A stretch of 64,000 nt of DNA from positions 129,798-193,797 of the forward strand of contig WOUP01000007.1 in assembly GCA_009772895.1 (NCBI GenBank), read 5' to 3'. How positions within the stretch are numbered: position 1 is the first letter of the stretch; every line of letters begins with the position of its first letter. Source of the DNA: Puniceicoccaceae bacterium 5H. Its GTDB lineage: Bacteria > Verrucomicrobiota > Verrucomicrobiia > Opitutales > Oceanipulchritudinaceae. The translations under genes were made by a program, and so were the position numbers. A model generated the notes under the pieces. That model made no database searches. It saw only the letters and a program-made list of their open reading frames with translations, and was not told the DNA's origin. Of the stretch, positions 1 through 64,000 are shown piece after piece.

Positions 1-173
1 TTGGTAAAAATGCCCCAACGGCAAGCCGCAAAGTTGCCCAGAGACAGGCACGGGTCGGCCAGCGCCTTTTGGAGTGCGGCGCTCGGCTCCGCTTTGGCGG
101 GGAAGCGTCGGAAATGAGGAATGGCGGTTCGACGGCTTGCGTGGACGTTGCGCCCTACCTGGTTCCGCCGCGC

Positions 174-388
174 GACCTCGGAGGGGTCACAGCTTGTAGC
201 CGGTGGTTGAGGGGGACCTCAGGGCACCCGACACCACCGGAATGCTCCCCTCGCGCGACCGCACCCCGCAGGGTGTGCCACCGTAGCGGGTGGATTCGGC
301 CTGTTGGTGGCACCTCTTCAAGGTGCATCCTTTCTGGCGGCGGGCCACCGGGGGTGTCGCCCGCTGCGCGTGCTCAACCACCGGCTAC
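174..388. repeat. Mosaic of short GC-rich hairpin modules (dispersed intergenic repeat family); copy at window start
   Basis: Modules: gacctcggaggggtc 174-188; GTAGCCGGTGGTTGAG...CGACACCACCGG 196-240 (8-bp stem CCGGTGGT/ACCACCGG); gcaccccgcagggtgtgc 261-278; gcacctcttcaaggtgc 310-326. Segment 348-388 is the reverse complement of 18878-18918 (40/41 nt). Confidence 0.75.
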
Positions 389-429
389 AGGCTGGCATCC
401 CGTCGGGAGACAGGGGCGGAGTCCTCCTC

Positions 430-717
430 CTATTCCCGTCCGCGGGAGGCGGCGAGCAGGCCGATCCAGATGGCGATGGTTTCGGCGCCGAGGAACATCG
501 GGGGCAGCAGCGAGAAGAGGTTGGGGCGGTCGCGCCACACGATGTCGATAAAGATCAGCATGTAGAGCAGCAGGCAGATCAGGCCGAGCAGCATTACGAT
601 CTGGCGGGCGCGGCAGAGTTGGCGGGCCGTGCTCTGGCGAAAGAGAAACTGGGCGACGCCGTAGGCAAAGAAGCCGGCCACGACGCACTGCAGGAGCATG
701 ACGAAGACGAACTCCAT
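430..717 (-). CDS. Small hydrophobic membrane protein (about 3 TM segments), function unknown
   Basis: 95-aa ORF with G/C-ending codons (ATG GAG TTC GTC TTC GTC...). Hydrophobic stretches VMLLQCVVAGFFAYGVAQFLF and IVMLLGLICLLLYMLIFI. Lies in tandem downstream of terC-like and a second small membrane ORF. Confidence 0.5.
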   Translation of the reverse strand: MEFVFVMLLQCVVAGFFAYGVAQFLFRQSTARQLCRARQIVMLLGLICLLLYMLIFIDIVWRDRPNLFSLLPPMFLGAETIAIWIGLLAASRGRE

Positions 718-724
718 GCGGCGG

Positions 725-937
725 CTACGGCTGCTCCGGTTGGGCGGCGGGATCGGACTGGCTCGGGACGTCGATCTCCTCCGGCTTGTGCTCGCTGGCG
801 ATCTTGATCAACGTATACCAGGCGGCGGAGAGCACGATGAAGGCGAGCACGACGCTGACCCAGAGCTTCCAGACGCCGCCATGGCGCTCAGTCTTCGATG
901 GCGGGTTCTTTTCGTTGCTCGGCTCGGTTGTGGGCAT
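725..937 (-). CDS. Small single-pass membrane protein, function unknown
   Basis: High GC3 reading frame with a clear TM helix VWKLWVSVVLAFIVLSAAWYTLI. I took the second Met (937). The track start (970) and this one both overlap the 3' end of the TerC-like gene, so the start is uncertain. Confidence 0.45.
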   Translation of the reverse strand: MPTTEPSNEKNPPSKTERHGGVWKLWVSVVLAFIVLSAAWYTLIKIASEHKPEEIDVPSQSDPAAQPEQP

Positions 938-1607
938 AACGCATCTGCAGGATTTCGACGAAGAGGGCAAAGCCCATCGGCAAATAGATATAGGGCTTGG
1001 GCACGTGGTGATGCAACCCTTCGAGGAAAATGGTGATACCGATCGTGATCAGGAAGGCCAGGGCGAGGATCTTCAGCGCCGGGTGGTTAAGGATGAAGTC
1101 GCCCACCGGCCCCGCGAAGGCAAGGATGATCCCGAACGACACGACGACCGCGGTGACGATGACCCAGAGGTGGTCGGTCAACCCGATGGCCGTGATCACG
1201 GAATCGACCGAAAAAACGAGGTCGAGCATCACGATCTGCACGATGGCAGCGGTCAGCGCGCCCTTGAGCTGCTTCGGGGCCCGGGCTTCCTCGTGCATCT
1301 CCAGCGTGTGGTGGATCTCCTTGACCGCCTTGTAGAGCAAAAAGAGGCCGCCTGCGATCAGGATGAGGTCGCGCACGGAGAGGTGCCAGACGATGGGGTC
1401 TTGCAGGGAGGCCAAGGCCAGGACGAGCGCCAGCATGCCGATGCGGGCAATCAGCGCCAAGCCCAGGCCGATACGCCTCGCCAGCTCTTGCTTGTCGTGC
1501 GGCAGGCGGCTGACGAGGATGCTGATGACGAGGATATTATCGACGCCCAGCACCAGCTCGAGGCCGATGAGGAGCGCCAGGGTCGCAAATGCGTTGGCGT
1601 CGAGCAT
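888..1607 (-). CDS. TerC-family integral membrane protein
   Basis: 239 aa, polytopic. Signature LIGLELVLGVDNILVISILV and a second GLTDHLWVIVTAVVVS repeat typical of the TerC/Alx family. Confidence 0.85.
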   Translation of the reverse strand: MLDANAFATLALLIGLELVLGVDNILVISILVSRLPHDKQELARRIGLGLALIARIGMLALVLALASLQDPIVWHLSVRDLILIAGGLFLLYKAVKEIHHTLEMHEEARAPKQLKGALTAAIVQIVMLDLVFSVDSVITAIGLTDHLWVIVTAVVVSFGIILAFAGPVGDFILNHPALKILALAFLITIGITIFLEGLHHHVPKPYIYLPMGFALFVEILQMRYAHNRAEQRKEPAIED

Positions 1608-1638
1608 AATGGAGAAACTTCTACCGGAGCAGCAGACC

Positions 1639-2154
1639 CTATACCCGCCACGCCGGAGCGTAAACGAGTAATCCGGGCGGCACGGTCACTTCTTCTCCGC
1701 CCCGCCAGATGGCCTGAAATGCGTCCCCGGCCTGGTATTGGTTCTCCCATTGCCAATGACAGGCGGGTTGGAAGCCAAAACGGGCGTAATACCCGGGCTC
1801 TCCCAGCACGACCACGAGGTCGGTTTCGGTGCGCGCGTAGTTGAGGGCCGACCAGACGAGTGCGGTGCCGACGCCCTGGCTTTGCCACGACGGGTCGATC
1901 GCCAGCGGCACGATCCCCAGGGCGGCTGCTTCGGGGCCCACGCGTTCGTGCCAGACAGGGCCCAGAGCCACCATCCCGACAATCGCCCCCTGGATGTTGG
2001 TGGCGACAAACTCCGAGACCACGTGGCCTGAGCGGCGGGCGGTGGCATGGCAGCGGGCCTCCTCTTCGGTTGGAAAAGCCGATAGCAGCAGCTCTTCAAT
2101 CTCACCGGCATCTTGAGGCTGTGCGGGCCGGATGCACACACAATATCCGCTCAT
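1639..2154 (-). CDS. GNAT-family N-acetyltransferase
   Basis: 171 aa. IRPAQPQDAGEIEELL N-terminus and an acetyl-CoA loop WQSQGVGTALV (Q/R-x-x-G-x-G/A). Confidence 0.75.
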   Translation of the reverse strand: MSGYCVCIRPAQPQDAGEIEELLLSAFPTEEEARCHATARRSGHVVSEFVATNIQGAIVGMVALGPVWHERVGPEAAALGIVPLAIDPSWQSQGVGTALVWSALNYARTETDLVVVLGEPGYYARFGFQPACHWQWENQYQAGDAFQAIWRGGEEVTVPPGLLVYAPAWRV

Positions 2155-2305
2155 CGTGATGCCATTATAGCGTTTGAAAGCGCCCTGTCTAGTGCCTGTC
2201 TGTCATTAAGATGGGGGTGAATGACCTCAGATTGCAATGACTGGAAGCGGCGCGCTTTAACCTTGAAGGAAAAGGACCGTAGCTTTCTATAGCCTACGCC
2301 TGATC

Positions 2306-4126
2306 ATGATTCGTCTATTGCTGCTGTTTTTTGTCGCTGTCATTTCCATCTGGATCGGCCAGTTTGCGCTATCGCCCGAAGCGAGCGTAGCGGCCTTCGC
2401 GGATTCGGTTTTCTATTCGTTGCTGGCCACGTTGATCTTGTTTGTCTTCTTCTGGATCCGGTTCGAACTGAAGGAAGGCGGTATTTTCACCAAAGCGTTC
2501 TGGCTGGAAAAGCAGCGGCAACGGAGGCTGGTTTTTGCCTTGTTGGCAGCTGTCGTTGGAACGATCTTCATCGCCCAGACTCAGGATTACGTCTTCAAAA
2601 CGGTGTGGGATGAGCACGTGATCGCCAATACTGCGCAGAATTTGCACCTTGAGCGTAAGGCTTACAATTCGGGGCGCGTCTTTTATCAGGATGTCCACCG
2701 TTACGTTCTGGGGCCATGGTATGATAAGCGCCCCGCAGGGTTTCCTTTCCTCGCAGCCTTGGCGGATGATATTCTGGGGTATAATCCAAAGCATACCATC
2801 CACCTGAACGCGGCGTTTTCCTTCGGGATCCTGTTTATGCTTGCGTTCATTCTGAGCGATCTGTGGGGCAAAAAAGCCGCAACCTTTGCGCTTGCCTGCT
2901 TTGTCGTTTCTCCCTTGTTCGCCAGCGAGGCCTCCAGTGGAGGAATTGCGATCTCATCGCTCTTTTGCGTCCTGGCCTTGATTTTATTGGCTGCGCGATG
3001 GTTGGAGCGTCCGAAGGACGGCGATGGGCTAAGTGCACTCGGATTCCTCGGGGTCTTTCTTGTTCAGACGCGTTATGAGTCCGCTCTCTATCTTGTCGGA
3101 CTTGGCCTTATTGTGCTCTGGGCCTGGTGGAAAGAGAGAAAGGTCGAGCCCCCATGGGCCGTCCTGCTCTGCCCAGTGCTCTTGATTCCCGTGCTTTGGC
3201 AGCACCATGTCATGACCATCGACCCTGCTCTTTGGGAGTTGAACACGGTTGGGAAAGATAAGGCCTTTAGCCTCGCCTATATCCCGGAGATGTTCTCCAA
3301 AGCCGTATTTTTCTTCTTCGATCCGAGTTCCAGCCGACCGAACCAGCTTTACCTGACTTCAGTGGCGATCATCGGCGCCGTTGGCCTGGCGGTACTGACG
3401 CCACGCAAAATCAGGCAATGGCAGTTCGCTTCGCCCCTCATGCGTTGTGTCGTCTTTTTCATTCCGGGGTTTCTGCTGAATCTGCTCATGTTGCTATGCT
3501 ATGCGTTCCCTTTGGATATGGAGATTACGAGTCGTCTTTCCCTGCCGCTGTTCTTGCCCATGGCAGTGCTCGCAGCGTGGTTTGCGGCTGAGGTCAACCA
3601 CCGGTGGGTACGAGGTGTTCTTTTCGGTGGTTTTGTGTTGTTTCTGTTCGTCTTTCAAATGCCCAAGTTCAACCAGAACAATTTCTACACTTCGGGCATG
3701 ATCGCCAATGTCTTCCTGAAGGCAGAAAAATACCTGCAGACGCAAGATCCAGGCAACGTCGTGTATGTGACCGGCAACGTACCGTTTTTTGACATCAATG
3801 GGTTTAGCGCCACTCCAATCGGAAGCCTGAATAAGCGGCAAAAGGAAACCAAATGGTTATTGGAGCAGTCGGAAAGACCCCAGCTTTTGCTTTTTTGCGT
3901 GGAGAGCTACAATCCCACGACGCGGGAATGGACGACCGCCTATGGCGACAAGACCATTACAGAGAATGCGGTGTTGAAAAAGATGTGGGAGGTGCGTCAG
4001 TTCCAGTTCTTCCGTGGGATCATTTACGAGATTGTCGATCTTGAAGGTGTGGACGCGAAAGAGCCCGAAAAGCCGATCGAAACAGAGGAAGACTACAAGA
4101 GCATTTACTACCATTCCCTGCCTTAG
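2306..4126 (+). CDS. Polytopic membrane protein, GT-C fold glycosyltransferase-like (ArnT/PMT_2-like)
   Basis: 606 aa with more than 10 hydrophobic segments. First-loop acidic motif WDEHVIANTAQNL and KRPAGFPFLAAL resemble GT39/GT83-type enzymes. C-terminal soluble domain of about 130 aa. The gene is visibly AT-richer than its neighbours. Confidence 0.55.
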   Translation: MIRLLLLFFVAVISIWIGQFALSPEASVAAFADSVFYSLLATLILFVFFWIRFELKEGGIFTKAFWLEKQRQRRLVFALLAAVVGTIFIAQTQDYVFKTVWDEHVIANTAQNLHLERKAYNSGRVFYQDVHRYVLGPWYDKRPAGFPFLAALADDILGYNPKHTIHLNAAFSFGILFMLAFILSDLWGKKAATFALACFVVSPLFASEASSGGIAISSLFCVLALILLAARWLERPKDGDGLSALGFLGVFLVQTRYESALYLVGLGLIVLWAWWKERKVEPPWAVLLCPVLLIPVLWQHHVMTIDPALWELNTVGKDKAFSLAYIPEMFSKAVFFFFDPSSSRPNQLYLTSVAIIGAVGLAVLTPRKIRQWQFASPLMRCVVFFIPGFLLNLLMLLCYAFPLDMEITSRLSLPLFLPMAVLAAWFAAEVNHRWVRGVLFGGFVLFLFVFQMPKFNQNNFYTSGMIANVFLKAEKYLQTQDPGNVVYVTGNVPFFDINGFSATPIGSLNKRQKETKWLLEQSERPQLLLFCVESYNPTTREWTTAYGDKTITENAVLKKMWEVRQFQFFRGIIYEIVDLEGVDAKEPEKPIETEEDYKSIYYHSLP

Positions 4127-5130
4127 GCCAGGCCGGGGGCTTCCTTGCGGTAGTGGGCGACCCATTGGGCGACGCCGGCTTCGGTCGGATGGTTTTCGGG
4201 CTGGTAGCCTAGGTCGCGCCGGGCGGCGGAGATGTCGAACCAGTGGTCCTTGGCCAGCTCGAGGGCGACGAAGCGCGTCATCGGGGGCTCGCCCTTGAGG
4301 CGAAGCGCCTGCCAGAGTTTTTCCGCCACCGCTCCGAGGTTGTAGGCCGTTTTGAGCGAGATGTGCCGCTTGAGCGGTGGGACGTCAAGGCGCTGCAGGA
4401 TGTCGTTGACCCAGGGCCAGAGCTGCACGGGCTCACCTTGGCTGAGGAAGTAGGCTTTGCCGCCCGCCCGCCCGGCTTGCAGGGCGTCGAGGGCTAGCAG
4501 GTGGGCGTCGGCGGCGTTTTCGACCCGGGTGATGTCGACGCGGTTCTGACCGTCGCCGACGATGCGCAGGCGGCCTTGCCGGGCGCGCTCGACGACACGC
4601 GGCAGTAAGTGGGGATCGCCCACGCCCCAGATCAGGTGGGGACGCAGCGCGCAGACCTCGACCTCACGGGCACGATGCGCGGCCAGCATCTCCTGCTCGG
4701 CGATGGCTTTGGTCTCCGCATAAGGGCCGAGCCAGCTGTGCCCGTAGGGCAGGGACTCGTCTGCCCCGGCGAAGGCCTGGCGGTTGAAGACGACGCTGGG
4801 CGTGCTGGTGTGGACGAGGTAGCGCACGTGGTGGTGGCGACAGGCCTGCAGCACGTGGCGGCTGCCCCGCACGTTGACGTCGAAATACGTCTCGTACGGG
4901 CCCCAGATGCCGGCGAGCGCGGCCACGTGAAAGACGGCGTCGCAACCGTAGACGGCGCGTTCGACCGCTTGCTGATCGGTCAGGCTGCCGCGCTGCACTT
5001 CCACTCCACGACCGGCGAGTTCGGGTGCGGCCGAGCGCTGAAAGATCGCCACCTCGTAGCCGCGTTCGAGACAGCGTTCGACAATGTAGCGGCCGAGGAA
5101 GCCGGCACCGCCCGTCACCAATACCTTCAT
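4123..5130 (-). CDS. NAD(P)-dependent epimerase/dehydratase, 3-beta-hydroxysteroid dehydrogenase/isomerase family
   Basis: MKVLVTGGAGFLGRYIV Rossmann motif, catalytic PYAETK (YxxxK), about 335 aa. Confidence 0.85.
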   Translation of the reverse strand: MKVLVTGGAGFLGRYIVERCLERGYEVAIFQRSAAPELAGRGVEVQRGSLTDQQAVERAVYGCDAVFHVAALAGIWGPYETYFDVNVRGSRHVLQACRHHHVRYLVHTSTPSVVFNRQAFAGADESLPYGHSWLGPYAETKAIAEQEMLAAHRAREVEVCALRPHLIWGVGDPHLLPRVVERARQGRLRIVGDGQNRVDITRVENAADAHLLALDALQAGRAGGKAYFLSQGEPVQLWPWVNDILQRLDVPPLKRHISLKTAYNLGAVAEKLWQALRLKGEPPMTRFVALELAKDHWFDISAARRDLGYQPENHPTEAGVAQWVAHYRKEAPGLA

Positions 5131-5180
5131 GGGCGGTAATGTGGGGCGCTGGGGGCGGCTTGGCCAGTCCTACCGTGCGC

Positions 5181-6833
5181 TTATTTGCCTCGCTGCAGGC
5201 GCCGCAGGTAGTGCACCCAGTCCTCGAGGGTGACCGGCGCCTGCCGGTAGCCGATGTGCCCGTCGGGGCGCACAAGCACCAGGCCGCTCTCCGGCAGCCC
5301 GAGGCGGTCGTGGATCTTTTCCCGTGGATCGCTGAAGATGGGGCAGGGCAGCTGACGCAGATCCACCGGGATGATGCGGCCGCAGACGAGGATTGGCTGC
5401 ACCCACTCCGGCAGGATGGAAGCTCGGGTCAGCTCTTTGATCGCGGTCGCCGTTTTGAGGTCGGCCTGCGTGCGCACGATGATGATCAGGGCCCAGAGGT
5501 GGGGCGTCAGCCATTCGCGCAGGCGCACGTGCCGGTTGCGGCGAAACTCGAGCAGATGGGAGTCGGGCAAGAGGTCGCCGGCGGTGGCCCCGTTTTTGAA
5601 GCGGCGTGCTTCGAGTGAGCGCAGGCGCTGCGAGCGCGTCTCCGCGTGGATAAAGTCGCTGCCCGGCACACTGGGCGCGGTTTCCAGATGCTCCAGAAAC
5701 TGCTGCCGCACCAGGTGGAGTCCGCTGATGGCGGGCAGGATCCAGTTGCGCAGACTGCGTTTGAGCAGGTTTTGGGTGCCGGCGAGCTGGCTGAGGTGGG
5801 CGGTAAAGCCCAGGGTGCGACGTGCGGCGGGCAGGCGCTCGCGCTCGTAGGTCTCGAGCAGGATGGGCGGCAGCTGGCCGCGTAGCACGGCGGCGAGTTT
5901 CCACGCGAGGTTGTAGGCATCCTGCACGCCCAGGTTCATGCCCTGGTTGCCCATGGCGGGCATCACGTGGGCGGCATCGCCGACGAGGATGACGCGGCCA
6001 CGCTGAAAGCTCTCGGCAATCGCGGGCTGGATGTCGTGCACGCGATTCCAGAGGATCTGCTTGATCCCGATCCAGCTCTGGACGCGTTCAGCAAACTGCA
6101 GTTCGGCCTGGTATTGCGAGGCCGGTGGCTCCCAGTCGTTCGCGACCTGCATCATGGCGCGATAGCGCCCATCGCCGAGGGGAAAGATCGCCGCGCCGCC
6201 CTCGGGATGGCAATAAATCTGCCACTGGTCGTCGGCCGGTCCCTGGCTCAGTTCGACATCGGCCACCCAGAGGCGCTCGGCGGGGCCGACCGGTTCCAGC
6301 GCCAGGTCGAGCAGCTCGCGCACGGTGGAATTGCGCCCGTCGCAGCCGATCAGGTATTCGGCGCCGATCAGACGCTCCTCGCCATCATTCTCGAGGATCA
6401 CTTCGAGGTGGTGCGGCTGGGTCTCATAGTCGTTGAGCTGCCACCCGCGCCAGATGCTGGCTCCGGCCCCGACGGCCGCGCGTTCGAGGATCTGCACCAG
6501 CACCTGTTGCGGCAAGTCGCGGATCTCGGGCCACGGGCTTTCGACGTCGGTCAGCTGGTGGGAAAACAGTTCGATATCCTGGCTGCGCACGTGGATCTCG
6601 CGGATCTGCTGACCATGTTGGCGCAGGTCGTCGCCGACGCCGAGGGAGGCGAGGATTTCCAGCATGCGGGAGTGCAGGGCCACCGCCTGACCGGTAGCGG
6701 GAATCTGAGCCTCTTTTTCGACGACCGCCACGCGAATGCCGGCACGGGCAAGGGCCAGGGCAAGCGACAGCCCCACCGGTCCGGCGCCGATGATGATGAC
6801 TTGCCAGTCTTTGCCGCTCTCTTCGCTTAACAT
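5181..6833 (-). CDS. FAD-dependent aromatic-ring monooxygenase (PheA/TfdB-like, FAD_binding_3)
   Basis: VIIIGAGPVGLSLALALARAG dinucleotide fold, GRVILVGDAAHVMPAMGNQGMNLGVQDAYNLAWKL motif, C-terminal LVLVRPDGHIGYR thioredoxin-like tail. Confidence 0.85.
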   Translation of the reverse strand: MLSEESGKDWQVIIIGAGPVGLSLALALARAGIRVAVVEKEAQIPATGQAVALHSRMLEILASLGVGDDLRQHGQQIREIHVRSQDIELFSHQLTDVESPWPEIRDLPQQVLVQILERAAVGAGASIWRGWQLNDYETQPHHLEVILENDGEERLIGAEYLIGCDGRNSTVRELLDLALEPVGPAERLWVADVELSQGPADDQWQIYCHPEGGAAIFPLGDGRYRAMMQVANDWEPPASQYQAELQFAERVQSWIGIKQILWNRVHDIQPAIAESFQRGRVILVGDAAHVMPAMGNQGMNLGVQDAYNLAWKLAAVLRGQLPPILLETYERERLPAARRTLGFTAHLSQLAGTQNLLKRSLRNWILPAISGLHLVRQQFLEHLETAPSVPGSDFIHAETRSQRLRSLEARRFKNGATAGDLLPDSHLLEFRRNRHVRLREWLTPHLWALIIIVRTQADLKTATAIKELTRASILPEWVQPILVCGRIIPVDLRQLPCPIFSDPREKIHDRLGLPESGLVLVRPDGHIGYRQAPVTLEDWVHYLRRLQRGK

Positions 6834-6897
6834 TGCCTAAATGCGTGGTGCATGAACCGGTTGCACTCAGTGTGCAGGAATATTCACGTTCACGCAA

Positions 6898-8517
6898 TCA
6901 CTCCTGCGTCTTTTCCAGCCGCACGTATTGGTAGGGGTGCCAGTCGAGCAGGTTGGCCTGCCAGCCGGAGACCTCCGGGCGGATGAGGTAGGCGGTCGTG
7001 TAGTGGTAGATCGGGATCATCACGGCCTGCTGCTCCAGCATGCGTTCGGCGGCCTCGTACTGGGCCTTGCGTTCGCTTGGCTCGCGCGTGGCCGCGGTGT
7101 CTTCGAGCAGGGTATCGTAATCGGCATTGCTCCAGTTACTGTAGTTGTTGCTGTGATGGCTGGTCCAGATCTCGAGAAAGGTTTGCGGCGAGACGTAGTC
7201 GCCGATCCAGACCGCACGGGCGATGGCGAAGTCGCCCTGGCTACGGCGAGCGTAGTAGGTCTTGGCCTCGACGTTGGTCAGCCTTACGTGGATGTTGTAG
7301 GCTTGCTGCCACATGTTCTGCACGGCTTCGGCGATGCGCTGGTGCGTCTCGGAGGCATTGTAGACCAGTTCCAGTTCCGGGAAGCCCGCACCGTCCGGGT
7401 AACCGGCTTCGGCCAGCAGTTCGCGTCCCTGTTCGATCGTGGGCAACGGCTCGTGCACCTCCAGCAAGCGCTCGGGCGTGAACTGGGTCGCCGGTTGCTG
7501 CCCGCCCTGCAAGAGGCGGTCGGTGATGGCCTCGCGGTCGATGGCGGCACTCAGGGCGCGGCGCACGCGCGGGTCGCCGAGCGGCTCGACCGTGTGGTTG
7601 AGCAGGTAGTAATAGGTGCCCAGGTAAGGGTCGACGCGCAGCACCTCGGGCTCGTTTTCCCGGTAAAACGGCACGCGCCGGGGCGGCAGGGCCTCCGTCA
7701 CGTGCAACTGGCCGGCCTGAAACGCGCGCTCTTCGGTGTTGAGGTCGGTGATGGGAAAAAAGCGCACGCCCTGGAGCGTCGTGACGGTGTTGTTCCAGTA
7801 GTGCGGGTTACGTTCGACCGTGATGCGCTCGTTGGGGCGCCATTCGGTCAAGCGAAAGGGCCCGTTGCTGACCATCTGCCCCGGGCGCGCCCAGTCGTCC
7901 TGTCGCGTAAAGGCATCGCCCGCTGCCTCGACGCTGGCACGATTGAGCGGGGCGAAGCTGGGGTGCATCAACAGCTCGAGAAAATAGGCGACGGGATGGT
8001 CGAGGCGCACCTGCAGCGTGCGCGCATCCAGCGCCTTGACGCCGATGCTCGCCGGATCGTCCGTCTGGCCGGTGTGGTAGGCCTCCGCGCCCTCGACCAC
8101 GTAGAGCATGGCGGCGTTGCCCGCGGCCACGGCAGGCGTCAACAGGCGGCGCCAGGCAAAGACGAAGTCGTCGGCGGTGACAGGTTGGCCGTTGGACCAC
8201 TGGGCGTTGGGGCGCAGGTGAAAGGTGTAGGTGCGGCCGTCGGCAGAGATCTCCCAGCTCTTGGCCACGCCTGGCTGCGGGCTCAAGTCGCCCGGGTCGG
8301 GTGCGGTCAGCCCCTCCCACAACGCCAGGTGCACGTTGAGGGCGTTGGCGCTGGTCGAAAGCTGCGGGTCGAAGGACTCCGGCTCCGGGCCCGTGCCGAC
8401 GAGCAGGAAGCCCTCTTGTGCCGCCGTCTCCACCTCGGAGGCGCGACGGCAGGCCGTGAGCCCCAGGAGCAGGCCTAGCGTGAGTCCGATCAGGCAACGT
8501 AGCCACCATTTACGCAT
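6898..8517 (-). CDS. ABC transporter substrate-binding lipoprotein, family 5 (peptide/nickel, OppA/DppA-like)
   Basis: 539 aa with lipobox LGLTAC. Length and sequence (VAKSWEISADGRTYTFHLRPNAQWSNG) are typical of SBP_bac_5. No permease or ATPase genes are nearby (orphan SBP). Confidence 0.85.
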   Translation of the reverse strand: MRKWWLRCLIGLTLGLLLGLTACRRASEVETAAQEGFLLVGTGPEPESFDPQLSTSANALNVHLALWEGLTAPDPGDLSPQPGVAKSWEISADGRTYTFHLRPNAQWSNGQPVTADDFVFAWRRLLTPAVAAGNAAMLYVVEGAEAYHTGQTDDPASIGVKALDARTLQVRLDHPVAYFLELLMHPSFAPLNRASVEAAGDAFTRQDDWARPGQMVSNGPFRLTEWRPNERITVERNPHYWNNTVTTLQGVRFFPITDLNTEERAFQAGQLHVTEALPPRRVPFYRENEPEVLRVDPYLGTYYYLLNHTVEPLGDPRVRRALSAAIDREAITDRLLQGGQQPATQFTPERLLEVHEPLPTIEQGRELLAEAGYPDGAGFPELELVYNASETHQRIAEAVQNMWQQAYNIHVRLTNVEAKTYYARRSQGDFAIARAVWIGDYVSPQTFLEIWTSHHSNNYSNWSNADYDTLLEDTAATREPSERKAQYEAAERMLEQQAVMIPIYHYTTAYLIRPEVSGWQANLLDWHPYQYVRLEKTQE

Positions 8518-8619
8518 GGCGGCATCTTGGCCATGCAGCCGTCAGGCGCAAAGGCTTTCTGTCACGAAGATCGCAAGGTGAGTTTACAATGCTGTATCAC
8601 ACCCGCTAGGCTGTGCGCG

Positions 8620-9525
8620 ATGGAAAGCCACAGCTCAGTCGCGCATCGCTGGATCCGGTTTTCGCTGCTGGTGGGGCTCGTCACGCTGGCCGTCAAGGTC
8701 GTGGCCTATGGGATCTCCAACTCGGCGGCGATCCTCGGCGATGTGGCCGAGAGCGTGGTGCACATCGGGGCCGTGGCCTTTTCGCTCTACAGCGCGCACC
8801 TCGCGGCCAAACCCGCCGACAAGTCTCACCTCTACGGGCACGCCAAGATCGTGTTTTTTGCGGCGGGGGTGGAAGGCATGTTGGTGATGAGCGCGGCCAT
8901 CCTCACGGTGGTCAACGCCGTCTGGACCTTTACGCAGGGGGCCGAATTGGGCCAATGGCAACTGGGCCTGCTCCTGAGCCTGGCCGCGGGCGGTGCCAAC
9001 GGCTTGTGGGGCCTCTGGCTCTGGCGCAAGGGCAAGAAGGCATCCAACTACCTGCTGGCGGCCCACGGTGAGCACCTGATGGCCGATGGGTGGACGAGCC
9101 TGGGCGCCGCGATCGGCCTGATCCTGGCGGGTATGACCGGCTGGCGTGGCTGGGATGCCCTGGCGGCCTGCCTCGTGGGCCTGCACGTGCTGTGGAGCGG
9201 CTTCAACCTCGTGCGCAGTAGCGTGGGTGGCTTGATGGATCGCGCGGAGCCGGAAGTGAACGAACGCGTGGTGGCGATCCTGCATGCGGAGGGCGAGCGC
9301 CTGGGCTTCACCTGGCACCGCTTGCGGCACCGTCCCCTGGGCGAAAGCTATTGGGTGGATGTGCACCTGCTCTTCGAAGACGAAATGACGCTGCGGGAGG
9401 CCCATCGCCGGGCGACGGAACTGGAGCGTGCGCTGCGGCGCGAGCTGGGCGAGGGCACCGAATTGAGCACCCACCTCGAGCCGCGCAAAGACCATGAGCG
9501 GCAACACCCGTCACAGCTAAAATAG
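8620..9525 (+). CDS. Cation diffusion facilitator (CDF) family metal efflux transporter
   Basis: 6 TM segments plus a cytoplasmic C-terminal domain (VDVHLLFEDEMTLREAHRRATELE). I placed the start at the internal ATG 8620 (MESHSS...), because the upstream extension from 8527 overlaps the promoter region and looks non-coding. Confidence 0.85.
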   Translation: MESHSSVAHRWIRFSLLVGLVTLAVKVVAYGISNSAAILGDVAESVVHIGAVAFSLYSAHLAAKPADKSHLYGHAKIVFFAAGVEGMLVMSAAILTVVNAVWTFTQGAELGQWQLGLLLSLAAGGANGLWGLWLWRKGKKASNYLLAAHGEHLMADGWTSLGAAIGLILAGMTGWRGWDALAACLVGLHVLWSGFNLVRSSVGGLMDRAEPEVNERVVAILHAEGERLGFTWHRLRHRPLGESYWVDVHLLFEDEMTLREAHRRATELERALRRELGEGTELSTHLEPRKDHERQHPSQLK

Positions 9526-9736
9526 GACGGCTCGCCCCCGACAGAAAGGACGAGCCGTCAGCCTAGAACAAGCGAGACAGGGCTTGTGACAAACGTAAGA
9601 TTGTGCTAACCGAATTTCGGAAAATCTCGTAGGCTTTATATTAGGGTGATGGGCCTTCCGAGTGGCAAAGATATTTTGCCTGCGTAAACATTTTCTGCCT
9701 AAGAAATTGTAAAAGTCTGGCTGCTAGGTTTGAGGC

Positions 9737-9766
9737 TTGACCTCGCTGCCGCTTTCGCCCAAGTAT
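9737..9766 (+). promoter_or_regulatory. Possible sigma70-type promoter for tRNA-Ala
   Basis: TTGACC (9737-9742), 18-nt spacer, AAGTAT (9761-9766), about 22 nt upstream of the tRNA 5' end. Weak -10 element; speculative. Confidence 0.25.
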
Positions 9767-9788
9767 TTCCTTTTCTGTTTGGAAATAC

Positions 9789-9864
9789 GGGGCTGTAGCT
9801 CAGTTGGAAGAGCGCTACAATCGCACTGTAGAGGTCGTCGGTTCGATTCCGATCAGCTCCACCA
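9789..9864 (+). tRNA. tRNA-Ala (anticodon CGC)
   Basis: 76 nt, GGGGCTGTAGCTCAGTTGG...GGTTCGATTCC...CAGCTCCACCA. Cloverleaf folds by hand. Anticodon loop AT-CGC-AC, G3:U70 alanine identity pair, encoded CCA. Confidence 0.95.
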
Positions 9865-9886
9865 AATCCACCGTATAGACGCTTAA

Positions 9887-9916
9887 AGCAGCCCCGTTGC
9901 CGTGGCTGCTTTTTTG
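9887..9916 (+). terminator. Intrinsic terminator after tRNA-Ala (shared with the convergent sulfotransferase gene)
   Basis: Stem agcagcc/ggctgct (9887-9893 / 9904-9910) followed by TTTTTT. Confidence 0.6.
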
Positions 9917-9941
9917 TTGGGTGGAAGGTCCGGCTTGGCGG

Positions 9942-11714
9942 TTAATCCAGTTCGTAACCGTACAGGGCCGCGGTGCGCCGGGTCGTGCGGTCGATCGCCG
10001 TCCGTTGCGCGTCGGAGAGCTTCGGCGCTTGCGTTGCCGGGCGGATGGCTTCCAGCCGCGGTTGCATGGAGGGCTGCCAGAGATCGTGTTCTTGCAGGAA
10101 GGGCTTGAGCTGGGTCTCCGGCGCCGCGCAGATGTCTTCATAGCGCAACACGTGGATCTGCTTTGCCAACTGGGGATCCGCCTGACGGATCTGCCACACG
10201 TAGCGGTAGATCGCCTCCCACTGCACGGCATAACCCGCGGCATCTTCGCCCTGGCTCCAGAGGTCGCGCGTTTCGCGGCCTACCTCGCCTCCCGGGAAGG
10301 GGTCGATGGGCTGCCGGTGCGGGCCAAACTCGAAGTGCCCGATATTCTTCATGTATTCCGGTACGCGCGGGTCGAGTTCGGCGTAGCGCACGAAGCGCTG
10401 ATGCTGCCGCATGAGCGAGTAGACGTGGGCGTGTGGGTGCCGGATGGGTACGATAAAGACGGCATCGGGGAAGAGCCGGGCCAGATAGGGGATGCGCGTT
10501 ACGTTGTAGTTGCCCTTCGAGAGGTAGCGCGTGCCCTGGCGCAACAAGAGGATCTTTTGCAGGTGCTCGCGGTAAAAGCGGTCAAACGCGGCGTTGCGGT
10601 CTTCCGGTGCCAGGCTGTGCTGGTGCCCCACCTCGTGCAAATGTGGAAAGAAGTGCATCCAGATGGGCTCTTCGAGCGCCTCGGGGCTGTCGGCCGTGAT
10701 GAAGATCCCGTCCTTGTGGGCTCGTTCGACCGGTTTGCTCTTGGCGGCGAAGCGACTGACGAAGCCGTTCCAGAGCAGTGGGGTCATCAAAAACGGGTAG
10801 TCGCGGTAGCAGTGGGCGGCGATGGAGGGGTGTTCCGCCACCAGCTCGAGCAGGAAGGTCGTTCCGGCGCGGGCGAGGCCGGTGATGAAGACGGGACGCT
10901 CGACATCCTTGCGCTGGAGCTTCCGGGCGCGCAAGCGGGTCTCGAGGTTGCCGATCGAGACGGCGGTGCCCGAAAAGGTGGTGTTGAGGCGGGCGAGTTC
11001 ATATTCCACGCCAGGCACGTCCATGCCTTCGGTCCCACTTTCCGCCGAGCTGTCCTTGGGCTTGAAGACCACGAACTGCAGGCACGAGCCCAGTGCCGCC
11101 ATGCCGTAGAAGACAAATTCCAGGCCGCTGATCCAGGGCCAGAAAACGTTCCAGCCGTGCGGTGCAGCCCGGATCACCAGCGGCCGGCCGGCCACATTGG
11201 CGAGCTCGGAGTCGACGTGGTGGGCGGGGATGATGGAGAGCCAGGCTGAAGGCTGCTCTGCCGAGTGCAGCACCAGCGGCACTTCTTCCCGCGGAAAGGT
11301 CGCCTCCTCCGTGCCCAGATCAACCGTCAGCGTATCGCCCTGGGGCGTAACGCGCGCTTCCGTCGCAGCTGGATAGACGGCGTATGCGGCAGACTCGGCC
11401 TCCGTCAGCGATACGACATGCAGGCCCAGCGTTGCCCCCAGCAGGATGAGCGGTCCGAAGGTGACGACGAGCGCCAGCAGGCTACGCCCGAGGTAGCCCA
11501 GCACCCGCCGCACCAGCCTCAGGTAGTGCTGGTGAAAGTTGTCGTCGTCGAGGCTCTGGAACAGCGTGCGCAGGTCGGCCAGCAAGCCCGTGAAAAAGGC
11601 CTTGATGACCGCCATCGGCAGCAGCGCAAACCACAGTCGCGGCAGGATCGAGCCGACGACGAGACCGGCAACCGCGGCGACGACCCAGATTGCGGGGCCC
11701 GCCCAGAAACTCAT
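9942..11714 (-). CDS. Membrane-anchored sulfotransferase
   Basis: N-terminal about 230 aa with several TM segments. C-terminal sulfotransferase domain with 5'-PSB loop ITGLARAGTTFLLEL and 3'-PB motif VPIRHPHAHVYSLM. Confidence 0.75.
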   Translation of the reverse strand: MSFWAGPAIWVVAAVAGLVVGSILPRLWFALLPMAVIKAFFTGLLADLRTLFQSLDDDNFHQHYLRLVRRVLGYLGRSLLALVVTFGPLILLGATLGLHVVSLTEAESAAYAVYPAATEARVTPQGDTLTVDLGTEEATFPREEVPLVLHSAEQPSAWLSIIPAHHVDSELANVAGRPLVIRAAPHGWNVFWPWISGLEFVFYGMAALGSCLQFVVFKPKDSSAESGTEGMDVPGVEYELARLNTTFSGTAVSIGNLETRLRARKLQRKDVERPVFITGLARAGTTFLLELVAEHPSIAAHCYRDYPFLMTPLLWNGFVSRFAAKSKPVERAHKDGIFITADSPEALEEPIWMHFFPHLHEVGHQHSLAPEDRNAAFDRFYREHLQKILLLRQGTRYLSKGNYNVTRIPYLARLFPDAVFIVPIRHPHAHVYSLMRQHQRFVRYAELDPRVPEYMKNIGHFEFGPHRQPIDPFPGGEVGRETRDLWSQGEDAAGYAVQWEAIYRYVWQIRQADPQLAKQIHVLRYEDICAAPETQLKPFLQEHDLWQPSMQPRLEAIRPATQAPKLSDAQRTAIDRTTRRTAALYGYELD

Positions 11715-11908
11715 TGCTTTGTCGAGGCTGGATCCGTCGCCGCTTGTTGTTCCTGCGCCTTCTTGTTTTTGAGGCGCTTACGAATGAACACCAGCGGGTA
11801 GAGAATCAGCCCGAGAAACGCGACCACGAGGCCGATGACGACGGCCACCAAGGTGCCCAGCAACCCGAGCCCTTGCCCAGGTCCGATATAAAGTAGGAGA
11901 GGATTCAT
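11711..11908 (-). CDS. Small membrane protein, translationally coupled to the sulfotransferase
   Basis: 65 aa, MNPLLLYIGPGQGLGLLGTLVAVVIGLVVAFLGLILYPLVF followed by a basic tail. Its stop overlaps the sulfotransferase ATG (ATGA, 4-nt overlap). Confidence 0.5.
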   Translation of the reverse strand: MNPLLLYIGPGQGLGLLGTLVAVVIGLVVAFLGLILYPLVFIRKRLKNKKAQEQQAATDPASTKQ

Positions 11909-12033
11909 GGCAGTGAAGCTTGACGCGCAGGATATAGCGTCCGCCGGATGGGCGGCCCGCCGATCTTCACCTACATCTACGAGACTTCACAATATCTTCT
12001 TAAGCCTCAGGCAGTGATTTCTGCTTCCTCTCC

Positions 12034-13674
12034 CTACAGTTGCTGCTCTGTCACCTCGTCGAGACGGGTGTTTTCGACGTGGCGGTTGCGGTAGGTTTCG
12101 AAGTCCTCTACGCGCTGGAGCAGGAAGCTGCCGTGGTCGGCGGGCGGGGCGTCGAAGCGCTCGAAGAGCACGTCGCAGGCGTCTTGCAGCACCACGAGCG
12201 GACGCTCGTCGGCAGCATCGAAGCGGTAGCGCAGGTTGCTCACGGTCAAGCCCTCGACGTGGTGGCCGTAGAGCACCGAGGCCGGGAGCAGGCCAAACAT
12301 GCTGGGCTCCGGGTAGGCCTTTTCGCGCAGGGGGACGGCGTAGGGCGTGCGGGGGCCCCGCACGCCGGCTTCATCACCGCGCAGGAAGAAGTGGTTCACG
12401 AGGTCGTCCGGTTGCTGGGCGACGTCTTCCATCGTGATGCCGCCGCGCGAGCGCACCTCGACGTTCTGGATCGTCAGCTCTTCGACCGGATGCTTGGGCA
12501 GGCCTGCGACGATGATGGGGAAGCGTCCGTCGGCGTTACCTACGGAAACGCCGTTGATCTGCACGCGACGAATGGCGCCCACGGGGGTGTCTTCGGGGCC
12601 GCGCGCGCGGTTGCCGAGGCGGACGAAGATGGGCGCGTTGGTCACCTCGTGCATGGCGATATTCGAGATCACCACATCTTCGATCGTGGAGCCGTCGACC
12701 GACTCGAGGGCCAGGCCCCGGGACCGGCGGAAGACGCAATTGCTGATCGTGATGTTGCGGAAGTCGCCGTTCGATTCGGTGCCCAGCTTGATGCGCCCGG
12801 TGGGGCCGTCGCGGTCGGGGGCGCGCTCGGTGGCGGTGCGGTAGGTGCCGTCGAGCACGGAGCCGACATCATAGCCACTGACGATACAGTTGGTGATGGT
12901 GATGTCTTCGCAGGCCTTGAGACCGCCAAGCGCGTAACTGGCCTTGAGCACGATGGCATCGTCCATGGGCGAATTCACGACGCAGTTGGCGATCCGCACA
13001 TTGCGGCAGGCGTCGATATCGAGGCCGTCGCGGTTGGTATCGATCGTGAGGCCGTCGATGGTAAAGTTGTCGACCCCGGTGGCGAGCAGGGCGAAGTGGC
13101 CGCCGTTGAGCATCGAAAAGTCGCTCAGGGTCACGTTCCGGCAATTCTTCAACGCGATGGCCTTGTTACCCTGGCCGGTGGGGTCGTCCTCCTCGTCCGC
13201 ATAGCTGGCGTGGCGGGTGAGTCCGGCGCCGTCGATCAGACCGGGGCCGGTGATGGTGACGTTGCGCAGGTCTTCGCCCCAGATGAGGCTGTTTTGCCAG
13301 TGGCTGTGCCCGAAGTCCTGGTAGCGCTTGTCCTGGCCCCACGGGTTGGGCTCGGGAGCGTCGTAGCGCCCCAGCTCATCGGACGGCGTGGCGGCCAGCA
13401 GCGTGGCGCCGGCGTCGAGGTAGAGCGTGATGTTGCTCTGCAGGCGGACGGAAAAGCTGAGGTAGGTGCCGGCGGGCAGGACTACCGTGCCGCCTCCGGC
13501 GCGGGTGGCCGCCTGGATGGCATCGTTGATGGCGGCCGAGTCGACGGTCTGGCCATCGCCCCGGGCGCCGTAGTCGCGCACGTTGAACTGAGTGGAAAAG
13601 AGGGTTTGCGTCATGACGATCAAGCAGAAAGCCAGCGGCCTGAGGAACGAAGCAGGGGCGGAGGGGGTAACCAT
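12034..13674 (-). CDS. Secreted right-handed beta-helix glycoside hydrolase (GH28-like, Pectate_lyase_3 N-terminus)
   Basis: FNVRDYGARGDGQTVDSAAINDAIQAA...GGTVVLPAGTYL; NRDGLDID and MDDAIVLK acidic motifs; GRIKLG. Start taken at the Met preceding a signal-like segment (MVTPSAPASFLRPLAFCLIVMTQTLFS). The track start 13746 is Arg/Pro-rich and unlikely. Confidence 0.75.
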   Translation of the reverse strand: MVTPSAPASFLRPLAFCLIVMTQTLFSTQFNVRDYGARGDGQTVDSAAINDAIQAATRAGGGTVVLPAGTYLSFSVRLQSNITLYLDAGATLLAATPSDELGRYDAPEPNPWGQDKRYQDFGHSHWQNSLIWGEDLRNVTITGPGLIDGAGLTRHASYADEEDDPTGQGNKAIALKNCRNVTLSDFSMLNGGHFALLATGVDNFTIDGLTIDTNRDGLDIDACRNVRIANCVVNSPMDDAIVLKASYALGGLKACEDITITNCIVSGYDVGSVLDGTYRTATERAPDRDGPTGRIKLGTESNGDFRNITISNCVFRRSRGLALESVDGSTIEDVVISNIAMHEVTNAPIFVRLGNRARGPEDTPVGAIRRVQINGVSVGNADGRFPIIVAGLPKHPVEELTIQNVEVRSRGGITMEDVAQQPDDLVNHFFLRGDEAGVRGPRTPYAVPLREKAYPEPSMFGLLPASVLYGHHVEGLTVSNLRYRFDAADERPLVVLQDACDVLFERFDAPPADHGSFLLQRVEDFETYRNRHVENTRLDEVTEQQL

Positions 13675-13781
13675 AGTCGGAGGGGGTGGCGGACGTTGGC
13701 GGCTCAGAATCCGCCGCCCTGCGCCGCGGTGTCGAGGCCCCCTCAATCGGACAGTTCGATCCGACTCGCCGGACCTAGGTC

Positions 13782-14999
13782 CTACACCCGGACGGCGCGC
13801 TGGGCATTCCAGGCGATGACGCCGCCCGCGAGCAACAGGATCAACAGGGCGCCGGACAGGCCGATACCGGCGCTGATGGCCGCGATGAGTGGCGGGCCGA
13901 TGAGAAAGCCGCCGAAGCCAAGCGTGGTGACGGTGGCGATGCCGGGGCCGGCTCCGGCGATGGGGTCCTTGCCCGCGGCGCTGAAGATGACCGGCACGAG
14001 GTTGGCCACGCCGAGCCCGAGCAGCACAAAGCCGCCCATGATGCCCGCCGGGTGCCCGATGGTGAGTCCGGTGCCGACCGCGAGCAGGATGCCGAGCGCG
14101 ACCATCGAGCCGCCGAGCCGCAGCACGTTGGCGGGGCCGAGCTTGCGGATGGCCCAGTCACCCGAAAAGCGGCCGGTCGTCATGGCCAGCGCGACGGCCG
14201 TGTAGCCCAGGGCGGCAAACGAATTGGAGGCGCCGCCAGCCTCGCGCAGGTAGACGGCGGCCCAGTCGGACATCACGCCTTCAGTGAACAGGGACAGGAT
14301 GGCGAGCGCGCCGAGGATGCGCAGGTGCGGACTGTCGCGCAGGGCGGAAAAGACGCCGGTGCTGGTGCCGCCGCCTGCCTTCTGCTCGGGGTTGCGATCG
14401 TCCACCAGGCGGCGGGGGGCAAAGACGCCGATCGCCGCAATGGCCCCCGCAACAACGATCAGCAGGGGAGTGATGAAGGCTTCCTCGCGCCCGACCACGG
14501 CGACGAGGCTGGAGCCCGTCAGGCCGCCGAGGCTCCAGCATGCCTGGCAAAAGGCGTTGAGCGGTCGCTGGCGGGCCTCCTCGAGTAGCACGGCCTGCGT
14601 GTTGGCCGAGACGTCGATCAGGCCCTTGGTCGCGCCGAACAGAAACGCCGCCAGCGTGAACAGCACCCCGTGACCGATGGCCGCCGTGCCCGCAACCAGG
14701 CACAGGGCGGAGGCAAAGGCGAAGCAGGCCGGGCCCCCGAGCGTCATGCTGCCCCGCCGGGCCGAAAAACTGCCTGCGAGCGGCATGCTGATAATCGCCC
14801 CGCAGACCAGCGCGAGCAGCGGGATGCCCAGCTGCGGCGTGGTAAAGCCGAGCTGTTGCTGGAAGTGCGGGATCAGCCCCGCCCAGACGCCGAAGCCGAT
14901 GCCGTCGGCCCCAAAGAGGGCGACCACGGGCCAGCGGCTCTGGCGGTTTTCACAGGCGGGTGCGCAAATTGAGGGTGCAGTCATGGCGGAGATCGGCAA
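13782..14999 (-). CDS. MFS transporter
   Basis: 405 aa, about 12 TM segments, Gly/Ala-rich helices, adjacent to the GH28-like gene. Confidence 0.8.
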   Translation of the reverse strand: MPISAMTAPSICAPACENRQSRWPVVALFGADGIGFGVWAGLIPHFQQQLGFTTPQLGIPLLALVCGAIISMPLAGSFSARRGSMTLGGPACFAFASALCLVAGTAAIGHGVLFTLAAFLFGATKGLIDVSANTQAVLLEEARQRPLNAFCQACWSLGGLTGSSLVAVVGREEAFITPLLIVVAGAIAAIGVFAPRRLVDDRNPEQKAGGGTSTGVFSALRDSPHLRILGALAILSLFTEGVMSDWAAVYLREAGGASNSFAALGYTAVALAMTTGRFSGDWAIRKLGPANVLRLGGSMVALGILLAVGTGLTIGHPAGIMGGFVLLGLGVANLVPVIFSAAGKDPIAGAGPGIATVTTLGFGGFLIGPPLIAAISAGIGLSGALLILLLAGGVIAWNAQRAVRV

Positions 15000-15146
15000 T
15001 CAATCGGCAAAAACGTGCAGAATCAAGCATGTTCACGCATTAAAATGCCGGTTTATGCCGAGGATCGCACGATTGTGCATTGCCTTGCCGTGGGATGCGC
15101 CTATGGTGAGAACGCTCCTTTAACCCCCCTTGCCCGTTATCCCGCT

Positions 15147-15911
15147 ATGCTGACTGCCGAACGTAAACGCATGATTCTCAATCTGCTGAAGGCCGAAGGT
15201 CAGGTGCAGGCCGACAAACTGGCCCGCCGCTTCAAGGTCTCGGAAGACACCATCCGCCGAGACCTGCGTCAACTGGCAAAGGAGGGGCTGCTGGAGCGCG
15301 TGCATGGAGGTGCGCTGTTGCGGCCTCCCGTCTGTGGCCTGTATGCCAAACGCGAACACCAGTCGCCGGATGCCAAGCGCGCGATCGGGGCGGCGACGGC
15401 GGCACTCTTCCAACGCGGGCAGACGGTGGCGATCGACGCGGGCACGACGCCGCTGGCCGTAGCCGAAGCGCTTTCCAATACACTGCCGCTTTCGGTGGTG
15501 ACGCACAGCCTGCCCGTCGGTCTGGCCTTGTGCGAACATCCAGCAGTGGAGGTGTTGATGCTGGGGGGCACTCTCTTCAAGCAGGCGCGTGCGTGCGCGG
15601 GCGCGGAGACGGTGGACGCCTATCGCCGGATTCACGCCGACTTCTGCGTGCTGGGGCTGGCGGGGTTGCACCCGGAGGCCGGTGCCACGACCTTCGACCC
15701 GGAGGAGGCGCTGGTAAAACGGGCGATGATCCAGAATGCGGGCGCGGTGGTGGCAGTGGCCGCCCCGGAAAAGCTGGGCACGATTGCGCCGCACCTGCTG
15801 GCCCCCGCTGATCGGTTGACGCATCTGGTGACGGGCCCGGCGCCGGAGGAGCAACTGGAGCCGTTTCGCACGCTCGGGGTCAACGTGATCGTCGCCGGAG
15901 CGGGTAACTGA
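15147..15911 (+). CDS. DeoR-family transcriptional regulator
   Basis: MLTAERKRMILNLLKAEGQVQADKLARRFKVSEDTIRRDLRQLAKEGLLERVHGGA HTH plus a DeoR C-terminal sugar-phosphate sensor domain. Start moved to ATG 15147. Confidence 0.85.
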   Translation: MLTAERKRMILNLLKAEGQVQADKLARRFKVSEDTIRRDLRQLAKEGLLERVHGGALLRPPVCGLYAKREHQSPDAKRAIGAATAALFQRGQTVAIDAGTTPLAVAEALSNTLPLSVVTHSLPVGLALCEHPAVEVLMLGGTLFKQARACAGAETVDAYRRIHADFCVLGLAGLHPEAGATTFDPEEALVKRAMIQNAGAVVAVAAPEKLGTIAPHLLAPADRLTHLVTGPAPEEQLEPFRTLGVNVIVAGAGN

Positions 15912-16142
15912 GGGGGCGTGCCCGTTAGTGATTGCAGCTCCGCAGGTTGGAGAGGATTGTTTTTACAATGAAGTGCCATTAAATTTCCGAATTCCCTTCA
16001 AATGCAGTTGCAACCGACGATAGAGTGATGGAAGTGACACACCCGTGTGGCCACACCGCTCGCCCCAGCCCGGAGTTGCTGGCCGACGGCTCTTAGATTT
16101 ATCTCCTCACGTATCGCGCCAATTTAGTCAGGACCGCCTCTC

Positions 16143-16727
16143 ATGAACATCCTCGTTGCCGAAGACGATTTCATCTCGCGCAAGCTGCTGACCAATATCC
16201 TGGAAGAGCTTGGGCACGAAGTGACTGCGGCCGAAGACGGCGAAGAAGCCTGGCGCCTCTACCAGACCGTCCCGACCCGCCTCGTCGTGAGCGACTGGCT
16301 GATGCCCAAGATGGACGGCATCGACCTGGTGAAGAAGATCCGCGGCCACCCGAAGTCCGACTACACCTACGTGATCATGCTCACGGCCAACGTCGGCCAG
16401 CGGGAGAACTACTTCAAGGCCATGGACGCCGGCGTGGACGACTTTCTGACCAAGCCGCTCGACCGTATCCAGCTCACCATCCGCCTCAAGGTGGCCGAGC
16501 GCATCCTGCGTGCGACCTCGCGCATCCACTCGCTCGAAAACGTGCTCACGATCTGCGCCTACACGAAGAAGATCAACTTCCCCGAAGAGGGCTGGCAGAC
16601 CATCGAAGAGTTCATGCAAAAGCACTTCGGCATCACCGTCTCGCACGGGATCGAACCGAATTATTACGAGCAGGTCATCAAGCCCCAGATCGAGCAACTC
16701 AAGGTTGCCCGCACCAACGACACCTGA
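16143..16727 (+). CDS. Response regulator (REC) with short C-terminal Cys-depleted ICxxCKKI-like module
   Basis: REC motifs ILVAEDD, VVSDWLMPKMDG, MLTAN, KP. C-terminus LTICAYTKKINFPEEGWQTIEEFMQKHFGITVSHGIEPNYY. Confidence 0.85.
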   Translation: MNILVAEDDFISRKLLTNILEELGHEVTAAEDGEEAWRLYQTVPTRLVVSDWLMPKMDGIDLVKKIRGHPKSDYTYVIMLTANVGQRENYFKAMDAGVDDFLTKPLDRIQLTIRLKVAERILRATSRIHSLENVLTICAYTKKINFPEEGWQTIEEFMQKHFGITVSHGIEPNYYEQVIKPQIEQLKVARTNDT

Positions 16728-16759
16728 CCGCAGCGCGTCGACAAAATGGCAGCACCCGC

Positions 16760-16792
16760 AGGCGTCGGCACAGGCTGACGCCTCGTTTGTGT
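16760..16792 (+). terminator. Possible intrinsic terminator after the response regulator
   Basis: Stem aggcgtc/gacgcct (16760-16766 / 16777-16783) followed by cgtttgtgt (interrupted U tract). Confidence 0.35.
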
Positions 16793-16917
16793 ACCGACGC
16801 AGGCGCGGGGCGGGGCGGAGGAGGAGGTATTGTTCACAGAAAAGGGCAGGCACAAAAAGGACAGGGCGTATATTCTTTCGGCTTTACCTTGTTAACGTTA
16901 TTTAAGATAACGGTATC

Positions 16918-18351
16918 ATGGACAAGAAAATAGATGCATTGAACAATCAAACGCTGAACTATGGCCCTATTGAGTCTTTCGATCAGGACTTGCTAGATCT
17001 ACACACTTTTGCAGACAGGCTGGAATCATTTATCCGAGTGGAGCACCTGTTTGTGGGGGATGGTCTCGTGTTAGGACTCAATGCACCTTTTGGCCACGGG
17101 AAGACGACATTCCTCAATATGTGGGAGGATCGTTTGAAGAAGAGGCGCAAGGCCGATCCAAATGAGGGCGACGTCTCCACTCCAACTCCTATGGTCATTC
17201 GGGTGAACGCTTGGCAGTCGGATTATCTGAGTGATCCCCTGTGTGCAATCGTAAGTAAGATTATAGAGGAGTTGAAAGAAGAGGGGCACAATAATGGTCA
17301 AGTGAACGAGATCTCTAAGGCTTTTAAAAAAATGGGCTGGTTTGGTTTAGCCATTGGTGGCCAGATTGTACAAAAGGTGACCGGCATCAACGCGATTGAA
17401 GCAGGGGAAGTTGCAGAGAAGCGTGTGCAGAGTGGAAATGATGAAAATCAGGAATCGAATCCGTTCGATGTTTTTCAGGCTAGACAAAGGGCAATGGGAG
17501 AACTGAAGGCCGCGTTAAGTGATGCCTTTCAAGGCAAGGAGCCAACTGTCTATATCTTAGTTGATGAATTGGATCGGTGCCGCCCTGATTATGCCATCAC
17601 GTTTCTGGAGACCATAAAGCACATTTTCGACATCCGGGGTTTGGTTTTTGTGTTGGCTGTAGATCGCGATCATCTTGAAGTGTCCGCGAAGGCGGCTTTT
17701 GGGCGTGGACTGAATTTCGATGAATACTACCGAAAGTTTCTGCAGCGCGAAGTTAACTTACCGAAAATGTCTGATAAAGGTAATAAGCGGATGATCGATC
17801 AGTTCATTGATAAATATGTGAAAGTAATAGATCGAAGGGTTTGCTGTGCCGACATTAAAGAAGCGATGAATGATGGCTTGTATGGCTTTCTTCATCATGC
17901 CTCATTAACTCCTCGGCAACTCACGGAAATGTTCCGTATTTTGGGTCATATTCTGGCGCGAAACAGGGAGGAGTCGATGTGGATGTTGCACAATATAGCG
18001 CAAGTGACTGTCATAATGTCAGCTTTAAGGTTTGTTAATTCAACATGGTACGAAGGTTTGGCTAATGGTGGGCTCAGTGAGGATGATGTAATAGGAGCCG
18101 TTAAAAAATACTTTGATGAAGATATTCAGAATGAATGGCTAACTTTCTTCTTTGGAGGCTACTGCTTGGTCGTCGACCAGAAAGCTGATTATGCAGGTTT
18201 CATGGGTAAAGCGGGTGAGGAAATTGGTGATCCTCCTGCCGGTGGATGGTCTTCGCATTTGCGTTCGAGTGGCCAGTGGGGGCGGTCTTATATCAATTGG
18301 TTTAGCAGGGTGCGTCATTGCATTGAGGAACTTGAGCAAATGAGTGCCTAA
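16918..18351 (+). CDS. KAP-family P-loop NTPase
   Basis: Walker A LNAPFGHGKTTFL. KAP-type Walker B region VYILVDELDRCRPDYAITFLETIKHIF. Helical C-terminal half. A/T-ending codon usage unlike all neighbours. Confidence 0.85.
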   Translation: MDKKIDALNNQTLNYGPIESFDQDLLDLHTFADRLESFIRVEHLFVGDGLVLGLNAPFGHGKTTFLNMWEDRLKKRRKADPNEGDVSTPTPMVIRVNAWQSDYLSDPLCAIVSKIIEELKEEGHNNGQVNEISKAFKKMGWFGLAIGGQIVQKVTGINAIEAGEVAEKRVQSGNDENQESNPFDVFQARQRAMGELKAALSDAFQGKEPTVYILVDELDRCRPDYAITFLETIKHIFDIRGLVFVLAVDRDHLEVSAKAAFGRGLNFDEYYRKFLQREVNLPKMSDKGNKRMIDQFIDKYVKVIDRRVCCADIKEAMNDGLYGFLHHASLTPRQLTEMFRILGHILARNREESMWMLHNIAQVTVIMSALRFVNSTWYEGLANGGLSEDDVIGAVKKYFDEDIQNEWLTFFFGGYCLVVDQKADYAGFMGKAGEEIGDPPAGGWSSHLRSSGQWGRSYINWFSRVRHCIEELEQMSA

Positions 18352-18367
18352 GCTTGATCTCGGACTG

Positions 18368-18410
18368 ATGGAGACGTCGAGGCCCAGCAGGTCCCTCCAT
18401 TTTTCTTTTT
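18368..18410 (+). terminator. Intrinsic terminator after the KAP NTPase gene
   Basis: atggagGAC...GTCcctccat imperfect stem (18368-18400) followed by ttttcttttt. Confidence 0.5.
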
Positions 18411-18432
18411 GTGGATTCTGTGTCTTTTGTGG

Positions 18433-18970
18433 CGAACCCCTGATGCTTTGCTGCTAGCAGGCGACGATGGCACCCCTTCAGGGTGCTTATGGGGCGTGGG
18501 CTTATCCGGGGGTCTTCGCTACGCTCGACGCCCCGGCTACGTTATGCGACCCCTCCGGGGTCGGATTGCTGCTCGACGGGCGTTGGTGAGCGGAAGGCTA
18601 TCCGGGGGTCTTCGCTGCGCTCGACACCCCGGCTACGTTATGTGACCCCTTCGGGGTCGGAGTGCGGGTCGGTGGGCGTTGGTGAGCGGAAGTGGCGGGG
18701 GTTGGTGCTGGAGCTGGCACCCACTTCGGGGTGCGCTGGCGGAGGTGGTTGGTTCCGGTGGTGTCAGCCGCCAAGGCGGCTTCAACCACCGGCGATAGGC
18801 GGTGACCCCTTCGGGGTCGGCTATGGGGTCGGGTGCTGGTGAGCGGCACGGTGAGCAAGCTGAAGGCTTGCCATATCGTAGCCGGTGGTTGAGCACGCGC
18901 AGCGGGCGACACCACCGGTAGGCGTGCCCCCGCGGCGGCACCTTGAAGAGGTGCCAGAACGGTGCGCTAC
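18433..18970. repeat. Block of stacked GC-rich hairpin repeat modules (same family as 174-388), bracketed by a 17-nt imperfect direct repeat
   Basis: Hairpins: gcaccccttcagggtgc (18470-18486); GACCCC-TTCG/TCCG-GGGTC at 18548-18562, 18644-18658 and 18804-18818; CCGGTGGT...ACCACCGG at 18755-18792 and 18882-18918; gcaccttgaagaggtgc 18938-18954. Flanks: TTCTGTGTCTTTTGTGG (18416-18432) vs TTCTGTGCCTTTTGTGA (18971-18987), 15/17 identical. Confidence 0.8.
18503..18694. repeat. Tandem duplication, 2 x 96 bp (about 87% identical by hand alignment), inside the hairpin block
   Basis: Unit 1 (18503-18598) starts tatccgggggtcttcgctacgctcgacgccccggctacgttatgcgacccctccggggtcgg. Unit 2 (18599-18694) starts tatccgggggtcttcgctgcgctcgacaccccggctacgttatgtgaccccttcggggtcgg. 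A third partial copy is at 18801-18846. Confidence 0.85.
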
Positions 18971-19057
18971 TTCTGTGCCTTTTGTGATCCAAGCGCGCCC
19001 CCGCTTTCGCGTGTCTTCTGCGTGGCCATTGGTGGAAAAAGCCTCAAGCTGTGGGGG

Positions 19058-19879
19058 ATGCGTTGGAAGTGCACCGTCGCGTATGACGGGACCGATTTCG
19101 AGGGCTGGCAGTCACAGCCGAGCAAGAATACCGTGCAGGACCACCTGGAGCGACGGCTTGCGTTTCTGTTCAAGCGGGACGTGCGCGTGCATGGCTCGGG
19201 GCGGACGGATAGCGGGGTCCACGCCAACGCGCAGGTGTTCCACTTCGACGGCGAGTGGAAATGGGCGCCGGAGGACTTGCTCAAGGCGCTGCGCGTGGGC
19301 TACCCGGACTCGATCCAGGTCTACCGGGCGGAGCGGGTCAGCGACGACTTCCACGCGCGCTTTTCGGCGGTGGGCAAGCGCTACGTCTACCACTTTTACG
19401 AGGGCTTTGCCGGGCCGTTCGATTACCGCTGGCATTGGTCGCTGGGCCATTGGCGGCTCGACCTCGACCGGGTGAACGAGGCGGCGCAGCAACTGATCGG
19501 CAAACACGATTTCGCGCCCTTCAGCGCCAATCCGCGCGACGGGCGCGAGGAGAGCACGGTCAAGGATCTGCGCCGGCTGGAAGTGGTGCGCAACGGGCGA
19601 CACCTGACCCTGGTGACGGAGGCCTCGGGCTATTTATTCCGCATGGTGCGCAGCCTCGCGGGCTGCCTGGTCAATGTCGGCATCGGTCGCCTGAGTCAGG
19701 ACGACCTGCGCGAGATCCTCGAATGCGGCGTGCGCACCGAGCGTGTGGTGACGGCGCCCGCGCGGGGCCTGTTCCTCGACCGCGTCTATTACGAAGGCCA
19801 CGATACGCCCGATCCCGACCCGACCAAAATCGTCTTCGGCGGCCCCGCGCACAGTCCGTGGCAAGGAGAGGGCAGGTGA
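19058..19879 (+). CDS. truA: tRNA pseudouridine(38-40) synthase TruA
   Basis: MRWKCTVAYDGTDFEGWQSQP..., catalytic GSGRTDSGVHA, 273 aa. The track start 18962 runs into the repeat block and is rejected. Confidence 0.9.
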   Translation: MRWKCTVAYDGTDFEGWQSQPSKNTVQDHLERRLAFLFKRDVRVHGSGRTDSGVHANAQVFHFDGEWKWAPEDLLKALRVGYPDSIQVYRAERVSDDFHARFSAVGKRYVYHFYEGFAGPFDYRWHWSLGHWRLDLDRVNEAAQQLIGKHDFAPFSANPRDGREESTVKDLRRLEVVRNGRHLTLVTEASGYLFRMVRSLAGCLVNVGIGRLSQDDLREILECGVRTERVVTAPARGLFLDRVYYEGHDTPDPDPTKIVFGGPAHSPWQGEGR

Positions 19880-19971
19880 ACGCCCCGCTGCGGTCGCATT
19901 TGATTCCCTAGCTTGTTAATGATAAGCGAAAGTGGTTTGCGCGATTAGCCTGAGTTGCTCAAAATTCGCGC

Positions 19972-20676
19972 ATGAAACGCGTGCATTTCGGATCGGCAGT
20001 CTTGATTCCCGGGTTGTGGTGGCTGTGCGGTTGCTCGTCGCCCGGGCCTGCTTTCTTCCAGGATGCCGGGGACCCGTCGGCCGACCGCTACCGCTATACG
20101 CGTGACTCTCAAGCGGTGGCAGGCGTGGGGGAGCCAGCCTACTTCTGGCAGGCTTACGATGCCGCGACGGATGAGTCTGGCAAGAAGAGGATACGCAACG
20201 AGGTCACCTGGGAATTGATCCGCAAAGTCGACGTCGGTTTTACCAACTACGTGCGGGAACTGCGGGGAGGCGACGCCGCGATCTCCCTCAGCTCCGATCT
20301 GATCGTGTTGGGCACGAGCGCGACTTCGACGGCGGTGGGGGCGGCGAGTACCAAGACCGTTTTTTCGGGCATTACCACATTCGTGTCGGGCAGCAAGGCC
20401 GCTTACGAAACGACGGTCAACCGCGACCAGGTGATCGAGGTGCTGGTGCTCAAGATGCTGGAAATGCGTGCCCTGAAGCTGCAGGAAATCAGCGAGCAAC
20501 TGAGCGAAAGCACCGACGCATATCCGCTGACCCGCGCGGTGGCCGATGTCGCGCAATATTACCAGATCGGTTCTACTTCGTTTGCGTTGGCCAACCTCTA
20601 TCAGCAGCAGGCGACGCAGACGCATGACGCCTTGGAGGCCTCACGTGTGCGAGCGCCGGCGGAAGATCAGCGGTAG
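19972..20676 (+). CDS. Hypothetical lipoprotein
   Basis: Signal peptide plus lipobox (LWWLCGCSS), high GC3, no recognisable domain. The 3' end overlaps the convergent NhaC gene by 36 nt. Confidence 0.6.
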   Translation: MKRVHFGSAVLIPGLWWLCGCSSPGPAFFQDAGDPSADRYRYTRDSQAVAGVGEPAYFWQAYDAATDESGKKRIRNEVTWELIRKVDVGFTNYVRELRGGDAAISLSSDLIVLGTSATSTAVGAASTKTVFSGITTFVSGSKAAYETTVNRDQVIEVLVLKMLEMRALKLQEISEQLSESTDAYPLTRAVADVAQYYQIGSTSFALANLYQQQATQTHDALEASRVRAPAEDQR

Positions 20677-22260
20677 CGTGAAGATGATGACGGCGATGAT
20701 CGCGAGGCTGCCGTAGGCATTGGTCCAGCCGCGTCCAACGGGCCAGTAGCCGACCAGGGCGGCCAGCGAGGCGGCGATCAGGGCGTAGGGCATTTGGGTG
20801 CGCACGTGCTCGACCGGCTCTACGCCGCAGGCGATGGACGACATGATGGTGGTGTCGCTGAAGGGGCTGCAGTGGTCGCCGAAGACGGCTCCGCCAAAAA
20901 CCGCGCTGACCACGGCGGCGAGCAAGGTCCCGAGGTCGGCGCACTCGGCGGTGATGTCGAAGGCGCTGACGGCGGGCAGGGCGAGCGGCATGAGCAGGGC
21001 CATCGTGCCCCAGGCGCTGCCGGTCGAAAACGAGATGAACGCGCCGGTCAGAAACACCGCGAGCGGCAGGTAGCCGACCGGCATGTTGCCCTCGAGCACC
21101 TGCGCGATGGCGTCGGCGGCGTCGAGCGCACTGATGACGCTGCCGATGATCCAGGCCGCCATCAGGATGAGCAGCGGGGCGGCCATGTTGCGTGCGCCCT
21201 GAAAAAAGATGTGCGCCGCGCTCGGCTGGCCCTCGCGCCGGGGAAAGAGCAGGAAGGCAGTCAACAGGCCCGGCAGGCTGCCCAGCACGAGGATCAGCGC
21301 GCCCTGTTCGCTGCCAAAGGCAAGCGCCAGCTTGTGGGGCGTGACCGGCCAGAGCGGGCGGGCTTCCCACACGTAGTAGAGCCCCATGATGCCGAGCACG
21401 AGCATGGCGAGGGGCAGGAGGGTGCTCCAGACCGAGCCGGCGGGACCGTCTTCCGTCACGGCTTCGGCCGGGGTATCGTGGGCCTCCAGGCGCGCCCGGC
21501 GTTCGGCGGCGCCCATCGGGCCGATATTCCAGTTGCGCCAAATGCTCCAAACCATGAGCAGCAGGGTGGCGAGCACGTAAAAATTGGTGGGGATGGACGC
21601 GAAGTAGAGCTCGGTCGGCGTATAGCGATCGAGCATGCCCAGCTCTCCCAGGCCGCTCTGGATCAGGGTCAGCTGGGTGGCGATCCATGTGGAGATAAAG
21701 GCGATGCAGGCCACGGCCGAGCTGGTGCTGTCGGCCAGGTAGGCCATCTTTTCGGCCGAGACGCCCGAGGGCTTGGCGAGGGAACGCGTGACGCGACCGA
21801 TGAGCAAGGCGTTGGCCAGGCCATCGAAAAAGCAGACGAAGCCGAGTGCGATGGTCGCCATCTGCAGGTTGCGCGCGTGGTTGGTGCCGCGCTCGAGCAG
21901 CTTGCTCACGATGGTGCGCATGCCGCCACTGGCCTCGATCAGCGCCGCAAAGCCCCCGAGCAGCAGGCTGAAGAGGATCGCCCCCTGGTTCCACGAGCTG
22001 GTGAAGGCTGGCGCCAGGTGCGTAACAGGCAGCGACCACGCCGCCGTGAGCGGATTGCCCCCGTGCAGGAGCAGCGCCCCGGCAAAGGCGCCCGCCAGCA
22101 GGCTGACGATGACGCGGCGCAGCAGCCACACCCCCACCAGGCCTACTGCGGTCGGCCACAGCGCGCGCCAGGGGGATTCGACCAGCAACAGGAAGTAGGA
22201 GCCCGCAGCCGCAGCAAGCAGGTAAAGAATGAGGGTGAGCCGGTGACGAGTCTGCGCCAT
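20641..22260 (-). CDS. Na+/H+ antiporter, NhaC family
   Basis: 539 aa with about 12 TM segments and NhaC-like segments (GGMRTIVSKLLERG, FFDGLANALLIGRV). Its ATG directly abuts the stop of the upstream methyltransferase (TAAATG). Confidence 0.85.
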   Translation of the reverse strand: MAQTRHRLTLILYLLAAAAGSYFLLLVESPWRALWPTAVGLVGVWLLRRVIVSLLAGAFAGALLLHGGNPLTAAWSLPVTHLAPAFTSSWNQGAILFSLLLGGFAALIEASGGMRTIVSKLLERGTNHARNLQMATIALGFVCFFDGLANALLIGRVTRSLAKPSGVSAEKMAYLADSTSSAVACIAFISTWIATQLTLIQSGLGELGMLDRYTPTELYFASIPTNFYVLATLLLMVWSIWRNWNIGPMGAAERRARLEAHDTPAEAVTEDGPAGSVWSTLLPLAMLVLGIMGLYYVWEARPLWPVTPHKLALAFGSEQGALILVLGSLPGLLTAFLLFPRREGQPSAAHIFFQGARNMAAPLLILMAAWIIGSVISALDAADAIAQVLEGNMPVGYLPLAVFLTGAFISFSTGSAWGTMALLMPLALPAVSAFDITAECADLGTLLAAVVSAVFGGAVFGDHCSPFSDTTIMSSIACGVEPVEHVRTQMPYALIAASLAALVGYWPVGRGWTNAYGSLAIIAVIIFTLPLIFRRRSHT

Positions 22261-23028
22261 TTACGCGTCTTGCTCTCGGCGACGCCAGATGCTGGCCTGA
22301 GCGACCGACCACTGGTATTTGCGGCGGTGCTCCCGGATGATGAAGGGCAGATCCTTCGTCTCGACCAGCTCGAAGTGGGGCGCGAGGGCTTCCTGCAGCG
22401 CTTCGAGCGGTTCTCCGGTTTCGGGCGTCGCGCCGAGCCAGTATTCCTTGGCGGTAAACGACTCCAGCCACGTATTGGGCGTGGTGATGACGAGTTGCCC
22501 GCCGGGGTTGACCAGGCTGGGCAGGCGCTCGAGCAACAGCTGCGGGCGCGGCAGGCGGCAGAGGAGGTTGCAGGCCAGCACCACGTCGAAGCTGCCCAGG
22601 TCGGGCCGCAGGCGCTGGGCGTCCCCCTGCTCGAAGCGCACGCGAGAGCAGGGCACATCCGGCAGGCGCGCGGTGTGGGTGGTATAGATACTGCCGGTCT
22701 CGACCACCTCGTATGGCAGCTCCTTGTCGCGGCACAGCGTGCGGGCCGCAAAGATGAAGGTATAGGAAAAGTCGATGCCGATGACCGCGTGACAATGGCG
22801 CGCCAGCTCGAAGGTGCTGCGGCCTACAGCGCAGCCGAGGTCGAGGGCGGTGGCGTTTTCGGGCAGCGCGGCTGTATCGACGCACTCCGTCACGCAACGC
22901 AGGGGGAAGTCCAGCGCGCTGGCGGGGCCTTCCTTCCAGGGCAGCTGTTCTACGGGGTCGCCGTAATGGAAGAGCAGATACTGACTCAGCAGCTCATCGG
23001 TTTCATAGACATTTGCATCGGACGCCAT
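22261..23028 (-). CDS. Class I SAM-dependent methyltransferase, OvoA C-terminal-like (putative 4-mercaptohistidine N1-methyltransferase family)
   Basis: YETDELLSQYLLFHYG N-terminus, SAM motif I LDLGCAVGRSTFELA, later GGQLVITTPNTW. The subfamily call is from memory of the TIGR04345-type pattern. Confidence 0.7.
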   Translation of the reverse strand: MASDANVYETDELLSQYLLFHYGDPVEQLPWKEGPASALDFPLRCVTECVDTAALPENATALDLGCAVGRSTFELARHCHAVIGIDFSYTFIFAARTLCRDKELPYEVVETGSIYTTHTARLPDVPCSRVRFEQGDAQRLRPDLGSFDVVLACNLLCRLPRPQLLLERLPSLVNPGGQLVITTPNTWLESFTAKEYWLGATPETGEPLEALQEALAPHFELVETKDLPFIIREHRRKYQWSVAQASIWRRREQDA

Positions 23029-23054
23029 GACTGCAGCCTAGCTCAAGATGTGGT

Positions 23055-23639
23055 TCAGTTCCACTCCGGAGGGTTCTGGCACTCGGCCTTCAACACGCCG
23101 ATGCCCGGCAGGTTGCGGTAACGCTCGGCAAAATCGAGGCCATAGCCGACCACAAATTCGTCCGGGATGCCAAAGCCGACGAAGTCGGGTTTCACGGCCA
23201 CCTCCAGGCGGTCTTCTTTTTGCAGCAGCACGCAGAGGGCGAGGCTGGCGGGCTTTTCCTGCTGCAACTCGCGCATCACGCGCTTCATGGTATGCCCGGT
23301 ATCGAGGATGTCGTCGATGATCAGCACATGCCGGTCATGCAAGTCCAGGTGGATGCGATCCAGGATCTGGGGCTTGCTGGCGGGCCGGGTCTGGTCCTGA
23401 TAGCTCGACACGCGGATGCAGTCGAGGCGGACCGGGCGTTGGATGCTGCGCATGAGATCGGCCGTAAAGGGGAGGGCGCCATTGATGATGGCGACCAGCG
23501 TCAACTCATCCACATTGGCATAGTGGTTGGTGATGGCCTGCCCGAGCTCCTGCACGCGCGCCTGAATTTCTTCGGGCGCAATCAGAAACCGATCGAGGTC
23601 TTGCTCCCAGGCGGCAAACGTCGTGCGACCGTCTTGCAT
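23055..23639 (-). CDS. hpt: Hypoxanthine phosphoribosyltransferase
   Basis: PRPP-binding motif HVLIIDDILDTGHT; LVAIINGALPFTADL; SSYQDQT. Confidence 0.9.
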   Translation of the reverse strand: MQDGRTTFAAWEQDLDRFLIAPEEIQARVQELGQAITNHYANVDELTLVAIINGALPFTADLMRSIQRPVRLDCIRVSSYQDQTRPASKPQILDRIHLDLHDRHVLIIDDILDTGHTMKRVMRELQQEKPASLALCVLLQKEDRLEVAVKPDFVGFGIPDEFVVGYGLDFAERYRNLPGIGVLKAECQNPPEWN

Positions 23640-23821
23640 GAGGGCAAAAGCTAGATGGACCCCGGTACCCTGTCAAAATAAAGGCAGGGAAAGTTTTACG
23701 CACCTGGCGCCCTCCTTTACTGGGGCCGAAATCGGGGATGCGGCTGTGCGAATGCCTGATTCCATGCGATCTTGGTCCTTAGCGTTCCCCCTAGCTGTAA
23801 CCCAGTCTCAACCTTTCGTCC

Positions 23822-25411
23822 TTGCCAGATGCGGGGCGAACCACTGAAACAGTCCTCGTGGACAAGCTCGCCCTTCTTTCCGTTAGTGACAAATCCGGGC
23901 TCGTGGCCTTCGCCGAAGCCCTCGTGAAGCAGCACGGCTACACCCTGCTTTCGACGGGTGGCACCGCTCGCGCGATTCAAGCCGCCGGCCTGCCGGTGAC
24001 GGAAGTCAGTGAATACACCGGCTTCCCGGAAATGATGGAGGGGCGCGTGAAGACGCTCCACCCCAAGGTGCACGGCGGCCTGCTGGCTCGTCGCGATGTG
24101 CCGGAACACCTGGAGCAGGCCAAGGCGCACGGCATCGGGTTGATCGACCTGGTGGTGGTCAACCTCTACCCGTTCGAGGAAACGATCCGCAAGCCGGGCG
24201 TCTCGCTGGGCGAAGCGATCGAGCAGATCGACATCGGCGGCCCCTCCATGTTGCGCAGCGCGGCCAAGAACCACGCCTCCGTCTCCGTGGTGGTCGATCC
24301 GGATGATTACGACCGGGTGCTCGAGGCGATGGGCAATGAAAAGCAGCTGGCCGAGCTGCGTCGCCAACTCGCCGTCAAGGTCTACCAACGCACGAGTGCC
24401 TACGACGCTGCCATCAGCAGCTATCTGGCCGAGCAATACCAGGAAGACGCGCCGGATACGGCCGCGCTGGCCGGCTTCCCGGGTACGCTGGAGTTCTCCC
24501 TGCCCAAGACCCAGGACCTGCGCTACGGCGAAAACCCCCACCAGAAGGCCGCCCTCTACGGTCGCTTCTTCGAGGTGTTCGAGCAGCTGCAAGGCAAGGA
24601 GCTGAGCTTTAACAACATCATCGACATCTCCGCCGCCACCTACCTGATCGGCGAGTTCGAGAAGCCGACCGTCGGCATCCTCAAGCACACCAACCCCTGC
24701 GGCGTCGCCAGCGCGATGAACCTCTGCGACGCCTGGGATCAGGCTTTTGCCACCGACCGCCAGGCCCCGTTTGGCGGCATCATCGTGGCCAACCAGACGG
24801 TGGACGAAGAGCTGGCCAACCGCATCCGCGAGATTTTCTGCGAGGTCATCATCGCCCCGCACTTTACCGACGAGGCACTCGCGCTCTTTGCCAAGCGCAA
24901 GAACCTGCGCCTCATGATCGCCAAGGACGGCGTGGGCGCCGAGAGCCTCAAGGACATCCGCAGCGCCGTCGGTGGCCTGTTGGTGCAGGATCGCGACCAG
25001 CGCAAGGTCTATCCGCAGCACTGCAAGGTCGTGACCGAGCGTCAACCGACCGACGAAGAGTGGGCCGCCATGATGTTTGGCTGGCGCGTGGTGAAGCACG
25101 TGAAGAGCAACGCCATCGTCTACGCTTCCGCCGAGCGCACCCTCGGCATCGGGGCCGGCCAGATGTCGCGCGTCGACGCCTCCAAGATCGCGGTTTGGAA
25201 GGCCGGTGAGGCGAAGCTCCCGCTGCAGGGCTCCGTCATCTGCTCAGACGCTTTCTTCCCGTTCCCTGACGGCCTGATCGCCGCCGCTGAAGCCGGTGCC
25301 ACCGCCGCTATCCAACCCGGTGGTTCGGTGAGGGATGACGAGGTTATCGCCGCCGCAAACGAGCGTGGTTTGGCCATGGTATTCACCGGCGTGCGTCATT
25401 TTCGTCATTAA
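23822..25411 (+). CDS. purH: Bifunctional AICAR transformylase / IMP cyclohydrolase PurH
   Basis: [17 protein letters not shown]-like domain, [22 protein letters not shown], full-length C-terminus ...TGVRHFRH. The start codon is TTG at 23822; a GTG about 36 nt downstream is equally possible. Confidence 0.93.
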
Positions 25412-25453
25412 AGTATTGGCTTCATTTGTAACTAACATATTAGTCCCTAGTAA

Positions 25454-26551
25454 TTGACTTCAGGTCGGCGACAGTTTGACGAGGTATTCGCCAGCCAGCT
25501 GTTGGACGCAGTCCCCTACAGCCTGCTGGTCCTCGACTCCGATGACACGGTCGTTTTTGCGAACGATCGGTTCAGGAAGCTGTTCGTCGCCGTGAATGGG
25601 CGGGAACTGGTTCCGGACGAGCCCTACAGGCCCCAGATCCACTGCGAAAGCTGCCTCGGATTGCTGGAAATGCTCGACCGGGATGCAACGGCCAGGCCCT
25701 GTTTCGACGTCGAGTTCGAGGGCGAGACGCATACGTTTCAGCTGCACCGCTATCCGCTCGGCGAGAACGAGCGCTATACGGTGCTCCAGTTGGACGACGT
25801 GACCGCCTCCAAGCAGGCGGAGCGTCGGGCCGCCGCGGCGCAGGAGGGTCTACGGGAGGCCATGCGCACCCGCGACGTCATCCTCTCCATCATCGGGCAC
25901 GACCTGCGCGCCCCGATCGCGCAGCTCAACGCCATCCTCTACCTGCTCAAGCAGACGCCGGGGCAGATGAGCGAAGACAAGCTGCAGCAATACAGCGGCG
26001 AACTGGAGGACATGACGCGCCACCTCTCGAGCGCGCTCGACAACTTGCTGCACTGGTCGACCAGTCACCGGCGCGGCCTTGATCCGGAGCTTTCGTTGAC
26101 GGATGTCGGCCAGGTTTTGAGCGAGTCGGTGGGGCTGCTGCATCCGTTGGCGTTGCACAAGCAGATCTTTCTCGCGCTGGAAAACGATGTGACGGAAGAT
26201 ATTCGGACCGACCGCGAGATGCTGGCCTTTATCATGCGCAACCTGTTGGCCAATGCGGTGAAGTTTACGCCCAAGCAGGGCCGGATCGACATCCGCCAAG
26301 GGCAGGCCGACGGCCACTTCTACTTCGAGGTGCGCGACAGTGGTGTGGGCATGAGCCAGGACCAGATCCAGCAGATCCAGCGCCACGACACCTTCCACTC
26401 CACCCGTGGTACCAACGGGGAGCGTGGCATTGGCCTCGGGCTCAAGCTCTGTCAGGAATTCGCCGAAAAGCTGGGCGGCCGTATCACCTTCGACAGCGAG
26501 ATCGACGCAGGAACCCAGGTCCGCCTCAACCTGCCGCTTCAGCAGGACTGA
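25454..26551 (+). CDS. Cytoplasmic sensor histidine kinase (PAS - HisKA - HATPase_c)
   Basis: PAS-like LLVLDSDDTVVFANDRF, H-box ILSIIGHDLRAPIAQL, N-box RNLLANAVKFT, G-boxes DSGVGM / GIGLGLKLC. Non-ATG (TTG) start. Confidence 0.8.
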   Translation: MTSGRRQFDEVFASQLLDAVPYSLLVLDSDDTVVFANDRFRKLFVAVNGRELVPDEPYRPQIHCESCLGLLEMLDRDATARPCFDVEFEGETHTFQLHRYPLGENERYTVLQLDDVTASKQAERRAAAAQEGLREAMRTRDVILSIIGHDLRAPIAQLNAILYLLKQTPGQMSEDKLQQYSGELEDMTRHLSSALDNLLHWSTSHRRGLDPELSLTDVGQVLSESVGLLHPLALHKQIFLALENDVTEDIRTDREMLAFIMRNLLANAVKFTPKQGRIDIRQGQADGHFYFEVRDSGVGMSQDQIQQIQRHDTFHSTRGTNGERGIGLGLKLCQEFAEKLGGRITFDSEIDAGTQVRLNLPLQQD

Positions 26552-26670
26552 AGCGCGTGACGCGGTAGGGCAAGGCCTCTACGCCCGTCGCGCTCATCTC
26601 ACAACGCAAGCGTGTGCCGGAAATTGCGGCGTAGCTCTGCGTTGCAGAAAAATAAGATAACCAGTGCTTT

Positions 26671-26700
26671 TTGCTTTAAACACTGTGTTGCAGATATAAT
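26671..26700 (+). promoter_or_regulatory. Sigma70-like promoter, near-leaderless transcript for 26712 gene
   Basis: TTGCTT (26671-26676), 18-nt spacer, TATAAT (26695-26700). The ATG lies only 11 nt after the -10 element. Confidence 0.3.
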
Positions 26701-26711
26701 ATCCGGCAACG

Positions 26712-28262
26712 ATGATTACCGATTCGCTTGCCTCGGCCGAAGGCGGACCGCCCGACGCCCCGGTTCACGCGGCAGGTCCGCTGGACCCGCCGCGCCTACT
26801 CAATCGCGTGCCCTTCTTGCTGACTGTGCTGGGTTGGCTGATGGCGGCCGATTACCTGCTCTACGCCGGAGGCGTGGGGGTTTCGATCGGCCTGCTGGCC
26901 GTCTTGGCCGTATTCGGTATCGGCCTCAACCGTCGCGCCGCCGACCGCCGCCGGTTGCCTCGGTGGTTTTGGTGGCTGTTTGCTCCCAGTGCACTGATCC
27001 CGCTGTACCGCACGGATTTCAGTAACATCGTCACGCTCCTCAGCCTGCTCGTGCTCGCCTCGGGCGCCACCTACTACCACGAAGGCACCCTGTCCGCGCG
27101 CATCCGCCACGGTTTTGTCGCCTGGGCGTTCCCTTTTTTCAGTTTGATTGCCTGCCTCTTGAGCCTGACGGCCAAATCCGAAGATGGGACGAGGCGGTCG
27201 GGCGGTTGGACCGCGCTCAAGATCGTGGGGCCGGCTCTGGTGCTGGTGTTCGTATTCAGCCTGTTGCTCGCGGATGCCTCGCCGCTGTTGCTGGCGGGCT
27301 GGCAGGCGCTGGGAGATGCACTGGGCGGCTTGAGTTTGCCCACGGACGAGCACGTACTGTTCTGGCTGGTCGCGGGCGCGGTGATGTGTCTCTGGCTCTT
27401 GCCGTGGAGCCCCTGGAGTGGGCGGCTGCCACATCTGGCGGGGCCGCCCGAGCTGGATGTCGCGACGCTGCGGGCGCAGGTGCTGGCGGTGCTGGTCGCG
27501 CTCAACGGCTTGTATCTGGCCGTCAATGCCAGTGATCTGCTCTATCTGGGCGGCCGGCTGGAGCTGCCCGCCGGAACCGACTACAAGGCCTACGTGCACG
27601 CCGGCGTGTGGAATCTTACGGCCTCAGTCCTGCTGTCCGCCGCCCTGCTGGCGGGCATCTTCCGGCTCCCACGGGCAGCGGTCTCCGGTCGGCTGACCCG
27701 TGGGCTCGGCTACTTGTGGTGTGCGCAAAACGCGCTGTTTCTGCTGCACGTGGCGCGGCGTAACCTGTTGTATGTCGACTGGGGCGGCTGGACCCCCAAA
27801 CGCGTCTACGTGCTGATGTTTCTGCTGCTGGTCGCGGTCGGTTTCGGACTGCTGGTTTGGTATATTCACCGGCGCAAGTCCTTTGGCTGGCTGGTGCAGC
27901 GCAATCTCGTCGCGGTCTTCGCCGTGTGCTTCCTCAACCAATTCCTCGATGTGCGCGCGTTCGTCGCCTGGCGCGATCTGGAGCAGTGGCGGCGGGGTGA
28001 GATGACGCTGGATGCCGGCTTTCTGCTGCAGCTGGGCTATCACCGCTGGTGGCTGATCCGGGAGGCGCTGCGCGAGCCGGGTGAGGGCGATGTCGAGCGC
28101 CTCCTGGCGGCGATGAAGGGCTCGAGACGCTATCGTGGTGCCCCCGCCCAGGTCGCTGACGAGCTGCCCTGGCCGGCGTGGACGTGGTTGCGTGCTTCCG
28201 GGCGCCAGTGGAAAGGCGAAGCGGAGGCCTCCGTCGCGGCGTGGCTGGAGGGCGAGAACTGA
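26712..28262 (+). CDS. Polytopic membrane protein (DUF4153/DUF4173-like), function unknown
   Basis: 516 aa, more than 10 TM segments, then a cytoplasmic Trp/Arg-rich tail. The family name is from memory and has low certainty. Confidence 0.6.
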   Translation: MITDSLASAEGGPPDAPVHAAGPLDPPRLLNRVPFLLTVLGWLMAADYLLYAGGVGVSIGLLAVLAVFGIGLNRRAADRRRLPRWFWWLFAPSALIPLYRTDFSNIVTLLSLLVLASGATYYHEGTLSARIRHGFVAWAFPFFSLIACLLSLTAKSEDGTRRSGGWTALKIVGPALVLVFVFSLLLADASPLLLAGWQALGDALGGLSLPTDEHVLFWLVAGAVMCLWLLPWSPWSGRLPHLAGPPELDVATLRAQVLAVLVALNGLYLAVNASDLLYLGGRLELPAGTDYKAYVHAGVWNLTASVLLSAALLAGIFRLPRAAVSGRLTRGLGYLWCAQNALFLLHVARRNLLYVDWGGWTPKRVYVLMFLLLVAVGFGLLVWYIHRRKSFGWLVQRNLVAVFAVCFLNQFLDVRAFVAWRDLEQWRRGEMTLDAGFLLQLGYHRWWLIREALREPGEGDVERLLAAMKGSRRYRGAPAQVADELPWPAWTWLRASGRQWKGEAEASVAAWLEGEN

Positions 28263-28325
28263 GGCGTTCATCCCGTTGCGCGCATGCGAGTTGCATTTTC
28301 TTCGGCCGCGGGTAATGTCGGGGCC

Positions 28326-29147
28326 ATGATGCGCTCGTTTACCGCCGGTCTCTCCCTTTGCCTTGCTTCGGTCGCGGCCCTGTTCCTGCCAGGCTGCGCC
28401 AACGTTCCCGCTTTCATGCCCGAGAAACAGCTCGCTGCCCAGGCGGCGACGGAGTTCGACCAGATGAAGCAGGAGCTGAAGGTCAGCGACAACCCGGAAT
28501 ACGTCAACATGGTCAAGCGGGTGGGTAACCGCATCGCGCCCATCGCCGGGCAGGACATGGAGACGACAGAATGGGAGTTTGTGGTGTTCGACGACCCTGC
28601 GGTGAACGCCTTTGCCATGCCCGGCGGCAAGGTGGCCGTCTTTACGGGCCTGCTCGAGCTCGTGGATGGGAACGAGGATGAGCTGGCTGCGGTGATGGGC
28701 CATGAAATCGCCCACGTGGCGCTCAAGCACAGCAACAAGCAGATGAGCTCCGAGATGTTGCGGCAGGGTGGGGGCGCGGCCCTCGCCATTCTGCTGAGCC
28801 GTCAGGAAAAGTCGGCGGTGGATCCCAAGTTGGTGCAGCAAGCCTACGACCTTGGCACGCAGGTGGGCCTGATGCTGCCCTACAGCCGTGAGCACGAGCT
28901 GCAGGCCGACGAGCTGGGCCTCTACTACGCGGCCAAGGCCGGTTACGATCCCGAGGCGGCGGTCGACCTCTGGCAAAAGATGGCCGAAGCAGGCGGTGAG
29001 CAGCCGCCGGAATTCCTTTCGACCCACCCCAGCCACGGCACCCGTATCGAGCGCCTGCAGGAGCTCGTGCCCGTCGTGAAAAAGCGCATCCAGGCCGAAG
29101 AAGACGAGGCCTACCTGCGTAACCAGGGCCTGTTGGACGAGGCCTGA
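28326..29147 (+). CDS. M48-family zinc metallopeptidase lipoprotein
   Basis: HEIAH zinc motif (AAVMGHEIAHVALKHS), downstream EHELQADELG, lipobox LFLPGCAN. Start placed at MMRSF (28326); the track start is 28284. Confidence 0.85.
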   Translation: MMRSFTAGLSLCLASVAALFLPGCANVPAFMPEKQLAAQAATEFDQMKQELKVSDNPEYVNMVKRVGNRIAPIAGQDMETTEWEFVVFDDPAVNAFAMPGGKVAVFTGLLELVDGNEDELAAVMGHEIAHVALKHSNKQMSSEMLRQGGGAALAILLSRQEKSAVDPKLVQQAYDLGTQVGLMLPYSREHELQADELGLYYAAKAGYDPEAAVDLWQKMAEAGGEQPPEFLSTHPSHGTRIERLQELVPVVKKRIQAEEDEAYLRNQGLLDEA

Positions 29148-29201
29148 GATTCCTCCGCTTGCCCCTCGCCAAGCACGCGATTTGTCCCTAAGGGTAGTGC
29201 C

Positions 29202-30575
29202 ATGTTCGATCCCGTTGCGGCTATTCAGGAGTTTATCCGTCACCCCAGCGTTTCCACCGACCCTTCCTATCAGGAAGGCATGTCCGGCGCCCGCGATTAC
29301 ATCGCGGGCCTGCTGCGCGACATGGGCCTGAAGGTGGACATCCTCGAGACGCCTCTGCACCCCGTCGTGCTGGCGCACCGGGAGGGGCCGGCCGATTGGC
29401 CGCACGTGATCATCTACGGGCACTACGACGTGCAGCCGGCCGACCCGTTCGAGCTGTGGAATACGCCGCCCTTCGCGCCGGAGATCCGCGACGGTCGCCT
29501 CTATGGGCGCGGCGCGGCGGACAACAAGGGGCCGTTGATGGTGCACGTCGCCGCCGTGGCGCGCCTGCTGGAGCAACAGCCCGATCTGCCCCTGCGCATC
29601 ACCTTCCTGATCGAAGGCGAGGAGGAGATCGGCAGCCCGTCGTTTCCGCAAATCCTGCGCGATTACAAGGACCGGCTGCAGGCCGACTTTGTCTTGCTGA
29701 CCGATACTTTGAGCCCGAGCACCGAGCAGATCGCCATCACCACCGCGCTGCGGGGCATCGTGACGCTCGAGGTGGAGCTGACCGGACCGAGCAGCGACCT
29801 GCACAGCGGCATCCACGGTGGCGCGATCATGAACCCCATCGTCGCCCTCTCTCGCCTCTGCGCCACGCTGCACCACGAGGACGGCAGCGTGAATGTGCCC
29901 GGCTTTTACGACGACGTGGTCGAGACGCATGCCTGGGAGAAAGAGGAGATTGCGCGTCTGTCTTCCGATCAGGAGGCCTACCAGCAGCGTCTCGGCGTGA
30001 ACGATTTTTACACCGCCAAGGGCGTGCCGCCGGCTGAGGCCACCCGCCTGTGGCCCACGCTGGAGTTCAATGGTATCGGCGGCGGCTATCAGGGCGAGGG
30101 CAGCAAGACCATCATCCCTTCCAAGGCGTTTGTGAAGATCAGCTGCCGCCTCGTGGCCAATCAGACCGCCGACGACATCGCCGCCAAGGTGACGCAGGCG
30201 CTCGAAGACCGGTGCCCGCCGCAGGTGAAGCTCAAGATCACCCGCGGGCACAACGGTAACCCCTACCGGGTGGTGCCGCCGCATCGTCCGGACACGCCAG
30301 AAGATCAGGACCCGTCACTGGCGCGCGCCTTCGATGGAGCCGACGCCGCCATCCGTGAGATCTTCCCGCATCCGCCGCTCTACCTGCGCGAAGGCGGCAG
30401 CGTGCCCATCATCGGCGACCTCAAGCGCGTGCTGGGGCTCGACTCGCTCATGTTCGGCATGTTCACGCCGGTGGACAACCTGCACGCGCCCAACGAGAGC
30501 TTCGACCTGCAGATGTTCGAGCGTGGCATCGGTGTGAGCGAACGCATCCTGCGCGCTGTCGCTGAAAAGCGCTAG
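29202..30575 (+). CDS. M20-family dipeptidase/peptidase
   Basis: IIYGHYDVQPAD, GRGAADNKGPL, LIEGEEEIGSP metal-ligand motifs. Confidence 0.85.
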   Translation: MFDPVAAIQEFIRHPSVSTDPSYQEGMSGARDYIAGLLRDMGLKVDILETPLHPVVLAHREGPADWPHVIIYGHYDVQPADPFELWNTPPFAPEIRDGRLYGRGAADNKGPLMVHVAAVARLLEQQPDLPLRITFLIEGEEEIGSPSFPQILRDYKDRLQADFVLLTDTLSPSTEQIAITTALRGIVTLEVELTGPSSDLHSGIHGGAIMNPIVALSRLCATLHHEDGSVNVPGFYDDVVETHAWEKEEIARLSSDQEAYQQRLGVNDFYTAKGVPPAEATRLWPTLEFNGIGGGYQGEGSKTIIPSKAFVKISCRLVANQTADDIAAKVTQALEDRCPPQVKLKITRGHNGNPYRVVPPHRPDTPEDQDPSLARAFDGADAAIREIFPHPPLYLREGGSVPIIGDLKRVLGLDSLMFGMFTPVDNLHAPNESFDLQMFERGIGVSERILRAVAEKR

Positions 30576-30626
30576 GTTGGGGCTTCAACCGGCAAAAGGC
30601 AGGGAAGATAGCGAAGTGCGCGTCCT

Positions 30627-30923
30627 CTAGGGTTTGAAGGACGCGGGGCCCTGCTTACCGGCCACGCGATGGTATTGACCGGTCAGCTTGTCGCGCTCGT
30701 ATTTGGTGAAGCCCGCCTTTTCGACGTTCTTGTTGTCGAGCTTGGACTTCTCTCGGCCAGGCGTGTGCTTGGTGGAGAGATTGGGCGACAGGATGACGCG
30801 CCGCACGGGTTCGCCCGTCAACGGGTGCTCCTTCAGGGCATCTTCGCGCATCGACTGCTGGAGCTCGAAGCGCTCGCCTCCGCTACCGTTGGGCAGGACG
30901 ACTTCATACACGTAGATGGGCAT
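30627..30923 (-). CDS. FmdB-like small protein lacking the zinc-ribbon cysteines
   Basis: MPIYVYEVV...ERFELQQSM...PLTGEPVRRVILSP parallels the FmdB pattern MPIYEYxCxxCGxxFE...CPxCG...vxRlis, but no Cys is present. High GC3. Confidence 0.55.
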   Translation of the reverse strand: MPIYVYEVVLPNGSGGERFELQQSMREDALKEHPLTGEPVRRVILSPNLSTKHTPGREKSKLDNKNVEKAGFTKYERDKLTGQYHRVAGKQGPASFKP

Positions 30924-31054
30924 GACACGTCTACTCTAGGCCATTCTCCCCGGTTTACAAGCATTGCGCATGTGGTCTCGGTTCGCTAGGAAGTCATTGC
31001 CCTAGAAAAACCTTTGCCCCTGCCCCTGCCTGGGGTAGGGTAAATCTATTCTCT

Positions 31055-34000
31055 ATGCGAACGAGTCTCTCTGCTCATTCGGGAAGGACGGCCTTCGGGC
31101 TCGCCCAAGCGTGGGCGGAGTTCCTGTTCAAGCTCATCCTGTGCGTCGCCCTCTATCTCGGGGCCGGCGGCATGGGGCTGCAGGTCGCCCTTTGGGAGCA
31201 ATTCGCCCCGCTCATCTGGCCGCCGGCCGGCATCGCGCTGCTCATCGTGTTGCGTGGAGGCTACCGCTATCTGCTTGCGGTGGCGATCGGGGCTTTTGCG
31301 GTGCGCTTTCTGGAGGGAGCCGGCAATGTGCCCTCAGCCTTCATCTCGTCGATCGGCTACACGCTGGCCGCGGGGGTTGCAGCCTTTACGCTCAAGGAGA
31401 TTGCGCGCCTGGAGCCCGCGCTGGAGCGCCTCAGTGACGTCATCTGGTTCGTTCTGGTAGGCGTGGTGGCGGCGCCGCTGCTCAGTTCGCTCTTTTCCAT
31501 CTACAGCCTCACGTTTCTCCATCTGGAGCTGCACCGGGGCTTTTTCGAACTATGGAAGGTGCGGTGGCTCAGCGACGCGCTCGGCGTGCTGGTCGTGACG
31601 CCCGTGCTGCTGGTGTGGCACGCCCGGACGCGCGTCAACTGGCGTAACGCGCAGACGGTGGAGGTGCTCGTCTGGCTGGCGATCCTGATTTTCCTCGGCG
31701 CCCTGATTTTCCGTAACTGGGCCCCCAGCGACACCCTGCGCTACCCGCTGGACCTCACGATGTTCCCGCTGATGGCGTGGGCGGCCGTGCGCTTTGGCCA
31801 ACGCGGTTCGACCGTCGGCATCTTTATCGTGGCGATGATGGCCGTGTGGGAGTTGCGCGACGTGATCGGCCCCGAGCCGACGAAGACCATCACGCAGCCC
31901 CCGGGCTATTTGTGGCTGTTTGTGGGCGCCCTGAGCATCACCGCGCTGTTGCTCGCCGCGACGCTGACCGAGGTGAAGAACCGCGAAGATACTTCGCGCA
32001 CCAACGAGGAGCGTTTGCGCGCCTTCATCGCCGCCATGCCCGACCTCGCCTATGTGGTGGACGAGCAAGGCATCTACCAGGAGGTGTTCGTGCCGCGCAC
32101 CGGGATGTATCGCGAACGAGCGGCACGCCTCAAGGGCCTGTGCATGTACGACATCTATCCCAAGGAGATGTGCGACAATTTCATGCGGGTGGTACACCGT
32201 GCGCTGGAGACGCATGAGCTGCAGATCTTTCGCTACAGCATGGAGGTCCATGGCCGGCTCGTGTGGTTTGAGGGACGGATCGCGGCGATGTCGACCGTGG
32301 AGGGCCAACTGCCGTCCGCGATCTGGGTCGCCTACGACATTACCCAGACGCAGCACATCACCAGTCAGCTACAGGCGCGCGACCAGTTGCTGCAGGCCGT
32401 GACGGAGGCCGAGGAAAACCTGCTGAAGGTCAAGAATTTCGAAACCGGGATCACCACGACGCTGCGCCTGATCGGGCAGGGCCTGGAGCTGGATCGCGTG
32501 GGCCTCTACGAAAACGGCCGCGACAGCGAGACGCAGGACCGGGTGGTCTCCCTGCGCTTCGAGTGGGCCAGCGACCCGCGTTTTGCGACGCCCGACCCCG
32601 ACCCGGCCCGCTACCTTTACTACGACAGCGACTTGCCGGTGTGGTATCCCAGCCTGCAGAGCGGTTCGCCCCAAGTCTTCGGGCACGAACATTGCCCCCA
32701 GGGGCTGCGCGAATGGCTGGAGCGCACGCACACCCGCAGCGGCCTGGCTGTGCCGATCTTCGTCGCGGGCGACATGTGGGGCTTCCTCAACCTCGGCAGT
32801 TGCCGCATGGACCGCGATTGGGATACGCAGACGCGCCGTGCGCTGGGCAGCCTTGCGGGCAGTATCGGAGGCTACCTCGAGACCAAGCGCATCGAAGACG
32901 CGCTCAAGACCGCCAAGGAGGCCGCCGACAGCGCCAACCAGGCCAAGAGCATGTTCCTCGCGATGATGAGCCACGAGATTCGCACGCCCATGAACGCGAT
33001 CCTCGGCTTTACCGATTTGCTCACCCAGACGGATTTGACGGAAGAGCAAAAGGACTACCTCAACATCGTGACCCGCAGCGGTAAGGACCTGCTCGAACTG
33101 ATCAATAACATCCTCGACTTTTCAAAGCTGGAAAGCACCCAGGTGGAGCTGGAGCGCACGCCCTTTCGCCTCGAGACCTGCGTCATCGAAGTGCTCGAGA
33201 TCCTGCTGGCCAAGGCGAAGGAAAAGGGCATTACGCTCGATTACGACATCGAGGACCCCACCGATGGCCAGTACATCGGCGACCCGTTGCGCTTCCGCCA
33301 GATCGTGCTCAACCTCGTCAGTAACGGCGTAAAGTTCACCTCGAAAGGCAGCGTACACGTGCGCGCCAAGGCCATCCCGGTCGACGATAGGCGAACGGAG
33401 ATCTACCTGCAGGTGCGCGACACCGGTATCGGCATCCCCGACGAAAAGCTGAGCGACCTGTTCGAGGCTTTTACCCAGGTCGACTCATCCACCACCCGCG
33501 AATACGGCGGCACCGGGCTCGGCCTTACCATCTGCCGTCGCCTGGCTGAGCGCATGGGCGGGCGCATCTGGGTCAACAGCGAGGTGGGCAAGGGCAGCAC
33601 CTTCCACGTGACCGTAATGCTGGAAAACGGGAGCACGCGCCCGGCTTCCTCCCTGCCGTCGAGCGATAGCCAGGAGTTGGACCGCCGCTTCGCCAGCCGG
33701 CACCCCTTACGCATCTTGCTGGCGGAGGACGACGCGGTGAATACCCGCCTCGCGCACGAGGTGCTGGTCAAGCTGGGTTACAGTCCCGATCACGTCCAGG
33801 ATGGCCGGGCGTTGCTGAAGGCCGTGAGCCAGCAGGAATACGACGCCGTGCTGCTGGATGTGCAGATGGCCTACTACGACGGGATCGACGTGACGCGTCG
33901 CATCCGTCGCGGCGAAGCGGGGGAGCGGCAGCGCAACCTGCACATTATCGCCCTCACCGCACTGGCGCTGAAGGAGGATCGCGACCGCTGCCTGGAGGCC

Positions 34001-34105
34001 GGCGTGGATGACTACCTGACCAAGCCGTTGGTGATCGGGCGTTTGAAAGATTCCCTTAAAGCCGCCTATACCGCGATTTCTGAAAATAGAAAAGGCCGAA
34101 GCTGA
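31055..34105 (+). CDS. Hybrid sensor histidine kinase (MASE1-like membrane domain - PAS - GAF - HisKA - HATPase_c - REC)
   Basis: About 300 aa of N-terminal TM region. H-box [17 protein letters not shown]-box [10 protein letters not shown]-boxes DTGIGI / [13 protein letters not shown]-terminal REC ILLAEDD...VLLDVQM...KP. Confidence 0.85.
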
Positions 34106-34202
34106 CTATACTTTAGAGCTTGCAACATCACGTCCCGCGCTTACGTTCAAAGACACGCTGACTGGCCGATTCCCTATCCATTGAAAAACCATTCCAACCA
34201 GC

Positions 34203-35327
34203 ATGTTCATCTCTCCTTTCCGAAACATTCTTCAGTCGCTGGCATTTGTGGCCTTGGCCGCGGCTCCGATGGCCGGCCAGGCTGAAACTTTCAGCTTCTT
34301 GACCGAGACGGACGGTTTCCATCCCGCACCTTCGTTGGACAGCGTCCTCTCCGGCGCCAGTCTCGATTACATGGTTACTGGTAATACGGCAGGTACGACC
34401 TCCAGCCATATTCTGGTCACGGGCATGGTGCCAGTCGGTTCTTCCACCACCGTTTACACGGGCGATTATCGTGGGGTAGACCTCTCCACGGGCAACGAGT
34501 CCGATATGGGCAAGGTGGTGCTGACCCTGCCGAATCCCGTCAGCGTGCCGGAAGGCTCCGTTTCCTCGCCCATCGTGGCGGTTATTCCCCGCAGCGGCGA
34601 CTGGCCGGACAGCATGCCTTCGGGTAACCCGCTGAGCGGTTACAATGGCAATAGCACGGGTGATACGACGGAGCAAACGCTCACCCTGAGCGTCGAAACC
34701 GACACGGCGACCTACAGCGGCACCGCCAACTACACGGTGATCGACCAGAATACGCTCGAACTCGACGGCTTTACCCTGAGTGATGGCAGCAATAGCTGGC
34801 AGATGGAGTCGACGACTCTCGACCGCGTGAATGTCGACCTGCAGGGCTACCTCTCCGTTTCCGATCCTTCCAACGCGACCGACATGGAAGTGACGTCGCT
34901 GCACCTCAGCGCGCTGCCCGACCAGGATACCGACCTCATCCCGGACTTCATGGACGAGGATGTCGGCCCGGTGCCGACCTGGACGCCGACCACCACCGGT
35001 GAGTATGTGCTGAACCCGCGCACCTTCGGTTGGTTCTACAACGACGACAACGAATGGAGCTACGCTGAAGGTACTGGCTGGATCTTCCGCCGCGACTTCC
35101 CGTGGTTCTACCACCCGAACTGGGGCTGGGTCTACTTCCTGGAGCGCGAACGCAATTCCGCCAAGACCTATCTCTTCCTCGAAGCTGGCAATACCTGGTT
35201 GGAGGCCAACTTTGGCAACACCAAGAGCCGCGCCAAGTGGTTCTATGCCTTTGAGCAAGACAAGTGGGGCGACTGGACCGATCCGGAGCCGGCGGACGAA
35301 AACAACCTGCACTTCTCCGAGCTCTAA
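34203..35327 (+). CDS. Secreted hypothetical protein with acidic Ca-binding-like motif and Trp-rich C-terminal repeats
   Basis: Signal peptide MFISPFRNILQSLAFVALAAAPMAGQA. DQDTDLIPDFMDED. Repeats GWFYNDD / GWIFRRDFPWFYHPNWGWVYF / KWFYAF. Followed by a strong terminator. Confidence 0.65.
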   Translation: MFISPFRNILQSLAFVALAAAPMAGQAETFSFLTETDGFHPAPSLDSVLSGASLDYMVTGNTAGTTSSHILVTGMVPVGSSTTVYTGDYRGVDLSTGNESDMGKVVLTLPNPVSVPEGSVSSPIVAVIPRSGDWPDSMPSGNPLSGYNGNSTGDTTEQTLTLSVETDTATYSGTANYTVIDQNTLELDGFTLSDGSNSWQMESTTLDRVNVDLQGYLSVSDPSNATDMEVTSLHLSALPDQDTDLIPDFMDEDVGPVPTWTPTTTGEYVLNPRTFGWFYNDDNEWSYAEGTGWIFRRDFPWFYHPNWGWVYFLERERNSAKTYLFLEAGNTWLEANFGNTKSRAKWFYAFEQDKWGDWTDPEPADENNLHFSEL

Positions 35328-35352
35328 ATCACGAGTCTCTACGCATGACTTT

Positions 35353-35382
35353 AGCCCGACAGTTGCCTGTCGGGCTTTTTTT
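35353..35382 (+). terminator. Rho-independent terminator
   Basis: agcccgacag-ttgc-ctgtcgggct (10-bp stem, 4-nt loop) followed by TTTTTTT. Confidence 0.8.
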
Positions 35383-35458
35383 GTGCCTGCGGATGGGGAC
35401 CCCGCTGATGTCGAGGCGCAGTGGTGCGAATACGCTGGGGTGGGACGCGTTTTGAGGC

Positions 35459-36031
35459 TTACTCCGTGGTCAGCCAGGGCGCGAGCGACTCGGCCAGTCG
35501 GTCGGGGGTTGTGAGCACGATGCCGCGCGGCTCGAGCTCGTGCACCAGGCGCGGGTCCAGGCCGTCCAGGTAGGGCACCACCAGGACGATGGCGTCGAGC
35601 TCGGCGGTCGCGCTCAGGAGCAGGCTTTGCCCGAGCGTCAGCGCGTAGTTGCGGCGCACGTTGGCGCGACATTCGACTGCGATCCGGCGGTCGCCCGCGG
35701 TGCAAAGAAAGTCCACCCGCAAGTCTTCGACGCGCGCGAAGCGCTCAACCGATACCGGCAGCGTTTCGAGGATGCGCGCCACGTCGTCCTCGAAGTCGAT
35801 GGAATCACGCTTGCGCAACATGAATTCCCGGGCGCGTTCGACTGCGCGGGCCAAGTCAAACGCGTCCTCCTCATCCCGCAAAATCTGCGCGTGCCCCTGC
35901 AGCTCGGCTTCGAGGCAGCGGTTGACGTAGCGGCTGAAACTCAGGCCCAGCGCTCGTGCGCGCGCTTCTGCTCGCTCCTTCAGGGCGGGCGGTAGGGAGA
36001 TCGTAAAGGGACGATGACGGGGATCGGTCAT
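35459..36031 (-). CDS. Ribbon-helix-helix (CopG-like) domain fused to a restriction-endonuclease-like (Mrr-cat / PD-(D/E)xK-like) domain
   Basis: N-terminus FTISLPPALKERAEARARALGLSFSRYVNRCLEAEL (RHH pattern). C-terminus FEDDVARILE...DLRVDFLC...RRIAVECRAN...AIVLVV...GIVLTT follows the FE / D-x-D / E-x-K(R) layout of Mrr-type nuclease cores. Confidence 0.55.
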   Translation of the reverse strand: MTDPRHRPFTISLPPALKERAEARARALGLSFSRYVNRCLEAELQGHAQILRDEEDAFDLARAVERAREFMLRKRDSIDFEDDVARILETLPVSVERFARVEDLRVDFLCTAGDRRIAVECRANVRRNYALTLGQSLLLSATAELDAIVLVVPYLDGLDPRLVHELEPRGIVLTTPDRLAESLAPWLTTE

Positions 36032-36034
36032 GAA

Positions 36035-36055
36035 AATTATTAAGACATCATAATT
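36035..36055. promoter_or_regulatory. Inverted repeat, candidate operator in the divergent promoter region
   Basis: AATTAT-taagacatc-ATAATT, 3 nt upstream of the RHH gene start, within a 117-bp AT-rich divergent intergenic region. A TTGCGT-17 nt-TTATAT promoter-like pair at 36057-36085 faces the HTH gene. Confidence 0.3.
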
Positions 36056-36193
36056 CTTGCGTGTAAATTAGAAAAGTGGTTATATGTTCACCTGTTCGCT
36101 GCATCATCCCTGAACGCATCCTATGTCCCTATTCACCACCTTCACCCCTTGCCGCTTCCCGTGCGGAGGCCTCGACCGGAGGAATGCCCGCCC

Positions 36194-36646
36194 ATGAACC
36201 CACCATCGCAGATTCATCAATGGACGCCTGACGTCCACGACTACCAGGCCGCGGACTACGCCCACCTGCTGCCGCCCGGGCAGGAATGGTTCAGCGTGCG
36301 CGAGGCGGCGGAGCTGCTGCACGTCAGCCCGCAGTATATCCGGGACTGTTTCGAGGCGGGCAAGCTCTTCGGGCATCGCCACAACGGCCGCTCGCGGCGT
36401 GGGCAGGAGCAGCGCCGCCGGGTGCACATCCGTCGCGACAGCCTGCTGCTTTACTTTGCCGAATCCGCCAACTACGACTTCAGCCTCTACCGCCTGCGGT
36501 TGCTGGAGCTGCTGGACGGCCTGCCGGAGCCTTGGCTGGCGGAAGTGCCGGAGTTGGTGCGAGTTCTGCAGCAGCGCCAGGGTGAGAAAAACGCGCTCCG
36601 GCGTGGACACGGGCCTTCCGTAGGCTATGCTGGGCGCAGGGGATGA
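36194..36646 (+). CDS. Excisionase/MerR-like helix-turn-helix DNA-binding protein, first gene of the MoxR operon
   Basis: [34 protein letters not shown]...[14 protein letters not shown] matches the HTH_17 pattern. Its stop overlaps the moxR ATG (ATGA at 36643-36646). Start ATG 36194 is preferred over TTG 36149. Confidence 0.6.
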
Positions 36647-37608
36647 AAGCTAACGTTATACCGGCACCGCGCGTCAAAGCGGCCCTGGACCGTGTCCGGG
36701 CCAACATCACGCAAGTCATCAAGGGCAAGGAAGAGGTGGTCGAGCGCGTGCTCGTGGGCCTGCTGGCCGGTGGCCACTTGCTGATGGAAGACCTGCCGGG
36801 GCTGGGCAAGACGACGCTGGCTTATTCGCTGGCGCGCTCCATCGACTGCGACTTTGCCCGCGTGCAGTTTACGAGCGATCTGTTGCCGAGCGACGTGATC
36901 GGCGTCTCCGTCTACGACGAGCGCCAGCGCGAATTCGTTTTCAAGCGCGGTCCGCTCTTCACCAACATCCTGCTGGCCGACGAGATCAACCGCACCACGC
37001 CCAAGACCCAGTCCGCCCTGCTGGAGGCGATGGACCGCGGCAAGGTGTCCGTCGACGGCCAGACGCACGAGGTGGGCGAGCCGTTCATGGTTTTCGCCAC
37101 GCAAAACCCGGTGGACTACGAGGGCACGTTTCCGCTGCCGGAGAGCCAGATGGACCGCTTTCTCCTGCGCCTCGAAATGGGCTATCCCGACTTTCAGGAC
37201 GAGATGACGATCCTGCAGCGCGGCTTTCAGCACTACGATGCCATCCCGACCGAACCGGTGCTGACCCGCGAGGAGGTGCTGGAGCTGCAGGGTTACGTGG
37301 GGCAGGTCTACTGCGAGCCCACGGTGCTGGAGTATATGTTGCGCATCGTCACCGCCACGCGCACGGAGGCCGAATTTCGCGCCGGGGTGTCCACGCGCGG
37401 CAGCATCGCGCTCAAGACGGCTGCGCAAGCCTGCGCGCTGCTGCGGGGCCGGGGCTTCATCACGCCCCAGGATGTGGCCGACATGGTGCCGCCGGTGCTC
37501 GCCCACCGCCTGACTTTGCGTCGACCGGCTACGGACAGCCTGGAGGCGCACCGCCTGGTCGAGGCCAGCCTCTACCAGATCCTCGACCGCCTGCCGCAAC
37601 CGGTCTAG
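36643..37608 (+). CDS. MoxR-family AAA+ ATPase
   Basis: Walker [13 protein letters not shown], Walker [36 protein letters not shown], 321 aa. Confidence 0.92.
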
Positions 37609-37620
37609 GCTTTCCCATCC

Positions 37621-38145
37621 ATGCGCATCGCCACGAGCATTCCCGAACTTGCCCTGCGCGCCGCGGGGCCTGAAGACGTCGACACCATCCTGGAGCTGGT
37701 CCGGGGCTTGGCCGAATACGAACACCTCGAGCACGAGGTGGTCGCTACGCCCGAAGCCTTGCGCGAGACACTTTTCGGCGAGCGCCGCTACGCCGAGGTC
37801 GTCCTGGCTGAGTGGGAGGGTCAGCCGGCCGGCTTCAGCCTGTTTTTCCACAATTACTCCACCTTCCTGGCCAAGCCGGGTATCTACATCGAAGACATCT
37901 TTGTGCTGCCGGCCTACCGGGGGCGCGGGTGCGGCAGTGCGTTGCTGCGCTTCGTGGCGGCCATCGCGGTCGAGCGCGACTGCGGGCGGCTGGAGTGGGC
38001 CGTATTGAACTGGAACGACCCGGCGATCGCCTTTTACCGGGCCAACGGCGCGCTGCCGCTGGAGGAGTGGACGACGCAGCGCGTGACGGGGCAGGCCCTG
38101 GTCGATTTGGCGGCGCGCAGCCTCGCAAAGCCCCATGGCAGCTGA
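37621..38145 (+). CDS. GNAT acetyltransferase, spermidine/spermine (diamine) N-acetyltransferase-like
   Basis: LVRGLAEYEHLEHEV, FFHNYSTFLAKPGIYIEDIFVLPAYRGRGCGSALL, LEWAVLNWNDPAIAFY - SSAT-type signature as I recall it. Confidence 0.8.
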   Translation: MRIATSIPELALRAAGPEDVDTILELVRGLAEYEHLEHEVVATPEALRETLFGERRYAEVVLAEWEGQPAGFSLFFHNYSTFLAKPGIYIEDIFVLPAYRGRGCGSALLRFVAAIAVERDCGRLEWAVLNWNDPAIAFYRANGALPLEEWTTQRVTGQALVDLAARSLAKPHGS

Positions 38146-39289
38146 GAACGCGCAAGGTAACTGGTTGACGCGCAAGGGGCGGGAGTGGTCCGACCCGGGC
38201 TACTTCGTCGGTCAATCGCCTCTGCGCAACGGGGCGCGCGTCATCTGGCACATGGTGCGCCCGCCGCGCGGCCACAAGACGCGCATGACGCGCATCGGCC
38301 TGCTGCTGGTCTTTATTTCCATCGGCCTCGGCTCGGCCGCCTTCAATACGAGCCAGAACATGCTCTACCTCGCGCTGGCGCTGTTGCTCTCGTGTCTGCT
38401 GCTCAGCGGCGTGCTTTCGTGGCTCAACTTCAAGGGCGCACGCTGGCGGCTGGACATCGAGGGGCACTTCCGCGTGGGGCAGTCCGCACCGCTGGAGGTG
38501 GAGGTCTACAACCGCAACCGCTACCTGCCCCTCTACAGCCTCTGGTTTCTGCTGGTGGCCCGGCAGGAAGACGAGGGCACGACCCTGCCGCTGTTGCGCC
38601 CGCTGGGCCCGCAACAGACGCGACGCCTCACCTGGCACTTTACGCCGCAGCGGCGCGGGGTGGAGACGGTTGCCCTGCACAGCATCATTTCCAAATTCCC
38701 CTTCGGCTTCCTGCGCAAGAGCATCGAATGGACGCAGGAACAGGAGATCGAAGTGTGGCCCGAACGCTGCACTTATTCGTGGCACCCGGTCGCCAGCTCG
38801 CGCTATCAGCGGGTGGGGGAGCACCAGACGCGGCTCGGCACGGGTGCGGAACTGCTCAACCTGCGCCACTACCGCCCCGGTGACGCGCTGCGGCAAGTCT
38901 CGTGGAAGGCCACCGCGCGGCAGGGTCGCCTGATGGTGCGCGAGACGGCGGAGGAGAGCCAGGCCCGTTATTGGCTGGAAGTCTCGAGCAACAACCACGT
39001 CTGGAAGCCCGGCGAGCAGTTTGAGCGCTATTGCAGCCTGGTCGCCAGCCTGGCGGAAGACCTCTACCAGCAGGGCCGGCTCGCCGGTGTGATTTTTAAC
39101 GACGAACCGCCGCAGCCGGTGCAACACCTGCCGGAGCTCCAGCAGGTGCTCAGCAAGCTGGCGCGGCTCCAACCCGTGGCCCCCTTCCCGGGGCGCGATC
39201 TGCCCCAACAACCCCGCGTCAGCTTCGGCCCCGGCGCGGGCCCTCACGTGCGTGCCTATGTCAACGGCCAACCCGCAGGCGAAGCTTGA
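38135..39289 (+). CDS. DUF58 domain protein (MoxR-associated)
   Basis: N-terminal TM pair plus the motif LRHYRPGDALRQVSWKATARQGRLMVRE characteristic of DUF58. Start uncertain (38135, 38252 or 38285). Confidence 0.8.
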   Translation: MAAENAQGNWLTRKGREWSDPGYFVGQSPLRNGARVIWHMVRPPRGHKTRMTRIGLLLVFISIGLGSAAFNTSQNMLYLALALLLSCLLLSGVLSWLNFKGARWRLDIEGHFRVGQSAPLEVEVYNRNRYLPLYSLWFLLVARQEDEGTTLPLLRPLGPQQTRRLTWHFTPQRRGVETVALHSIISKFPFGFLRKSIEWTQEQEIEVWPERCTYSWHPVASSRYQRVGEHQTRLGTGAELLNLRHYRPGDALRQVSWKATARQGRLMVRETAEESQARYWLEVSSNNHVWKPGEQFERYCSLVASLAEDLYQQGRLAGVIFNDEPPQPVQHLPELQQVLSKLARLQPVAPFPGRDLPQQPRVSFGPGAGPHVRAYVNGQPAGEA

Positions 39290-41483
39290 GTATCGCTTCC
39301 TGCAGCAGCTGAAGTGGCTGCTCGGGGGGCTGATGGCGCTGATCTCACTGGTCGGGGTCTTCAGCCTCGGCATCGGCGCGGGGCCGGTAGTGGCGCTGGG
39401 CATGGTGTGCATCAGCATCGGGCTCGTCTGGCCGCGTCTGGTGCGGCGCATCCCCAGCTGGGTGTGGAAGGCCGCGACGCCGATCCTCATCATCCTGATC
39501 GTGACGGATTTCGTGCTCGCGGCAGGGGATATCCTTTCGCCGCTGGTGCGCATGATCATGCTGCTCACGATCCTGCGCGCCCTGCAGGAGCGCCGTCGCC
39601 GGGAAGACCTGCAGCTGCTCTTGCTCTCGCTCTTCCTCGTGATCGTGACCGGCGTATTGACGATGGAGCTGACCTTCGCCCTGCAGCTGCTGCTCTATAC
39701 GCCGGTTGCGCTGTTTCAGCTCTTCACGATCAACCTGTCGGAGAACTACGTGGACGAGCAGGAGGGGGACCCCGAGCACTGGCAGCTGTTTCGCTGGCGG
39801 CCTCTGGGCGGCTTTTTGCGGCAGATCCTGCACCCGCGCATGTTGGGGCTCAGCACGCTGCTGTTCTTCGGGCTGGCGGGCATGGCCTCGCTGATCTTCA
39901 TCTCGCTGCCGCGTTTCGACTTTGGCCAGCAGCTGCCCTTCGCGCGGCTCAGCACCAGCTCCGGCGCCCCCGGTCTCAGCGAGGAGGTGACCTACGGCGA
40001 CGTGGTGGACCTGCTCGACGACGATACGATGGCCTTGCGCGTCGATGTGGGCAGCGACATCCCGCCGTCTTCGCCCTATTGGCGCATGCTGGTGCTGGAC
40101 GAGTTTACCGGGGAGGGTTTCCGCGCCTCGCGCTCCCTGCAAAGCACCTTCCGCTACGACGAGCTGACCCGCTTCAGCGCCGAGGGCAGCTACCGCAACC
40201 GCGACCGGGGGGAGGGACAGACCTGGACGTTTTACTTCGAGGGCGGCATCAGCCGCTACTTGCCCATCCCGGGCTCCTTTCACGAGCTGCGGCTGCAAAA
40301 CGAGATGACGCTGGCCTACAGCTATCCGGGGCGTACGCTGCGCACGCAGGAGACGCAAAACAACGTGCTCTTTTATCGTCTGGAAGGCCTGGACCCTACG
40401 GCGCGCGTGATCCCGGCCATGCGGCGGGAGTCCGAGTGGCTGCAGCAATTGTTGAAAAACGGCGGTGAACTGCAGACGGAAGATCCCGGCTATCCGGCCA
40501 CGACACTGGAGTTGCCAGCCGATGCGGGGGCGCGGGCCGCCTTGCAGCGTTGGGTGGCGGAGATCGAGCAGGGACAGGCACTGGGGCCCAATACCTTTAT
40601 CAGCCGGGCCACCGCCTTTTTGCAGCGTGATCGCGGTTACTCGATGCAGGTGCAGATCCCGGACGCGGATTGGACGGAGAACCGCATCTGCCGTTGGGTG
40701 CAGGCGGGCATGGCGGGCCATTGCGAGCTCTACGCTGGGGCGTTGATTCTGTTGGCCCGCGAGGCAGGGATCCCGGCACGCATGGTCACGGGCTTTGCCG
40801 GCGGGGACTGGAACGCCTACGAGCAATATATGATGGTGCGCAATCGCCACGCACACGCCTGGGTGGAGTTCTTCGATCCGGAGGCCGGTTGGGTGCGCGC
40901 CGATCCCACGCCGGCACGCGTTCTGCCGGGTGACAACCAGCAGCAGAGTGAGCAGAACGGGCGCGAGAGCGTGATCGACGACACCCTCAATGCCTATCTG
41001 GACAGCCTGCGCGTGCTCTGGTACCGCCGCGTCGTCAGCTTTGACCGCAGCCAGCAGCAGGAGATGCTGAAGGAGTTGCGGGAGTCGATGGGGCAGTGGG
41101 GGCCGCACCTGCGTGAGCGCCTCAACGCCTGGATGCAGTCTGTTCGCGGCTGGTGGAGCGAGGGCCTGAGCTGGGGCAAGCTGGGCCGTCTGGCTGCCAA
41201 GCTCGCGATCACGCTGGTGATCTGGCTCGGCTTGCGTCTGTTATGGCAGGCGTGGCGCCGGCGGCAGAACAACAAGCCTGGCCGCTTGCACCCAGACCGG
41301 CGCCGCGCGGGCGTGTGGTTGCGCCGACTCGAGGCGTTCAACGCCGCAGACCCGGACGAGCGAGGCCGCGTGAAGGCGCAATTGCTGCTGATCCGCTACG
41401 GCGATATGGAGCAGTGGCCGGAGCGCAAGACCGTCTTTCGCCAAGCTCGCCGTTTGAAGCCGGCCAAAAGATCGACCGTTTGA
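39252..41483 (+). CDS. Transglutaminase-like membrane protein (DUF3488 N-terminal TM region + transglutaminase core)
   Basis: Cys-His-Asp core GHCELYAGALILLAREAGIPARMV...HAWVEFF...GWVRADPTP, with several N-terminal and one C-terminal TM helices. Start is GTG 39252 or ATG 39258, overlapping the DUF58 end. Confidence 0.85.
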   Translation: MPMSTANPQAKLEYRFLQQLKWLLGGLMALISLVGVFSLGIGAGPVVALGMVCISIGLVWPRLVRRIPSWVWKAATPILIILIVTDFVLAAGDILSPLVRMIMLLTILRALQERRRREDLQLLLLSLFLVIVTGVLTMELTFALQLLLYTPVALFQLFTINLSENYVDEQEGDPEHWQLFRWRPLGGFLRQILHPRMLGLSTLLFFGLAGMASLIFISLPRFDFGQQLPFARLSTSSGAPGLSEEVTYGDVVDLLDDDTMALRVDVGSDIPPSSPYWRMLVLDEFTGEGFRASRSLQSTFRYDELTRFSAEGSYRNRDRGEGQTWTFYFEGGISRYLPIPGSFHELRLQNEMTLAYSYPGRTLRTQETQNNVLFYRLEGLDPTARVIPAMRRESEWLQQLLKNGGELQTEDPGYPATTLELPADAGARAALQRWVAEIEQGQALGPNTFISRATAFLQRDRGYSMQVQIPDADWTENRICRWVQAGMAGHCELYAGALILLAREAGIPARMVTGFAGGDWNAYEQYMMVRNRHAHAWVEFFDPEAGWVRADPTPARVLPGDNQQQSEQNGRESVIDDTLNAYLDSLRVLWYRRVVSFDRSQQQEMLKELRESMGQWGPHLRERLNAWMQSVRGWWSEGLSWGKLGRLAAKLAITLVIWLGLRLLWQAWRRRQNNKPGRLHPDRRRAGVWLRRLEAFNAADPDERGRVKAQLLLIRYGDMEQWPERKTVFRQARRLKPAKRSTV

Positions 41484-41620
41484 ACGACGACTTTAGCCTT
41501 GAGCACCAAAATGTCGAAAATTTGACGGCGTAAATTGTAAAAAAACCGTCCGAGAATCGCGTCTGCAAAAGTTTACCCATTTTTACTCATAACGCTCGGT
41601 TCGGTACAGGGTTTGCCCCT

Positions 41621-43831
41621 ATGCAGGCGATGAGTAGGATACTATACGGTCTAAGAGCCTCCCGCGTGCGTGGATGGGGGCTCATGGCGACGGGATTGTT
41701 GCCCTTGTTGCTTCCGCACCGCCTGGCGGCGCAGGATACCGGCGTCGCGGACGCCATTCAACTGGTGCAGCATCACCTGGACATGGCGTGGGTCCTGGTG
41801 GCGGCGGCACTGGTCTTTCTGATGCAGGCGGGCTTTCTCTGCCTCGAAAGCGGCATGTCGCGCGCGAAGAATTCGATCAACGTGGCGGTGAAGAACCTGG
41901 GGGACTTCATCCTCGGCGCGCTGCTGTTCTGGCTGTTCGGCTTTGGCATCATGTTTGGCCACAATGCGGGCTTGGGCAACCTGGTGGGCGGCAGCAACTG
42001 GATGCCGCACTTCGAGTCCAATGCCGATCTGGCGGTCTTCTTTCTCTTTCAAACGATGTTTGCCGGCACGAGTGCCACGATCGTGAGCGGGGCCATCGCC
42101 GAGCGCACGCGCTTCTGGGCCTACATGGGCATTGCCGGCTTTACCATCGGCATCATCTACCCCATCTTTGGCCACTGGGCCTGGGGCAGCCTGTTTTACG
42201 GTGACGGCGCCACAGGCTGGCTGGAGGCGCGCGGCTTCCACGACTTTGCCGGCTCGACGGTGGTGCACAGCGTCGGCGGCTGGGTGGCGCTGGCGGCCGC
42301 GCTGTTGGTCGGACCGCGACGCGACCGTTTCGACGTCAAAGGGCGCCCGCAAACGATCCAGCCGCACAGCCCGATCATGGTCTACCTGGGCGCGTTGCTG
42401 CTGTTCTTCGGCTGGTTCGGCTTCAATGCCGGCAGCACGCTGGAAGCCACCGAATCCATCGCGAGCATCGCGGTCAATACGATGCTAGCGGGCTGCGCGG
42501 GCTCGCTCTTCGCGGGCATCACCAGCGCGGTGATGGACCGTCAGCACAAGGTGCAGGCCATCAGCCTCGCCAATGGCGTGATCGCGGGTCTGGTCGGCAT
42601 CACGGCGGGCTGCGATGCGGTCTCGGCCGGCGGGGCGGTGCTGATCGGCGTCGTGGCCGGAGTGCTGCTCGAGCTGGGCGGCAAACTGCTCGAGCGTCTG
42701 AAGATCGACGACGTGGTGGGCGCGGTCCCGGCGCACGGCATGTGCGGCGTCTGGGGCACGCTGGCCGTCGGCCTGCTGGCAGTCAACGTGCCCGAGGGCA
42801 TGACCCGCATGGGCTTGATCGGCGTGCAGGCGCTGGGGGCGCTGGTGGCCTTTGCCTGGGCCTTCGGTTCCGCCTGGATCATCATCGGGCTGGTCAACCG
42901 CATCCTGCCGATGCGCGTCGACCCCGAGGACGAAGCCCTGGGCCTCAACCTGGCCGAGCACGGCAGCAGTTCTTCGTTGCTCGACCTGGCAGCGTCGATG
43001 GAATCCATCTCCAGCACGGGCAACTACGAGCGCCGGGTGCAAGTGGAGGTGGGCACCGAGGTTGGCGACCTCGCCCGCAGCTTCAATCGCCTGCTCTCGG
43101 CAGTCGATACGGCCCTGGAACGCAACAACGAGATCGTCAACCGCTCGCAGGCGCACCTGGAGGAGAATCTACAGCACCTCGAGGGCGATACGCGCACGAC
43201 CAGCGAACGCCTGCGGGCGGCGCACGCACGGGCGGAAGGCATGAACGGCCAGCTGGAAGTGATGAGCGCCAATCTGGGGCAAAACAAGGAGAAGCTGGAG
43301 CGTTCGACCGCCGACATCCGCTCCAACGCCAAGACCCTTTCCGGTCAGGCCGACGAGATCCTCGACACCATCCGCACCATCGCGGACTCGACCAACCTGC
43401 TGGCGCTCAACGCCTCCATCGAGGCCGCGCGGGCGGGCGAAGCCGGGGCCGGATTTGCCGTGGTGGCCGAAGAGGTGCGCCGCCTCGCCCGCAAGTCGCA
43501 GCAGGCCGTGGGTGAGATCGAGGAGCGTATGGTCGCGATGGGCCGGCTCAACCAGGAGCTGCTCGACGGCTTGCTGGGGCAGGCCACCGAGAGCCGCGAA
43601 TCCGCCGGCTCCTGCACGTCTCTGCACGAGGCCACGAGCGAGCTGATGCAGGTCCTGACCGAGGTGATGGAGGGCGCGCGCCACACGCAGGAAAATGTGG
43701 AGCGCACCTACGCCCGCCTGAACGAGATTTACAGCGACGCCGCCGAGCAGGCCGTTCCGCACCGCGATCGGCCCTACCTCAAGCGCGTGCCGATGGACGA
43801 CGCGGTCCTTGAGACGGCCGGGCTTTCCTGA
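41621..43831 (+). CDS. Ammonium transporter (Amt) fused to HAMP-like linker and methyl-accepting chemotaxis (MCP) signalling domain
   Basis: Amt motifs GHWAWGS...[59 protein letters not shown]. Then [16 protein letters not shown] (HAMP-like). Then the MCP hairpin core [48 protein letters not shown]. Confidence 0.85.
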
Positions 43832-43856
43832 GGAATACTGGTTAGCGAGAATCCAT

Positions 43857-43893
43857 AAAAAAACGGGCTCCCGGCAAGAGGGGAGCCCGTTTT
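43857..43893. terminator. Bidirectional intrinsic terminator between the convergent amt-MCP and OMP genes
   Basis: AAAAAAA-acgggctccc-ggcaagag-gggagcccgt-TTTT. Confidence 0.75.
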
Positions 43894-43917
43894 CGGTTAA
43901 AGAGGTTGGGTGCGGCG

Positions 43918-44514
43918 CTATTCGCCGAAGAAGTAGCTCAGGCTGAGGGCGAAGCTGAAGCCTTTGCCGGTGAGGTCTTCGGCGCCGTATTCATCGCCGA
44001 ACATCACGTAATTGTAGCAAACCTGATAGTTGAGAGCGACGTTGTCGGCCAGGAATTGCTGCACGCCCACGCGGGCACCGAGTTGGAGCCCGTCGACATT
44101 GCCGTCCAGACCGTAGCCATACTCGTTAGCATCGAGATCTGCCCGCAGGTAGCCGAGGCTGGCCCCAAGATAGGGGGAGAAACTGCCGGCGCTGGGCAGA
44201 TAGTAGTCGGCAGTCAGCGCCGCGCTGAAGGTGCTGAAGGTCGCGTCGGCTTCGTCGTCCACTTCTGCGTGGAGACGGCGGTAGGTGCCTTCGACCCCAA
44301 GGGCCAATTTATCGAGCACGAAGTAGCCGTAGTGGGCGAGGTAGGTGTTGCCGTTCAGATCGGCGTTTCCATCCACGTCGTCAACTTCGAGCTCCATGGT
44401 TTGGTAGGCCCCGCCGAGGCTGAACTCGGAGTCGCCTTGCGCGGCAAAGATTGAGGCTGGGGCCAAAGTCAGGCCGAGCGTGCTGCCAATCAGGTAATAA
44501 AGCGAATTTTTCAT
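43918..44514 (-). CDS. Outer-membrane beta-barrel protein (OmpA-like beta-barrel / OMP_b-brl type)
   Basis: Signal peptide MKNSLYYLIGSTLGLTLAPASIFA, alternating aromatic/Gly beta-strand pattern, C-terminal ...LSLSYFF. Start moved to 44514. Confidence 0.7.
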   Translation of the reverse strand: MKNSLYYLIGSTLGLTLAPASIFAAQGDSEFSLGGAYQTMELEVDDVDGNADLNGNTYLAHYGYFVLDKLALGVEGTYRRLHAEVDDEADATFSTFSAALTADYYLPSAGSFSPYLGASLGYLRADLDANEYGYGLDGNVDGLQLGARVGVQQFLADNVALNYQVCYNYVMFGDEYGAEDLTGKGFSFALSLSYFFGE

Positions 44515-44628
44515 CGTTAGATTAGGTTTAACATCTAATAATGAGCAGAAGCCCAACAGCTCAGCGCACAAAAAAGGCCGGCACCCGATGGGTTGCCGGC
44601 CTGGAAAACAGCTTTGGAAGCGGCTTGC

Positions 44629-45159
44629 TTAGCCAGCCTGGAGCGTCTCTTCGCCCTTTTGCCAGTTGCAGGGGCAGAGCTCGTCGGACTGGATGGCGTC
44701 GAGCACGCGGATGATTTCCTTCACGTTGCGGCCCACGTTGAGGTTGTAGACGCTGACGTGCTGGACGACGCCGTGCGGGTCGACGATGAAGGTGGCGCGG
44801 TAGCACACGCCTTCGGTCTCTTCCACGATGCCGAGCTCACGGGCGAGCTTGGCGGCGGCGATCAGCGGGAAGTTGAGCTCGCGCAGGTCGTCGTGGCTCT
44901 TGCGCCAGGCGAGGTGGCTGAACTCGTTGTCCGTGCTGCCACCGATGACGACGGCGTCGCGGTCTTCGAAGTCTTCCAGCGCCTTGTTGAATTCCACGAT
45001 CTCGGTCGGGCAGACGAAGGTGAAGTCCTTCGGGTAGAAGAAATAGACCTTCCACTTACCGGCGTTGGATTCGTGGGTGATCGTTTCGATGTCCTTGTTG
45101 TCGAGGCCCACGCAAGCTTGCGCGCGGAACTCGGGGAACTTTTGGCCAACGGTTATCAT
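44629..45159 (-). CDS. ahpC: 2-Cys peroxiredoxin AhpC
   Basis: Peroxidatic motif FYPKDFTFVCPTE, resolving Cys ELCPCNW, 176 aa. The upstream part of the 249-aa track ORF is Arg-rich junk. Confidence 0.9.
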   Translation of the reverse strand: MITVGQKFPEFRAQACVGLDNKDIETITHESNAGKWKVYFFYPKDFTFVCPTEIVEFNKALEDFEDRDAVVIGGSTDNEFSHLAWRKSHDDLRELNFPLIAAAKLARELGIVEETEGVCYRATFIVDPHGVVQHVSVYNLNVGRNVKEIIRVLDAIQSDELCPCNWQKGEETLQAG

Positions 45160-45251
45160 TGTAAGTGTCGAATTCAGGTTAAGGGCCGGTATTTTCGCCA
45201 CGACGGCCCGTACGCCAAGGTTTTTCTGGCTTCGTTCCTCATTGCAAACGG

Positions 45252-45773
45252 CTAGGCCCGCGCGGTATTCAGCGCGGTGGCGACGCCGGAGACGACGGCT
45301 GCGAGGCGGACGGCATCGTGCACGTGGTCTTCGGTCAGGCCGCCGTCCTTCACGATCTTTTCGTGGGCCTTGAGGCACATTTCGCAGCCGGCGAGGGCGG
45401 CGCAGGCGAGCGACATCAGCTCGAAGTCGGCCTTGGTGGTCGCGACCTTGTTCATGCGCTGCATGCGCAGGCGGGCCGGGCGCTGGTTGTAGGCCTCGCT
45501 GTCCATCAGGTGACGGAAGCGGTAGTAGACGGTGTTCATGCCCATGATGGAGGCGGCGGCCTTGGCGTCGCTGTGCACCTCGCCGCTCTCGGGGAAGTCG
45601 GCGGCCAGCGCGTCGATCAGGGCGCCGTTGCCGGTAAAGTAGGCGCAGGCCAGTGCGACGCCCCAGCGTTGGGCGGAGGTGAGGTTTTCTTCCTCCAGCA
45701 GGTTCTTGAGGTTCAGGCGCAGGTCCTTCGCCTCCTCGGGCAGGGTCTTGAGCAGAGTGGTCGTTTGTTCCAT
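45252..45773 (-). CDS. ahpD: Alkylhydroperoxidase AhpD (carboxymuconolactone decarboxylase family)
   Basis: CxxC active site LAGCEMCLKAH, LPEEAKDLRLNL N-terminus, located directly upstream of ahpC. Confidence 0.85.
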   Translation of the reverse strand: MEQTTTLLKTLPEEAKDLRLNLKNLLEEENLTSAQRWGVALACAYFTGNGALIDALAADFPESGEVHSDAKAAASIMGMNTVYYRFRHLMDSEAYNQRPARLRMQRMNKVATTKADFELMSLACAALAGCEMCLKAHEKIVKDGGLTEDHVHDAVRLAAVVSGVATALNTARA

Positions 45774-45955
45774 GACGATTAAATGGGAGAGGTAGGTATC
45801 GGTAGGCGAGAGCGTCGCGATGTCAACCGGGGAGGGCGTTCTCGTGGTCAGGAGGTAGCGGCAAGGCGTATATCCTGTTGCATTTCATTCTCCTAAAGGT
45901 TGAGGCGAATCCCGTTTTGCTCATGGTGTAGTCGTTCCTCCTTCATCCCTTCGCC

Positions 45956-46879
45956 ATGACCGCTTCGCATTCGCCGAACCCTCCCGCCTCGACTCACTGG
46001 TGGACGCATCTGTCAACCTGGCTTTGCCTGTTTGGGGCGGGGTTCGTCTATGCCGTGGCACTCAAGTATTTTGTGCTGCCGGCCAAGGTGATCCTGACGG
46101 GCATGGAGGGCATTGCGGTATCGCTCTCCTACTATTTCGAGAGCGAGTGGCTGTTCATCGGGCTCTACCTGATCTTCCAGACGATCCTGCTGGCCTTCGG
46201 CTTCTTCAAGGTCGGCCGGTCGTTCAGCTTTCGCTCGCTGTGTGTCGTAACGACGGTGGTGGTGCTGTTGGCGGTGTTGCCACACTTTCAATTTGCCAGC
46301 CCTGAGGCGACTAACGAGCGTATCATCCTGGTGTTGTTTGGGGGCATCCTGGCCGGCGTAGCCAAAGCAATTGCCTTTCGTTGCGGCGGGTCGACGGCCG
46401 ACGAGGACGTGCTGGCGGCCTATTTTGCGATCAAGCACCGCAAGCCGGTCGGCTCCATCGCCATCGTGGCAGGGGCGGCGTCCACGATCTTCGGTATGGC
46501 GATGGCGCTGCTCAAGACCGGTGCCTTCGAGAGCGTGATCAATACCTTGATGTATACCAGTATCTACATCTTTGTCAGCGCCGAGACCCTGAACAACTTT
46601 TACCGCAAGTTCCGCCTCTCACTGGTGAACATCATTACCCAGAAGGCCGATGAGGTAGGCGACGCATTGAAGCAACAGCTGCAGCACCGTACCTTCACGA
46701 TCAAGGAGGGCAGGGGCGGTTACTCTGAGCAGCGCTTTGCGGTTCTGCAGGCTGTCATCACACACGAAGAGATCGCCTTGGCGGTGGCGACGATCGAGGC
46801 GGCCGATCCCACGTGCTTCTATTATTACCACGATGTCGAGGGCGTCTCGGCCAACTACTATATCCGCCCCATTGCCTGA
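45956..46879 (+). CDS. YitT-family membrane protein (DUF2179 C-terminal domain)
   Basis: FVLPAKVILTGMEGIAVSL, 5-6 TM segments, C-terminal soluble domain FTIKEGRGGYSEQRFAVLQAVITHEE. Confidence 0.8.
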   Translation: MTASHSPNPPASTHWWTHLSTWLCLFGAGFVYAVALKYFVLPAKVILTGMEGIAVSLSYYFESEWLFIGLYLIFQTILLAFGFFKVGRSFSFRSLCVVTTVVVLLAVLPHFQFASPEATNERIILVLFGGILAGVAKAIAFRCGGSTADEDVLAAYFAIKHRKPVGSIAIVAGAASTIFGMAMALLKTGAFESVINTLMYTSIYIFVSAETLNNFYRKFRLSLVNIITQKADEVGDALKQQLQHRTFTIKEGRGGYSEQRFAVLQAVITHEEIALAVATIEAADPTCFYYYHDVEGVSANYYIRPIA

Positions 46880-47053
46880 GTGCCGCCCGACGTGGGGTAA
46901 CGCAGGCCATGCGGCGGTTGTTTTTCCTCGGGGCCGGGGTGGGGATTTCCTGATTGGCCTTGCGGAACGGCTAATTGTGACGATTATGAAAGGAGGGCTT
47001 CGGCCCCGTTGGCAGGAGCTGGGCGACGGCGGCCTGCCGCGTGTTACGACACC

Positions 47054-47518
47054 ATGAATAACAAGGATTTCAACGAAGTCGTTCACCTGATTGTCCGGGA
47101 TGATCGGCGCTATGAACCGGGCGCCTACCACTTTTTGCGCCAGGCGCTCGACTATACGCTGAACAAGGTGCGCGAGAAGGAAGGCGCGAGTTCGACCCGC
47201 CACATCAGCGGTCAGGAACTGGCGGAAGGCATCCGCGACTACGCGCTGGACCAATACGGGCCCATGGCCAAGACGCTCCTGAACGAATGGGGCATCACGA
47301 AGACAGGCGACTTTGGCGAGATGGTCTTCAACCTGGTGGACTACAAGGTCTTCGGCAAGACCGAGCAGGACCACAAGGAGGACTTTCAGAACCTTTACAG
47401 CTTCGACGAGGCGTTTTTGCAGCCCTTCCGCCCCGAGCACCCGCCGCGCTTTTATTACCGTCCCGGTGAAAGGCGCTTGAACTCGGTCAGCTCTTCGTCG
47501 CAGACTCCGCGCGCATAA
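47054..47518 (+). CDS. Minf_1886-family protein (Verrucomicrobia/Planctomycetes-restricted, TIGR04138-like)
   Basis: YHFLRQALDYTLNKV...RHISGQELAEGIRDYALDQYGPMAKTLLNEWGITKTGDFGEMVFNLV matches my recollection of that family. Its stop overlaps the ATG of the M16 peptidase (TAATG). Confidence 0.7.
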   Translation: MNNKDFNEVVHLIVRDDRRYEPGAYHFLRQALDYTLNKVREKEGASSTRHISGQELAEGIRDYALDQYGPMAKTLLNEWGITKTGDFGEMVFNLVDYKVFGKTEQDHKEDFQNLYSFDEAFLQPFRPEHPPRFYYRPGERRLNSVSSSSQTPRA

Positions 47519-50097
47519 TGCCTGATACCAAATCGACGCGGGAAAGCGGGCGGACGCAGGTCCTCCGCGATTTGCTGGCTTGGCCGGTCAAACGGTGGGT
47601 GCTGCCCAACGGGCTCACCGTGCTCCATCTGGAGGACCATTCCGCCGATCTGGTGGCCATTCAGGCCTGGGTGCATACCGGCAGCATCCATGAGGGCGAG
47701 TGGATGGGGGCAGGCCTCTCGCACTTCCTCGAACACATGCTGTTCAAGGGCACTGAAAAGCGCGACTGCCTCTCCATCGCCAAGGAGATTCAGGCCGCGG
47801 GCGGCGACATCAACGCCTATACGACTTTTGACCGTACCGTCTACCACCTCGAGCTGCCGAGCGAGGCCTTTGCGCTGGGCATCGAGCTGCTGCGCGACCA
47901 GGTGCTGCACAGTACGTTGCCGCCCGAGGAGGTGGCCAAGGAGCGTGGCGTGATCCTGCGCGAGATCGACATGGGCCTCGACGATCCGGATCGGCGCGTC
48001 GCACGCTCGCTCTTCCGTACCGCCTTCCGCCACCATCCCTACCGGCATCCGGTGATTGGTTATCGCGAGGTGTTCGAGCAGGTACAGCGCGACGACCTCT
48101 GGAAGTATTACAAGGAGCGCTACGTGCCCAACAACATGACGCTGATCGTGTCGGGCGCGGTGAGCGAGGCGCTGCTGCAGCACGAACTGCGGCAGACGTG
48201 GGCCCTGGAGCAGCGCAAGAAGCTGCCGCCGATCCCCGTGCCGCAAGAGCCGATCCAGCTCGCCCCCCGCCAGGAAGAGCTGCAGGGCGACGTGAATATC
48301 TGCCGCGGTGGTATCTCCTTTCGCGTGCCCTCCATGCGCAGCACCGATGCGCCCGCGCTGGACGTGTTGGCCGCGTTGCTGGGGCAGGGGCGCAGTTCCC
48401 GCCTCTGGCGCACCCTGCGCGACGAGCAGAAGCTGGTGCACTACATCGACGCCACGGTCTGGAATCCGGGCGAAGCAGGGTTGTTCTGGATTTCCTACTA
48501 TTGCGAGCCGAGCCGTCACAACGAGGTGCAAGACGCCATCCTCGCCGTACTCGGCCAGATCGCCTACGAACCCTTTACGGTCGACGACGTGGCCAAGGCC
48601 CGTCGCGGCGCGCTCGTGAACGAGATCAACGCGCGCAAGACCATGACGGGACAGGCCGGTCGCCTGGGCGGGGCCGAAGTCGTGGTCGGCGACCTCGACT
48701 ACCCGAAGACCTATTTTGCCCGCCTCGATCAGGTACGCCCGGAAGACCTCCAGCGTGTGGCCGAGAAATACTTGCAGGAGCAGGCCCGCAGCAGCGTCTC
48801 GCTGGTGCCGGAGCGCGAATCCACTCAGGCCACCGCCGAGCACCAGAAGGTCCAGGCGCCGGAGTTCAAGGAGAAGAAGCTCTCCAACGGCGCCCGCATC
48901 CTGTATCAGGTTGACCGCAAGCTGCCCAAGGTGCACCTGCGCTACAGCGCCCTCGGCGGTCCGCACTTCGAGAACGACGACGTGCGCGGCATCACCGCCT
49001 TGCTGGCCAACTTGCTGACCAAGGACACGGCGCACCGCACGGCGGCCGAGGTCGCGAGCTCCATCGAGCAGGTCGGCGGCGCCTTCGCCCCGTTCTCGGG
49101 CAACAATACTTTCGGTTTTTCGCTCGAGGTGATGCCCGAAGACGAAGAGCTGGCGCTCTCGTTGCTTGAGGATTCGCTGCTGCGTCCCGACTTCAAGGCC
49201 CACACCTTCGGGCTGGAGCGCGACGCGCAGATCGCGGAGATCCAGGAGGAGAACGACGAGGTGGTCGACTATGGCCGCCGGCTGTTGCGCCGCTATTTCT
49301 TTGGCAACCACCCCTTCAGCATCGACCCGCTGGGCGAGGTGCGCCACCTGCAGCAGATGATGGTCGATCAGGTCCGCGACCTCTTCAAGACGCTCGTCAT
49401 CGGCGGAAACACGGTCGTGAGCGTCTCGGGCGACTTCGACGAAGAAGAGTTGCTGCCGCGTCTGGAGCACATTCTCGAGCAGATCCCGCAGGGGAAAATG
49501 CCCGATCGAGCGCCGCTGGAGCTGGGCCGCCAGCAGGGCCAATGGGAGCACGAGACCAAGCAGCGCGAGCAGGCCGTCGTCTACCGTGCCTTTGCCGACG
49601 TGGGCATCCAGAGCGGTGACATGTTGCTGAGCGATTTGCTGGAAGAGATCTGCAGCGACATGTCGAGCCAGCTGTTCTTCCGCGTGCGCGAGCAGCAGAG
49701 CCTCGCCTACTTTGTGTCTGCCAGCCGCGTGCTGGGGCTGCGCCAAGCCATGTTCTATTTCTTTGCCGGCACGCATCCCAATACGGCGGCCCGGGTGCAG
49801 CGCGAGCTGGATTTCGAGGCCCAGCGCCTGCGCGAAGGCGGCATTACGGACGACGAATTCCAACGCGCCCGCCGGCGCCTGAAGGTCCGTCGCCGCGCCG
49901 GCTTGCAACGCATCGGGGCTCGTGCCGCCCAGGCCGGTCTCAACGCGCTCTATGGCAAGCCGATCAACGACTGGCTGGAGCAGGATGCGAAGCTCGATGC
50001 CGTGACGCTCGACCAGCTCAAGGCCCACGCGGCCAAGGTCTTCGCCGAAGACAGCGGGGTGGGCCTTATCGTCGCGCCCGAGCGCAAGGGCGAGTAA
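47518..50097 (+). CDS. M16-family (pitrilysin/insulinase-like) zinc peptidase, fused double unit
   Basis: HxxEH motif LSHFLEHMLFKGT plus downstream E (REIDMG). 859 aa, i.e. four M16 half-domains. No signal peptide seen. Confidence 0.85.
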   Translation: MPDTKSTRESGRTQVLRDLLAWPVKRWVLPNGLTVLHLEDHSADLVAIQAWVHTGSIHEGEWMGAGLSHFLEHMLFKGTEKRDCLSIAKEIQAAGGDINAYTTFDRTVYHLELPSEAFALGIELLRDQVLHSTLPPEEVAKERGVILREIDMGLDDPDRRVARSLFRTAFRHHPYRHPVIGYREVFEQVQRDDLWKYYKERYVPNNMTLIVSGAVSEALLQHELRQTWALEQRKKLPPIPVPQEPIQLAPRQEELQGDVNICRGGISFRVPSMRSTDAPALDVLAALLGQGRSSRLWRTLRDEQKLVHYIDATVWNPGEAGLFWISYYCEPSRHNEVQDAILAVLGQIAYEPFTVDDVAKARRGALVNEINARKTMTGQAGRLGGAEVVVGDLDYPKTYFARLDQVRPEDLQRVAEKYLQEQARSSVSLVPERESTQATAEHQKVQAPEFKEKKLSNGARILYQVDRKLPKVHLRYSALGGPHFENDDVRGITALLANLLTKDTAHRTAAEVASSIEQVGGAFAPFSGNNTFGFSLEVMPEDEELALSLLEDSLLRPDFKAHTFGLERDAQIAEIQEENDEVVDYGRRLLRRYFFGNHPFSIDPLGEVRHLQQMMVDQVRDLFKTLVIGGNTVVSVSGDFDEEELLPRLEHILEQIPQGKMPDRAPLELGRQQGQWEHETKQREQAVVYRAFADVGIQSGDMLLSDLLEEICSDMSSQLFFRVREQQSLAYFVSASRVLGLRQAMFYFFAGTHPNTAARVQRELDFEAQRLREGGITDDEFQRARRRLKVRRRAGLQRIGARAAQAGLNALYGKPINDWLEQDAKLDAVTLDQLKAHAAKVFAEDSGVGLIVAPERKGE

Positions 50098-50115
50098 AGA
50101 GGCGCACGGCGCGAC

Positions 50116-50898
50116 TTACGCGTCGATTTCGGCCACCTTGTAGGCCTTCACCGGCACGTCTTCCACGTAACAAAGATGGTCTGGCGCGTGGGTGGGTGTG
50201 GGCAAGCCCGCCTGGGCAAAGGGCGTCAGGTCCCACGTCTCCAGCTCGGCCGCTTGGTAGCGGTAAGGCGTGTGGTGCACCTGCCCGCGAAAGAACCGGC
50301 CCTGGTGATGGCTGACTAGATAGTAGCGCTCGAGCAGGAAAAACTCCAGCGTGCCCGGTTCGGCCCGTTCAGGTTCGCCGGGGAGGCCGCGGTAGCGATA
50401 GCGGCTCTGCCGGGCAGTGTCTTGACGGCGGCAGCGGTAGTCGATCCAGTCGCCGGATGCAGGGGCGGCGATGGCCTCCATGCGGGCAAATTGATAGGGC
50501 AGGTAAAAGAACTGGCGGGCGAGCATCACCGCGAGACGTTGGTTGCAGTCGAGCGAGTAAAACCACACACCCGGTCTACCCTGGGCATCGACGACGTAGG
50601 TGCGCACGTTCAGCTCCAGAAAGTTGGAAATGCCCGGTAAGGTCGGCGCCCAGGTAAGGCGAACGTCGCGCATGTAAAACGGCACCAGTGCGACCCAGGC
50701 CTTGCCGTCGAAGGTATCGAGGGCCAGCCCGCGCGGTAGCGTGGCGGCGATGACTTCAGGTTCAAAGGCCCAGTGGGCGAACAACAGCCTGGACCAGCGC
50801 TGCAGCATGGCGGGCTTGTCCTCTGCAGGGGCTTCCCGGGCGGCGAGTCGCATGTCCAAGGTGACGTTCATGGCGTACAATACAGGAATTTCTGGCAA
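50116..50898 (-). CDS. DUF2071 (YqjF-like) family protein
   Basis: LLFAHWAFEPEVIAATLPRGLALDTFDGKAWVALVPFYM pattern. Family name from memory. Confidence 0.7.
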   Translation of the reverse strand: MPEIPVLYAMNVTLDMRLAAREAPAEDKPAMLQRWSRLLFAHWAFEPEVIAATLPRGLALDTFDGKAWVALVPFYMRDVRLTWAPTLPGISNFLELNVRTYVVDAQGRPGVWFYSLDCNQRLAVMLARQFFYLPYQFARMEAIAAPASGDWIDYRCRRQDTARQSRYRYRGLPGEPERAEPGTLEFFLLERYYLVSHHQGRFFRGQVHHTPYRYQAAELETWDLTPFAQAGLPTPTHAPDHLCYVEDVPVKAYKVAEIDA

Positions 50899-51172
50899 TT
50901 ATCTGGGCGCTATGCCTGTTTATGACGCAAATTTCGTCAGAGGTCCGAAAAGGCGGTGGGCGGCGCAAAACTCAGGTGAATCTGGCGCCGGCGGGATTGA
51001 ATGGAGGGTGAGACGAATTGACGCAGTTGGGCCGCGTGTCGGCTGTTATCGTCCCGGCCCGCAGACGGCATCAATGCGATCCTGGGACGTTTAACCTATT
51101 GATAAACAGGTGAATGAGTGTCTTCTCTGCGGCTGATTTGGGTTGGCGCGAGGCGTGCAGCTGCAGTGGGCA

Positions 51173-53773
51173 ATGAATCTCGATTTGAACCAGTTTACCG
51201 AGCGGGCCCGCGAAGCCGTCTTTGCGGCGCAGCAGGAGGCCCAGCAGCGGCAACACCAGCAAGTCGACGGTTGGCATTTGCTGGCCGCCTTGGTGACGCA
51301 GGAGCAGGGCACTGTGCCCGCCATCCTGCAAAAGCTGGACTTGCAACCGGCCGCTTTCGAACTCGCTTTGACCCGTGAACTCGACCGCCTGCCCGCCGTG
51401 AGCGGCAGCACCGAGGCGGGCAAGCTGTATGTGACCGAGGCCCTCAACGACGCGCTGAACAAGGCGCAGGCGGAGGCCAAGCGGATGAAGGACGAGTATA
51501 TCTCCGTCGAGCACCTCTTCCTGGGGCTGTTGCTGACGGACAAGCATGCCGGCCTGAAGAAATTTTGGAGTAGTTTTGAGCTCTCGCCCGAACGCATTCG
51601 GGAGGCGCTCAAGCAGGTTCGGGGGAACCAGCGGGTGACGTCGCAAAATCCGGAGGCCACCTATCAGGCCCTGGAGAAGTACGGGCAGGACCTCGTCGCG
51701 ATGGCGCGGCAGGGCAAGCTCGACCCGGTGATCGGCCGTGACGCCGAGATCCGGCGCGTCATCCGGATCCTTTCACGGAAGACCAAGAACAATCCGGTGC
51801 TCATTGGTGAGCCGGGTGTCGGCAAGACGGCCATCGTCGAAGGCCTCGCCCAGCGCATTGTGCGCGGCGACGTGCCCGAGGGCCTGAAAGACAAGACCGT
51901 GGTGGCGCTCGACATGGGCAGCCTGATCGCGGGCGCCAAGTTCCGCGGTGAGTTCGAGGAACGCCTCAAGGCCGTGCTCAACGAGGTGAAGCAGTCCGAA
52001 GGGCGCGTGCTGCTCTTTATCGACGAGCTGCACACCATCGTAGGCGCGGGCCGCACCGATGGCGCGATGGACGCCGGCAACCTGCTCAAGCCTATGCTGG
52101 CGCGCGGCGAGCTGCACTGTATCGGGGCGACCACGCTCGATGAATACCGCAAATACATCGAGAAGGACGCCGCGCTCGAACGCCGCTTCCAGACGGTGCA
52201 GGTCGACCAGCCGACGGTGGAGGACACCATCTCCATCCTGCGCGGCTTGCGCGAACGCTTTGAGCTGCACCACGGGGTGCGCATCACCGACAATGCGTTG
52301 GTCAATGCGGCCACGCTCAGCCACCGCTACATCAACGACCGTTTCCTGCCGGACAAGGCGATCGACCTCGTGGACGAGGCCGGCGCGATGATCCGCACCG
52401 AGATGGATTCAATGCCGCAGGAGCTGGACGAGCTGCAACGACGCACCCTGCAGCTGGAGATCGAGGAGGCCGCCTTGACCAAGGAAAAGGACGCCGCCTC
52501 GCAGCACCGGCTGGAAGAGCTGCGCCGGGAGCTGGCCGATGTGCGGGAGCGCTACCAGGCCCTGCGCACGCGTTGGGAGGCCGAGAAGGAAACCGTTTCC
52601 AAGGCCCAGCAGCTGCGCGAGCAGATCGACCAGTTGAAGGTCGAGATGGCCCAGGCCGAGCGCAATTACGACCTCAACAAGGTCGCGATGCTGCGCCACG
52701 GTCGCCTGCCGGAGCTGGAGGCCAAACTGAAGGCCGCCAACGCTGAGGTGGAGCAGAAGAAGGCCCACAGCCTCTTCAAGGAAGAGGTGACCGATGAGGA
52801 GATCGGCGAGATCGTCAGCCGCTGGACCGGCATCCCGGTGACGCGCCTGTTGGAGGGCGAAAAGGATAAGCTGTTGCGCCTCGAGGACATCCTGCACGAG
52901 CGCGTGGTGGGGCAGGAGGAAGCCGTCTCGGCGGTCTCCGAAGCCATCCTGCGGGCTCGCGCGGGCATCAAGGACCCGCGGCGCCCGATCGGCTCGTTCC
53001 TCTTCCTCGGTCCCACGGGTGTGGGCAAGACCGAGCTGGCCAAGACGCTGGCCGCGACCCTCTTCGACAGCGAGGAAGCCGTCGTGCGGCTCGACATGAG
53101 CGAATACATGGAGAAGCACTCCGTGTCGCGGCTCATCGGAGCGCCTCCGGGCTACGTGGGTTACGATGAGGGCGGCCAGCTGACCGAGGCGGTGCGGCGC
53201 AAGCCCTACAGCGTCGTGCTTTTCGACGAGATCGAGAAGGCCCACCCGGATGTCTTCAACACGCTGCTGCAGATCATGGACGATGGGCGCATCACCGACA
53301 GCCAGGGGCGCACGGTGAACTTCAAGAACACCGTCATCATCCTGACGAGCAACATCGGCAGCCGTTTCCTGACCGAGGGCGTGACGGGCGACGAGATCCC
53401 CGAATCGGTGCGCGAAAGCGTAATGGCCGAGCTACGGCGCGGCTTCCGCCCGGAGTTCCTCAATCGCCTGGACGACATCGTGCTTTTCAAGCCGCTGGGG
53501 CTCGAGCAGATCGCCTCGATCGTGCACCTGCTGGTGGCCGACCTCAACCGTCGCCTGGCCGAGCAGCAACTGACGGTCGAGCTGACGCCGGCGGCAGTCG
53601 AGTGGGCAGCCGAGCGCGGCTACGACCCCATCTACGGGGCGCGTCCGCTGCGGCGCTTCCTGCAAAAGCAGATCGAGAACCGCTTGGCCAAGGCCATTAT
53701 CTCCGGCGAGGCCGAAGCAGGGCAGACGATCCGCTTCGACGTGCAGGACGGTCAACTGGTGCAGGCCGCGTAA
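51173..53773 (+). CDS. clpB: ATP-dependent chaperone ClpB
   Basis: Clp N-domain, Walker [10 protein letters not shown] and GPTGVGKTE, long middle coiled-coil, 866 aa. Start at ATG 51173. Confidence 0.95.
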
Positions 53774-53799
53774 TCCGCATCCCGCACGCTTCGCTTTAC

Positions 53800-53829
53800 G
53801 GCGCCCGGCTTCGATCGGGCGCCTTTTTT
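53800..53829 (+). terminator. Rho-independent terminator after clpB
   Basis: ggcgcccg-gcttcgat-cgggcgcc followed by TTTTTT. Confidence 0.75.
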
Positions 53830-53940
53830 GTAGCTGGAATATTCCCCATGGGTGGAGCCGTATGCCCCGGGGAATTGCCCTTGAACGCCCGCTACACCCC
53901 GCGTAGTGATGAGGTAGATTTGCCTGTGCCCGAACGAGAA

Positions 53941-54486
53941 ATGAAAGCCCCCCTGCGATTGCTCGCGTTGTCCGGTAGCCTGCGACAGCGGTCTTACAAC
54001 ACGGCGGCGCTCGAAGCGCTGGCCGTCTTGGTCCCGGCGAGGGTCGAAGTGGAAGTTTTCCGAGGGCTCGGCGAGCTGCCGCTCTTCAATCCCGACCTCG
54101 AGGGGCAGCACGTTCCGGCGTTCGAGCGGCTGCGTGCTGCTGTAGGTCGGGCGGATGGGCTCATGATCGCCAGCCCCGAATACGCGCACGGCATCACCGG
54201 CGTGCTCAAGAATGCCCTCGATTGGCTGGTGAGCGGCGAGGAGTTCATCCACCAGCCGGTGATGCTGATCAATACCTCACCGCGGGCCACACATGCCCTG
54301 GCGGCATTGCGGGAAGTGGTGACCACGATGTCCGGCGTGGTGGTGGAAGAGGCGAGAGTTGCCATCCCGTTGCTGGGGAGTGGTCTGGATCGGGACGGCA
54401 TTCTTGCCGATCCGGCGATCACGGCGGCTCTGCGCGAAGGCATCGTCCATTTCACCGAAGCGATTCTTTGTTTACAGTCAGAATAA
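53941..54486 (+). CDS. NADPH-dependent FMN reductase family protein
   Basis: MKAPLRLLALSGSLRQRSYN..., IASPEYAHGITGVLKNALDW. The track ORF start 53602 lies inside clpB and is rejected. Confidence 0.8.
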   Translation: MKAPLRLLALSGSLRQRSYNTAALEALAVLVPARVEVEVFRGLGELPLFNPDLEGQHVPAFERLRAAVGRADGLMIASPEYAHGITGVLKNALDWLVSGEEFIHQPVMLINTSPRATHALAALREVVTTMSGVVVEEARVAIPLLGSGLDRDGILADPAITAALREGIVHFTEAILCLQSE

Positions 54487-54562
54487 GCGCAGTTGCCTGT
54501 ATTTAAGAAGTTACAACCAGGTTTAAATCCTTATAAATAGGTTTATATTGCATAAAGAAAAA

Positions 54563-54590
54563 GCCCCAGCAGACTGCTGGGGCTCGTTTC
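54563..54590. terminator. Hairpin terminator (U tract better on the minus strand)
   Basis: gccccagca-gac-tgctggggc. Flanked by aaagaaaaa on the left and tcgtttcg on the right. Confidence 0.5.
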
Positions 54591-54860
54591 GTAAACAGGA
54601 CAGGTTCTAACCTAGGGCAAAACTGATGAGGGTTAACATTGCCCAATTTAGCGCCTGATGCAAGCCTTCACTGGGCATGTTGCGCATTTGTTGCACCTTT
54701 TCTGCAGCTTCCTATGTCCTTCACGTAAGGCACACTTACAGCTTTTCCGCCGTCACAGATTGTGTTCCATGAAGTCGATAACGCTCTTAAGAATTGGACT
54801 TTTGGCCGGGGGATTGGCGAGGCTTGGTATCCGTATATTTACGTAAGTTTGTAAACTGAA

Positions 54861-54885
54861 AAACCCTCCAATTGCGGAGGGTTTT
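54861..54885. terminator. Bidirectional intrinsic terminator downstream of the OYE gene
   Basis: aaaccctcc-aattgc-ggagggtttt. Confidence 0.65.
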
Positions 54886-54920
54886 GCCTGCTATCTTTTG
54901 GGCTATGGTGAAGGCCGGCC

Positions 54921-56033
<1,113 letters not shown>

Positions 56034-56262
56034 GTTTCGCGTGATAAATGCAGTAGGCATACCAGTCGGTCTAGTTGGGCCAGGGTGCAAGCCCTTTTGT
56101 AGCATTTCTGCCGGGGCTCATAGCGGCGTCACGTATCAGGTGCCTCTGTATCAAGAGGTAAACGTGTGCAGGTGCTCGCTGCGAAAAGGCGGTAACATGG
56201 GGCGTAAAACGGGCTTTGCCCTTGCCCTGCGTGAAGAGCAAGGCCACCTTTCCCGATACCCC

Positions 56263-58242
56263 ATGAAGGCGGCAAGTATTGCGCAGCGCATCGCGGATTT
56301 TCTGAAAAACTATCCGCCGTTCGAATTCCTCCCCGAAGACGCCCTGGCCGAGCTGGCGTCACAGGGCAGGGTAAAGTTTCACGAAGCCGGAGAGATCGTG
56401 TTCCTGCACGGGCAGCCGCGCGATCGCTACATCTACGTGATCAAGCAGGGCCGCGTGCGCATCGTCGACGAGCAGCACGAAAGCCAGTTGATCGACCTGC
56501 GCGGTGAGGGCGACATGTTGGGGCTGATGGGCCTCAGCGGGGAAACCCACTTTATCCATACGGGCTACAGCGAGGCGGAGACGATCCTCTACGGCTTGCC
56601 GCGCGAAGAATTTGCGCGCCTCTGTGAGCGGTCGGCCCAGGCCCGCCGGTATCTGGCGATCTACTTCACGCTCAACCCCGTGACGCAGACGGGCAATACG
56701 AGCATCATGGAGGCCACGGGCGGCGAAACCCGCATCACCAGCTCCGGTCCGATGGCGACCATTACCCTGCGCAAGGGCGGCCTGTTCGAGGTCGAGCGTT
56801 CGCAGGACCTCGCCCGCGCCACGCTGGTGACGGCTTCCCCCGAGGCGAAGGTGCGGGAGGTCGCGCAGCTGCTGCGCCGCAGCCATACCGAGTGCGTGGT
56901 GCTGGTCGACGACGCCGGCCTGGCGGTGGGGCGGATCAGCGATGCGGACTTGCGCAACCGGCTGGCGGTGGGCAAATGCGATGCCGACGCTCCGGCCCGT
57001 ACCGTGATGCGCAGCCACCTCGTGGCGGCCAGCCCGCGGGATAACACCGGGCGTCTGCTGATCAAGCTGACCCGTTCCGGCGATCCCTACATTGTGGTGA
57101 CGCAAGACGGCACGCTGAAAACGCCCGTGATCGGCCTCATTACCGAGCGCAATCTTTTCCTGCAATACGGGCGGTTCCCGACCGTGCTGGGCCAGGCGAT
57201 CGATACTTCGCCCGACGTGGTGACGCTCCGGGCGATGCGCGACCGCCTGGAGGCCCTCATCATGGAGTTCATGGACGACCGCATGGCGTTCCCGTGGCTG
57301 ATGGAGATGACGGGCGTGCTCAATCGCCGCCTCAATCGCCGCCTGGTGCAGCTCTGTATCGAGCAGCTGCGCTCCGAGGGCCGGGAAAGGCCGCAGGAGC
57401 GTTTTTCGTGGCTGATGATGGGCAGCGGCGGGCGTGACGAGCTGCTGATCCGCTCGGCCGTCTACCATGCGTTGATCTACGAAGACCCCTCGCCCTACCA
57501 CGCGGACGAGGTGCGCAGCTACTTCCGCGAGTTGGCCAAGCGCGTGAGCGACGGCCTGCGCCAGTGCGGTTTCCGCGAAAGCGCCCAAGGGGTGCTGGCC
57601 GATCGCCCGGAGTGGTGCCAGCCGCTCAGCGCAATGAAGGCCCGCTTTGCCGGCATGATCGCACACCCGGTGGAGCAAAACGTCTACAACGCGCGCGACG
57701 CCTTCGATTTTCGCCCGCTGGTGCAAGGATGTCCGCTCGCCGGCAGCCTGCGCATGAGCATGTTGGAGAGCCTGCGCAACAACCCGGGCTTCATCCACCA
57801 CATGGCCAGCGACAGCCTGTTGCACCAGCCGCCGCGCACGATCTTCCAGGGCTATGCGGTGGACGAGCGCGGCACGATCCGCGAAGAGCTGGAGATCAAG
57901 GCGCACGCCCTGCTGCCGCTGGTGGATACCGCGCGCGTGCTGGCCCTCGAGGCCGGCCACGTGGAGAGCAACGCCACCTACCGTCGCTTCCAGATGGCCG
58001 CCGAGATCCTCTTCGAGGGCGATCCGGGAGCCCAGCGCGTGATGAACGAAGCCTCCGAAGCCTTCAAGGTCGCCCACTACGCCCGCGTCACGCGCGGCCT
58101 GGCTGCCGGCACCGACGGCGCGGTCATCCGCCCGGGTGCGCTCGACCGGGAGACGCGCGAGCTGCTGAAGACGGCCTTTCGCACCATTCTCGAAACCTTG
58201 GAACTGACCGCACGCCGCTACGGCCTCAAGCTCAAGTCGTGA
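56263..58242 (+). CDS. cNMP-binding + tandem CBS + DUF294 putative nucleotidyltransferase + DUF294_C protein (NTase Asp residues apparently substituted)
   Basis: cNMP-like FHEAGEIVFLHGQPRDRYIYVIKQGRVRI; CBS-like stretches (VTASPEAKVREVAQLL..., HLVAASPRDN...); NTase-like WLMMGSGGRDELLIRSAVYHALIYED. Start is 56263 (MKAAS) or 56197. Confidence 0.75.
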   Translation: MKAASIAQRIADFLKNYPPFEFLPEDALAELASQGRVKFHEAGEIVFLHGQPRDRYIYVIKQGRVRIVDEQHESQLIDLRGEGDMLGLMGLSGETHFIHTGYSEAETILYGLPREEFARLCERSAQARRYLAIYFTLNPVTQTGNTSIMEATGGETRITSSGPMATITLRKGGLFEVERSQDLARATLVTASPEAKVREVAQLLRRSHTECVVLVDDAGLAVGRISDADLRNRLAVGKCDADAPARTVMRSHLVAASPRDNTGRLLIKLTRSGDPYIVVTQDGTLKTPVIGLITERNLFLQYGRFPTVLGQAIDTSPDVVTLRAMRDRLEALIMEFMDDRMAFPWLMEMTGVLNRRLNRRLVQLCIEQLRSEGRERPQERFSWLMMGSGGRDELLIRSAVYHALIYEDPSPYHADEVRSYFRELAKRVSDGLRQCGFRESAQGVLADRPEWCQPLSAMKARFAGMIAHPVEQNVYNARDAFDFRPLVQGCPLAGSLRMSMLESLRNNPGFIHHMASDSLLHQPPRTIFQGYAVDERGTIREELEIKAHALLPLVDTARVLALEAGHVESNATYRRFQMAAEILFEGDPGAQRVMNEASEAFKVAHYARVTRGLAAGTDGAVIRPGALDRETRELLKTAFRTILETLELTARRYGLKLKS

Positions 58243-58907
58243 TGGATTTCGCCCCGCTCATTCAAGCCTACCGCGCGCGTTTCGACTGGACCTGGGATCG
58301 CAACCTGGGCTGGGAAAACGTGCGCTTTGTGGTGCTCGATTCCGAATCGACTGGCCTCAATGCGGAGCGCGACAGCATCATCTCTATCGGCGCTGTGGGC
58401 GTCTTCGACTTCGAGATCCGGCTGGACGATGCCTTCGAGATCATCATGCCGGTGGCTTACAACAGCGCCTCGGTCATGATCCATGGCATCACGCGCGAGG
58501 AAGCGGCCGAAGAAGGCACGCCGGAGCCGGAGGCGCTGGCCCAGTTCCTCGAATACCTCGGCGACGGCGTGATCGTGGGCCACCACATCGAGCACGACAT
58601 CAAGATGCTCAACGTGGCCTGCCGTCGCCACTTCGATCAGGAGCTGCAAAACCTGTGGGTCGATACGATGAACCTGACCCTCGTGCTGGCCGAGCACGGC
58701 GCCTTCCCTGAGGAGGAGGGCTTCACCGACTTTTCGCTCGACGGCCTGTGCCGCCGCTTCGGCCTGAAGGCCCACGACCGCCACACCGCGCCGGGCGACG
58801 CCTTCCTCACGGCCCAGATTTTCCTGCGCCTGCTCAAGACGGCCAAGCGCCAACGCCTCCTGCGCCTCGGTCAGCTCATGGCCGCCCCGACGCCGCCGGA
58901 GCAGTAG
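58242..58907 (+). CDS. DEDDh 3'-5' exonuclease (DnaQ/epsilon-like domain)
   Basis: ExoI VVLDSESTGL, ExoII VGHHIEHDIKML, ExoIII HTAPGDAFLTAQIF. Its ATG overlaps the stop of the upstream gene (TGATG). Confidence 0.8.
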   Translation: MDFAPLIQAYRARFDWTWDRNLGWENVRFVVLDSESTGLNAERDSIISIGAVGVFDFEIRLDDAFEIIMPVAYNSASVMIHGITREEAAEEGTPEPEALAQFLEYLGDGVIVGHHIEHDIKMLNVACRRHFDQELQNLWVDTMNLTLVLAEHGAFPEEEGFTDFSLDGLCRRFGLKAHDRHTAPGDAFLTAQIFLRLLKTAKRQRLLRLGQLMAAPTPPEQ

Positions 58908-58916
58908 CCCGCATTT

Positions 58917-59261
58917 ATGGAGGAGGCTTCCAAGCTGCTTTTCGTCTGCGCGCAGAACAAGATCCGCAGCCTTACGGCGGAGAAGCTGTTCGCGGGCTCG
59001 CAACGCTACCAGGTGCGCTCGCGCGGGGTGGCGAAGGGCGCGCGCATCAAGCTGACGGCGGGCGATCTGGGCTGGGCGGACCGGGTCTTTGTGATGGAAA
59101 AGGAGCACCAGAACCGCATCCGTCGCGACTTCCGCGGCGCCCTGGAGGGCAAGGAGATCGTCTGCCTCTTTATCGAAGACATTTACGAGCCGATGGAGCC
59201 GGCGTTGATCGAAGTCCTGCGCCAGAAGCTGGCGCCCTACGTCGCACTGCCGGCCCGCTAA
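58917..59261 (+). CDS. Low-molecular-weight phosphotyrosine phosphatase-like protein (CX5R motif, COG4551-like)
   Basis: LLFVCAQNKIRSLTAE (C-x5-R-S P-loop), 114 aa, 9 nt downstream of the exonuclease gene. Confidence 0.6.
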   Translation: MEEASKLLFVCAQNKIRSLTAEKLFAGSQRYQVRSRGVAKGARIKLTAGDLGWADRVFVMEKEHQNRIRRDFRGALEGKEIVCLFIEDIYEPMEPALIEVLRQKLAPYVALPAR

Positions 59262-59330
59262 CCGGGTGCGATAAAAAGCCCCGGCTCGGGAGGCGAACCG
59301 GGGCGAAAGGCAAGGGGCGGACAACGCTCC

Positions 59331-62219
59331 CTACTCGGCGTCTGCTTCGGCAGGGGTTTCGGAACCTTCGAGCGGGATGGGCTCGATGATCATGCGCAGG
59401 GCGCGATCGGGATCGAGGTATTGCTCGGCCAGCGGCAGCACTTCATCGACTTTCATGCTCGGGTAGTCCTCGAAGAGCGTGCGCGACCACTCGAGCTGCT
59501 CCGGGTGCGAATCGGCGCCCAGCAGCACGCGCGCGAGCCAGTAGGGGTTGTTGCGCTGCTGTTGCTCCAGGGCCTTGAGGCGCGGCAGCAGCAAGCGCTG
59601 GAACTCGTCGTCGGTAAAGCCTTCGTGCGCCAGGTTGTCGCCGATCTCGACCAGCAGGTCCGCGATCTTTTCGGCGTGGTCGGGCGCGCAATCGACCACC
59701 GCGCGCAGGTAGCCGTGGTCGACATACACCTCGCTGGAGAGGTTATAGGCATAGGGGCTGTAAGCCTGGCCCGTGGCCTCGCGGATCTTGACCCGCATGC
59801 GGTCGTCGAAGATCTCGGCCAGCATGCTGAGACGGCGCACGAGGAAGATGTCGCTCATGTCGACCGTCGGCCACGCCACGATGACGCGGGCCTTGGGCAG
59901 CTGACTGGTGAACTCGAACAGCTCGCTCTGCGGCGGTTCGGGCTCGTCCAGCTGGCGGGCCTCAGGCATCTCGGGCAGCTTGGTCTGGCGCTTGGGCAGC
60001 GCACCGAAGGTCTTCGCGATGGCGTCGATCACCTGTTGCTCGTCGAAGTCGCCCACCACGGCCAGTTCGAGCTTGCTCTGGCTCAAGGCCGGGCCGAGCC
60101 ACTGCTTCACCTCGTCGATCGAGCGGCTTTCGACCGTCTCCATCGGGGGAATGCCGAAACGGAAGTCGCCGCCCGCGAGGAACGACTGGACCTTCTGCGC
60201 GGTCACGCCGTCGGCGGAGTGCAGCACCGGCTGGTAGATCTGCGGCAGGCTCTGGCGGAAGCGGCGGGCCGCCTCATCACGATAGCCGGGGTGGGTGAGG
60301 TAGGCGGCCATCAGGTCGAGCTGCAACTGCAGGTCTTCCATCGTGGTCACGCCGTCGAGGGTGAAGCCGTCTTCGCCCACGCCAAAGCTGGTGCCCACGT
60401 TGTGGCCTGCCAGCAGGCGCTCGAGGTCGTCCGCGCTGTGAGCTTCGAGGCCGCCCTGGATAAAGGTCGCCTCGGCAAACATGTTGAGGCCCTCCCACTC
60501 GGGTTTGAGCGACAGCATGCCGCGACCGAATTTGGCGCCGATACGGACCTTGTTTTGCTCAAAGTCGGTCTGCTTGAGGTAGAGCACCACATTGTTGTCA
60601 AAGACCACGCGCGTGGCGTCGAGACCCTCGACCGGCTCCTGGGTCACGATCTTGCCCGGCTGGCCCCACTCGGTGTAGGCAAACTCGCCAAGGTCCTCGT
60701 CCTGATAGGGCTCCACCTGCTGGTCGCGACTGTCGCGGTAGAGCGTGCGCAAATCGAGCGCAGCCTGGTCGTCGGCCTCCTGGGTCTCGAGGCGCACCAG
60801 ACGGTCGTCGTTGGCCCAGACGGAGCGCCAGGCCTTCAGCACGGCGTCTGGCGTCAGGCGTTCCTTGTCCGCTTCAAACTGGTTGAGCTCCTGGGCCGGG
60901 TCGCGGAAGACCTTGCCGGCGCTGATCGTCGCCGTCAGCTCGTTGGCCAGTGCGCGCGACTGGCGCGAAGCCGCTTGCGCGACCGCCGTTTCGAGGCCGT
61001 TCTGGTAGTTGGCGATAAAGGTCTGCAGCTCGGACGCGGTAAAGCCGTGCTCCAGCGTGCGCCGCAGCTCCTGGTCGATCACGGGCAGGGCGTCGCGCCA
61101 CTTGTCCGGCGAGGTGCGGGCGTAGATGCCGGCAAACTCCACAAAATGCAGCATGGTGTAGCCGTAGCTGTGCGCGCTGGTAAAGGGCGCGTCTTCCTGC
61201 TTGGCGATCTTCTCCAGCCGGCGGTCGAGCATCACGTTGGCGGCGTCGATCGCCAGCTGGTGAAAGCGCGCGTCCTCGCTGTCCGTATCGTAGACGGGGC
61301 GGCGGGCGGTAGAGATTGAGACCTCGGTGGCCGTCAGCTCGGGATCGGTGTAGACGCTGTAGCCTTCGCCGCGCGGCAGGATCTCGCCCATATCGGGGTC
61401 CGGCAAAGTCTGCGTGGGCTTTTGCATGGAGCCGAAGTGGTCCGCCAGGGCCTTTTCGAGACGTTGGGGATCCACATCGCCCACGGCCACGACGACCATG
61501 CGGTCGAGCGTGTACCACTGGTTGTAAAAGGCGTGCATGTCCTCCGCCGTCACCGCACCGACTTCCTGCTGCGTGCCGATGGGCATGCGGTCGGGGATGA
61601 GCGAGAAGGGCAGGGAAAACTGAAAACCGTCGATGGCGGCGCGGTAGTCGGCGTTGTCGCGGTCGCGCATCTCGCTGAGGATCACGCCGCGCTCGCGGTC
61701 GATCTCGTCCTGCAGCAGCAAGAGACCGTCGGCGTAGTCGCGCAAGGCCATCAGCGCGGTGTCGAGCGTCTTGTCGTTCAGGTCGGGCAGCTCAAACTTG
61801 TAGACGGTCTCGTCGAAGGTCGTGTGCGCGTTGGTATCGGCGCCAAAGCCCATGCCCAGCCGCTGGAAGATCTCGACCAGCTTGCCTGGCTCGATGTGCT
61901 CGGAGCCGTTAAAGGCCATGTGTTCGAGAAAGTGGGCGATGCCCTGTTGCGCATCCGTCTCCATCAGGCTGCCGGACTCGACCAGCAGGCGCAGGCTCAT
62001 CCGGCCCGGCGGCTCCTGGTGCGGCAAGATCGCGTAGCGCAGCCCGTTGTCGAGCTGGCCGAAGACCACGTCCGGCGCGGGCTCGAGGTCACTGGCCTCC
62101 TGGGGCCAGGTCGCCGCGTCAGACTTGTAGATGGATTGAGGGGCGCCTTGGAGCGTGGCTACGGCCAGCAAGGCCGCCCACAGGCGCAACAGGTTTTGGA
62201 GAACAACCGATCGACGCAT
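59331..62219 (-). CDS. Secreted M16-family zinc peptidase (double unit)
   Basis: Signal peptide MRRSVVLQNLLRLWAALLAVATLQGA, HxxEH motif IAHFLEHMAFNGS, 962 aa. Confidence 0.85.
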   Translation of the reverse strand: MRRSVVLQNLLRLWAALLAVATLQGAPQSIYKSDAATWPQEASDLEPAPDVVFGQLDNGLRYAILPHQEPPGRMSLRLLVESGSLMETDAQQGIAHFLEHMAFNGSEHIEPGKLVEIFQRLGMGFGADTNAHTTFDETVYKFELPDLNDKTLDTALMALRDYADGLLLLQDEIDRERGVILSEMRDRDNADYRAAIDGFQFSLPFSLIPDRMPIGTQQEVGAVTAEDMHAFYNQWYTLDRMVVVAVGDVDPQRLEKALADHFGSMQKPTQTLPDPDMGEILPRGEGYSVYTDPELTATEVSISTARRPVYDTDSEDARFHQLAIDAANVMLDRRLEKIAKQEDAPFTSAHSYGYTMLHFVEFAGIYARTSPDKWRDALPVIDQELRRTLEHGFTASELQTFIANYQNGLETAVAQAASRQSRALANELTATISAGKVFRDPAQELNQFEADKERLTPDAVLKAWRSVWANDDRLVRLETQEADDQAALDLRTLYRDSRDQQVEPYQDEDLGEFAYTEWGQPGKIVTQEPVEGLDATRVVFDNNVVLYLKQTDFEQNKVRIGAKFGRGMLSLKPEWEGLNMFAEATFIQGGLEAHSADDLERLLAGHNVGTSFGVGEDGFTLDGVTTMEDLQLQLDLMAAYLTHPGYRDEAARRFRQSLPQIYQPVLHSADGVTAQKVQSFLAGGDFRFGIPPMETVESRSIDEVKQWLGPALSQSKLELAVVGDFDEQQVIDAIAKTFGALPKRQTKLPEMPEARQLDEPEPPQSELFEFTSQLPKARVIVAWPTVDMSDIFLVRRLSMLAEIFDDRMRVKIREATGQAYSPYAYNLSSEVYVDHGYLRAVVDCAPDHAEKIADLLVEIGDNLAHEGFTDDEFQRLLLPRLKALEQQQRNNPYWLARVLLGADSHPEQLEWSRTLFEDYPSMKVDEVLPLAEQYLDPDRALRMIIEPIPLEGSETPAEADAE

Positions 62220-62391
62220 AACTGATGAAAACCCCAGTATATGGCTGTGGTCTCAACCTGCGAGCCCGCGGACGGATTTTCTGCTGGCCACAACGCACCG
62301 GGCCGGGGCGCGGCGGGGCACAATCTCACGTTTTTTTCACCGGGGGTGGGGTGGTTTCGGCTTGTGCGTTTTGAGTCGGGGGCTTGTGGTA

Positions 62392-63825
62392 ATGGGCATG
62401 CTGATCTGGGCCTACCGGATCCTCTTCCTCCCCTTGTTGATGCTCGTTCTGCCCTATTACCTGTGGCGGATGGGCCGTCGTGGCGGCTACGCGCGCGACT
62501 TTCGGCATCGGCTCGGGCTGGTGCCGCGTCAGCCGGACAAGATGGTCGGTAGCAAACGCATCTGGCTGCACGCGGTGAGCGTAGGCGAGCTGCTGGCGAT
62601 CGACCCGCTACTGCGCGAGCTGAGCATCGACCCGGACCTGGAGGTGATCCTGACCACGACCACCAGCACGGGCTACAAGCTGGCCCGGCAGCGCTACGGG
62701 CGTCAGGTAGAGCTGGCCGCGCTGTTTCCGGTCGACTTTTATCCCAGCCGCAAGCTGGCCTGGGAGCGCTGGCAGCCGGACCTCGTGATCCTGATGGAGG
62801 GCGAGATCTGGCCCGAGCACCTGGCGCAGGCCCGGGAGCGCAATGTGCCGGTGTTGCTGATGAATGCGCGCCTGTCGGACCGCTCCTTCCGCCGCTACCA
62901 GAAGCTGCGCGCGCTGGCCCAGCCGCTGTTTTTCGAGGGGCTGACGCGGATCCTCGCTTCGAGCCAGCAGGACACGGAGCGCTTCCGCCAATTGCTCGGC
63001 GATAGCTCGCAGGTGGATTATGCGGGCAACCTGAAGTGCGACGTAGAGCTGAAGCCGGTGCTGAACGAGATGCAGCGGCGCCTGTGGTTGCGCGAGATGG
63101 GCTTCATCGGCTCGACCGACGTCTCCAGCGCGCGCGAGCGGGCCACCGCCTGGGATCAGCCGATGTCGGACCCCGACGAGAAGCCCCCGCTGCCGCTGAT
63201 CCTGCTGGGCGCCTCGACCTGGCCGGGGGAAGAGGCCATGCTGATCCGCATCACCCAAAAGGCGCTCCACCGCGGGCTGCCGGTGCGGCTGCTGTTGGTG
63301 CCGCGTCACGCCGAGCGCGCCAGCGACATCGTCGAAGAGCTGCGCGCTTCGGGCCTCAGTTTTCATCAACGCTCCAAGGGCCATCAGGCGCCCGAGCAGG
63401 TGCAGGCCTATCTGGCGGATACCACCGGTGAGCTGCGCCAGCTGGTGCAATTGGCCGACGTGGCCCTCATCGGCAAGTCGATGGCACCGCACACGCAGGG
63501 GCAGACGCCGATCGAGGCCGCCGGATTTGGCCGTGCGCTGGTATTCGGGCCTGGAATGAGTAATTTTCGCGAAATCGCCAATTCGCTCGTGCACGCCCAC
63601 GCCGCCCGGCAGGTCCAGGACGAGTCCGAGCTGCAGGCCACCGTCATGGAGTTGTTGCAACAGCCGGAAGCTCGTGCTGAACTGGGTGCGGCCGCACGGC
63701 AGTGGTTTGAGGAACAGGAAGGTGCGACCCGGCGGACGCTCGACGCTATCCGGGAGCTGCTGGGCCTGATCCCGCCGCGCACGGACAAGCCCACTCCAAC
63801 TTCCACGACCCATTCAGAGGCCTGA
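62392..63825 (+). CDS. waaA: 3-deoxy-D-manno-octulosonic acid (Kdo) transferase WaaA
   Basis: N-terminal anchor LIWAYRILFLPLL, RIWLHAVSVGE signature, LLLVPRHAERA, C-terminal GT-B half. Start at ATG 62392; the track start 62155 overlaps the M16 gene. Confidence 0.85.
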   Translation: MGMLIWAYRILFLPLLMLVLPYYLWRMGRRGGYARDFRHRLGLVPRQPDKMVGSKRIWLHAVSVGELLAIDPLLRELSIDPDLEVILTTTTSTGYKLARQRYGRQVELAALFPVDFYPSRKLAWERWQPDLVILMEGEIWPEHLAQARERNVPVLLMNARLSDRSFRRYQKLRALAQPLFFEGLTRILASSQQDTERFRQLLGDSSQVDYAGNLKCDVELKPVLNEMQRRLWLREMGFIGSTDVSSARERATAWDQPMSDPDEKPPLPLILLGASTWPGEEAMLIRITQKALHRGLPVRLLLVPRHAERASDIVEELRASGLSFHQRSKGHQAPEQVQAYLADTTGELRQLVQLADVALIGKSMAPHTQGQTPIEAAGFGRALVFGPGMSNFREIANSLVHAHAARQVQDESELQATVMELLQQPEARAELGAAARQWFEEQEGATRRTLDAIRELLGLIPPRTDKPTPTSTTHSEA

Positions 63826-63886
63826 ACATAGACTGGACGATCCGACGCAGGCGCCGACTTATCGGCCCCGCCGGCCAGACCGCCGT

Positions 63887-64000
63887 CTGTTCTTCGCCAT
63901 CGACCTGCCGGACTATCTGCGGGAGGTGCTCGGACGCCTGCGGGTCGAGCAGAAGAACTGGCAGTGGGTGCGCCCGGAAAACCTGCACCTGACCCTCAAG
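63887..64000 (+). CDS. RNA 2',3'-cyclic phosphodiesterase (ThpR/LigT-like), 5' part, runs off the window
   Basis: LFFAIDLPDYLREVLGRLRVEQKNWQWVRPENLHLTLK resembles the LigT N-terminus including the first H-x-T motif (HLTL). No ATG/GTG/TTG in frame between the upstream stop (63767-63769) and this segment, so the start is unresolved. Confidence 0.45.
   Translation, partial: MFFAIDLPDYLREVLGRLRVEQKNWQWVRPENLHLTLK

Follow-up and report, generated by a model that had tools for sequence, protein, structure and literature searches.

Stand-alone KAP proteins, of architectures other than the one described here, guard E. faecalis against phages in a Walker-B-dependent manner (PMC13552941). EF_KAP and three gut-metagenome proteins from the same work (PMC13552941), together with Tmn of the YobI family (PMC13001434), are instances of single-gene P-loop NTPase immunity in which the Walker motifs are required; EF_KAP has two transmembrane (TM) helices and a 322-aa C-terminal region (PMC13552941), and Tmn, an exporter of Mg2+, has a TM hairpin set into its P-loop domain (PMC13001434). 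TM helices have been described for many, although not all, KAP members, and PifA, the protein by which the F plasmid excludes T7, lacks them and is reported to abort T7 infection by making the membrane leak (PMC13001434). QatA is a soluble DNA-binding protein that oligomerises as heptamers or octamers (PMC13279940), and RdrA of RADAR (PDB 8hr8, 8fnu, 8fnt) is a ring-forming defence ATPase of about 800-850 residues. A further family, PDC-S20, is widespread and has been put forward as a defence candidate on bioinformatic grounds, with neither a phenotype nor a mechanism published for it: 'PDC' entries are unvalidated phage defence candidates (PMC11514479), PDC systems are not defined in the PADLOC web-server paper (PMC9252829), and the PDC-S20 label is absent from the searchable literature. 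Here we describe a horizontally acquired 1,611-bp segment that probably encodes a stand-alone cytoplasmic KAP immunity protein acting against phages or mobile elements.

The segment lies in a window of 64 kb, by which we mean the whole stretch of DNA that was analysed, between a response-regulator gene and truA. The features that define the locus are as follows.

16143..16727, plus strand: response-regulator receiver protein, native left neighbour, GC3 0.877
16760-16783: terminator-like hairpin of the response regulator
16846..16851, no strand: GCAGGC, 6-bp direct repeat, copy at the left insert junction, present as a single copy in the empty allele
16852..18462, no strand: AT-rich insert of 1,611 bp, GC 0.459, containing the KAP gene only and absent from a 99.8%-identical strain
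18451-18460: perfect 10-nt palindrome CTGCTAGCAG at the right junction, overlapping the first four bases of the GCAGGC copy
18457..18462, no strand: GCAGGC, 6-bp direct repeat, copy at the right insert junction
18463..18960, no strand: hairpin-repeat block, native and GC-rich, separating the insertion site from truA
18962..19879, plus strand: truA (tRNA pseudouridine synthase), native right neighbour, with ATG 19059 as its likely true start

An earlier note on this DNA had judged by eye that the gene is AT-rich and unlike its neighbours in codon use, and the computed values differ strongly from the flanks. The gene has a GC content of 0.458 and a GC3 of 0.481, as against GC3 values of 0.74-0.89 for ten neighbouring genes, and of all 1-kb windows in the 64 kb the one with the lowest GC falls within it (z = -4.75). 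A change-point fit delimits an AT-rich segment at 16828-18430, with a GC content of 0.456 vs 0.632 outside.

The borders of the islet can be placed to the base pair by comparison with a metagenome contig, L131, found by an exact-protein look-up among contigs that encode the identical response regulator. This contig corresponds to window positions 15711-16851 joined to 18463-18486, with two mismatches in 1,165 nt. With nothing between 16851 and 18463 in that contig, the islet amounts to a clean presence/absence polymorphism of 1,611 bp; the empty allele is represented by one short contig that runs 24 nt past the junction, and insertion here or microhomology-mediated deletion there would both fit. 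An insert-free allele had thus been rightly predicted, but the response regulator and truA are not adjacent in the way envisaged, as the native hairpin-repeat block lies between them. That block, formerly read as the right border of the islet, does exist, in the form of two tandem 96-nt units that are 90% identical (folds of -54 and -48 kcal/mol), but it is native DNA outside the islet because the gene-less allele continues straight into it.

The GCAGGC repeat at the junctions may have arisen by target-site duplication or may reflect microhomology. Exact terminal inverted repeats are lacking at the insert ends (16852/18462), and the left terminal 13-14 nt recur in imperfect inverted form 31 nt inward of the right end. 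There is no transposase near the insert and, according to Pfam annotations, no recombinase within about 10 kb, in line with the reported absence of integrases and transposases; nor do other mobile-element genes occur within about 10 kb. The sole tRNA of the window, at 9789-9864, is far from the islet and offers no integration site for it. None of 16 truA loci (L004-L019; TruA 41-68% identical, mostly from Opitutales/Puniceicoccales) has a KAP homolog near truA; these loci hold none of the window's neighbouring genes and are therefore unable to supply an empty site. Seven response-regulator relatives checked in metagenomes (57-78% identity) likewise showed no synteny and no KAP gene nearby. With L131 lacking the gene and no KAP gene near the truA or regulator relatives checked, the KAP gene at this site does not belong to the core genome. 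The proposal of recent horizontal acquisition is supported by the GC and GC3 contrast, by the change-point segment and by the empty allele, and we conclude that 16852-18462 is horizontally acquired DNA in a verrucomicrobial (Opitutales/Puniceicoccaceae) chromosome.

The single gene of the insert, and the parts of its product, are the following.

16918..18351, plus strand: KAP-family P-loop NTPase gene, 477 aa, intact open reading frame with PF07693, PDC-S20 and phrog_8614 matches
17092..17109, plus strand: Walker A, GHGKTT, residues 59-64, read from the translation
17293..17418, plus strand: residues 126-167, conserved helical insert in the Walker A-Walker B interval, from the AlphaFold2 model and conserved columns
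17554..17589, plus strand: Walker B with the KAP signature, ILVDELDRCRPD, residues 213-224, read from the translation
17941..18348, plus strand: all-helical C-terminal domain, residues 342-477, AlphaFold2 helices H358-471

That this is a KAP-family NTPase, as first suggested by its motifs, is borne out by a match to Pfam KAP_NTPase (PF07693; E 5.6e-35, 121.4 bits against a cut-off of 20) that aligns residues 31-341 with profile positions 4-285 of 293. The 477-aa protein has both the Walker A motif (GxxGxGKT) and the Walker B motif with the DELDRC-RPD signature by which KAP membership is recognised. The Walker B/KAP block ILVDELDRCRPDYAITFLETIKHIF begins at residue 213 and nucleotide 17554. In an alignment of 120 family members, G59, G61 and K62 of Walker A are invariant, as are E217, D219, C221, P223 and D224 of the KAP signature.

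The AlphaFold2 model of the protein is confident throughout the core (mean pLDDT 86.3, pTM 0.85). Its best match among solved structures is RdrA of RADAR (Foldseek E 1.6e-5, probability 1.0, TM 0.37-0.41), followed by the AAA+ rings of ORC, FtsH and p97, and a sequence search of solved structures returned TsaE P-loop matches only, at chance level. The segment between Walker A and Walker B (residues 126-167) forms two helices of soluble type in the model (H126-155 and H159-167), has the family consensus AAKDxGWFxTAIGGQIVxKxTGIDAVAAGxLAEKKK and, with a Kyte-Doolittle value of 1.05, is too weakly hydrophobic for a membrane span. It occupies the very interval in which a TM insert had been expected. 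Neither the model nor a scan with 19-residue Kyte-Doolittle windows (maximum 1.33) revealed a TM helix; the weak hydrophobic stretch that had been pointed out is real, with no window above that maximum, and the idea of a soluble variant agrees with both analyses. On the basis of hydropathy and the model, the KAP protein is predicted to be cytoplasmic and to lack TM helices. No Pfam family matched the C-terminal 136 aa (residues 342-477), and the protein contains no recognisable effector domain.

Among described systems the protein comes closest to PDC-S20 and PHROG 8614, with which it shares its size class and single-gene architecture together with a full-length HMM match. PADLOC model PDLC04959 of PDC-S20 matches with E 1.4e-65 and 220.6 bits, aligning residues 11-407 with model positions 6-382 of 464 (coverage of 81% for the model, 83% for the protein). 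Three more PDC-S20 models match at E 1e-36 to 1e-41, and phrog_8614 at E 5.8e-54. Compared with other PDC-S20 members, the query is 15 residues longer at its N-terminus, the loop that follows its P-loop helix is lengthened and its C-terminal domain is modified; the profile matches place it in this catalogued candidate family, of which it is a divergent member.

Likeness to the better-known systems is confined to parts of the protein. PifA is, like the query, a single protein with a KAP NTPase domain and no TM helices that is in conflict with phage, but it exceeds the query by about 240 residues, and the C-terminal domains of the two are unrelated. The PADLOC PifA model aligns over the NTPase domain only (E 8.8e-18, residues 16-286 vs model positions 9-258 of 720), and with the PifA model unmatched beyond that domain, membership was rejected for want of a full-length match. 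The KAP NTPase domain is also shared with QatA (PADLOC QatA E 1e-13; NCBIfam QatA E 7.7e-17); identity with QatA was rejected, the score being 61.2 bits against an NCBIfam cut-off of 600 and the QatA C-terminal domain missing from the query, and so was a QatABCD operon, as no qatB, qatC (QueC-like) or qatD (TatD) lies nearby and the neighbours are the response regulator and truA. RdrA, although the closest solved structure, is a modest likeness (~12% sequence identity, rmsd 11-13 A); there is no RdrB adenosine deaminase gene in the insert or its flanks and no PADLOC RdrA match at E <= 0.1, so that RADAR membership was set aside. Tmn was discounted in the same way, with no Tmn model among the PADLOC matches at E <= 0.1 and no TM helix in the query. 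Compared by description (PMC13552941), EF_KAP differs in its two TM helices and long C-terminal region, whereas the query has no TM helix and a 136-aa helical C-terminus.

The family to which the protein belongs is large (3,674 representatives at E <= 1e-30), is spread over many phyla and is uniform in size (about 435-490 aa); among the best 150 of the 3,674, ~125 are full-length at about 435-500 aa (one of 557 aa) and ~25 are fragments. Eight homolog loci were compared, with the following neighbours.

L141: GmrSD, TIR, HNH, UvrD
L136: putAbiC, RelA_SpoT, IS21 element
L140: IS3-family transposase, SUKH protein
L142: IS91 elements, integrases, group II intron reverse transcriptase, RelE
L216: F-type tra genes (TraU, TraN, TrbC), SocA_Panacea
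L217: PhdYeFM/YoeB pair
L132: AbiEii, PIN, with PemK nearby
L218: adjoins a contractile-injection-system cluster, no defence gene seen

In most of these loci the KAP gene stands among defence genes, toxin-antitoxin pairs or mobile-element genes, and in six of the eight it is AT-richer than its own flanks. No neighbouring gene is common to the window and the eight loci, and there is no conserved partner. The window locus itself is not a defence island, PADLOC having given no specific matches to the neighbours within about 10 kb of the KAP gene. The PDC-S20 match lends support to the suggestion that the gene is a defence element, as do the contexts of its homologs, in which defence and mobile-element genes abound.

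Such contexts can also be read as those of mobile-element cargo. The gene could be a relic that serves or served an element rather than the host, for example as an exclusion or maintenance NTPase of a plasmid, integrative and conjugative element or prophage, left as a single gene after recombination. PifA, which serves the F plasmid, provides a precedent, and two of the homologs sit in corresponding surroundings, one in a conjugative element beside TraU, TraN and TrbC (L216), the other amid the IS91 elements, integrases and group II intron of L142. The PHROG family match, the 73 KAP relatives in IMG/VR viral contigs, and the foreign composition and clean indel borders of the insert point the same way. 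However, the insert holds exactly one gene, the window has no further mobile-element gene within about 10 kb of it, and plasmid and phage collections contain no close family members, their KAP relatives being distant (24-35% identity). Moreover, exclusion of competitors is itself immunity, so this explanation overlaps with defence. On balance we consider it unlikely that the gene is cargo of this kind.

An equally improbable explanation is that the gene, although intact and recently acquired, is a decaying or neutral hitch-hiker no longer selected for the function of its family. The query is a divergent outlier, with 39% identity to all relatives as against 56% among the relatives themselves, and its lineage is a singleton whose nearest relative among about 15 billion proteins is <=42% identical. 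It departs from 25 of 135 highly conserved family positions (>=90% conserved among homologs), the departures including G105S, Q336T, G354M, W358H, G363V, W406E, G416C and W475M and lying in many cases in or just upstream of the C-terminal domain, and its function may therefore be altered or relaxed. The gene is, furthermore, dispensable, because an allele without it exists. Against this stand a full-length reading frame, the confident core of the AlphaFold2 model and the retention of all Walker and KAP signature residues together with the other 110 of the 135 conserved positions (the 51 of 51 invariant columns of the 120-sequence alignment are kept by construction), and it should be noted that working defence genes are typically dispensable and patchy in distribution.

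It is very unlikely that the protein is a host signalling or housekeeping NTPase acting with the upstream response regulator, as the output or scaffold of its pathway for example: the KAP gene does lie on the same strand, 190 nt downstream of the receiver-domain protein, and the L142 homolog directly follows a hybrid histidine kinase/response regulator, but the regulator here has a native GC3 and its own terminator-like hairpin, L131 has the identical regulator with no KAP gene, none of the seven regulator relatives checked (57-78% identity) has one after it, and the other seven homolog loci have no two-component neighbour.

Several putative signals lie around the gene.

16851..16864, minus strand: 14-mer CTGTGYCTTTTGTG, left-terminal inverted copy with 2 mismatches
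16887..16921, plus strand: imperfect inverted repeat over the start codon, core AACGTTAT/ATAACGGT, overlapping a weak sigma-70-like match
18369..18410, plus strand: weak stem and, after it, a T-run, ATTTTTCTTTTT, within the insert beyond the stop codon
18418..18431, plus strand: 14-mer CTGTGYCTTTTGTG, copy lying 31 nt inward of the insert's right end
18973..18986, plus strand: 14-mer CTGTGYCTTTTGTG, third copy, native DNA, ~70 nt before the truA ATG

The palindrome AACGTTAT/ATAACGGT reported in front of the gene is present at 16894-16914, ending 3 nt before the ATG (the position given for it was one base off), within 15-nt arms that are 80% complementary (16887-16901 / 16907-16921). Its reading as an operator found no statistical support and was rejected: the fold is unexceptional (z = -1.6; 13 of 200 shuffles fold as well), and no conserved counterpart was found upstream of the eight homologs. 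The terminator that the earlier note placed to the right of the gene also failed to find support, as 18352-18415 folds no better than shuffles (z = +1.13) and a consensus scan made no terminator call; the stem and T-run at 18369-18410 are a possible but weak terminator. The 14-mer CTGTGYCTTTTGTG, a pattern derived from two of its copies, has three matches in the 64 kb, all within a 2.1-kb region, vs 0.56 expected. The copies at 18416-18431 and 18973-18986 form a 16-nt direct repeat with 15 of 16 positions matching. No RNA family scored above threshold in 16000-19500.

We infer a defence role for the KAP protein, as well as its oligomeric state, trigger and effector step. QatA, a soluble DNA-binding oligomer, offers a plausible working model. 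By analogy with the heptamers of RdrA and the heptamers or octamers of QatA, the KAP protein would assemble into a ring that might serve as an NTP-driven switch. The C-terminal helical domain, the conserved helical insert or both may sense a phage-derived protein or nucleic acid, and Walker A/B-dependent hydrolysis would then stop infection, whether by remodelling or trapping the nucleoprotein complex of the invader, by draining NTP or by a PifA-like disturbance of the membrane. A bolder proposal, which we regard as doubtful, is that such proteins are self-sufficient immune proteins of ~450 aa in which the conserved insert between Walker A and Walker B is the effector, that they work as ATP-driven rings on the membrane or as clamps on invader nucleic acid, and that they spread as recombinase-free single-gene cassettes of ~1.6 kb with 6-bp junction repeats.

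The locus opens no new category, as stand-alone KAP defence has already been demonstrated for other architectures, KAP proteins without TM helices are already known (PifA, PMC13001434), and the family is already catalogued as a defence candidate (PDC-S20). It is nonetheless an unusually clean natural case, with one gene in a 1,611-bp insert whose borders are resolved to the base pair. A near-isogenic insert-free allele is available, and partner genes are absent and hence would not confound an experiment. The clean single-gene locus therefore makes a good construct with which to ask whether, and by what means, a KAP NTPase with neither TM helices nor a recognisable effector domain confers immunity alone, and it adds a small data point on the movement of single defence genes that have no recombinase of their own.

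The islet between the response regulator gene and truA holds one gene, which encodes an intact KAP-family P-loop NTPase. The features concerned are:

16143-16727: response regulator gene, native composition, with its own terminator-like hairpin at 16760-16783
16846-16851: GCAGGC, 6-bp direct repeat, left junction
16852-18462: insert, 1,611 bp, GC 0.459
16918..18351 (+): KAP P-loop NTPase gene, 477 aa
residues 59-64, read from this ORF (+): Walker A, GHGKTT
from residue 213, read from this ORF (+): Walker B/KAP signature, ILVDELDRCRPDYAITFLETIKHIF
18457-18462: GCAGGC, 6-bp direct repeat, right junction
18463-18960: GC-rich hairpin-repeat block between the insertion site and truA

An earlier note, made from the sequence alone, had described a reading frame with Walker A and KAP Walker B motifs, and had judged by eye that it was AT-rich with deviant codon use. 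Reading of the ORF bears out the first observation, and residues 31-341 significantly match Pfam KAP_NTPase (PF07693; E 5.6e-35; 121 bits, cut-off 20). Computation bears out the second: the gene has a GC content of 0.458 and a GC3 of 0.481, compared with a GC3 of 0.74-0.89 in 10 surrounding genes, and the minimum 1-kb GC of the 64-kb window (0.444, z = -4.75) falls within it. By a two-change-point likelihood fit, the AT-rich segment runs from 16828 to 18430, with a GC of 0.456 against 0.632.

The same note proposed recent horizontal acquisition at this position and suggested a synteny comparison for an allele that lacks the insert. Relatives from public genome and metagenome collections gave no empty site because they are too rearranged: synteny with the window was absent from the 16 truA loci (TruA 41-68% identical) and 7 response-regulator loci (57-78% identical) checked, and a KAP gene was found at 0 of 16 and 0 of 7 of them, respectively. 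The empty allele was supplied instead by exact-protein look-up. The identical response regulator is encoded on six contigs, five of them listed, and four of these five carry the KAP gene, all of them with 100% identity to the window. L131 (Logan SRR14569808, 1,165 nt), the fifth, matches window positions 15711-16851 before it diverges, its final 24 nt being identical to 18463-18486. Compared with the window minus 16852-18462 it shows 2 mismatches in 1,165 nt, so that the 1,611-bp segment carrying the KAP gene is missing from a 99.8%-identical strain. The same sample has a truA contig (L220) with an identical TruA protein, whereas no full-length KAP gene from that sample appeared in the exact-protein look-up. 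This empty allele, seen on one short contig, supports a recent gain or loss of the islet. The 6-bp junction repeat fits either insertion with target duplication or microhomology-mediated deletion in the other strain; whichever of these made the polymorphism, the foreign composition points to acquisition of the DNA at some time, and with the empty allele it supports the proposed acquisition. The islet is real, well delimited, horizontally acquired and single-gene.

No exact terminal inverted repeats were found at the insert ends and, as the earlier note held, no integrase or transposase accompanies the gene, Pfam annotations showing none within about 10 kb on either side. The sole tRNA of the window is 7 kb away. 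The left-terminal 14-mer of the insert (16851-16864) recurs imperfectly, in inverted orientation, 31 nt in from the right end, and TTCTGTGYCTTTTGTG (16 nt), at 18416-18431 inside that end, has a direct copy matching at 15 of 16 positions at 18971-18986, in native DNA upstream of truA. The 64 kb contain just three matches to the 14-mer, where 0.56 would be expected; two of these three served to define the pattern. The copies could be vestiges of inverted repeats plus a favoured target, or a regulatory motif that they share, or could have arisen by chance. The reading of the KAP gene as cargo or relic of a mobile element is unlikely. Separately, two contigs from different assemblies, L002 (ENA ERZ27245736) and L003 (JGI 3300013021), have left ends no more than 1 nt apart (window 15960/15961) in the DeoR-response regulator intergenic region, and both end inside truA; such near-coincident left ends hint that a further strain-variable junction, or a repeat, lies at about 15960.

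The hairpin-repeat block had been taken as the right border of the islet. The block is real, but it is native DNA because the empty allele runs into it. It contains two tandem 96-nt units, 90% identical (18503-18596 and 18599-18692; folds of -54 and -48 kcal/mol), and hairpins related to these units share the core GACCCCTYCGGGGTCGG, with copies at 18548, 18644 and 18804. Rfam gave no significant match for the block, which looks like a REP-like element. An adjoining 82-nt stretch (18878-18956) has an 86.6% identical inverted copy 18.5 kb off at 308-388 (-), and a degenerate core copy lies at 172-188; this repeat family is therefore dispersed in the genome. Several assemblies break within the block, contigs L001 and L129 ending at 18533 and L220 beginning at 18901. 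A palindrome suggested as an operator does exist upstream of the ATG (16894-16914; its arms can be lengthened to 15 nt, over the start codon), but its fold is statistically ordinary (matched by 13 of 200 shuffles) and no counterpart was found upstream of eight homologs. The terminator proposed at the right border lacks statistical support, being a weak stem followed by a T-run with a fold z-score of +1.13.

Elsewhere in the window, a second low-GC stretch (2000-4250; GC about 0.53, z about -2.5) contains a gene for a 606-aa PMT_2-type membrane glycosyltransferase (2306-4126, +), flanked by a GNAT acetyltransferase and an NAD-dependent epimerase/dehydratase and probably an exchangeable envelope-glycan gene. 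GC also dips mildly, to about 0.55 (z about -2.0), at 54000-55250, which covers parts of ORFs 53602-54486 (+) and 54921-56105 (-). At 22261-23028 (-) a 255-aa SAM-dependent methyltransferase of native composition partially matches PADLOC mad2 of MADS (E 2.1e-20, model positions 284-437 of 492), which most likely reflects a generic methyltransferase domain rather than a defence gene. The 234-aa product of 19972-20676 (+), which lacks a Pfam match, has a lipoprotein-like N-terminus (…LWWLCGCSS…); its gene is convergent with a Na+/H+ antiporter gene (20641-22260, -), the 3' ends overlapping by 36 nt.

By sequence, the KAP protein belongs to the KAP family and to PDC-S20, a single-gene 'phage defence candidate' family of PADLOC. 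The best PADLOC-DB model is PDC-S20 PDLC04959 (E 1.4e-65, residues 11-407), and three further PDC-S20 models match (E 1e-36 to 1e-41), as does PHROG 8614, of unknown function (E 5.8e-54). PADLOC PifA (8.8e-18, confined to the NTPase domain) and QatA (1e-13) are much weaker, and NCBIfam QatA reaches 61 bits where its cut-off is 600; tests for QatA, PifA, Tmn and RADAR membership fail. Among 5.8 billion clustered proteins there are 2,252 matches, the best, leaving out a fragment of the same protein, being 38-46% identical; named sources among them are metagenome bins of Planctomycetes, Gammaproteobacteria and Opitutales, and the genera Deferribacter, Desulfopila, Methylophilus and Gimesia. When 1.84 billion representatives were searched exhaustively by profile, 21,136 proteins reached E <= 1e-3 and 3,674 reached E <= 1e-30. 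Judged on its best 150 (about 125 full-length, of about 435-500 aa with one of 557 aa, and about 25 fragments), the family looks uniform in architecture and free of domain fusions. By its divergence the window protein is an outlier, at 39% identity to relatives against 56% among them. It retains 110 of the 135 positions conserved at >= 90% and differs at the other 25, many of them within the C-terminal domain or immediately ahead of it; with the retained positions set beside these changes, it is improbable that the gene is a decaying neutral hitch-hiker. The protein is a divergent new member of an already catalogued defence-candidate family.

An AlphaFold2 model built from a 120-sequence alignment (mean pLDDT 86.3, pTM 0.85) has three parts, a P-loop core and two helical regions:

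Walker A-Walker B interval: helical insert, helices 107-121, 126-155, 159-167 and 182-204, disordered at 169-176
residues 342-477: all-helical C-terminal domain, no Pfam match

The insert is strongly conserved across the family (consensus AAKDxGWFxTAIGGQIVxKxTGIDAVAAGxLAEKKK) and occupies the site where the earlier note had expected a transmembrane insert while allowing for a soluble variant. With a Kyte-Doolittle value of 1.05 (protein-wide maximum 1.33) it is too weakly hydrophobic to span a membrane, in keeping with the soluble variant. We show here an intact PDC-S20-family KAP NTPase without transmembrane helices. A PDB sequence search gave nothing meaningful; with Foldseek the top 15 PDB matches are all RdrA, the heptameric RADAR ATPase (E 1.6e-5 to 7e-4, TM 0.29-0.41), followed by ORC, FtsH and p97, and among predicted viral structures the top match is a giant-virus KAP protein.

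Neighbours of KAP homologs at the eight loci read.
L141, Desulfopila: GmrSD, a TIR protein, HNH, UvrD
L136, Methylophilus: putAbiC, RelA_SpoT, an IS21 element
L140, Gimesia: an IS3-family transposase, a SUKH protein
L142, 6.9-Mb contig: IS91 elements, integrases, a group II intron RT, RelE
L216, Deferribacter: F-type tra genes, SocA_Panacea, Bro-N
L217, 2.2-Mb contig: a PhdYeFM/YoeB pair among housekeeping genes
L132, Opitutales: fumarase, GH43; AbiEii, PIN, PemK nearby
L218, 139-kb contig: a contractile-injection-system cluster

The relatives are accompanied by defence and mobile-element genes, no neighbour being shared between any of the eight loci, and the homolog is AT-richer than its flanks in six of them. 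Plasmid and phage collections hold distant relatives only (24-35% identical), and 73 in IMG/VR carry the ELDRCRPD motif (best 34% identical). Here the gene is solitary: its neighbours gave no specific PADLOC matches, which makes it a lone islet outside any defence island. On L142 a hybrid histidine kinase/response regulator gene (5823-7904) precedes the homolog (P0027, 8001-9461) by 97 nt, an arrangement resembling that of the window but, judged by the other homolog loci, apparently coincidental. The regulator in the window has a receiver domain (residues 3-115) and about 75 further residues without a Pfam match, which may be an uncharacterised output domain; its relatives are encoded by 524 metagenome-collection stretches, the top matches covering nearly its full length. 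That the KAP protein is a partner of this adjacent regulator is highly improbable, being contradicted by the unchanged regulator that exists without the KAP gene on L131.

We therefore return to defence. The earlier interpretation of a candidate single-gene conflict element is supported overall. The family is, however, already catalogued as a defence candidate; PADLOC PDC entries are unvalidated candidates (PMC11514479), and no mention of PDC-S20 was found in the literature searched. A defence or exclusion role is, on balance, the probable one, and we infer a stand-alone immunity protein, from a subfamily that is effector-less; any specific effector step is doubtful. The nearest characterised relatives favour a model in which the protein would form an ATP-driven ring, its helical domains would sense a phage product, and the ring would then block infection. 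RdrA forms heptameric rings (PMC9994260; PDB entries), and QatA, which assembles into heptamers or octamers, binds both ssDNA and dsDNA (PMC13279940). PifA is described as a KAP protein that lacks transmembrane segments and acts abortively against T7, with membrane leakage (PMC13001434), and stand-alone KAP proteins with other C-terminal regions protected E. faecalis in a Walker-B-dependent, non-abortive manner (PMC13552941). Both KAP proteins without transmembrane helices and single-gene KAP defence, the latter with experimental precedent, are already known.

Follow-up and report, generated by a model that had tools for sequence, protein, structure and literature searches.

An Amt-HAMP-MCP protein of Puniceicoccaceae bacterium 5H as a candidate ammonium receptor with a chemoreceptor hairpin

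The gene and its neighborhood

The window analyzed here, a 64,000-nucleotide stretch of contig WOUP01000007.1 of Puniceicoccaceae bacterium 5H, carries a gene that joins an ammonium channel (Amt) domain, a HAMP linker and the signalling hairpin of a methyl-accepting chemotaxis protein (MCP) in one reading frame (Table 1). An earlier note on this DNA, made from the sequence alone, had read the gene as a single ORF of 736 residues in two parts; the frame is uninterrupted as described, but translation probably begins at Met22 and yields 715 residues. This is the length called by NCBI for protein P0001 of the same bacterium, which is 100% identical to the ORF product, and in the ortholog from Verrucomicrobiota JB022 (79% identity) the GTG called as the start aligns with the same methionine. 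The hydrophobic segment after Met22 resembles a signal peptide and may act as one, and the AF2 model is disordered until about 17 residues past that position. Codon-position GC of the ORF (0.66/0.46/0.87) matches the pattern of genuine genes in the window, with a third-position value (GC3) of 0.87 in each half of the frame.

Table 1. Features of the Amt-HAMP-MCP gene and its upstream region (window positions; residues are counted from the first codon of the maximal frame)
Feature	Position	Strand	Residues and remarks	Basis
Upstream intergenic region	41484..41620	+	AT-rich, 137 bp	Read from sequence
Weak sigma-54-like GG-N10-GC element	41602-41617	+		8/12 consensus positions matched
Amt-HAMP-MCP ORF	41621..43831	+	Maximal length 736 aa; stop codon 43829-43831	Uninterrupted frame
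Probable start Met22 and short hydrophobic N-terminus	41684..41734	+	ATG at 41684; 17 residues	NCBI start for P0001
Amt (ammonium channel) domain	41786..42970	+	56-450	Pfam, NCBIfam, structure alignments, AF2, Foldseek
HAMP linker	42971..43099	+	451-493; AS1 ~452-466, connector, AS2 from ~480 into hairpin	Pfam HAMP, AF2
MCP signalling hairpin	43100..43747	+	494-709	Pfam MCPsignal, AF2, tip mapping
Hairpin-tip core	43355..43522	+	579-634; kinase-control/protein-interaction region of chemoreceptors	Identity to Tar
C-terminal tail	43748..43828	+	710-736; proline-containing, probably disordered	AF2 pLDDT <50-55

The AT-rich intergenic region that precedes the gene probably supplies it with a promoter of its own. 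The sigma-54-like element within this region is not significant by itself, because the window holds 36 stronger sites (matching at least 9 of the 12 consensus positions), and a sigma-54 promoter is kept as a lead owing to an identical arrangement at the equivalent place upstream of the JB022 ortholog.

As the earlier note had remarked, no gene of the PII/glnK family adjoins the ORF; none was found in the entire 64-kb window, and none adjoins the homologs in JB022, Blastopirellula marina and Thiorhodovibrio. When practically every credible ORF of the window was scanned against Pfam, no cheA, cheW, cheY, cheR, cheB or flagellar gene was found, and the neighborhoods of the same three homologs likewise contain no che genes. 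Moreover, when the ORFs of 83 loci were searched by phmmer with E. coli CheA, CheW, CheR, CheB, CheZ and MotAB as queries, no CheA, CheW or CheR turned up near an Amt-MCP gene, and none of the Amt-MCP genes inspected in other genomes has a cheA, cheW, cheY, cheR, cheB or flagellar gene less than 10 kb away. Both the window scan and the 83-locus search count against the reading favored below. "Orphan" receptor genes are usual for MCPs, and the isolated location of the Amt-MCP genes has no bearing on their function. A stand-alone receiver protein encoded at 16143-16727 was considered as a CheY and rejected: its identity to CheY is 36%, its score lies far below the CheY cutoff, and it is equally similar to the receivers of PhoB and PleD.

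The Amt domain and its ligand site

The Amt domain is complete, covering positions 1-397 of the 399 in the Pfam Ammonium_transp profile (PF00909; E 4.6e-117, 391.5 bits against a cutoff of 23.2) and exceeding the cutoff of NCBIfam TIGR00836 "amt" (395.8 against 343.3 bits). It is modeled by AF2 with pLDDT above 90, and it is assigned an 11-TM fold because it closely matches Amt proteins of known structure. Sd-Amt1 of Shewanella denitrificans, an Amt-HAMP-GGDEF ammonium receptor (PDB 8qj3, 8qj4, 8qpf; Pflueger et al., 2024, PMC11152129), is the best match in both sequence (E 1.5e-102, with an alignment that continues through the HAMP) and fold (Foldseek TM 0.95, rmsd 1.6 Å, 44% identity). It is followed by Ks-Amt5 of 'Candidatus Kuenenia stuttgartiensis' (E 1.5e-93, 42% identity), a non-transporting ammonium sensor (PDB 6eu6; Pflueger et al., 2018, PMC5764959), while Af-Amt1 (5e-50) and E. 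coli AmtB (~1e-39) match more weakly in sequence and show 31-32% identity in the Foldseek comparison (AmtB 31%, TM ~0.9).

Residues were mapped through HMMER alignments to the solved structures of Sd-Amt1, Ks-Amt5, Af-Amt1 and AmtB. The selectivity path is kept throughout: the periplasmic Trp/Ser vestibule (W188 in HWAWG and S272 in GWFGFNAGS), the Phe gate (F147, its first residue, and F268, also in GWFGFNAGS), the twin histidines (H216 and H372) and the conserved aspartate D208, which shares a ten-residue motif with H216, H372 lying in another of the same length. Each motif that the earlier note had quoted as retained is thus present and falls on the correct structural residue, and in an alignment of 121 family sequences the residues of the pore, of the N1/N2 site described below and of the exit are invariant or nearly so.

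In addition to the pore residues, the domain fully matches the AmR signature Q-X6-E-X15-N-X2-D-[F/T]-X54-60-T-X2-[S/T] of the N1/N2 two-ammonium site (PMC11152129), with Q69, E76, N92, D95, F96, T153 and S156, T153 lying 56 residues past F96. E76 stands at the position of Af-Amt1 Y27, a glutamate instead of the tyrosine of transporters, and N318 occupies the position of Sd-Amt1 N269 and Af-Amt1 S251 and is Asn in 120 of the 121 family members. By these residues and by its closest matches in sequence and fold, the Amt module is of the sensor class (AmR), as are Sd-Amt1 and Ks-Amt5, and not of the AmtB transporter type. The signature alone is no proof of lost transport, because plant AMT1 proteins that transport also have it (PMC11152129).

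The similarity to Sd-Amt1 comprises the N1/N2 site, the glutamate in place of the transporter tyrosine, the asparagine that narrows the exit and the HAMP directly after the Amt C-terminus, and the two proteins differ in their output: that of Sd-Amt1 is a GGDEF diguanylate cyclase making c-di-GMP, whereas the MCP hairpin of the window protein is non-enzymatic and must work via a separate kinase complex. Ks-Amt5 has the same N1/N2 ligands but carries its histidine kinase fused directly, without a HAMP, and has Thr at the exit position where the window protein has Asn. AmtB of the E. coli AmtB-GlnK system (PDB 2ns1, 2nuu) shares the Amt fold and the pore residues, but it has Tyr and Ser for the receptor-type Glu and Asn, lacks both the N1/N2 signature and a fused output, and is co-transcribed with glnK, which is missing from the window.

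These comparisons bear on the term "transceptor" used in the earlier note, under which the Amt domain would conduct ammonium for assimilation while the MCP tail reports the flux, the signal being translocation and not binding. We consider such a double role improbable: although the pore and selectivity residues are all intact, the closest relatives, Sd-Amt1 and Ks-Amt5, bind ammonium rather than transport it (PMC5764959, PMC11152129), N318 and E76 represent the receptor state as opposed to the Ser and Tyr of transporters, and the window offers no GlnK partner. The part of the proposal that names an ammonium receptor fits the AmR-type module with its N1/N2 site, which makes a pure receptor likelier than a transporting one.

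The HAMP linker and the chemoreceptor hairpin

The segment after the Amt domain, described in the earlier note as HAMP-like, scores 31.0 bits against Pfam HAMP (PF00672; cutoff 25) and aligns with residues 404-450 of Sd-Amt1, the segment called HAMP by the authors of that study. The AF2 model has a first helix here, then a loop, then a long helix that runs on into the hairpin. The "unmistakable" chemotaxis hairpin core of the same note was likewise borne out, with a match to Pfam MCPsignal (PF00015) over residues 557-697 (E 1e-25, 90.9 bits against a cutoff of 34.6) and PDB matches to the signalling domains of Tm1143, Tsr and Tar (E ~1e-14). AF2 renders the hairpin as two long antiparallel helices (480-604 and 606-709) at a moderate pLDDT of 63-75, which we count against the favored reading. 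The N-arm extends to about residue 604, the turn lies at about 605 and the C-arm spans 606-709, each arm comprising about 15 heptads.

The likeness to chemoreceptors is closest at the tip, where the core is 63% identical to residues 361-416 of E. coli Tar without a gap, and where E607 and F612, directly past the turn, align with E391 and F396 of Tsr. Within the family, T591, L594, N597, A598, E601, A602, A605, G606, F612, V614 and V615 are invariant or nearly so. The window protein resembles E. coli Tar and Tsr and T. maritima Tm1143 in having a HAMP followed by an antiparallel coiled-coil hairpin. It differs from Tar and Tsr at the input end: these have a 2-TM topology and a four-helix-bundle ligand domain in the periplasm, whereas the window protein has an 11-TM channel fold with the predicted ligand site inside the membrane. 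This fold is expected from its family to be trimeric, as against the dimeric input of Tar and Tsr. The hairpin of the window protein is also shorter, with about 30 heptads in place of 36.

A search of residues 441-736 for the methylation consensus [ASTG][ASTG]xx[EQ][EQ]xx[ASTG][ASTG] returned no strict or relaxed match, and the C-terminal tail has no NWETF-type CheR-tethering pentapeptide, a further difference from Tar and Tsr. Adaptation by methylation is therefore unsupported, which counts against the favored reading. Many bona fide chemoreceptors depart from the consensus, and for that reason a "methyl-accepting" property is unsupported but not excluded.

The spacing between the two halves of the protein follows the periodicity of a coiled coil. 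From the Amt-exit histidine to the hairpin tip, the distance is a multiple of seven in 61 of 88 family members, distributed over 10 distinct length classes. The window protein itself, at 160 residues, falls one below the dominant register of 161, and this too is counted against the favored reading.

The hairpin might, in principle, have no signalling output and instead act as a coiled-coil scaffold, direct the protein to the cell pole or regulate the channel. Outside the tip its resemblance to MCPs is generic, the HAMP-MCP part alone giving only 2 matches at E 1e-30 or better among 1.84 billion representative proteins, next to 217,272 generic MCP matches; methylation sites were not found, as described above, and the stretch after the tip is far shorter in some family members, 55-80 residues as against about 128. 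However, conservation is centered on the very residues of the tip through which chemoreceptors control their kinase, and sister proteins carry unambiguous enzymatic outputs (histidine kinase, GGDEF-EAL or SpoIIE) at the equivalent position after the same HAMP. We regard a silent hairpin as very improbable. The HAMP-MCP search also fails to size the family, because the hairpin arms diverge too fast.

Distribution of the family and proposed function

The fusion is widespread. Of the 120 best database homologs, 119 combine PF00909 with PF00015; they represent six phyla or more (Verrucomicrobiota, Planctomycetota, Desulfobacterota, Gammaproteobacteria, Spirochaetota and Tectomicrobia), and the Amt-MCP fusion occurs in 23 GTDB species representatives that add Bacillota and Alphaproteobacteria and have complete genomes among their assemblies. 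The Amt-HAMP-MCP architecture is thus common in public databases and not unique to the source genome, and its novelty lies in a lack of characterization rather than in rarity. The earlier note had been aware of no characterized Amt-MCP chimera, and our full-text literature searches similarly found no paper describing such a receptor, although a passing mention in a review or a paper supplement is possible.

These data also dispose of an artifact, either an assembly chimera, for which a check of the join had been advised, or a frameshift hiding separate amt and mcp genes. An uncultured Rhodobacteraceae genome does have Amt and MCP as adjacent ORFs split by a stop codon. Against this stand the same fusion in the best homologs and in the species representatives, drawn from many independent assemblies, a join that falls inside a conserved HAMP common to Sd-Amt1, a heptad register preserved across the family and a codon-position GC that is uniform along the ORF. 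Collectively, the architecture of the homologs, the heptad register and the uniform GC3 show that the fusion is real and selected for, and the artifact is effectively refuted.

Most bacteria prefer ammonium to other nitrogen sources, and we know of no receptor, from searches or otherwise, identified for bacterial swimming up an ammonium gradient. The characterized sensor-Amts show that an Amt channel is usable as a high-affinity and highly selective ammonium receptor, and their outputs so far have been a histidine kinase or a c-di-GMP cyclase only. We propose, with a probability of roughly 0.7, that the Amt-HAMP-MCP protein is a membrane receptor for external ammonium that feeds a CheA/CheW-type pathway, and that it is a member of a large multi-phylum family with this role.

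As sequence and fold comparison shows, E76 replaces the transporter tyrosine below the histidine pair and opens a side pocket holding the two-ammonium N1/N2 site, and N318 narrows the cytoplasmic exit. In the mechanism proposed by homology to Sd-Amt1, NH4+ would enter the pore and occupy N1/N2 without conduction, and the Amt C-terminus would shift in response. The shift would pass to the HAMP, which lies directly after the last Amt helix, and from there along the continuous coiled-coil hairpin to the canonical chemoreceptor tip. The tip may in turn control a CheA/CheW-type kinase complex, so that ammonium would bias motility or another Che-controlled output in this lineage.

Whether that output is flagellar bears on a further reading, in which the protein is an ammonium receptor feeding a non-flagellar Che-like pathway. 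Such a pathway might drive type IV pilus motility or serve an "alternative cellular function", for which biofilm formation and development are candidates. Cultured members of the Puniceicoccaceae are for the most part described as non-motile, which we count against the favored reading, and the lack of flagellar and che genes in the window, the short hairpin of about 15+15 heptads and the missing methylation consensus are likewise consistent with a non-flagellar role. On the other side, the hairpin tip is canonical, and many other carriers found are classic swimmers, among them Leptospira, Terasakiella, Roseospirillum, Rhabdochromatium and Gracilibacillus. Some Verrucomicrobia, including Puniceicoccaceae, moreover express flagellar and chemotaxis genes (bioRxiv 10.64898/2026.01.08.698421). 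On balance we hold a non-flagellar output to be a credible but rather unlikely alternative to the CheA/CheW-type receptor proposed above.

The Amt-HAMP-output design has a parallel in SAR11, where Amt-GI5, an Amt-HAMP-phosphoprotein phosphatase fusion, has been proposed as an ammonium sensor (PMC11796062). Its function, as for the protein described here, is a proposal, and it differs in that its output is a PP2C/SpoIIE-type phosphatase and not an MCP. The relatives that we found include Pelagibacteraceae loci and SpoIIE-type fusions.

The Amt family is trimeric, whereas MCP hairpins form dimers, a symmetry mismatch that counts against the favored reading and raises a sharp structural question: how could a sensor built as a trimer drive a dimeric output and still fit a hexagonal array? 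More tentatively, the family may represent the first dedicated bacterial ammonium chemoreceptor, in which the ligand is detected inside a channel pore instead of by a ligand-binding domain in the periplasm, and a three-fold sensor is coupled to a two-fold hairpin. If so, the arrays would need an assembly rule unlike that of known receptors, for example with each Amt trimer at a three-fold node of the hexagonal lattice; alternatively, pairing might be dynamic between two of the three hairpins, as has been proposed for Sd-Amt1. An Amt domain joined to a chemoreceptor hairpin would supply an input module whose ligand is sensed in the membrane itself, and would make direct ammonium chemotaxis open to test through a concrete candidate. 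Hosts that can be cultured and genetically manipulated are available for such work, because the family spans Planctomycetota, Verrucomicrobiota, Spirochaetota, Desulfobacterota, Proteobacteria and Bacillota.

Members of the Amt-HAMP-MCP family are labelled in databases as "ammonium transporter" only, and hundreds of the entries under this name are probably receptors. Such mislabelling matters wherever nitrogen-uptake capacity is inferred from metagenomes.

The Amt-MCP gene and the integrity of the fusion

The Amt-MCP open reading frame is the sole frame at its site with the codon-position GC of a real gene (0.66/0.46/0.87), in a window of about 64% GC. Its position and length are exactly those reported in the earlier note, and the described succession of an Amt domain, a HAMP-like linker and an MCP signaling domain was recovered by Pfam, above cutoff where one is given (see table). 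The Amt and MCP motifs quoted there were all found, each mapping to the correct structural position. The protein also scores above the trusted cutoff of NCBIfam TIGR00836 ('amt'); the precomputed Pfam list of the identical database protein additionally contains PF27870.1. Translation likely starts at Met22 (ATG at 41684), yielding 715 aa, because the NCBI call for the identical protein begins there and the called start of a 79%-identical ortholog, from Verrucomicrobiota JB022, aligns with it.

Features of the Amt-MCP protein (residues, counted from the first ATG) and genes of the window (nucleotides)
Feature	Position	Strand	Remark
Amt-MCP ORF	41621..43831	+	736 aa
Ammonium_transp (PF00909)	residues 56-450		Pfam E 4.6e-117, nearly whole profile covered
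HAMP	residues 451-493		Pfam 31.0 bits, cutoff 25
MCPsignal (PF00015)	residues 557-697		Pfam 90.9 bits, cutoff 34.6
Short helix	residues 452-466		AlphaFold2; followed by a loop
Long helix	residues 480-604		AlphaFold2; followed by a turn
Return helix	residues 606-709		AlphaFold2; followed by a disordered Pro-containing tail
PMT_2-type glycosyltransferase	2306-4126		in low-GC stretch 2001-4126
Stand-alone receiver-domain protein	16143-16727		in low-GC island 16001-18351
KAP-family P-loop NTPase	16918-18351		in low-GC island 16001-18351
Large MASE1-PAS-GAF hybrid histidine kinase	31055-34105	+	further upstream
HTH, MoxR AAA ATPase, GNAT, DUF58, TgpA-type transglutaminase genes	36149-41483	+	directly upstream of Amt-MCP gene
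Sigma-54-like element	41602-41617		5 nt upstream of the ORF's first ATG
Outer-membrane beta-barrel protein, AhpC, AhpD genes	downstream of ORF	opposite
M16 peptidase	47518-50097
cNMP-binding, CBS, DUF294 nucleotidyltransferase protein	55927-58242	+
RNase T-like exonuclease	57564-58907		overlapping ORF call, adjoins the preceding protein
M16 peptidase	59331-62219		separate from the first

The fusion is real and not an artifact of a chimeric join near 43000, a concern raised in the earlier note. The 120 best-matching homologs share 39-100% identity with the protein, and 119 of them combine PF00909 with PF00015; they belong to Planctomycetota (Blastopirellula, Rhodopirellula, Stieleria, Bremerella), Desulfobacterota (Desulfoluna, Desulfopila), Thiorhodovibrio, Spirochaetales, Tectomicrobia and Opitutales. 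Another 23 full-length Amt-MCP genes emerged when one genome was scanned for each GTDB species, with carriers including Leptospira, Oceanispirochaeta, Rhabdochromatium, Thiohalospira, Roseospirillum, Terasakiella and Neiella as well as the Bacillota Halalkalibacter, Gracilibacillus, Salibacterium and Orenia. GC3 is 0.87 in each half of the ORF, and the composition is unbroken near 43000. Moreover, in 61 of 88 family members, spread over ten length classes from 133 to 224, the residue count between the invariant Amt-exit histidine (H447) and the tip glutamate (E607) is divisible by seven. Indels have therefore been tolerated only as whole heptads, the signature of a coiled coil mechanically continuous from channel to tip. 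In one locus, from an uncultured Rhodobacteraceae, the Amt-HAMP part (9911-11635) and the MCP tip part (11639-12370) are adjacent ORFs with a stop codon between them; the split may be natural, or may reflect a pseudogene or a sequencing error.

For the C-terminal module, AlphaFold2 predicts a HAMP domain that leads into a hairpin of roughly 15+15 heptads. Family conservation peaks at the hairpin tip, where residues 579-634 align without gaps to E. coli Tar 361-416 (63% identity) and E607 and F612 align with Tsr E391 and F396, and the arms diverge fast. As a lone query against 1.84 billion proteins, the HAMP-MCP part retrieved only generic MCPs, and neither a methylation-site consensus nor an NWETF-type tail was found in the module. 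In the alignment of the 120 homologs, sequences divide by the length of the segment beyond the tip, about 121-139 aa in one group and about 55-105 aa in the other, and the N-side is not shortened in step (160 aa in P0015, P0018, P0020 and P0022, with a C-side of only 71-79 aa); the short group may represent either many truncated sequences or an asymmetric-hairpin subfamily.

Class of the Amt domain and relatives with other outputs

The nearest solved structures are the two characterized ammonium receptors, not transporters. Sequence matches are strongest to Sd-Amt1 (E 1.5e-102, with an alignment that extends across HAMP as far as residue 505) and Ks-Amt5 (1.5e-93), followed by the transporters Af-Amt1 (5e-50) and AmtB (about 1e-39). 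For the AlphaFold2 model (mean pLDDT 84, above 90 across the Amt domain), superposition on 'Receptor Sd-Amt1' gives TM 0.95 at an rmsd of 1.6 A; identity is 44% for Sd-Amt1, 42% for Ks-Amt5 and 31-32% for Af-Amt1 and AmtB. The receptor class is defined by an N1/N2 site for two ammonium ions beneath the twin-His pair, with the proposed signature Q-X6-E-X15-N-X2-D-[F/T]-X54-60-T-X2-[S/T] (Pflueger et al., PMC11152129), which the window protein fits exactly (Q69, E76, N92, D95, F96, T153, S156). E76 occupies the position of a transporter tyrosine (Af-Amt1 Y27), and N318 that of N269, the Sd-Amt1 residue by which the cytoplasmic exit is narrowed (PMC11152129); the corresponding residue in Af-Amt1 and AmtB is serine. 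Across 121 aligned family members, little or no variation is seen in the N1/N2 residues, N318 or any pore residue, which bears out the pore conservation read by eye earlier. Because plant AMT1 transporters share the signature (PMC11152129), it supports a sensing site but is no proof that transport has been lost. The Amt domain belongs to the sensor class (AmR).

Described Amt fusions comprise Amt-HK (Ks-Amt5) and Amt-HAMP-GGDEF (Sd-Amt1; PMC11152129), and an Amt-HAMP-phosphatase has been proposed in SAR11 (PMC11796062). The window protein shares HAMP with the latter two and differs from all three in its MCP output. The species-representative genomes, a sampling biased towards the query, yielded 50 fused relatives, whose output is MCP in 23, HK (HisKA/HATPase) in 12-13, GGDEF in ten (many also with PAS, nine with EAL) and SpoIIE phosphatase in three; another 25 or so relatives share the N1/N2 residues but carry no fused domain. 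Sensor-type Amts thus carry interchangeable outputs behind the same conserved linker, and MCP fusions make up a major branch even allowing for the query-biased sampling. Full-text literature searches, in a coverage excluding a 2009 Amt-fusion review and the supplements of the 2024 paper (PMC11152129), yielded no description of an Amt-MCP receptor, in line with the earlier note, which knew of no characterized chimera. What is new is therefore the MCP output on the AmR class, which is widespread and visible in databases, unnamed and uncharacterized.

Proposed signaling and coupling to Che proteins

A sensor-type Amt, HAMP and an MCP hairpin form one conserved, register-preserving polypeptide. 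The ammonium chemoreceptor proposed earlier gains support from the sensor-type Amt, HAMP and MCP tip, with an AmR-type Amt replacing the generic transporter domain, and the protein is a good, testable candidate for a direct ammonium chemoreceptor, not unique to the window. By analogy with Sd-Amt1 and Ks-Amt5, NH4+ would pass the selectivity filter and then occupy N1/N2, displacing the Amt C-terminus; as chemoreceptor biology suggests, HAMP and the hairpin would carry this movement down to a CheA/CheW complex at the tip. A trimeric input would have to be coupled to a dimeric output, for which the Sd-Amt1 authors proposed dynamic pairing of two of three HAMPs (PMC11152129).

Neither CheA, CheW nor CheR was found within 10 kb of Amt-MCP genes in any genome examined; these are orphan receptor genes in every one, and gene context is therefore no help on Che coupling. 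Cultured Puniceicoccaceae are mostly described as non-motile. For bacterium 5H, a Che-like output other than flagellar chemotaxis is therefore a live alternative. Some Verrucomicrobia, including Puniceicoccaceae, do express flagellar and chemotaxis genes (bioRxiv 10.64898/2026.01.08.698421). In the Thiorhodovibrio locus (5433-7568, minus strand), the Amt-MCP gene and a dCache_1-HAMP-MCP chemoreceptor gene are divergent neighbors, the only such pairing with another receptor gene seen.

Genomic surroundings

The database entry 'ammonium transporter Amt family [Puniceicoccaceae bacterium 5H]' (Verrucomicrobiota MAG, 775-kb contig) matches the protein at 100% identity. Pfam scans of nearly every credible ORF revealed no che, flagellar, PII/glnK, GS or GOGAT genes in the 64-kb window, extending the earlier remark that glnK/PII is not adjacent. 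The upstream gene string and hybrid histidine kinase are syntenic in JB022 (113-9771 of that locus). A 137-bp AT-rich gap separates the upstream same-strand genes from the ORF and contains a sigma-54-like GG-N10-GC element, CGGTACAGGGTTTGCC, matching 8 of 12 consensus positions and not significant alone; the JB022 ortholog has a like element at the equivalent spot (about 9875-9895), where the rest of the intergenic region has diverged. If real, the element would imply NtrC-type nitrogen control and a transcription start downstream of ATG-41621, and would therefore favor the Met22 start.

The low-GC island (GC 0.52 versus about 0.64 elsewhere in the window) may have been acquired horizontally. 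Its receiver protein was considered as a CheY and rejected, the receiver being generic, not CheY-specific. The second low-GC stretch has a GC of 0.53.
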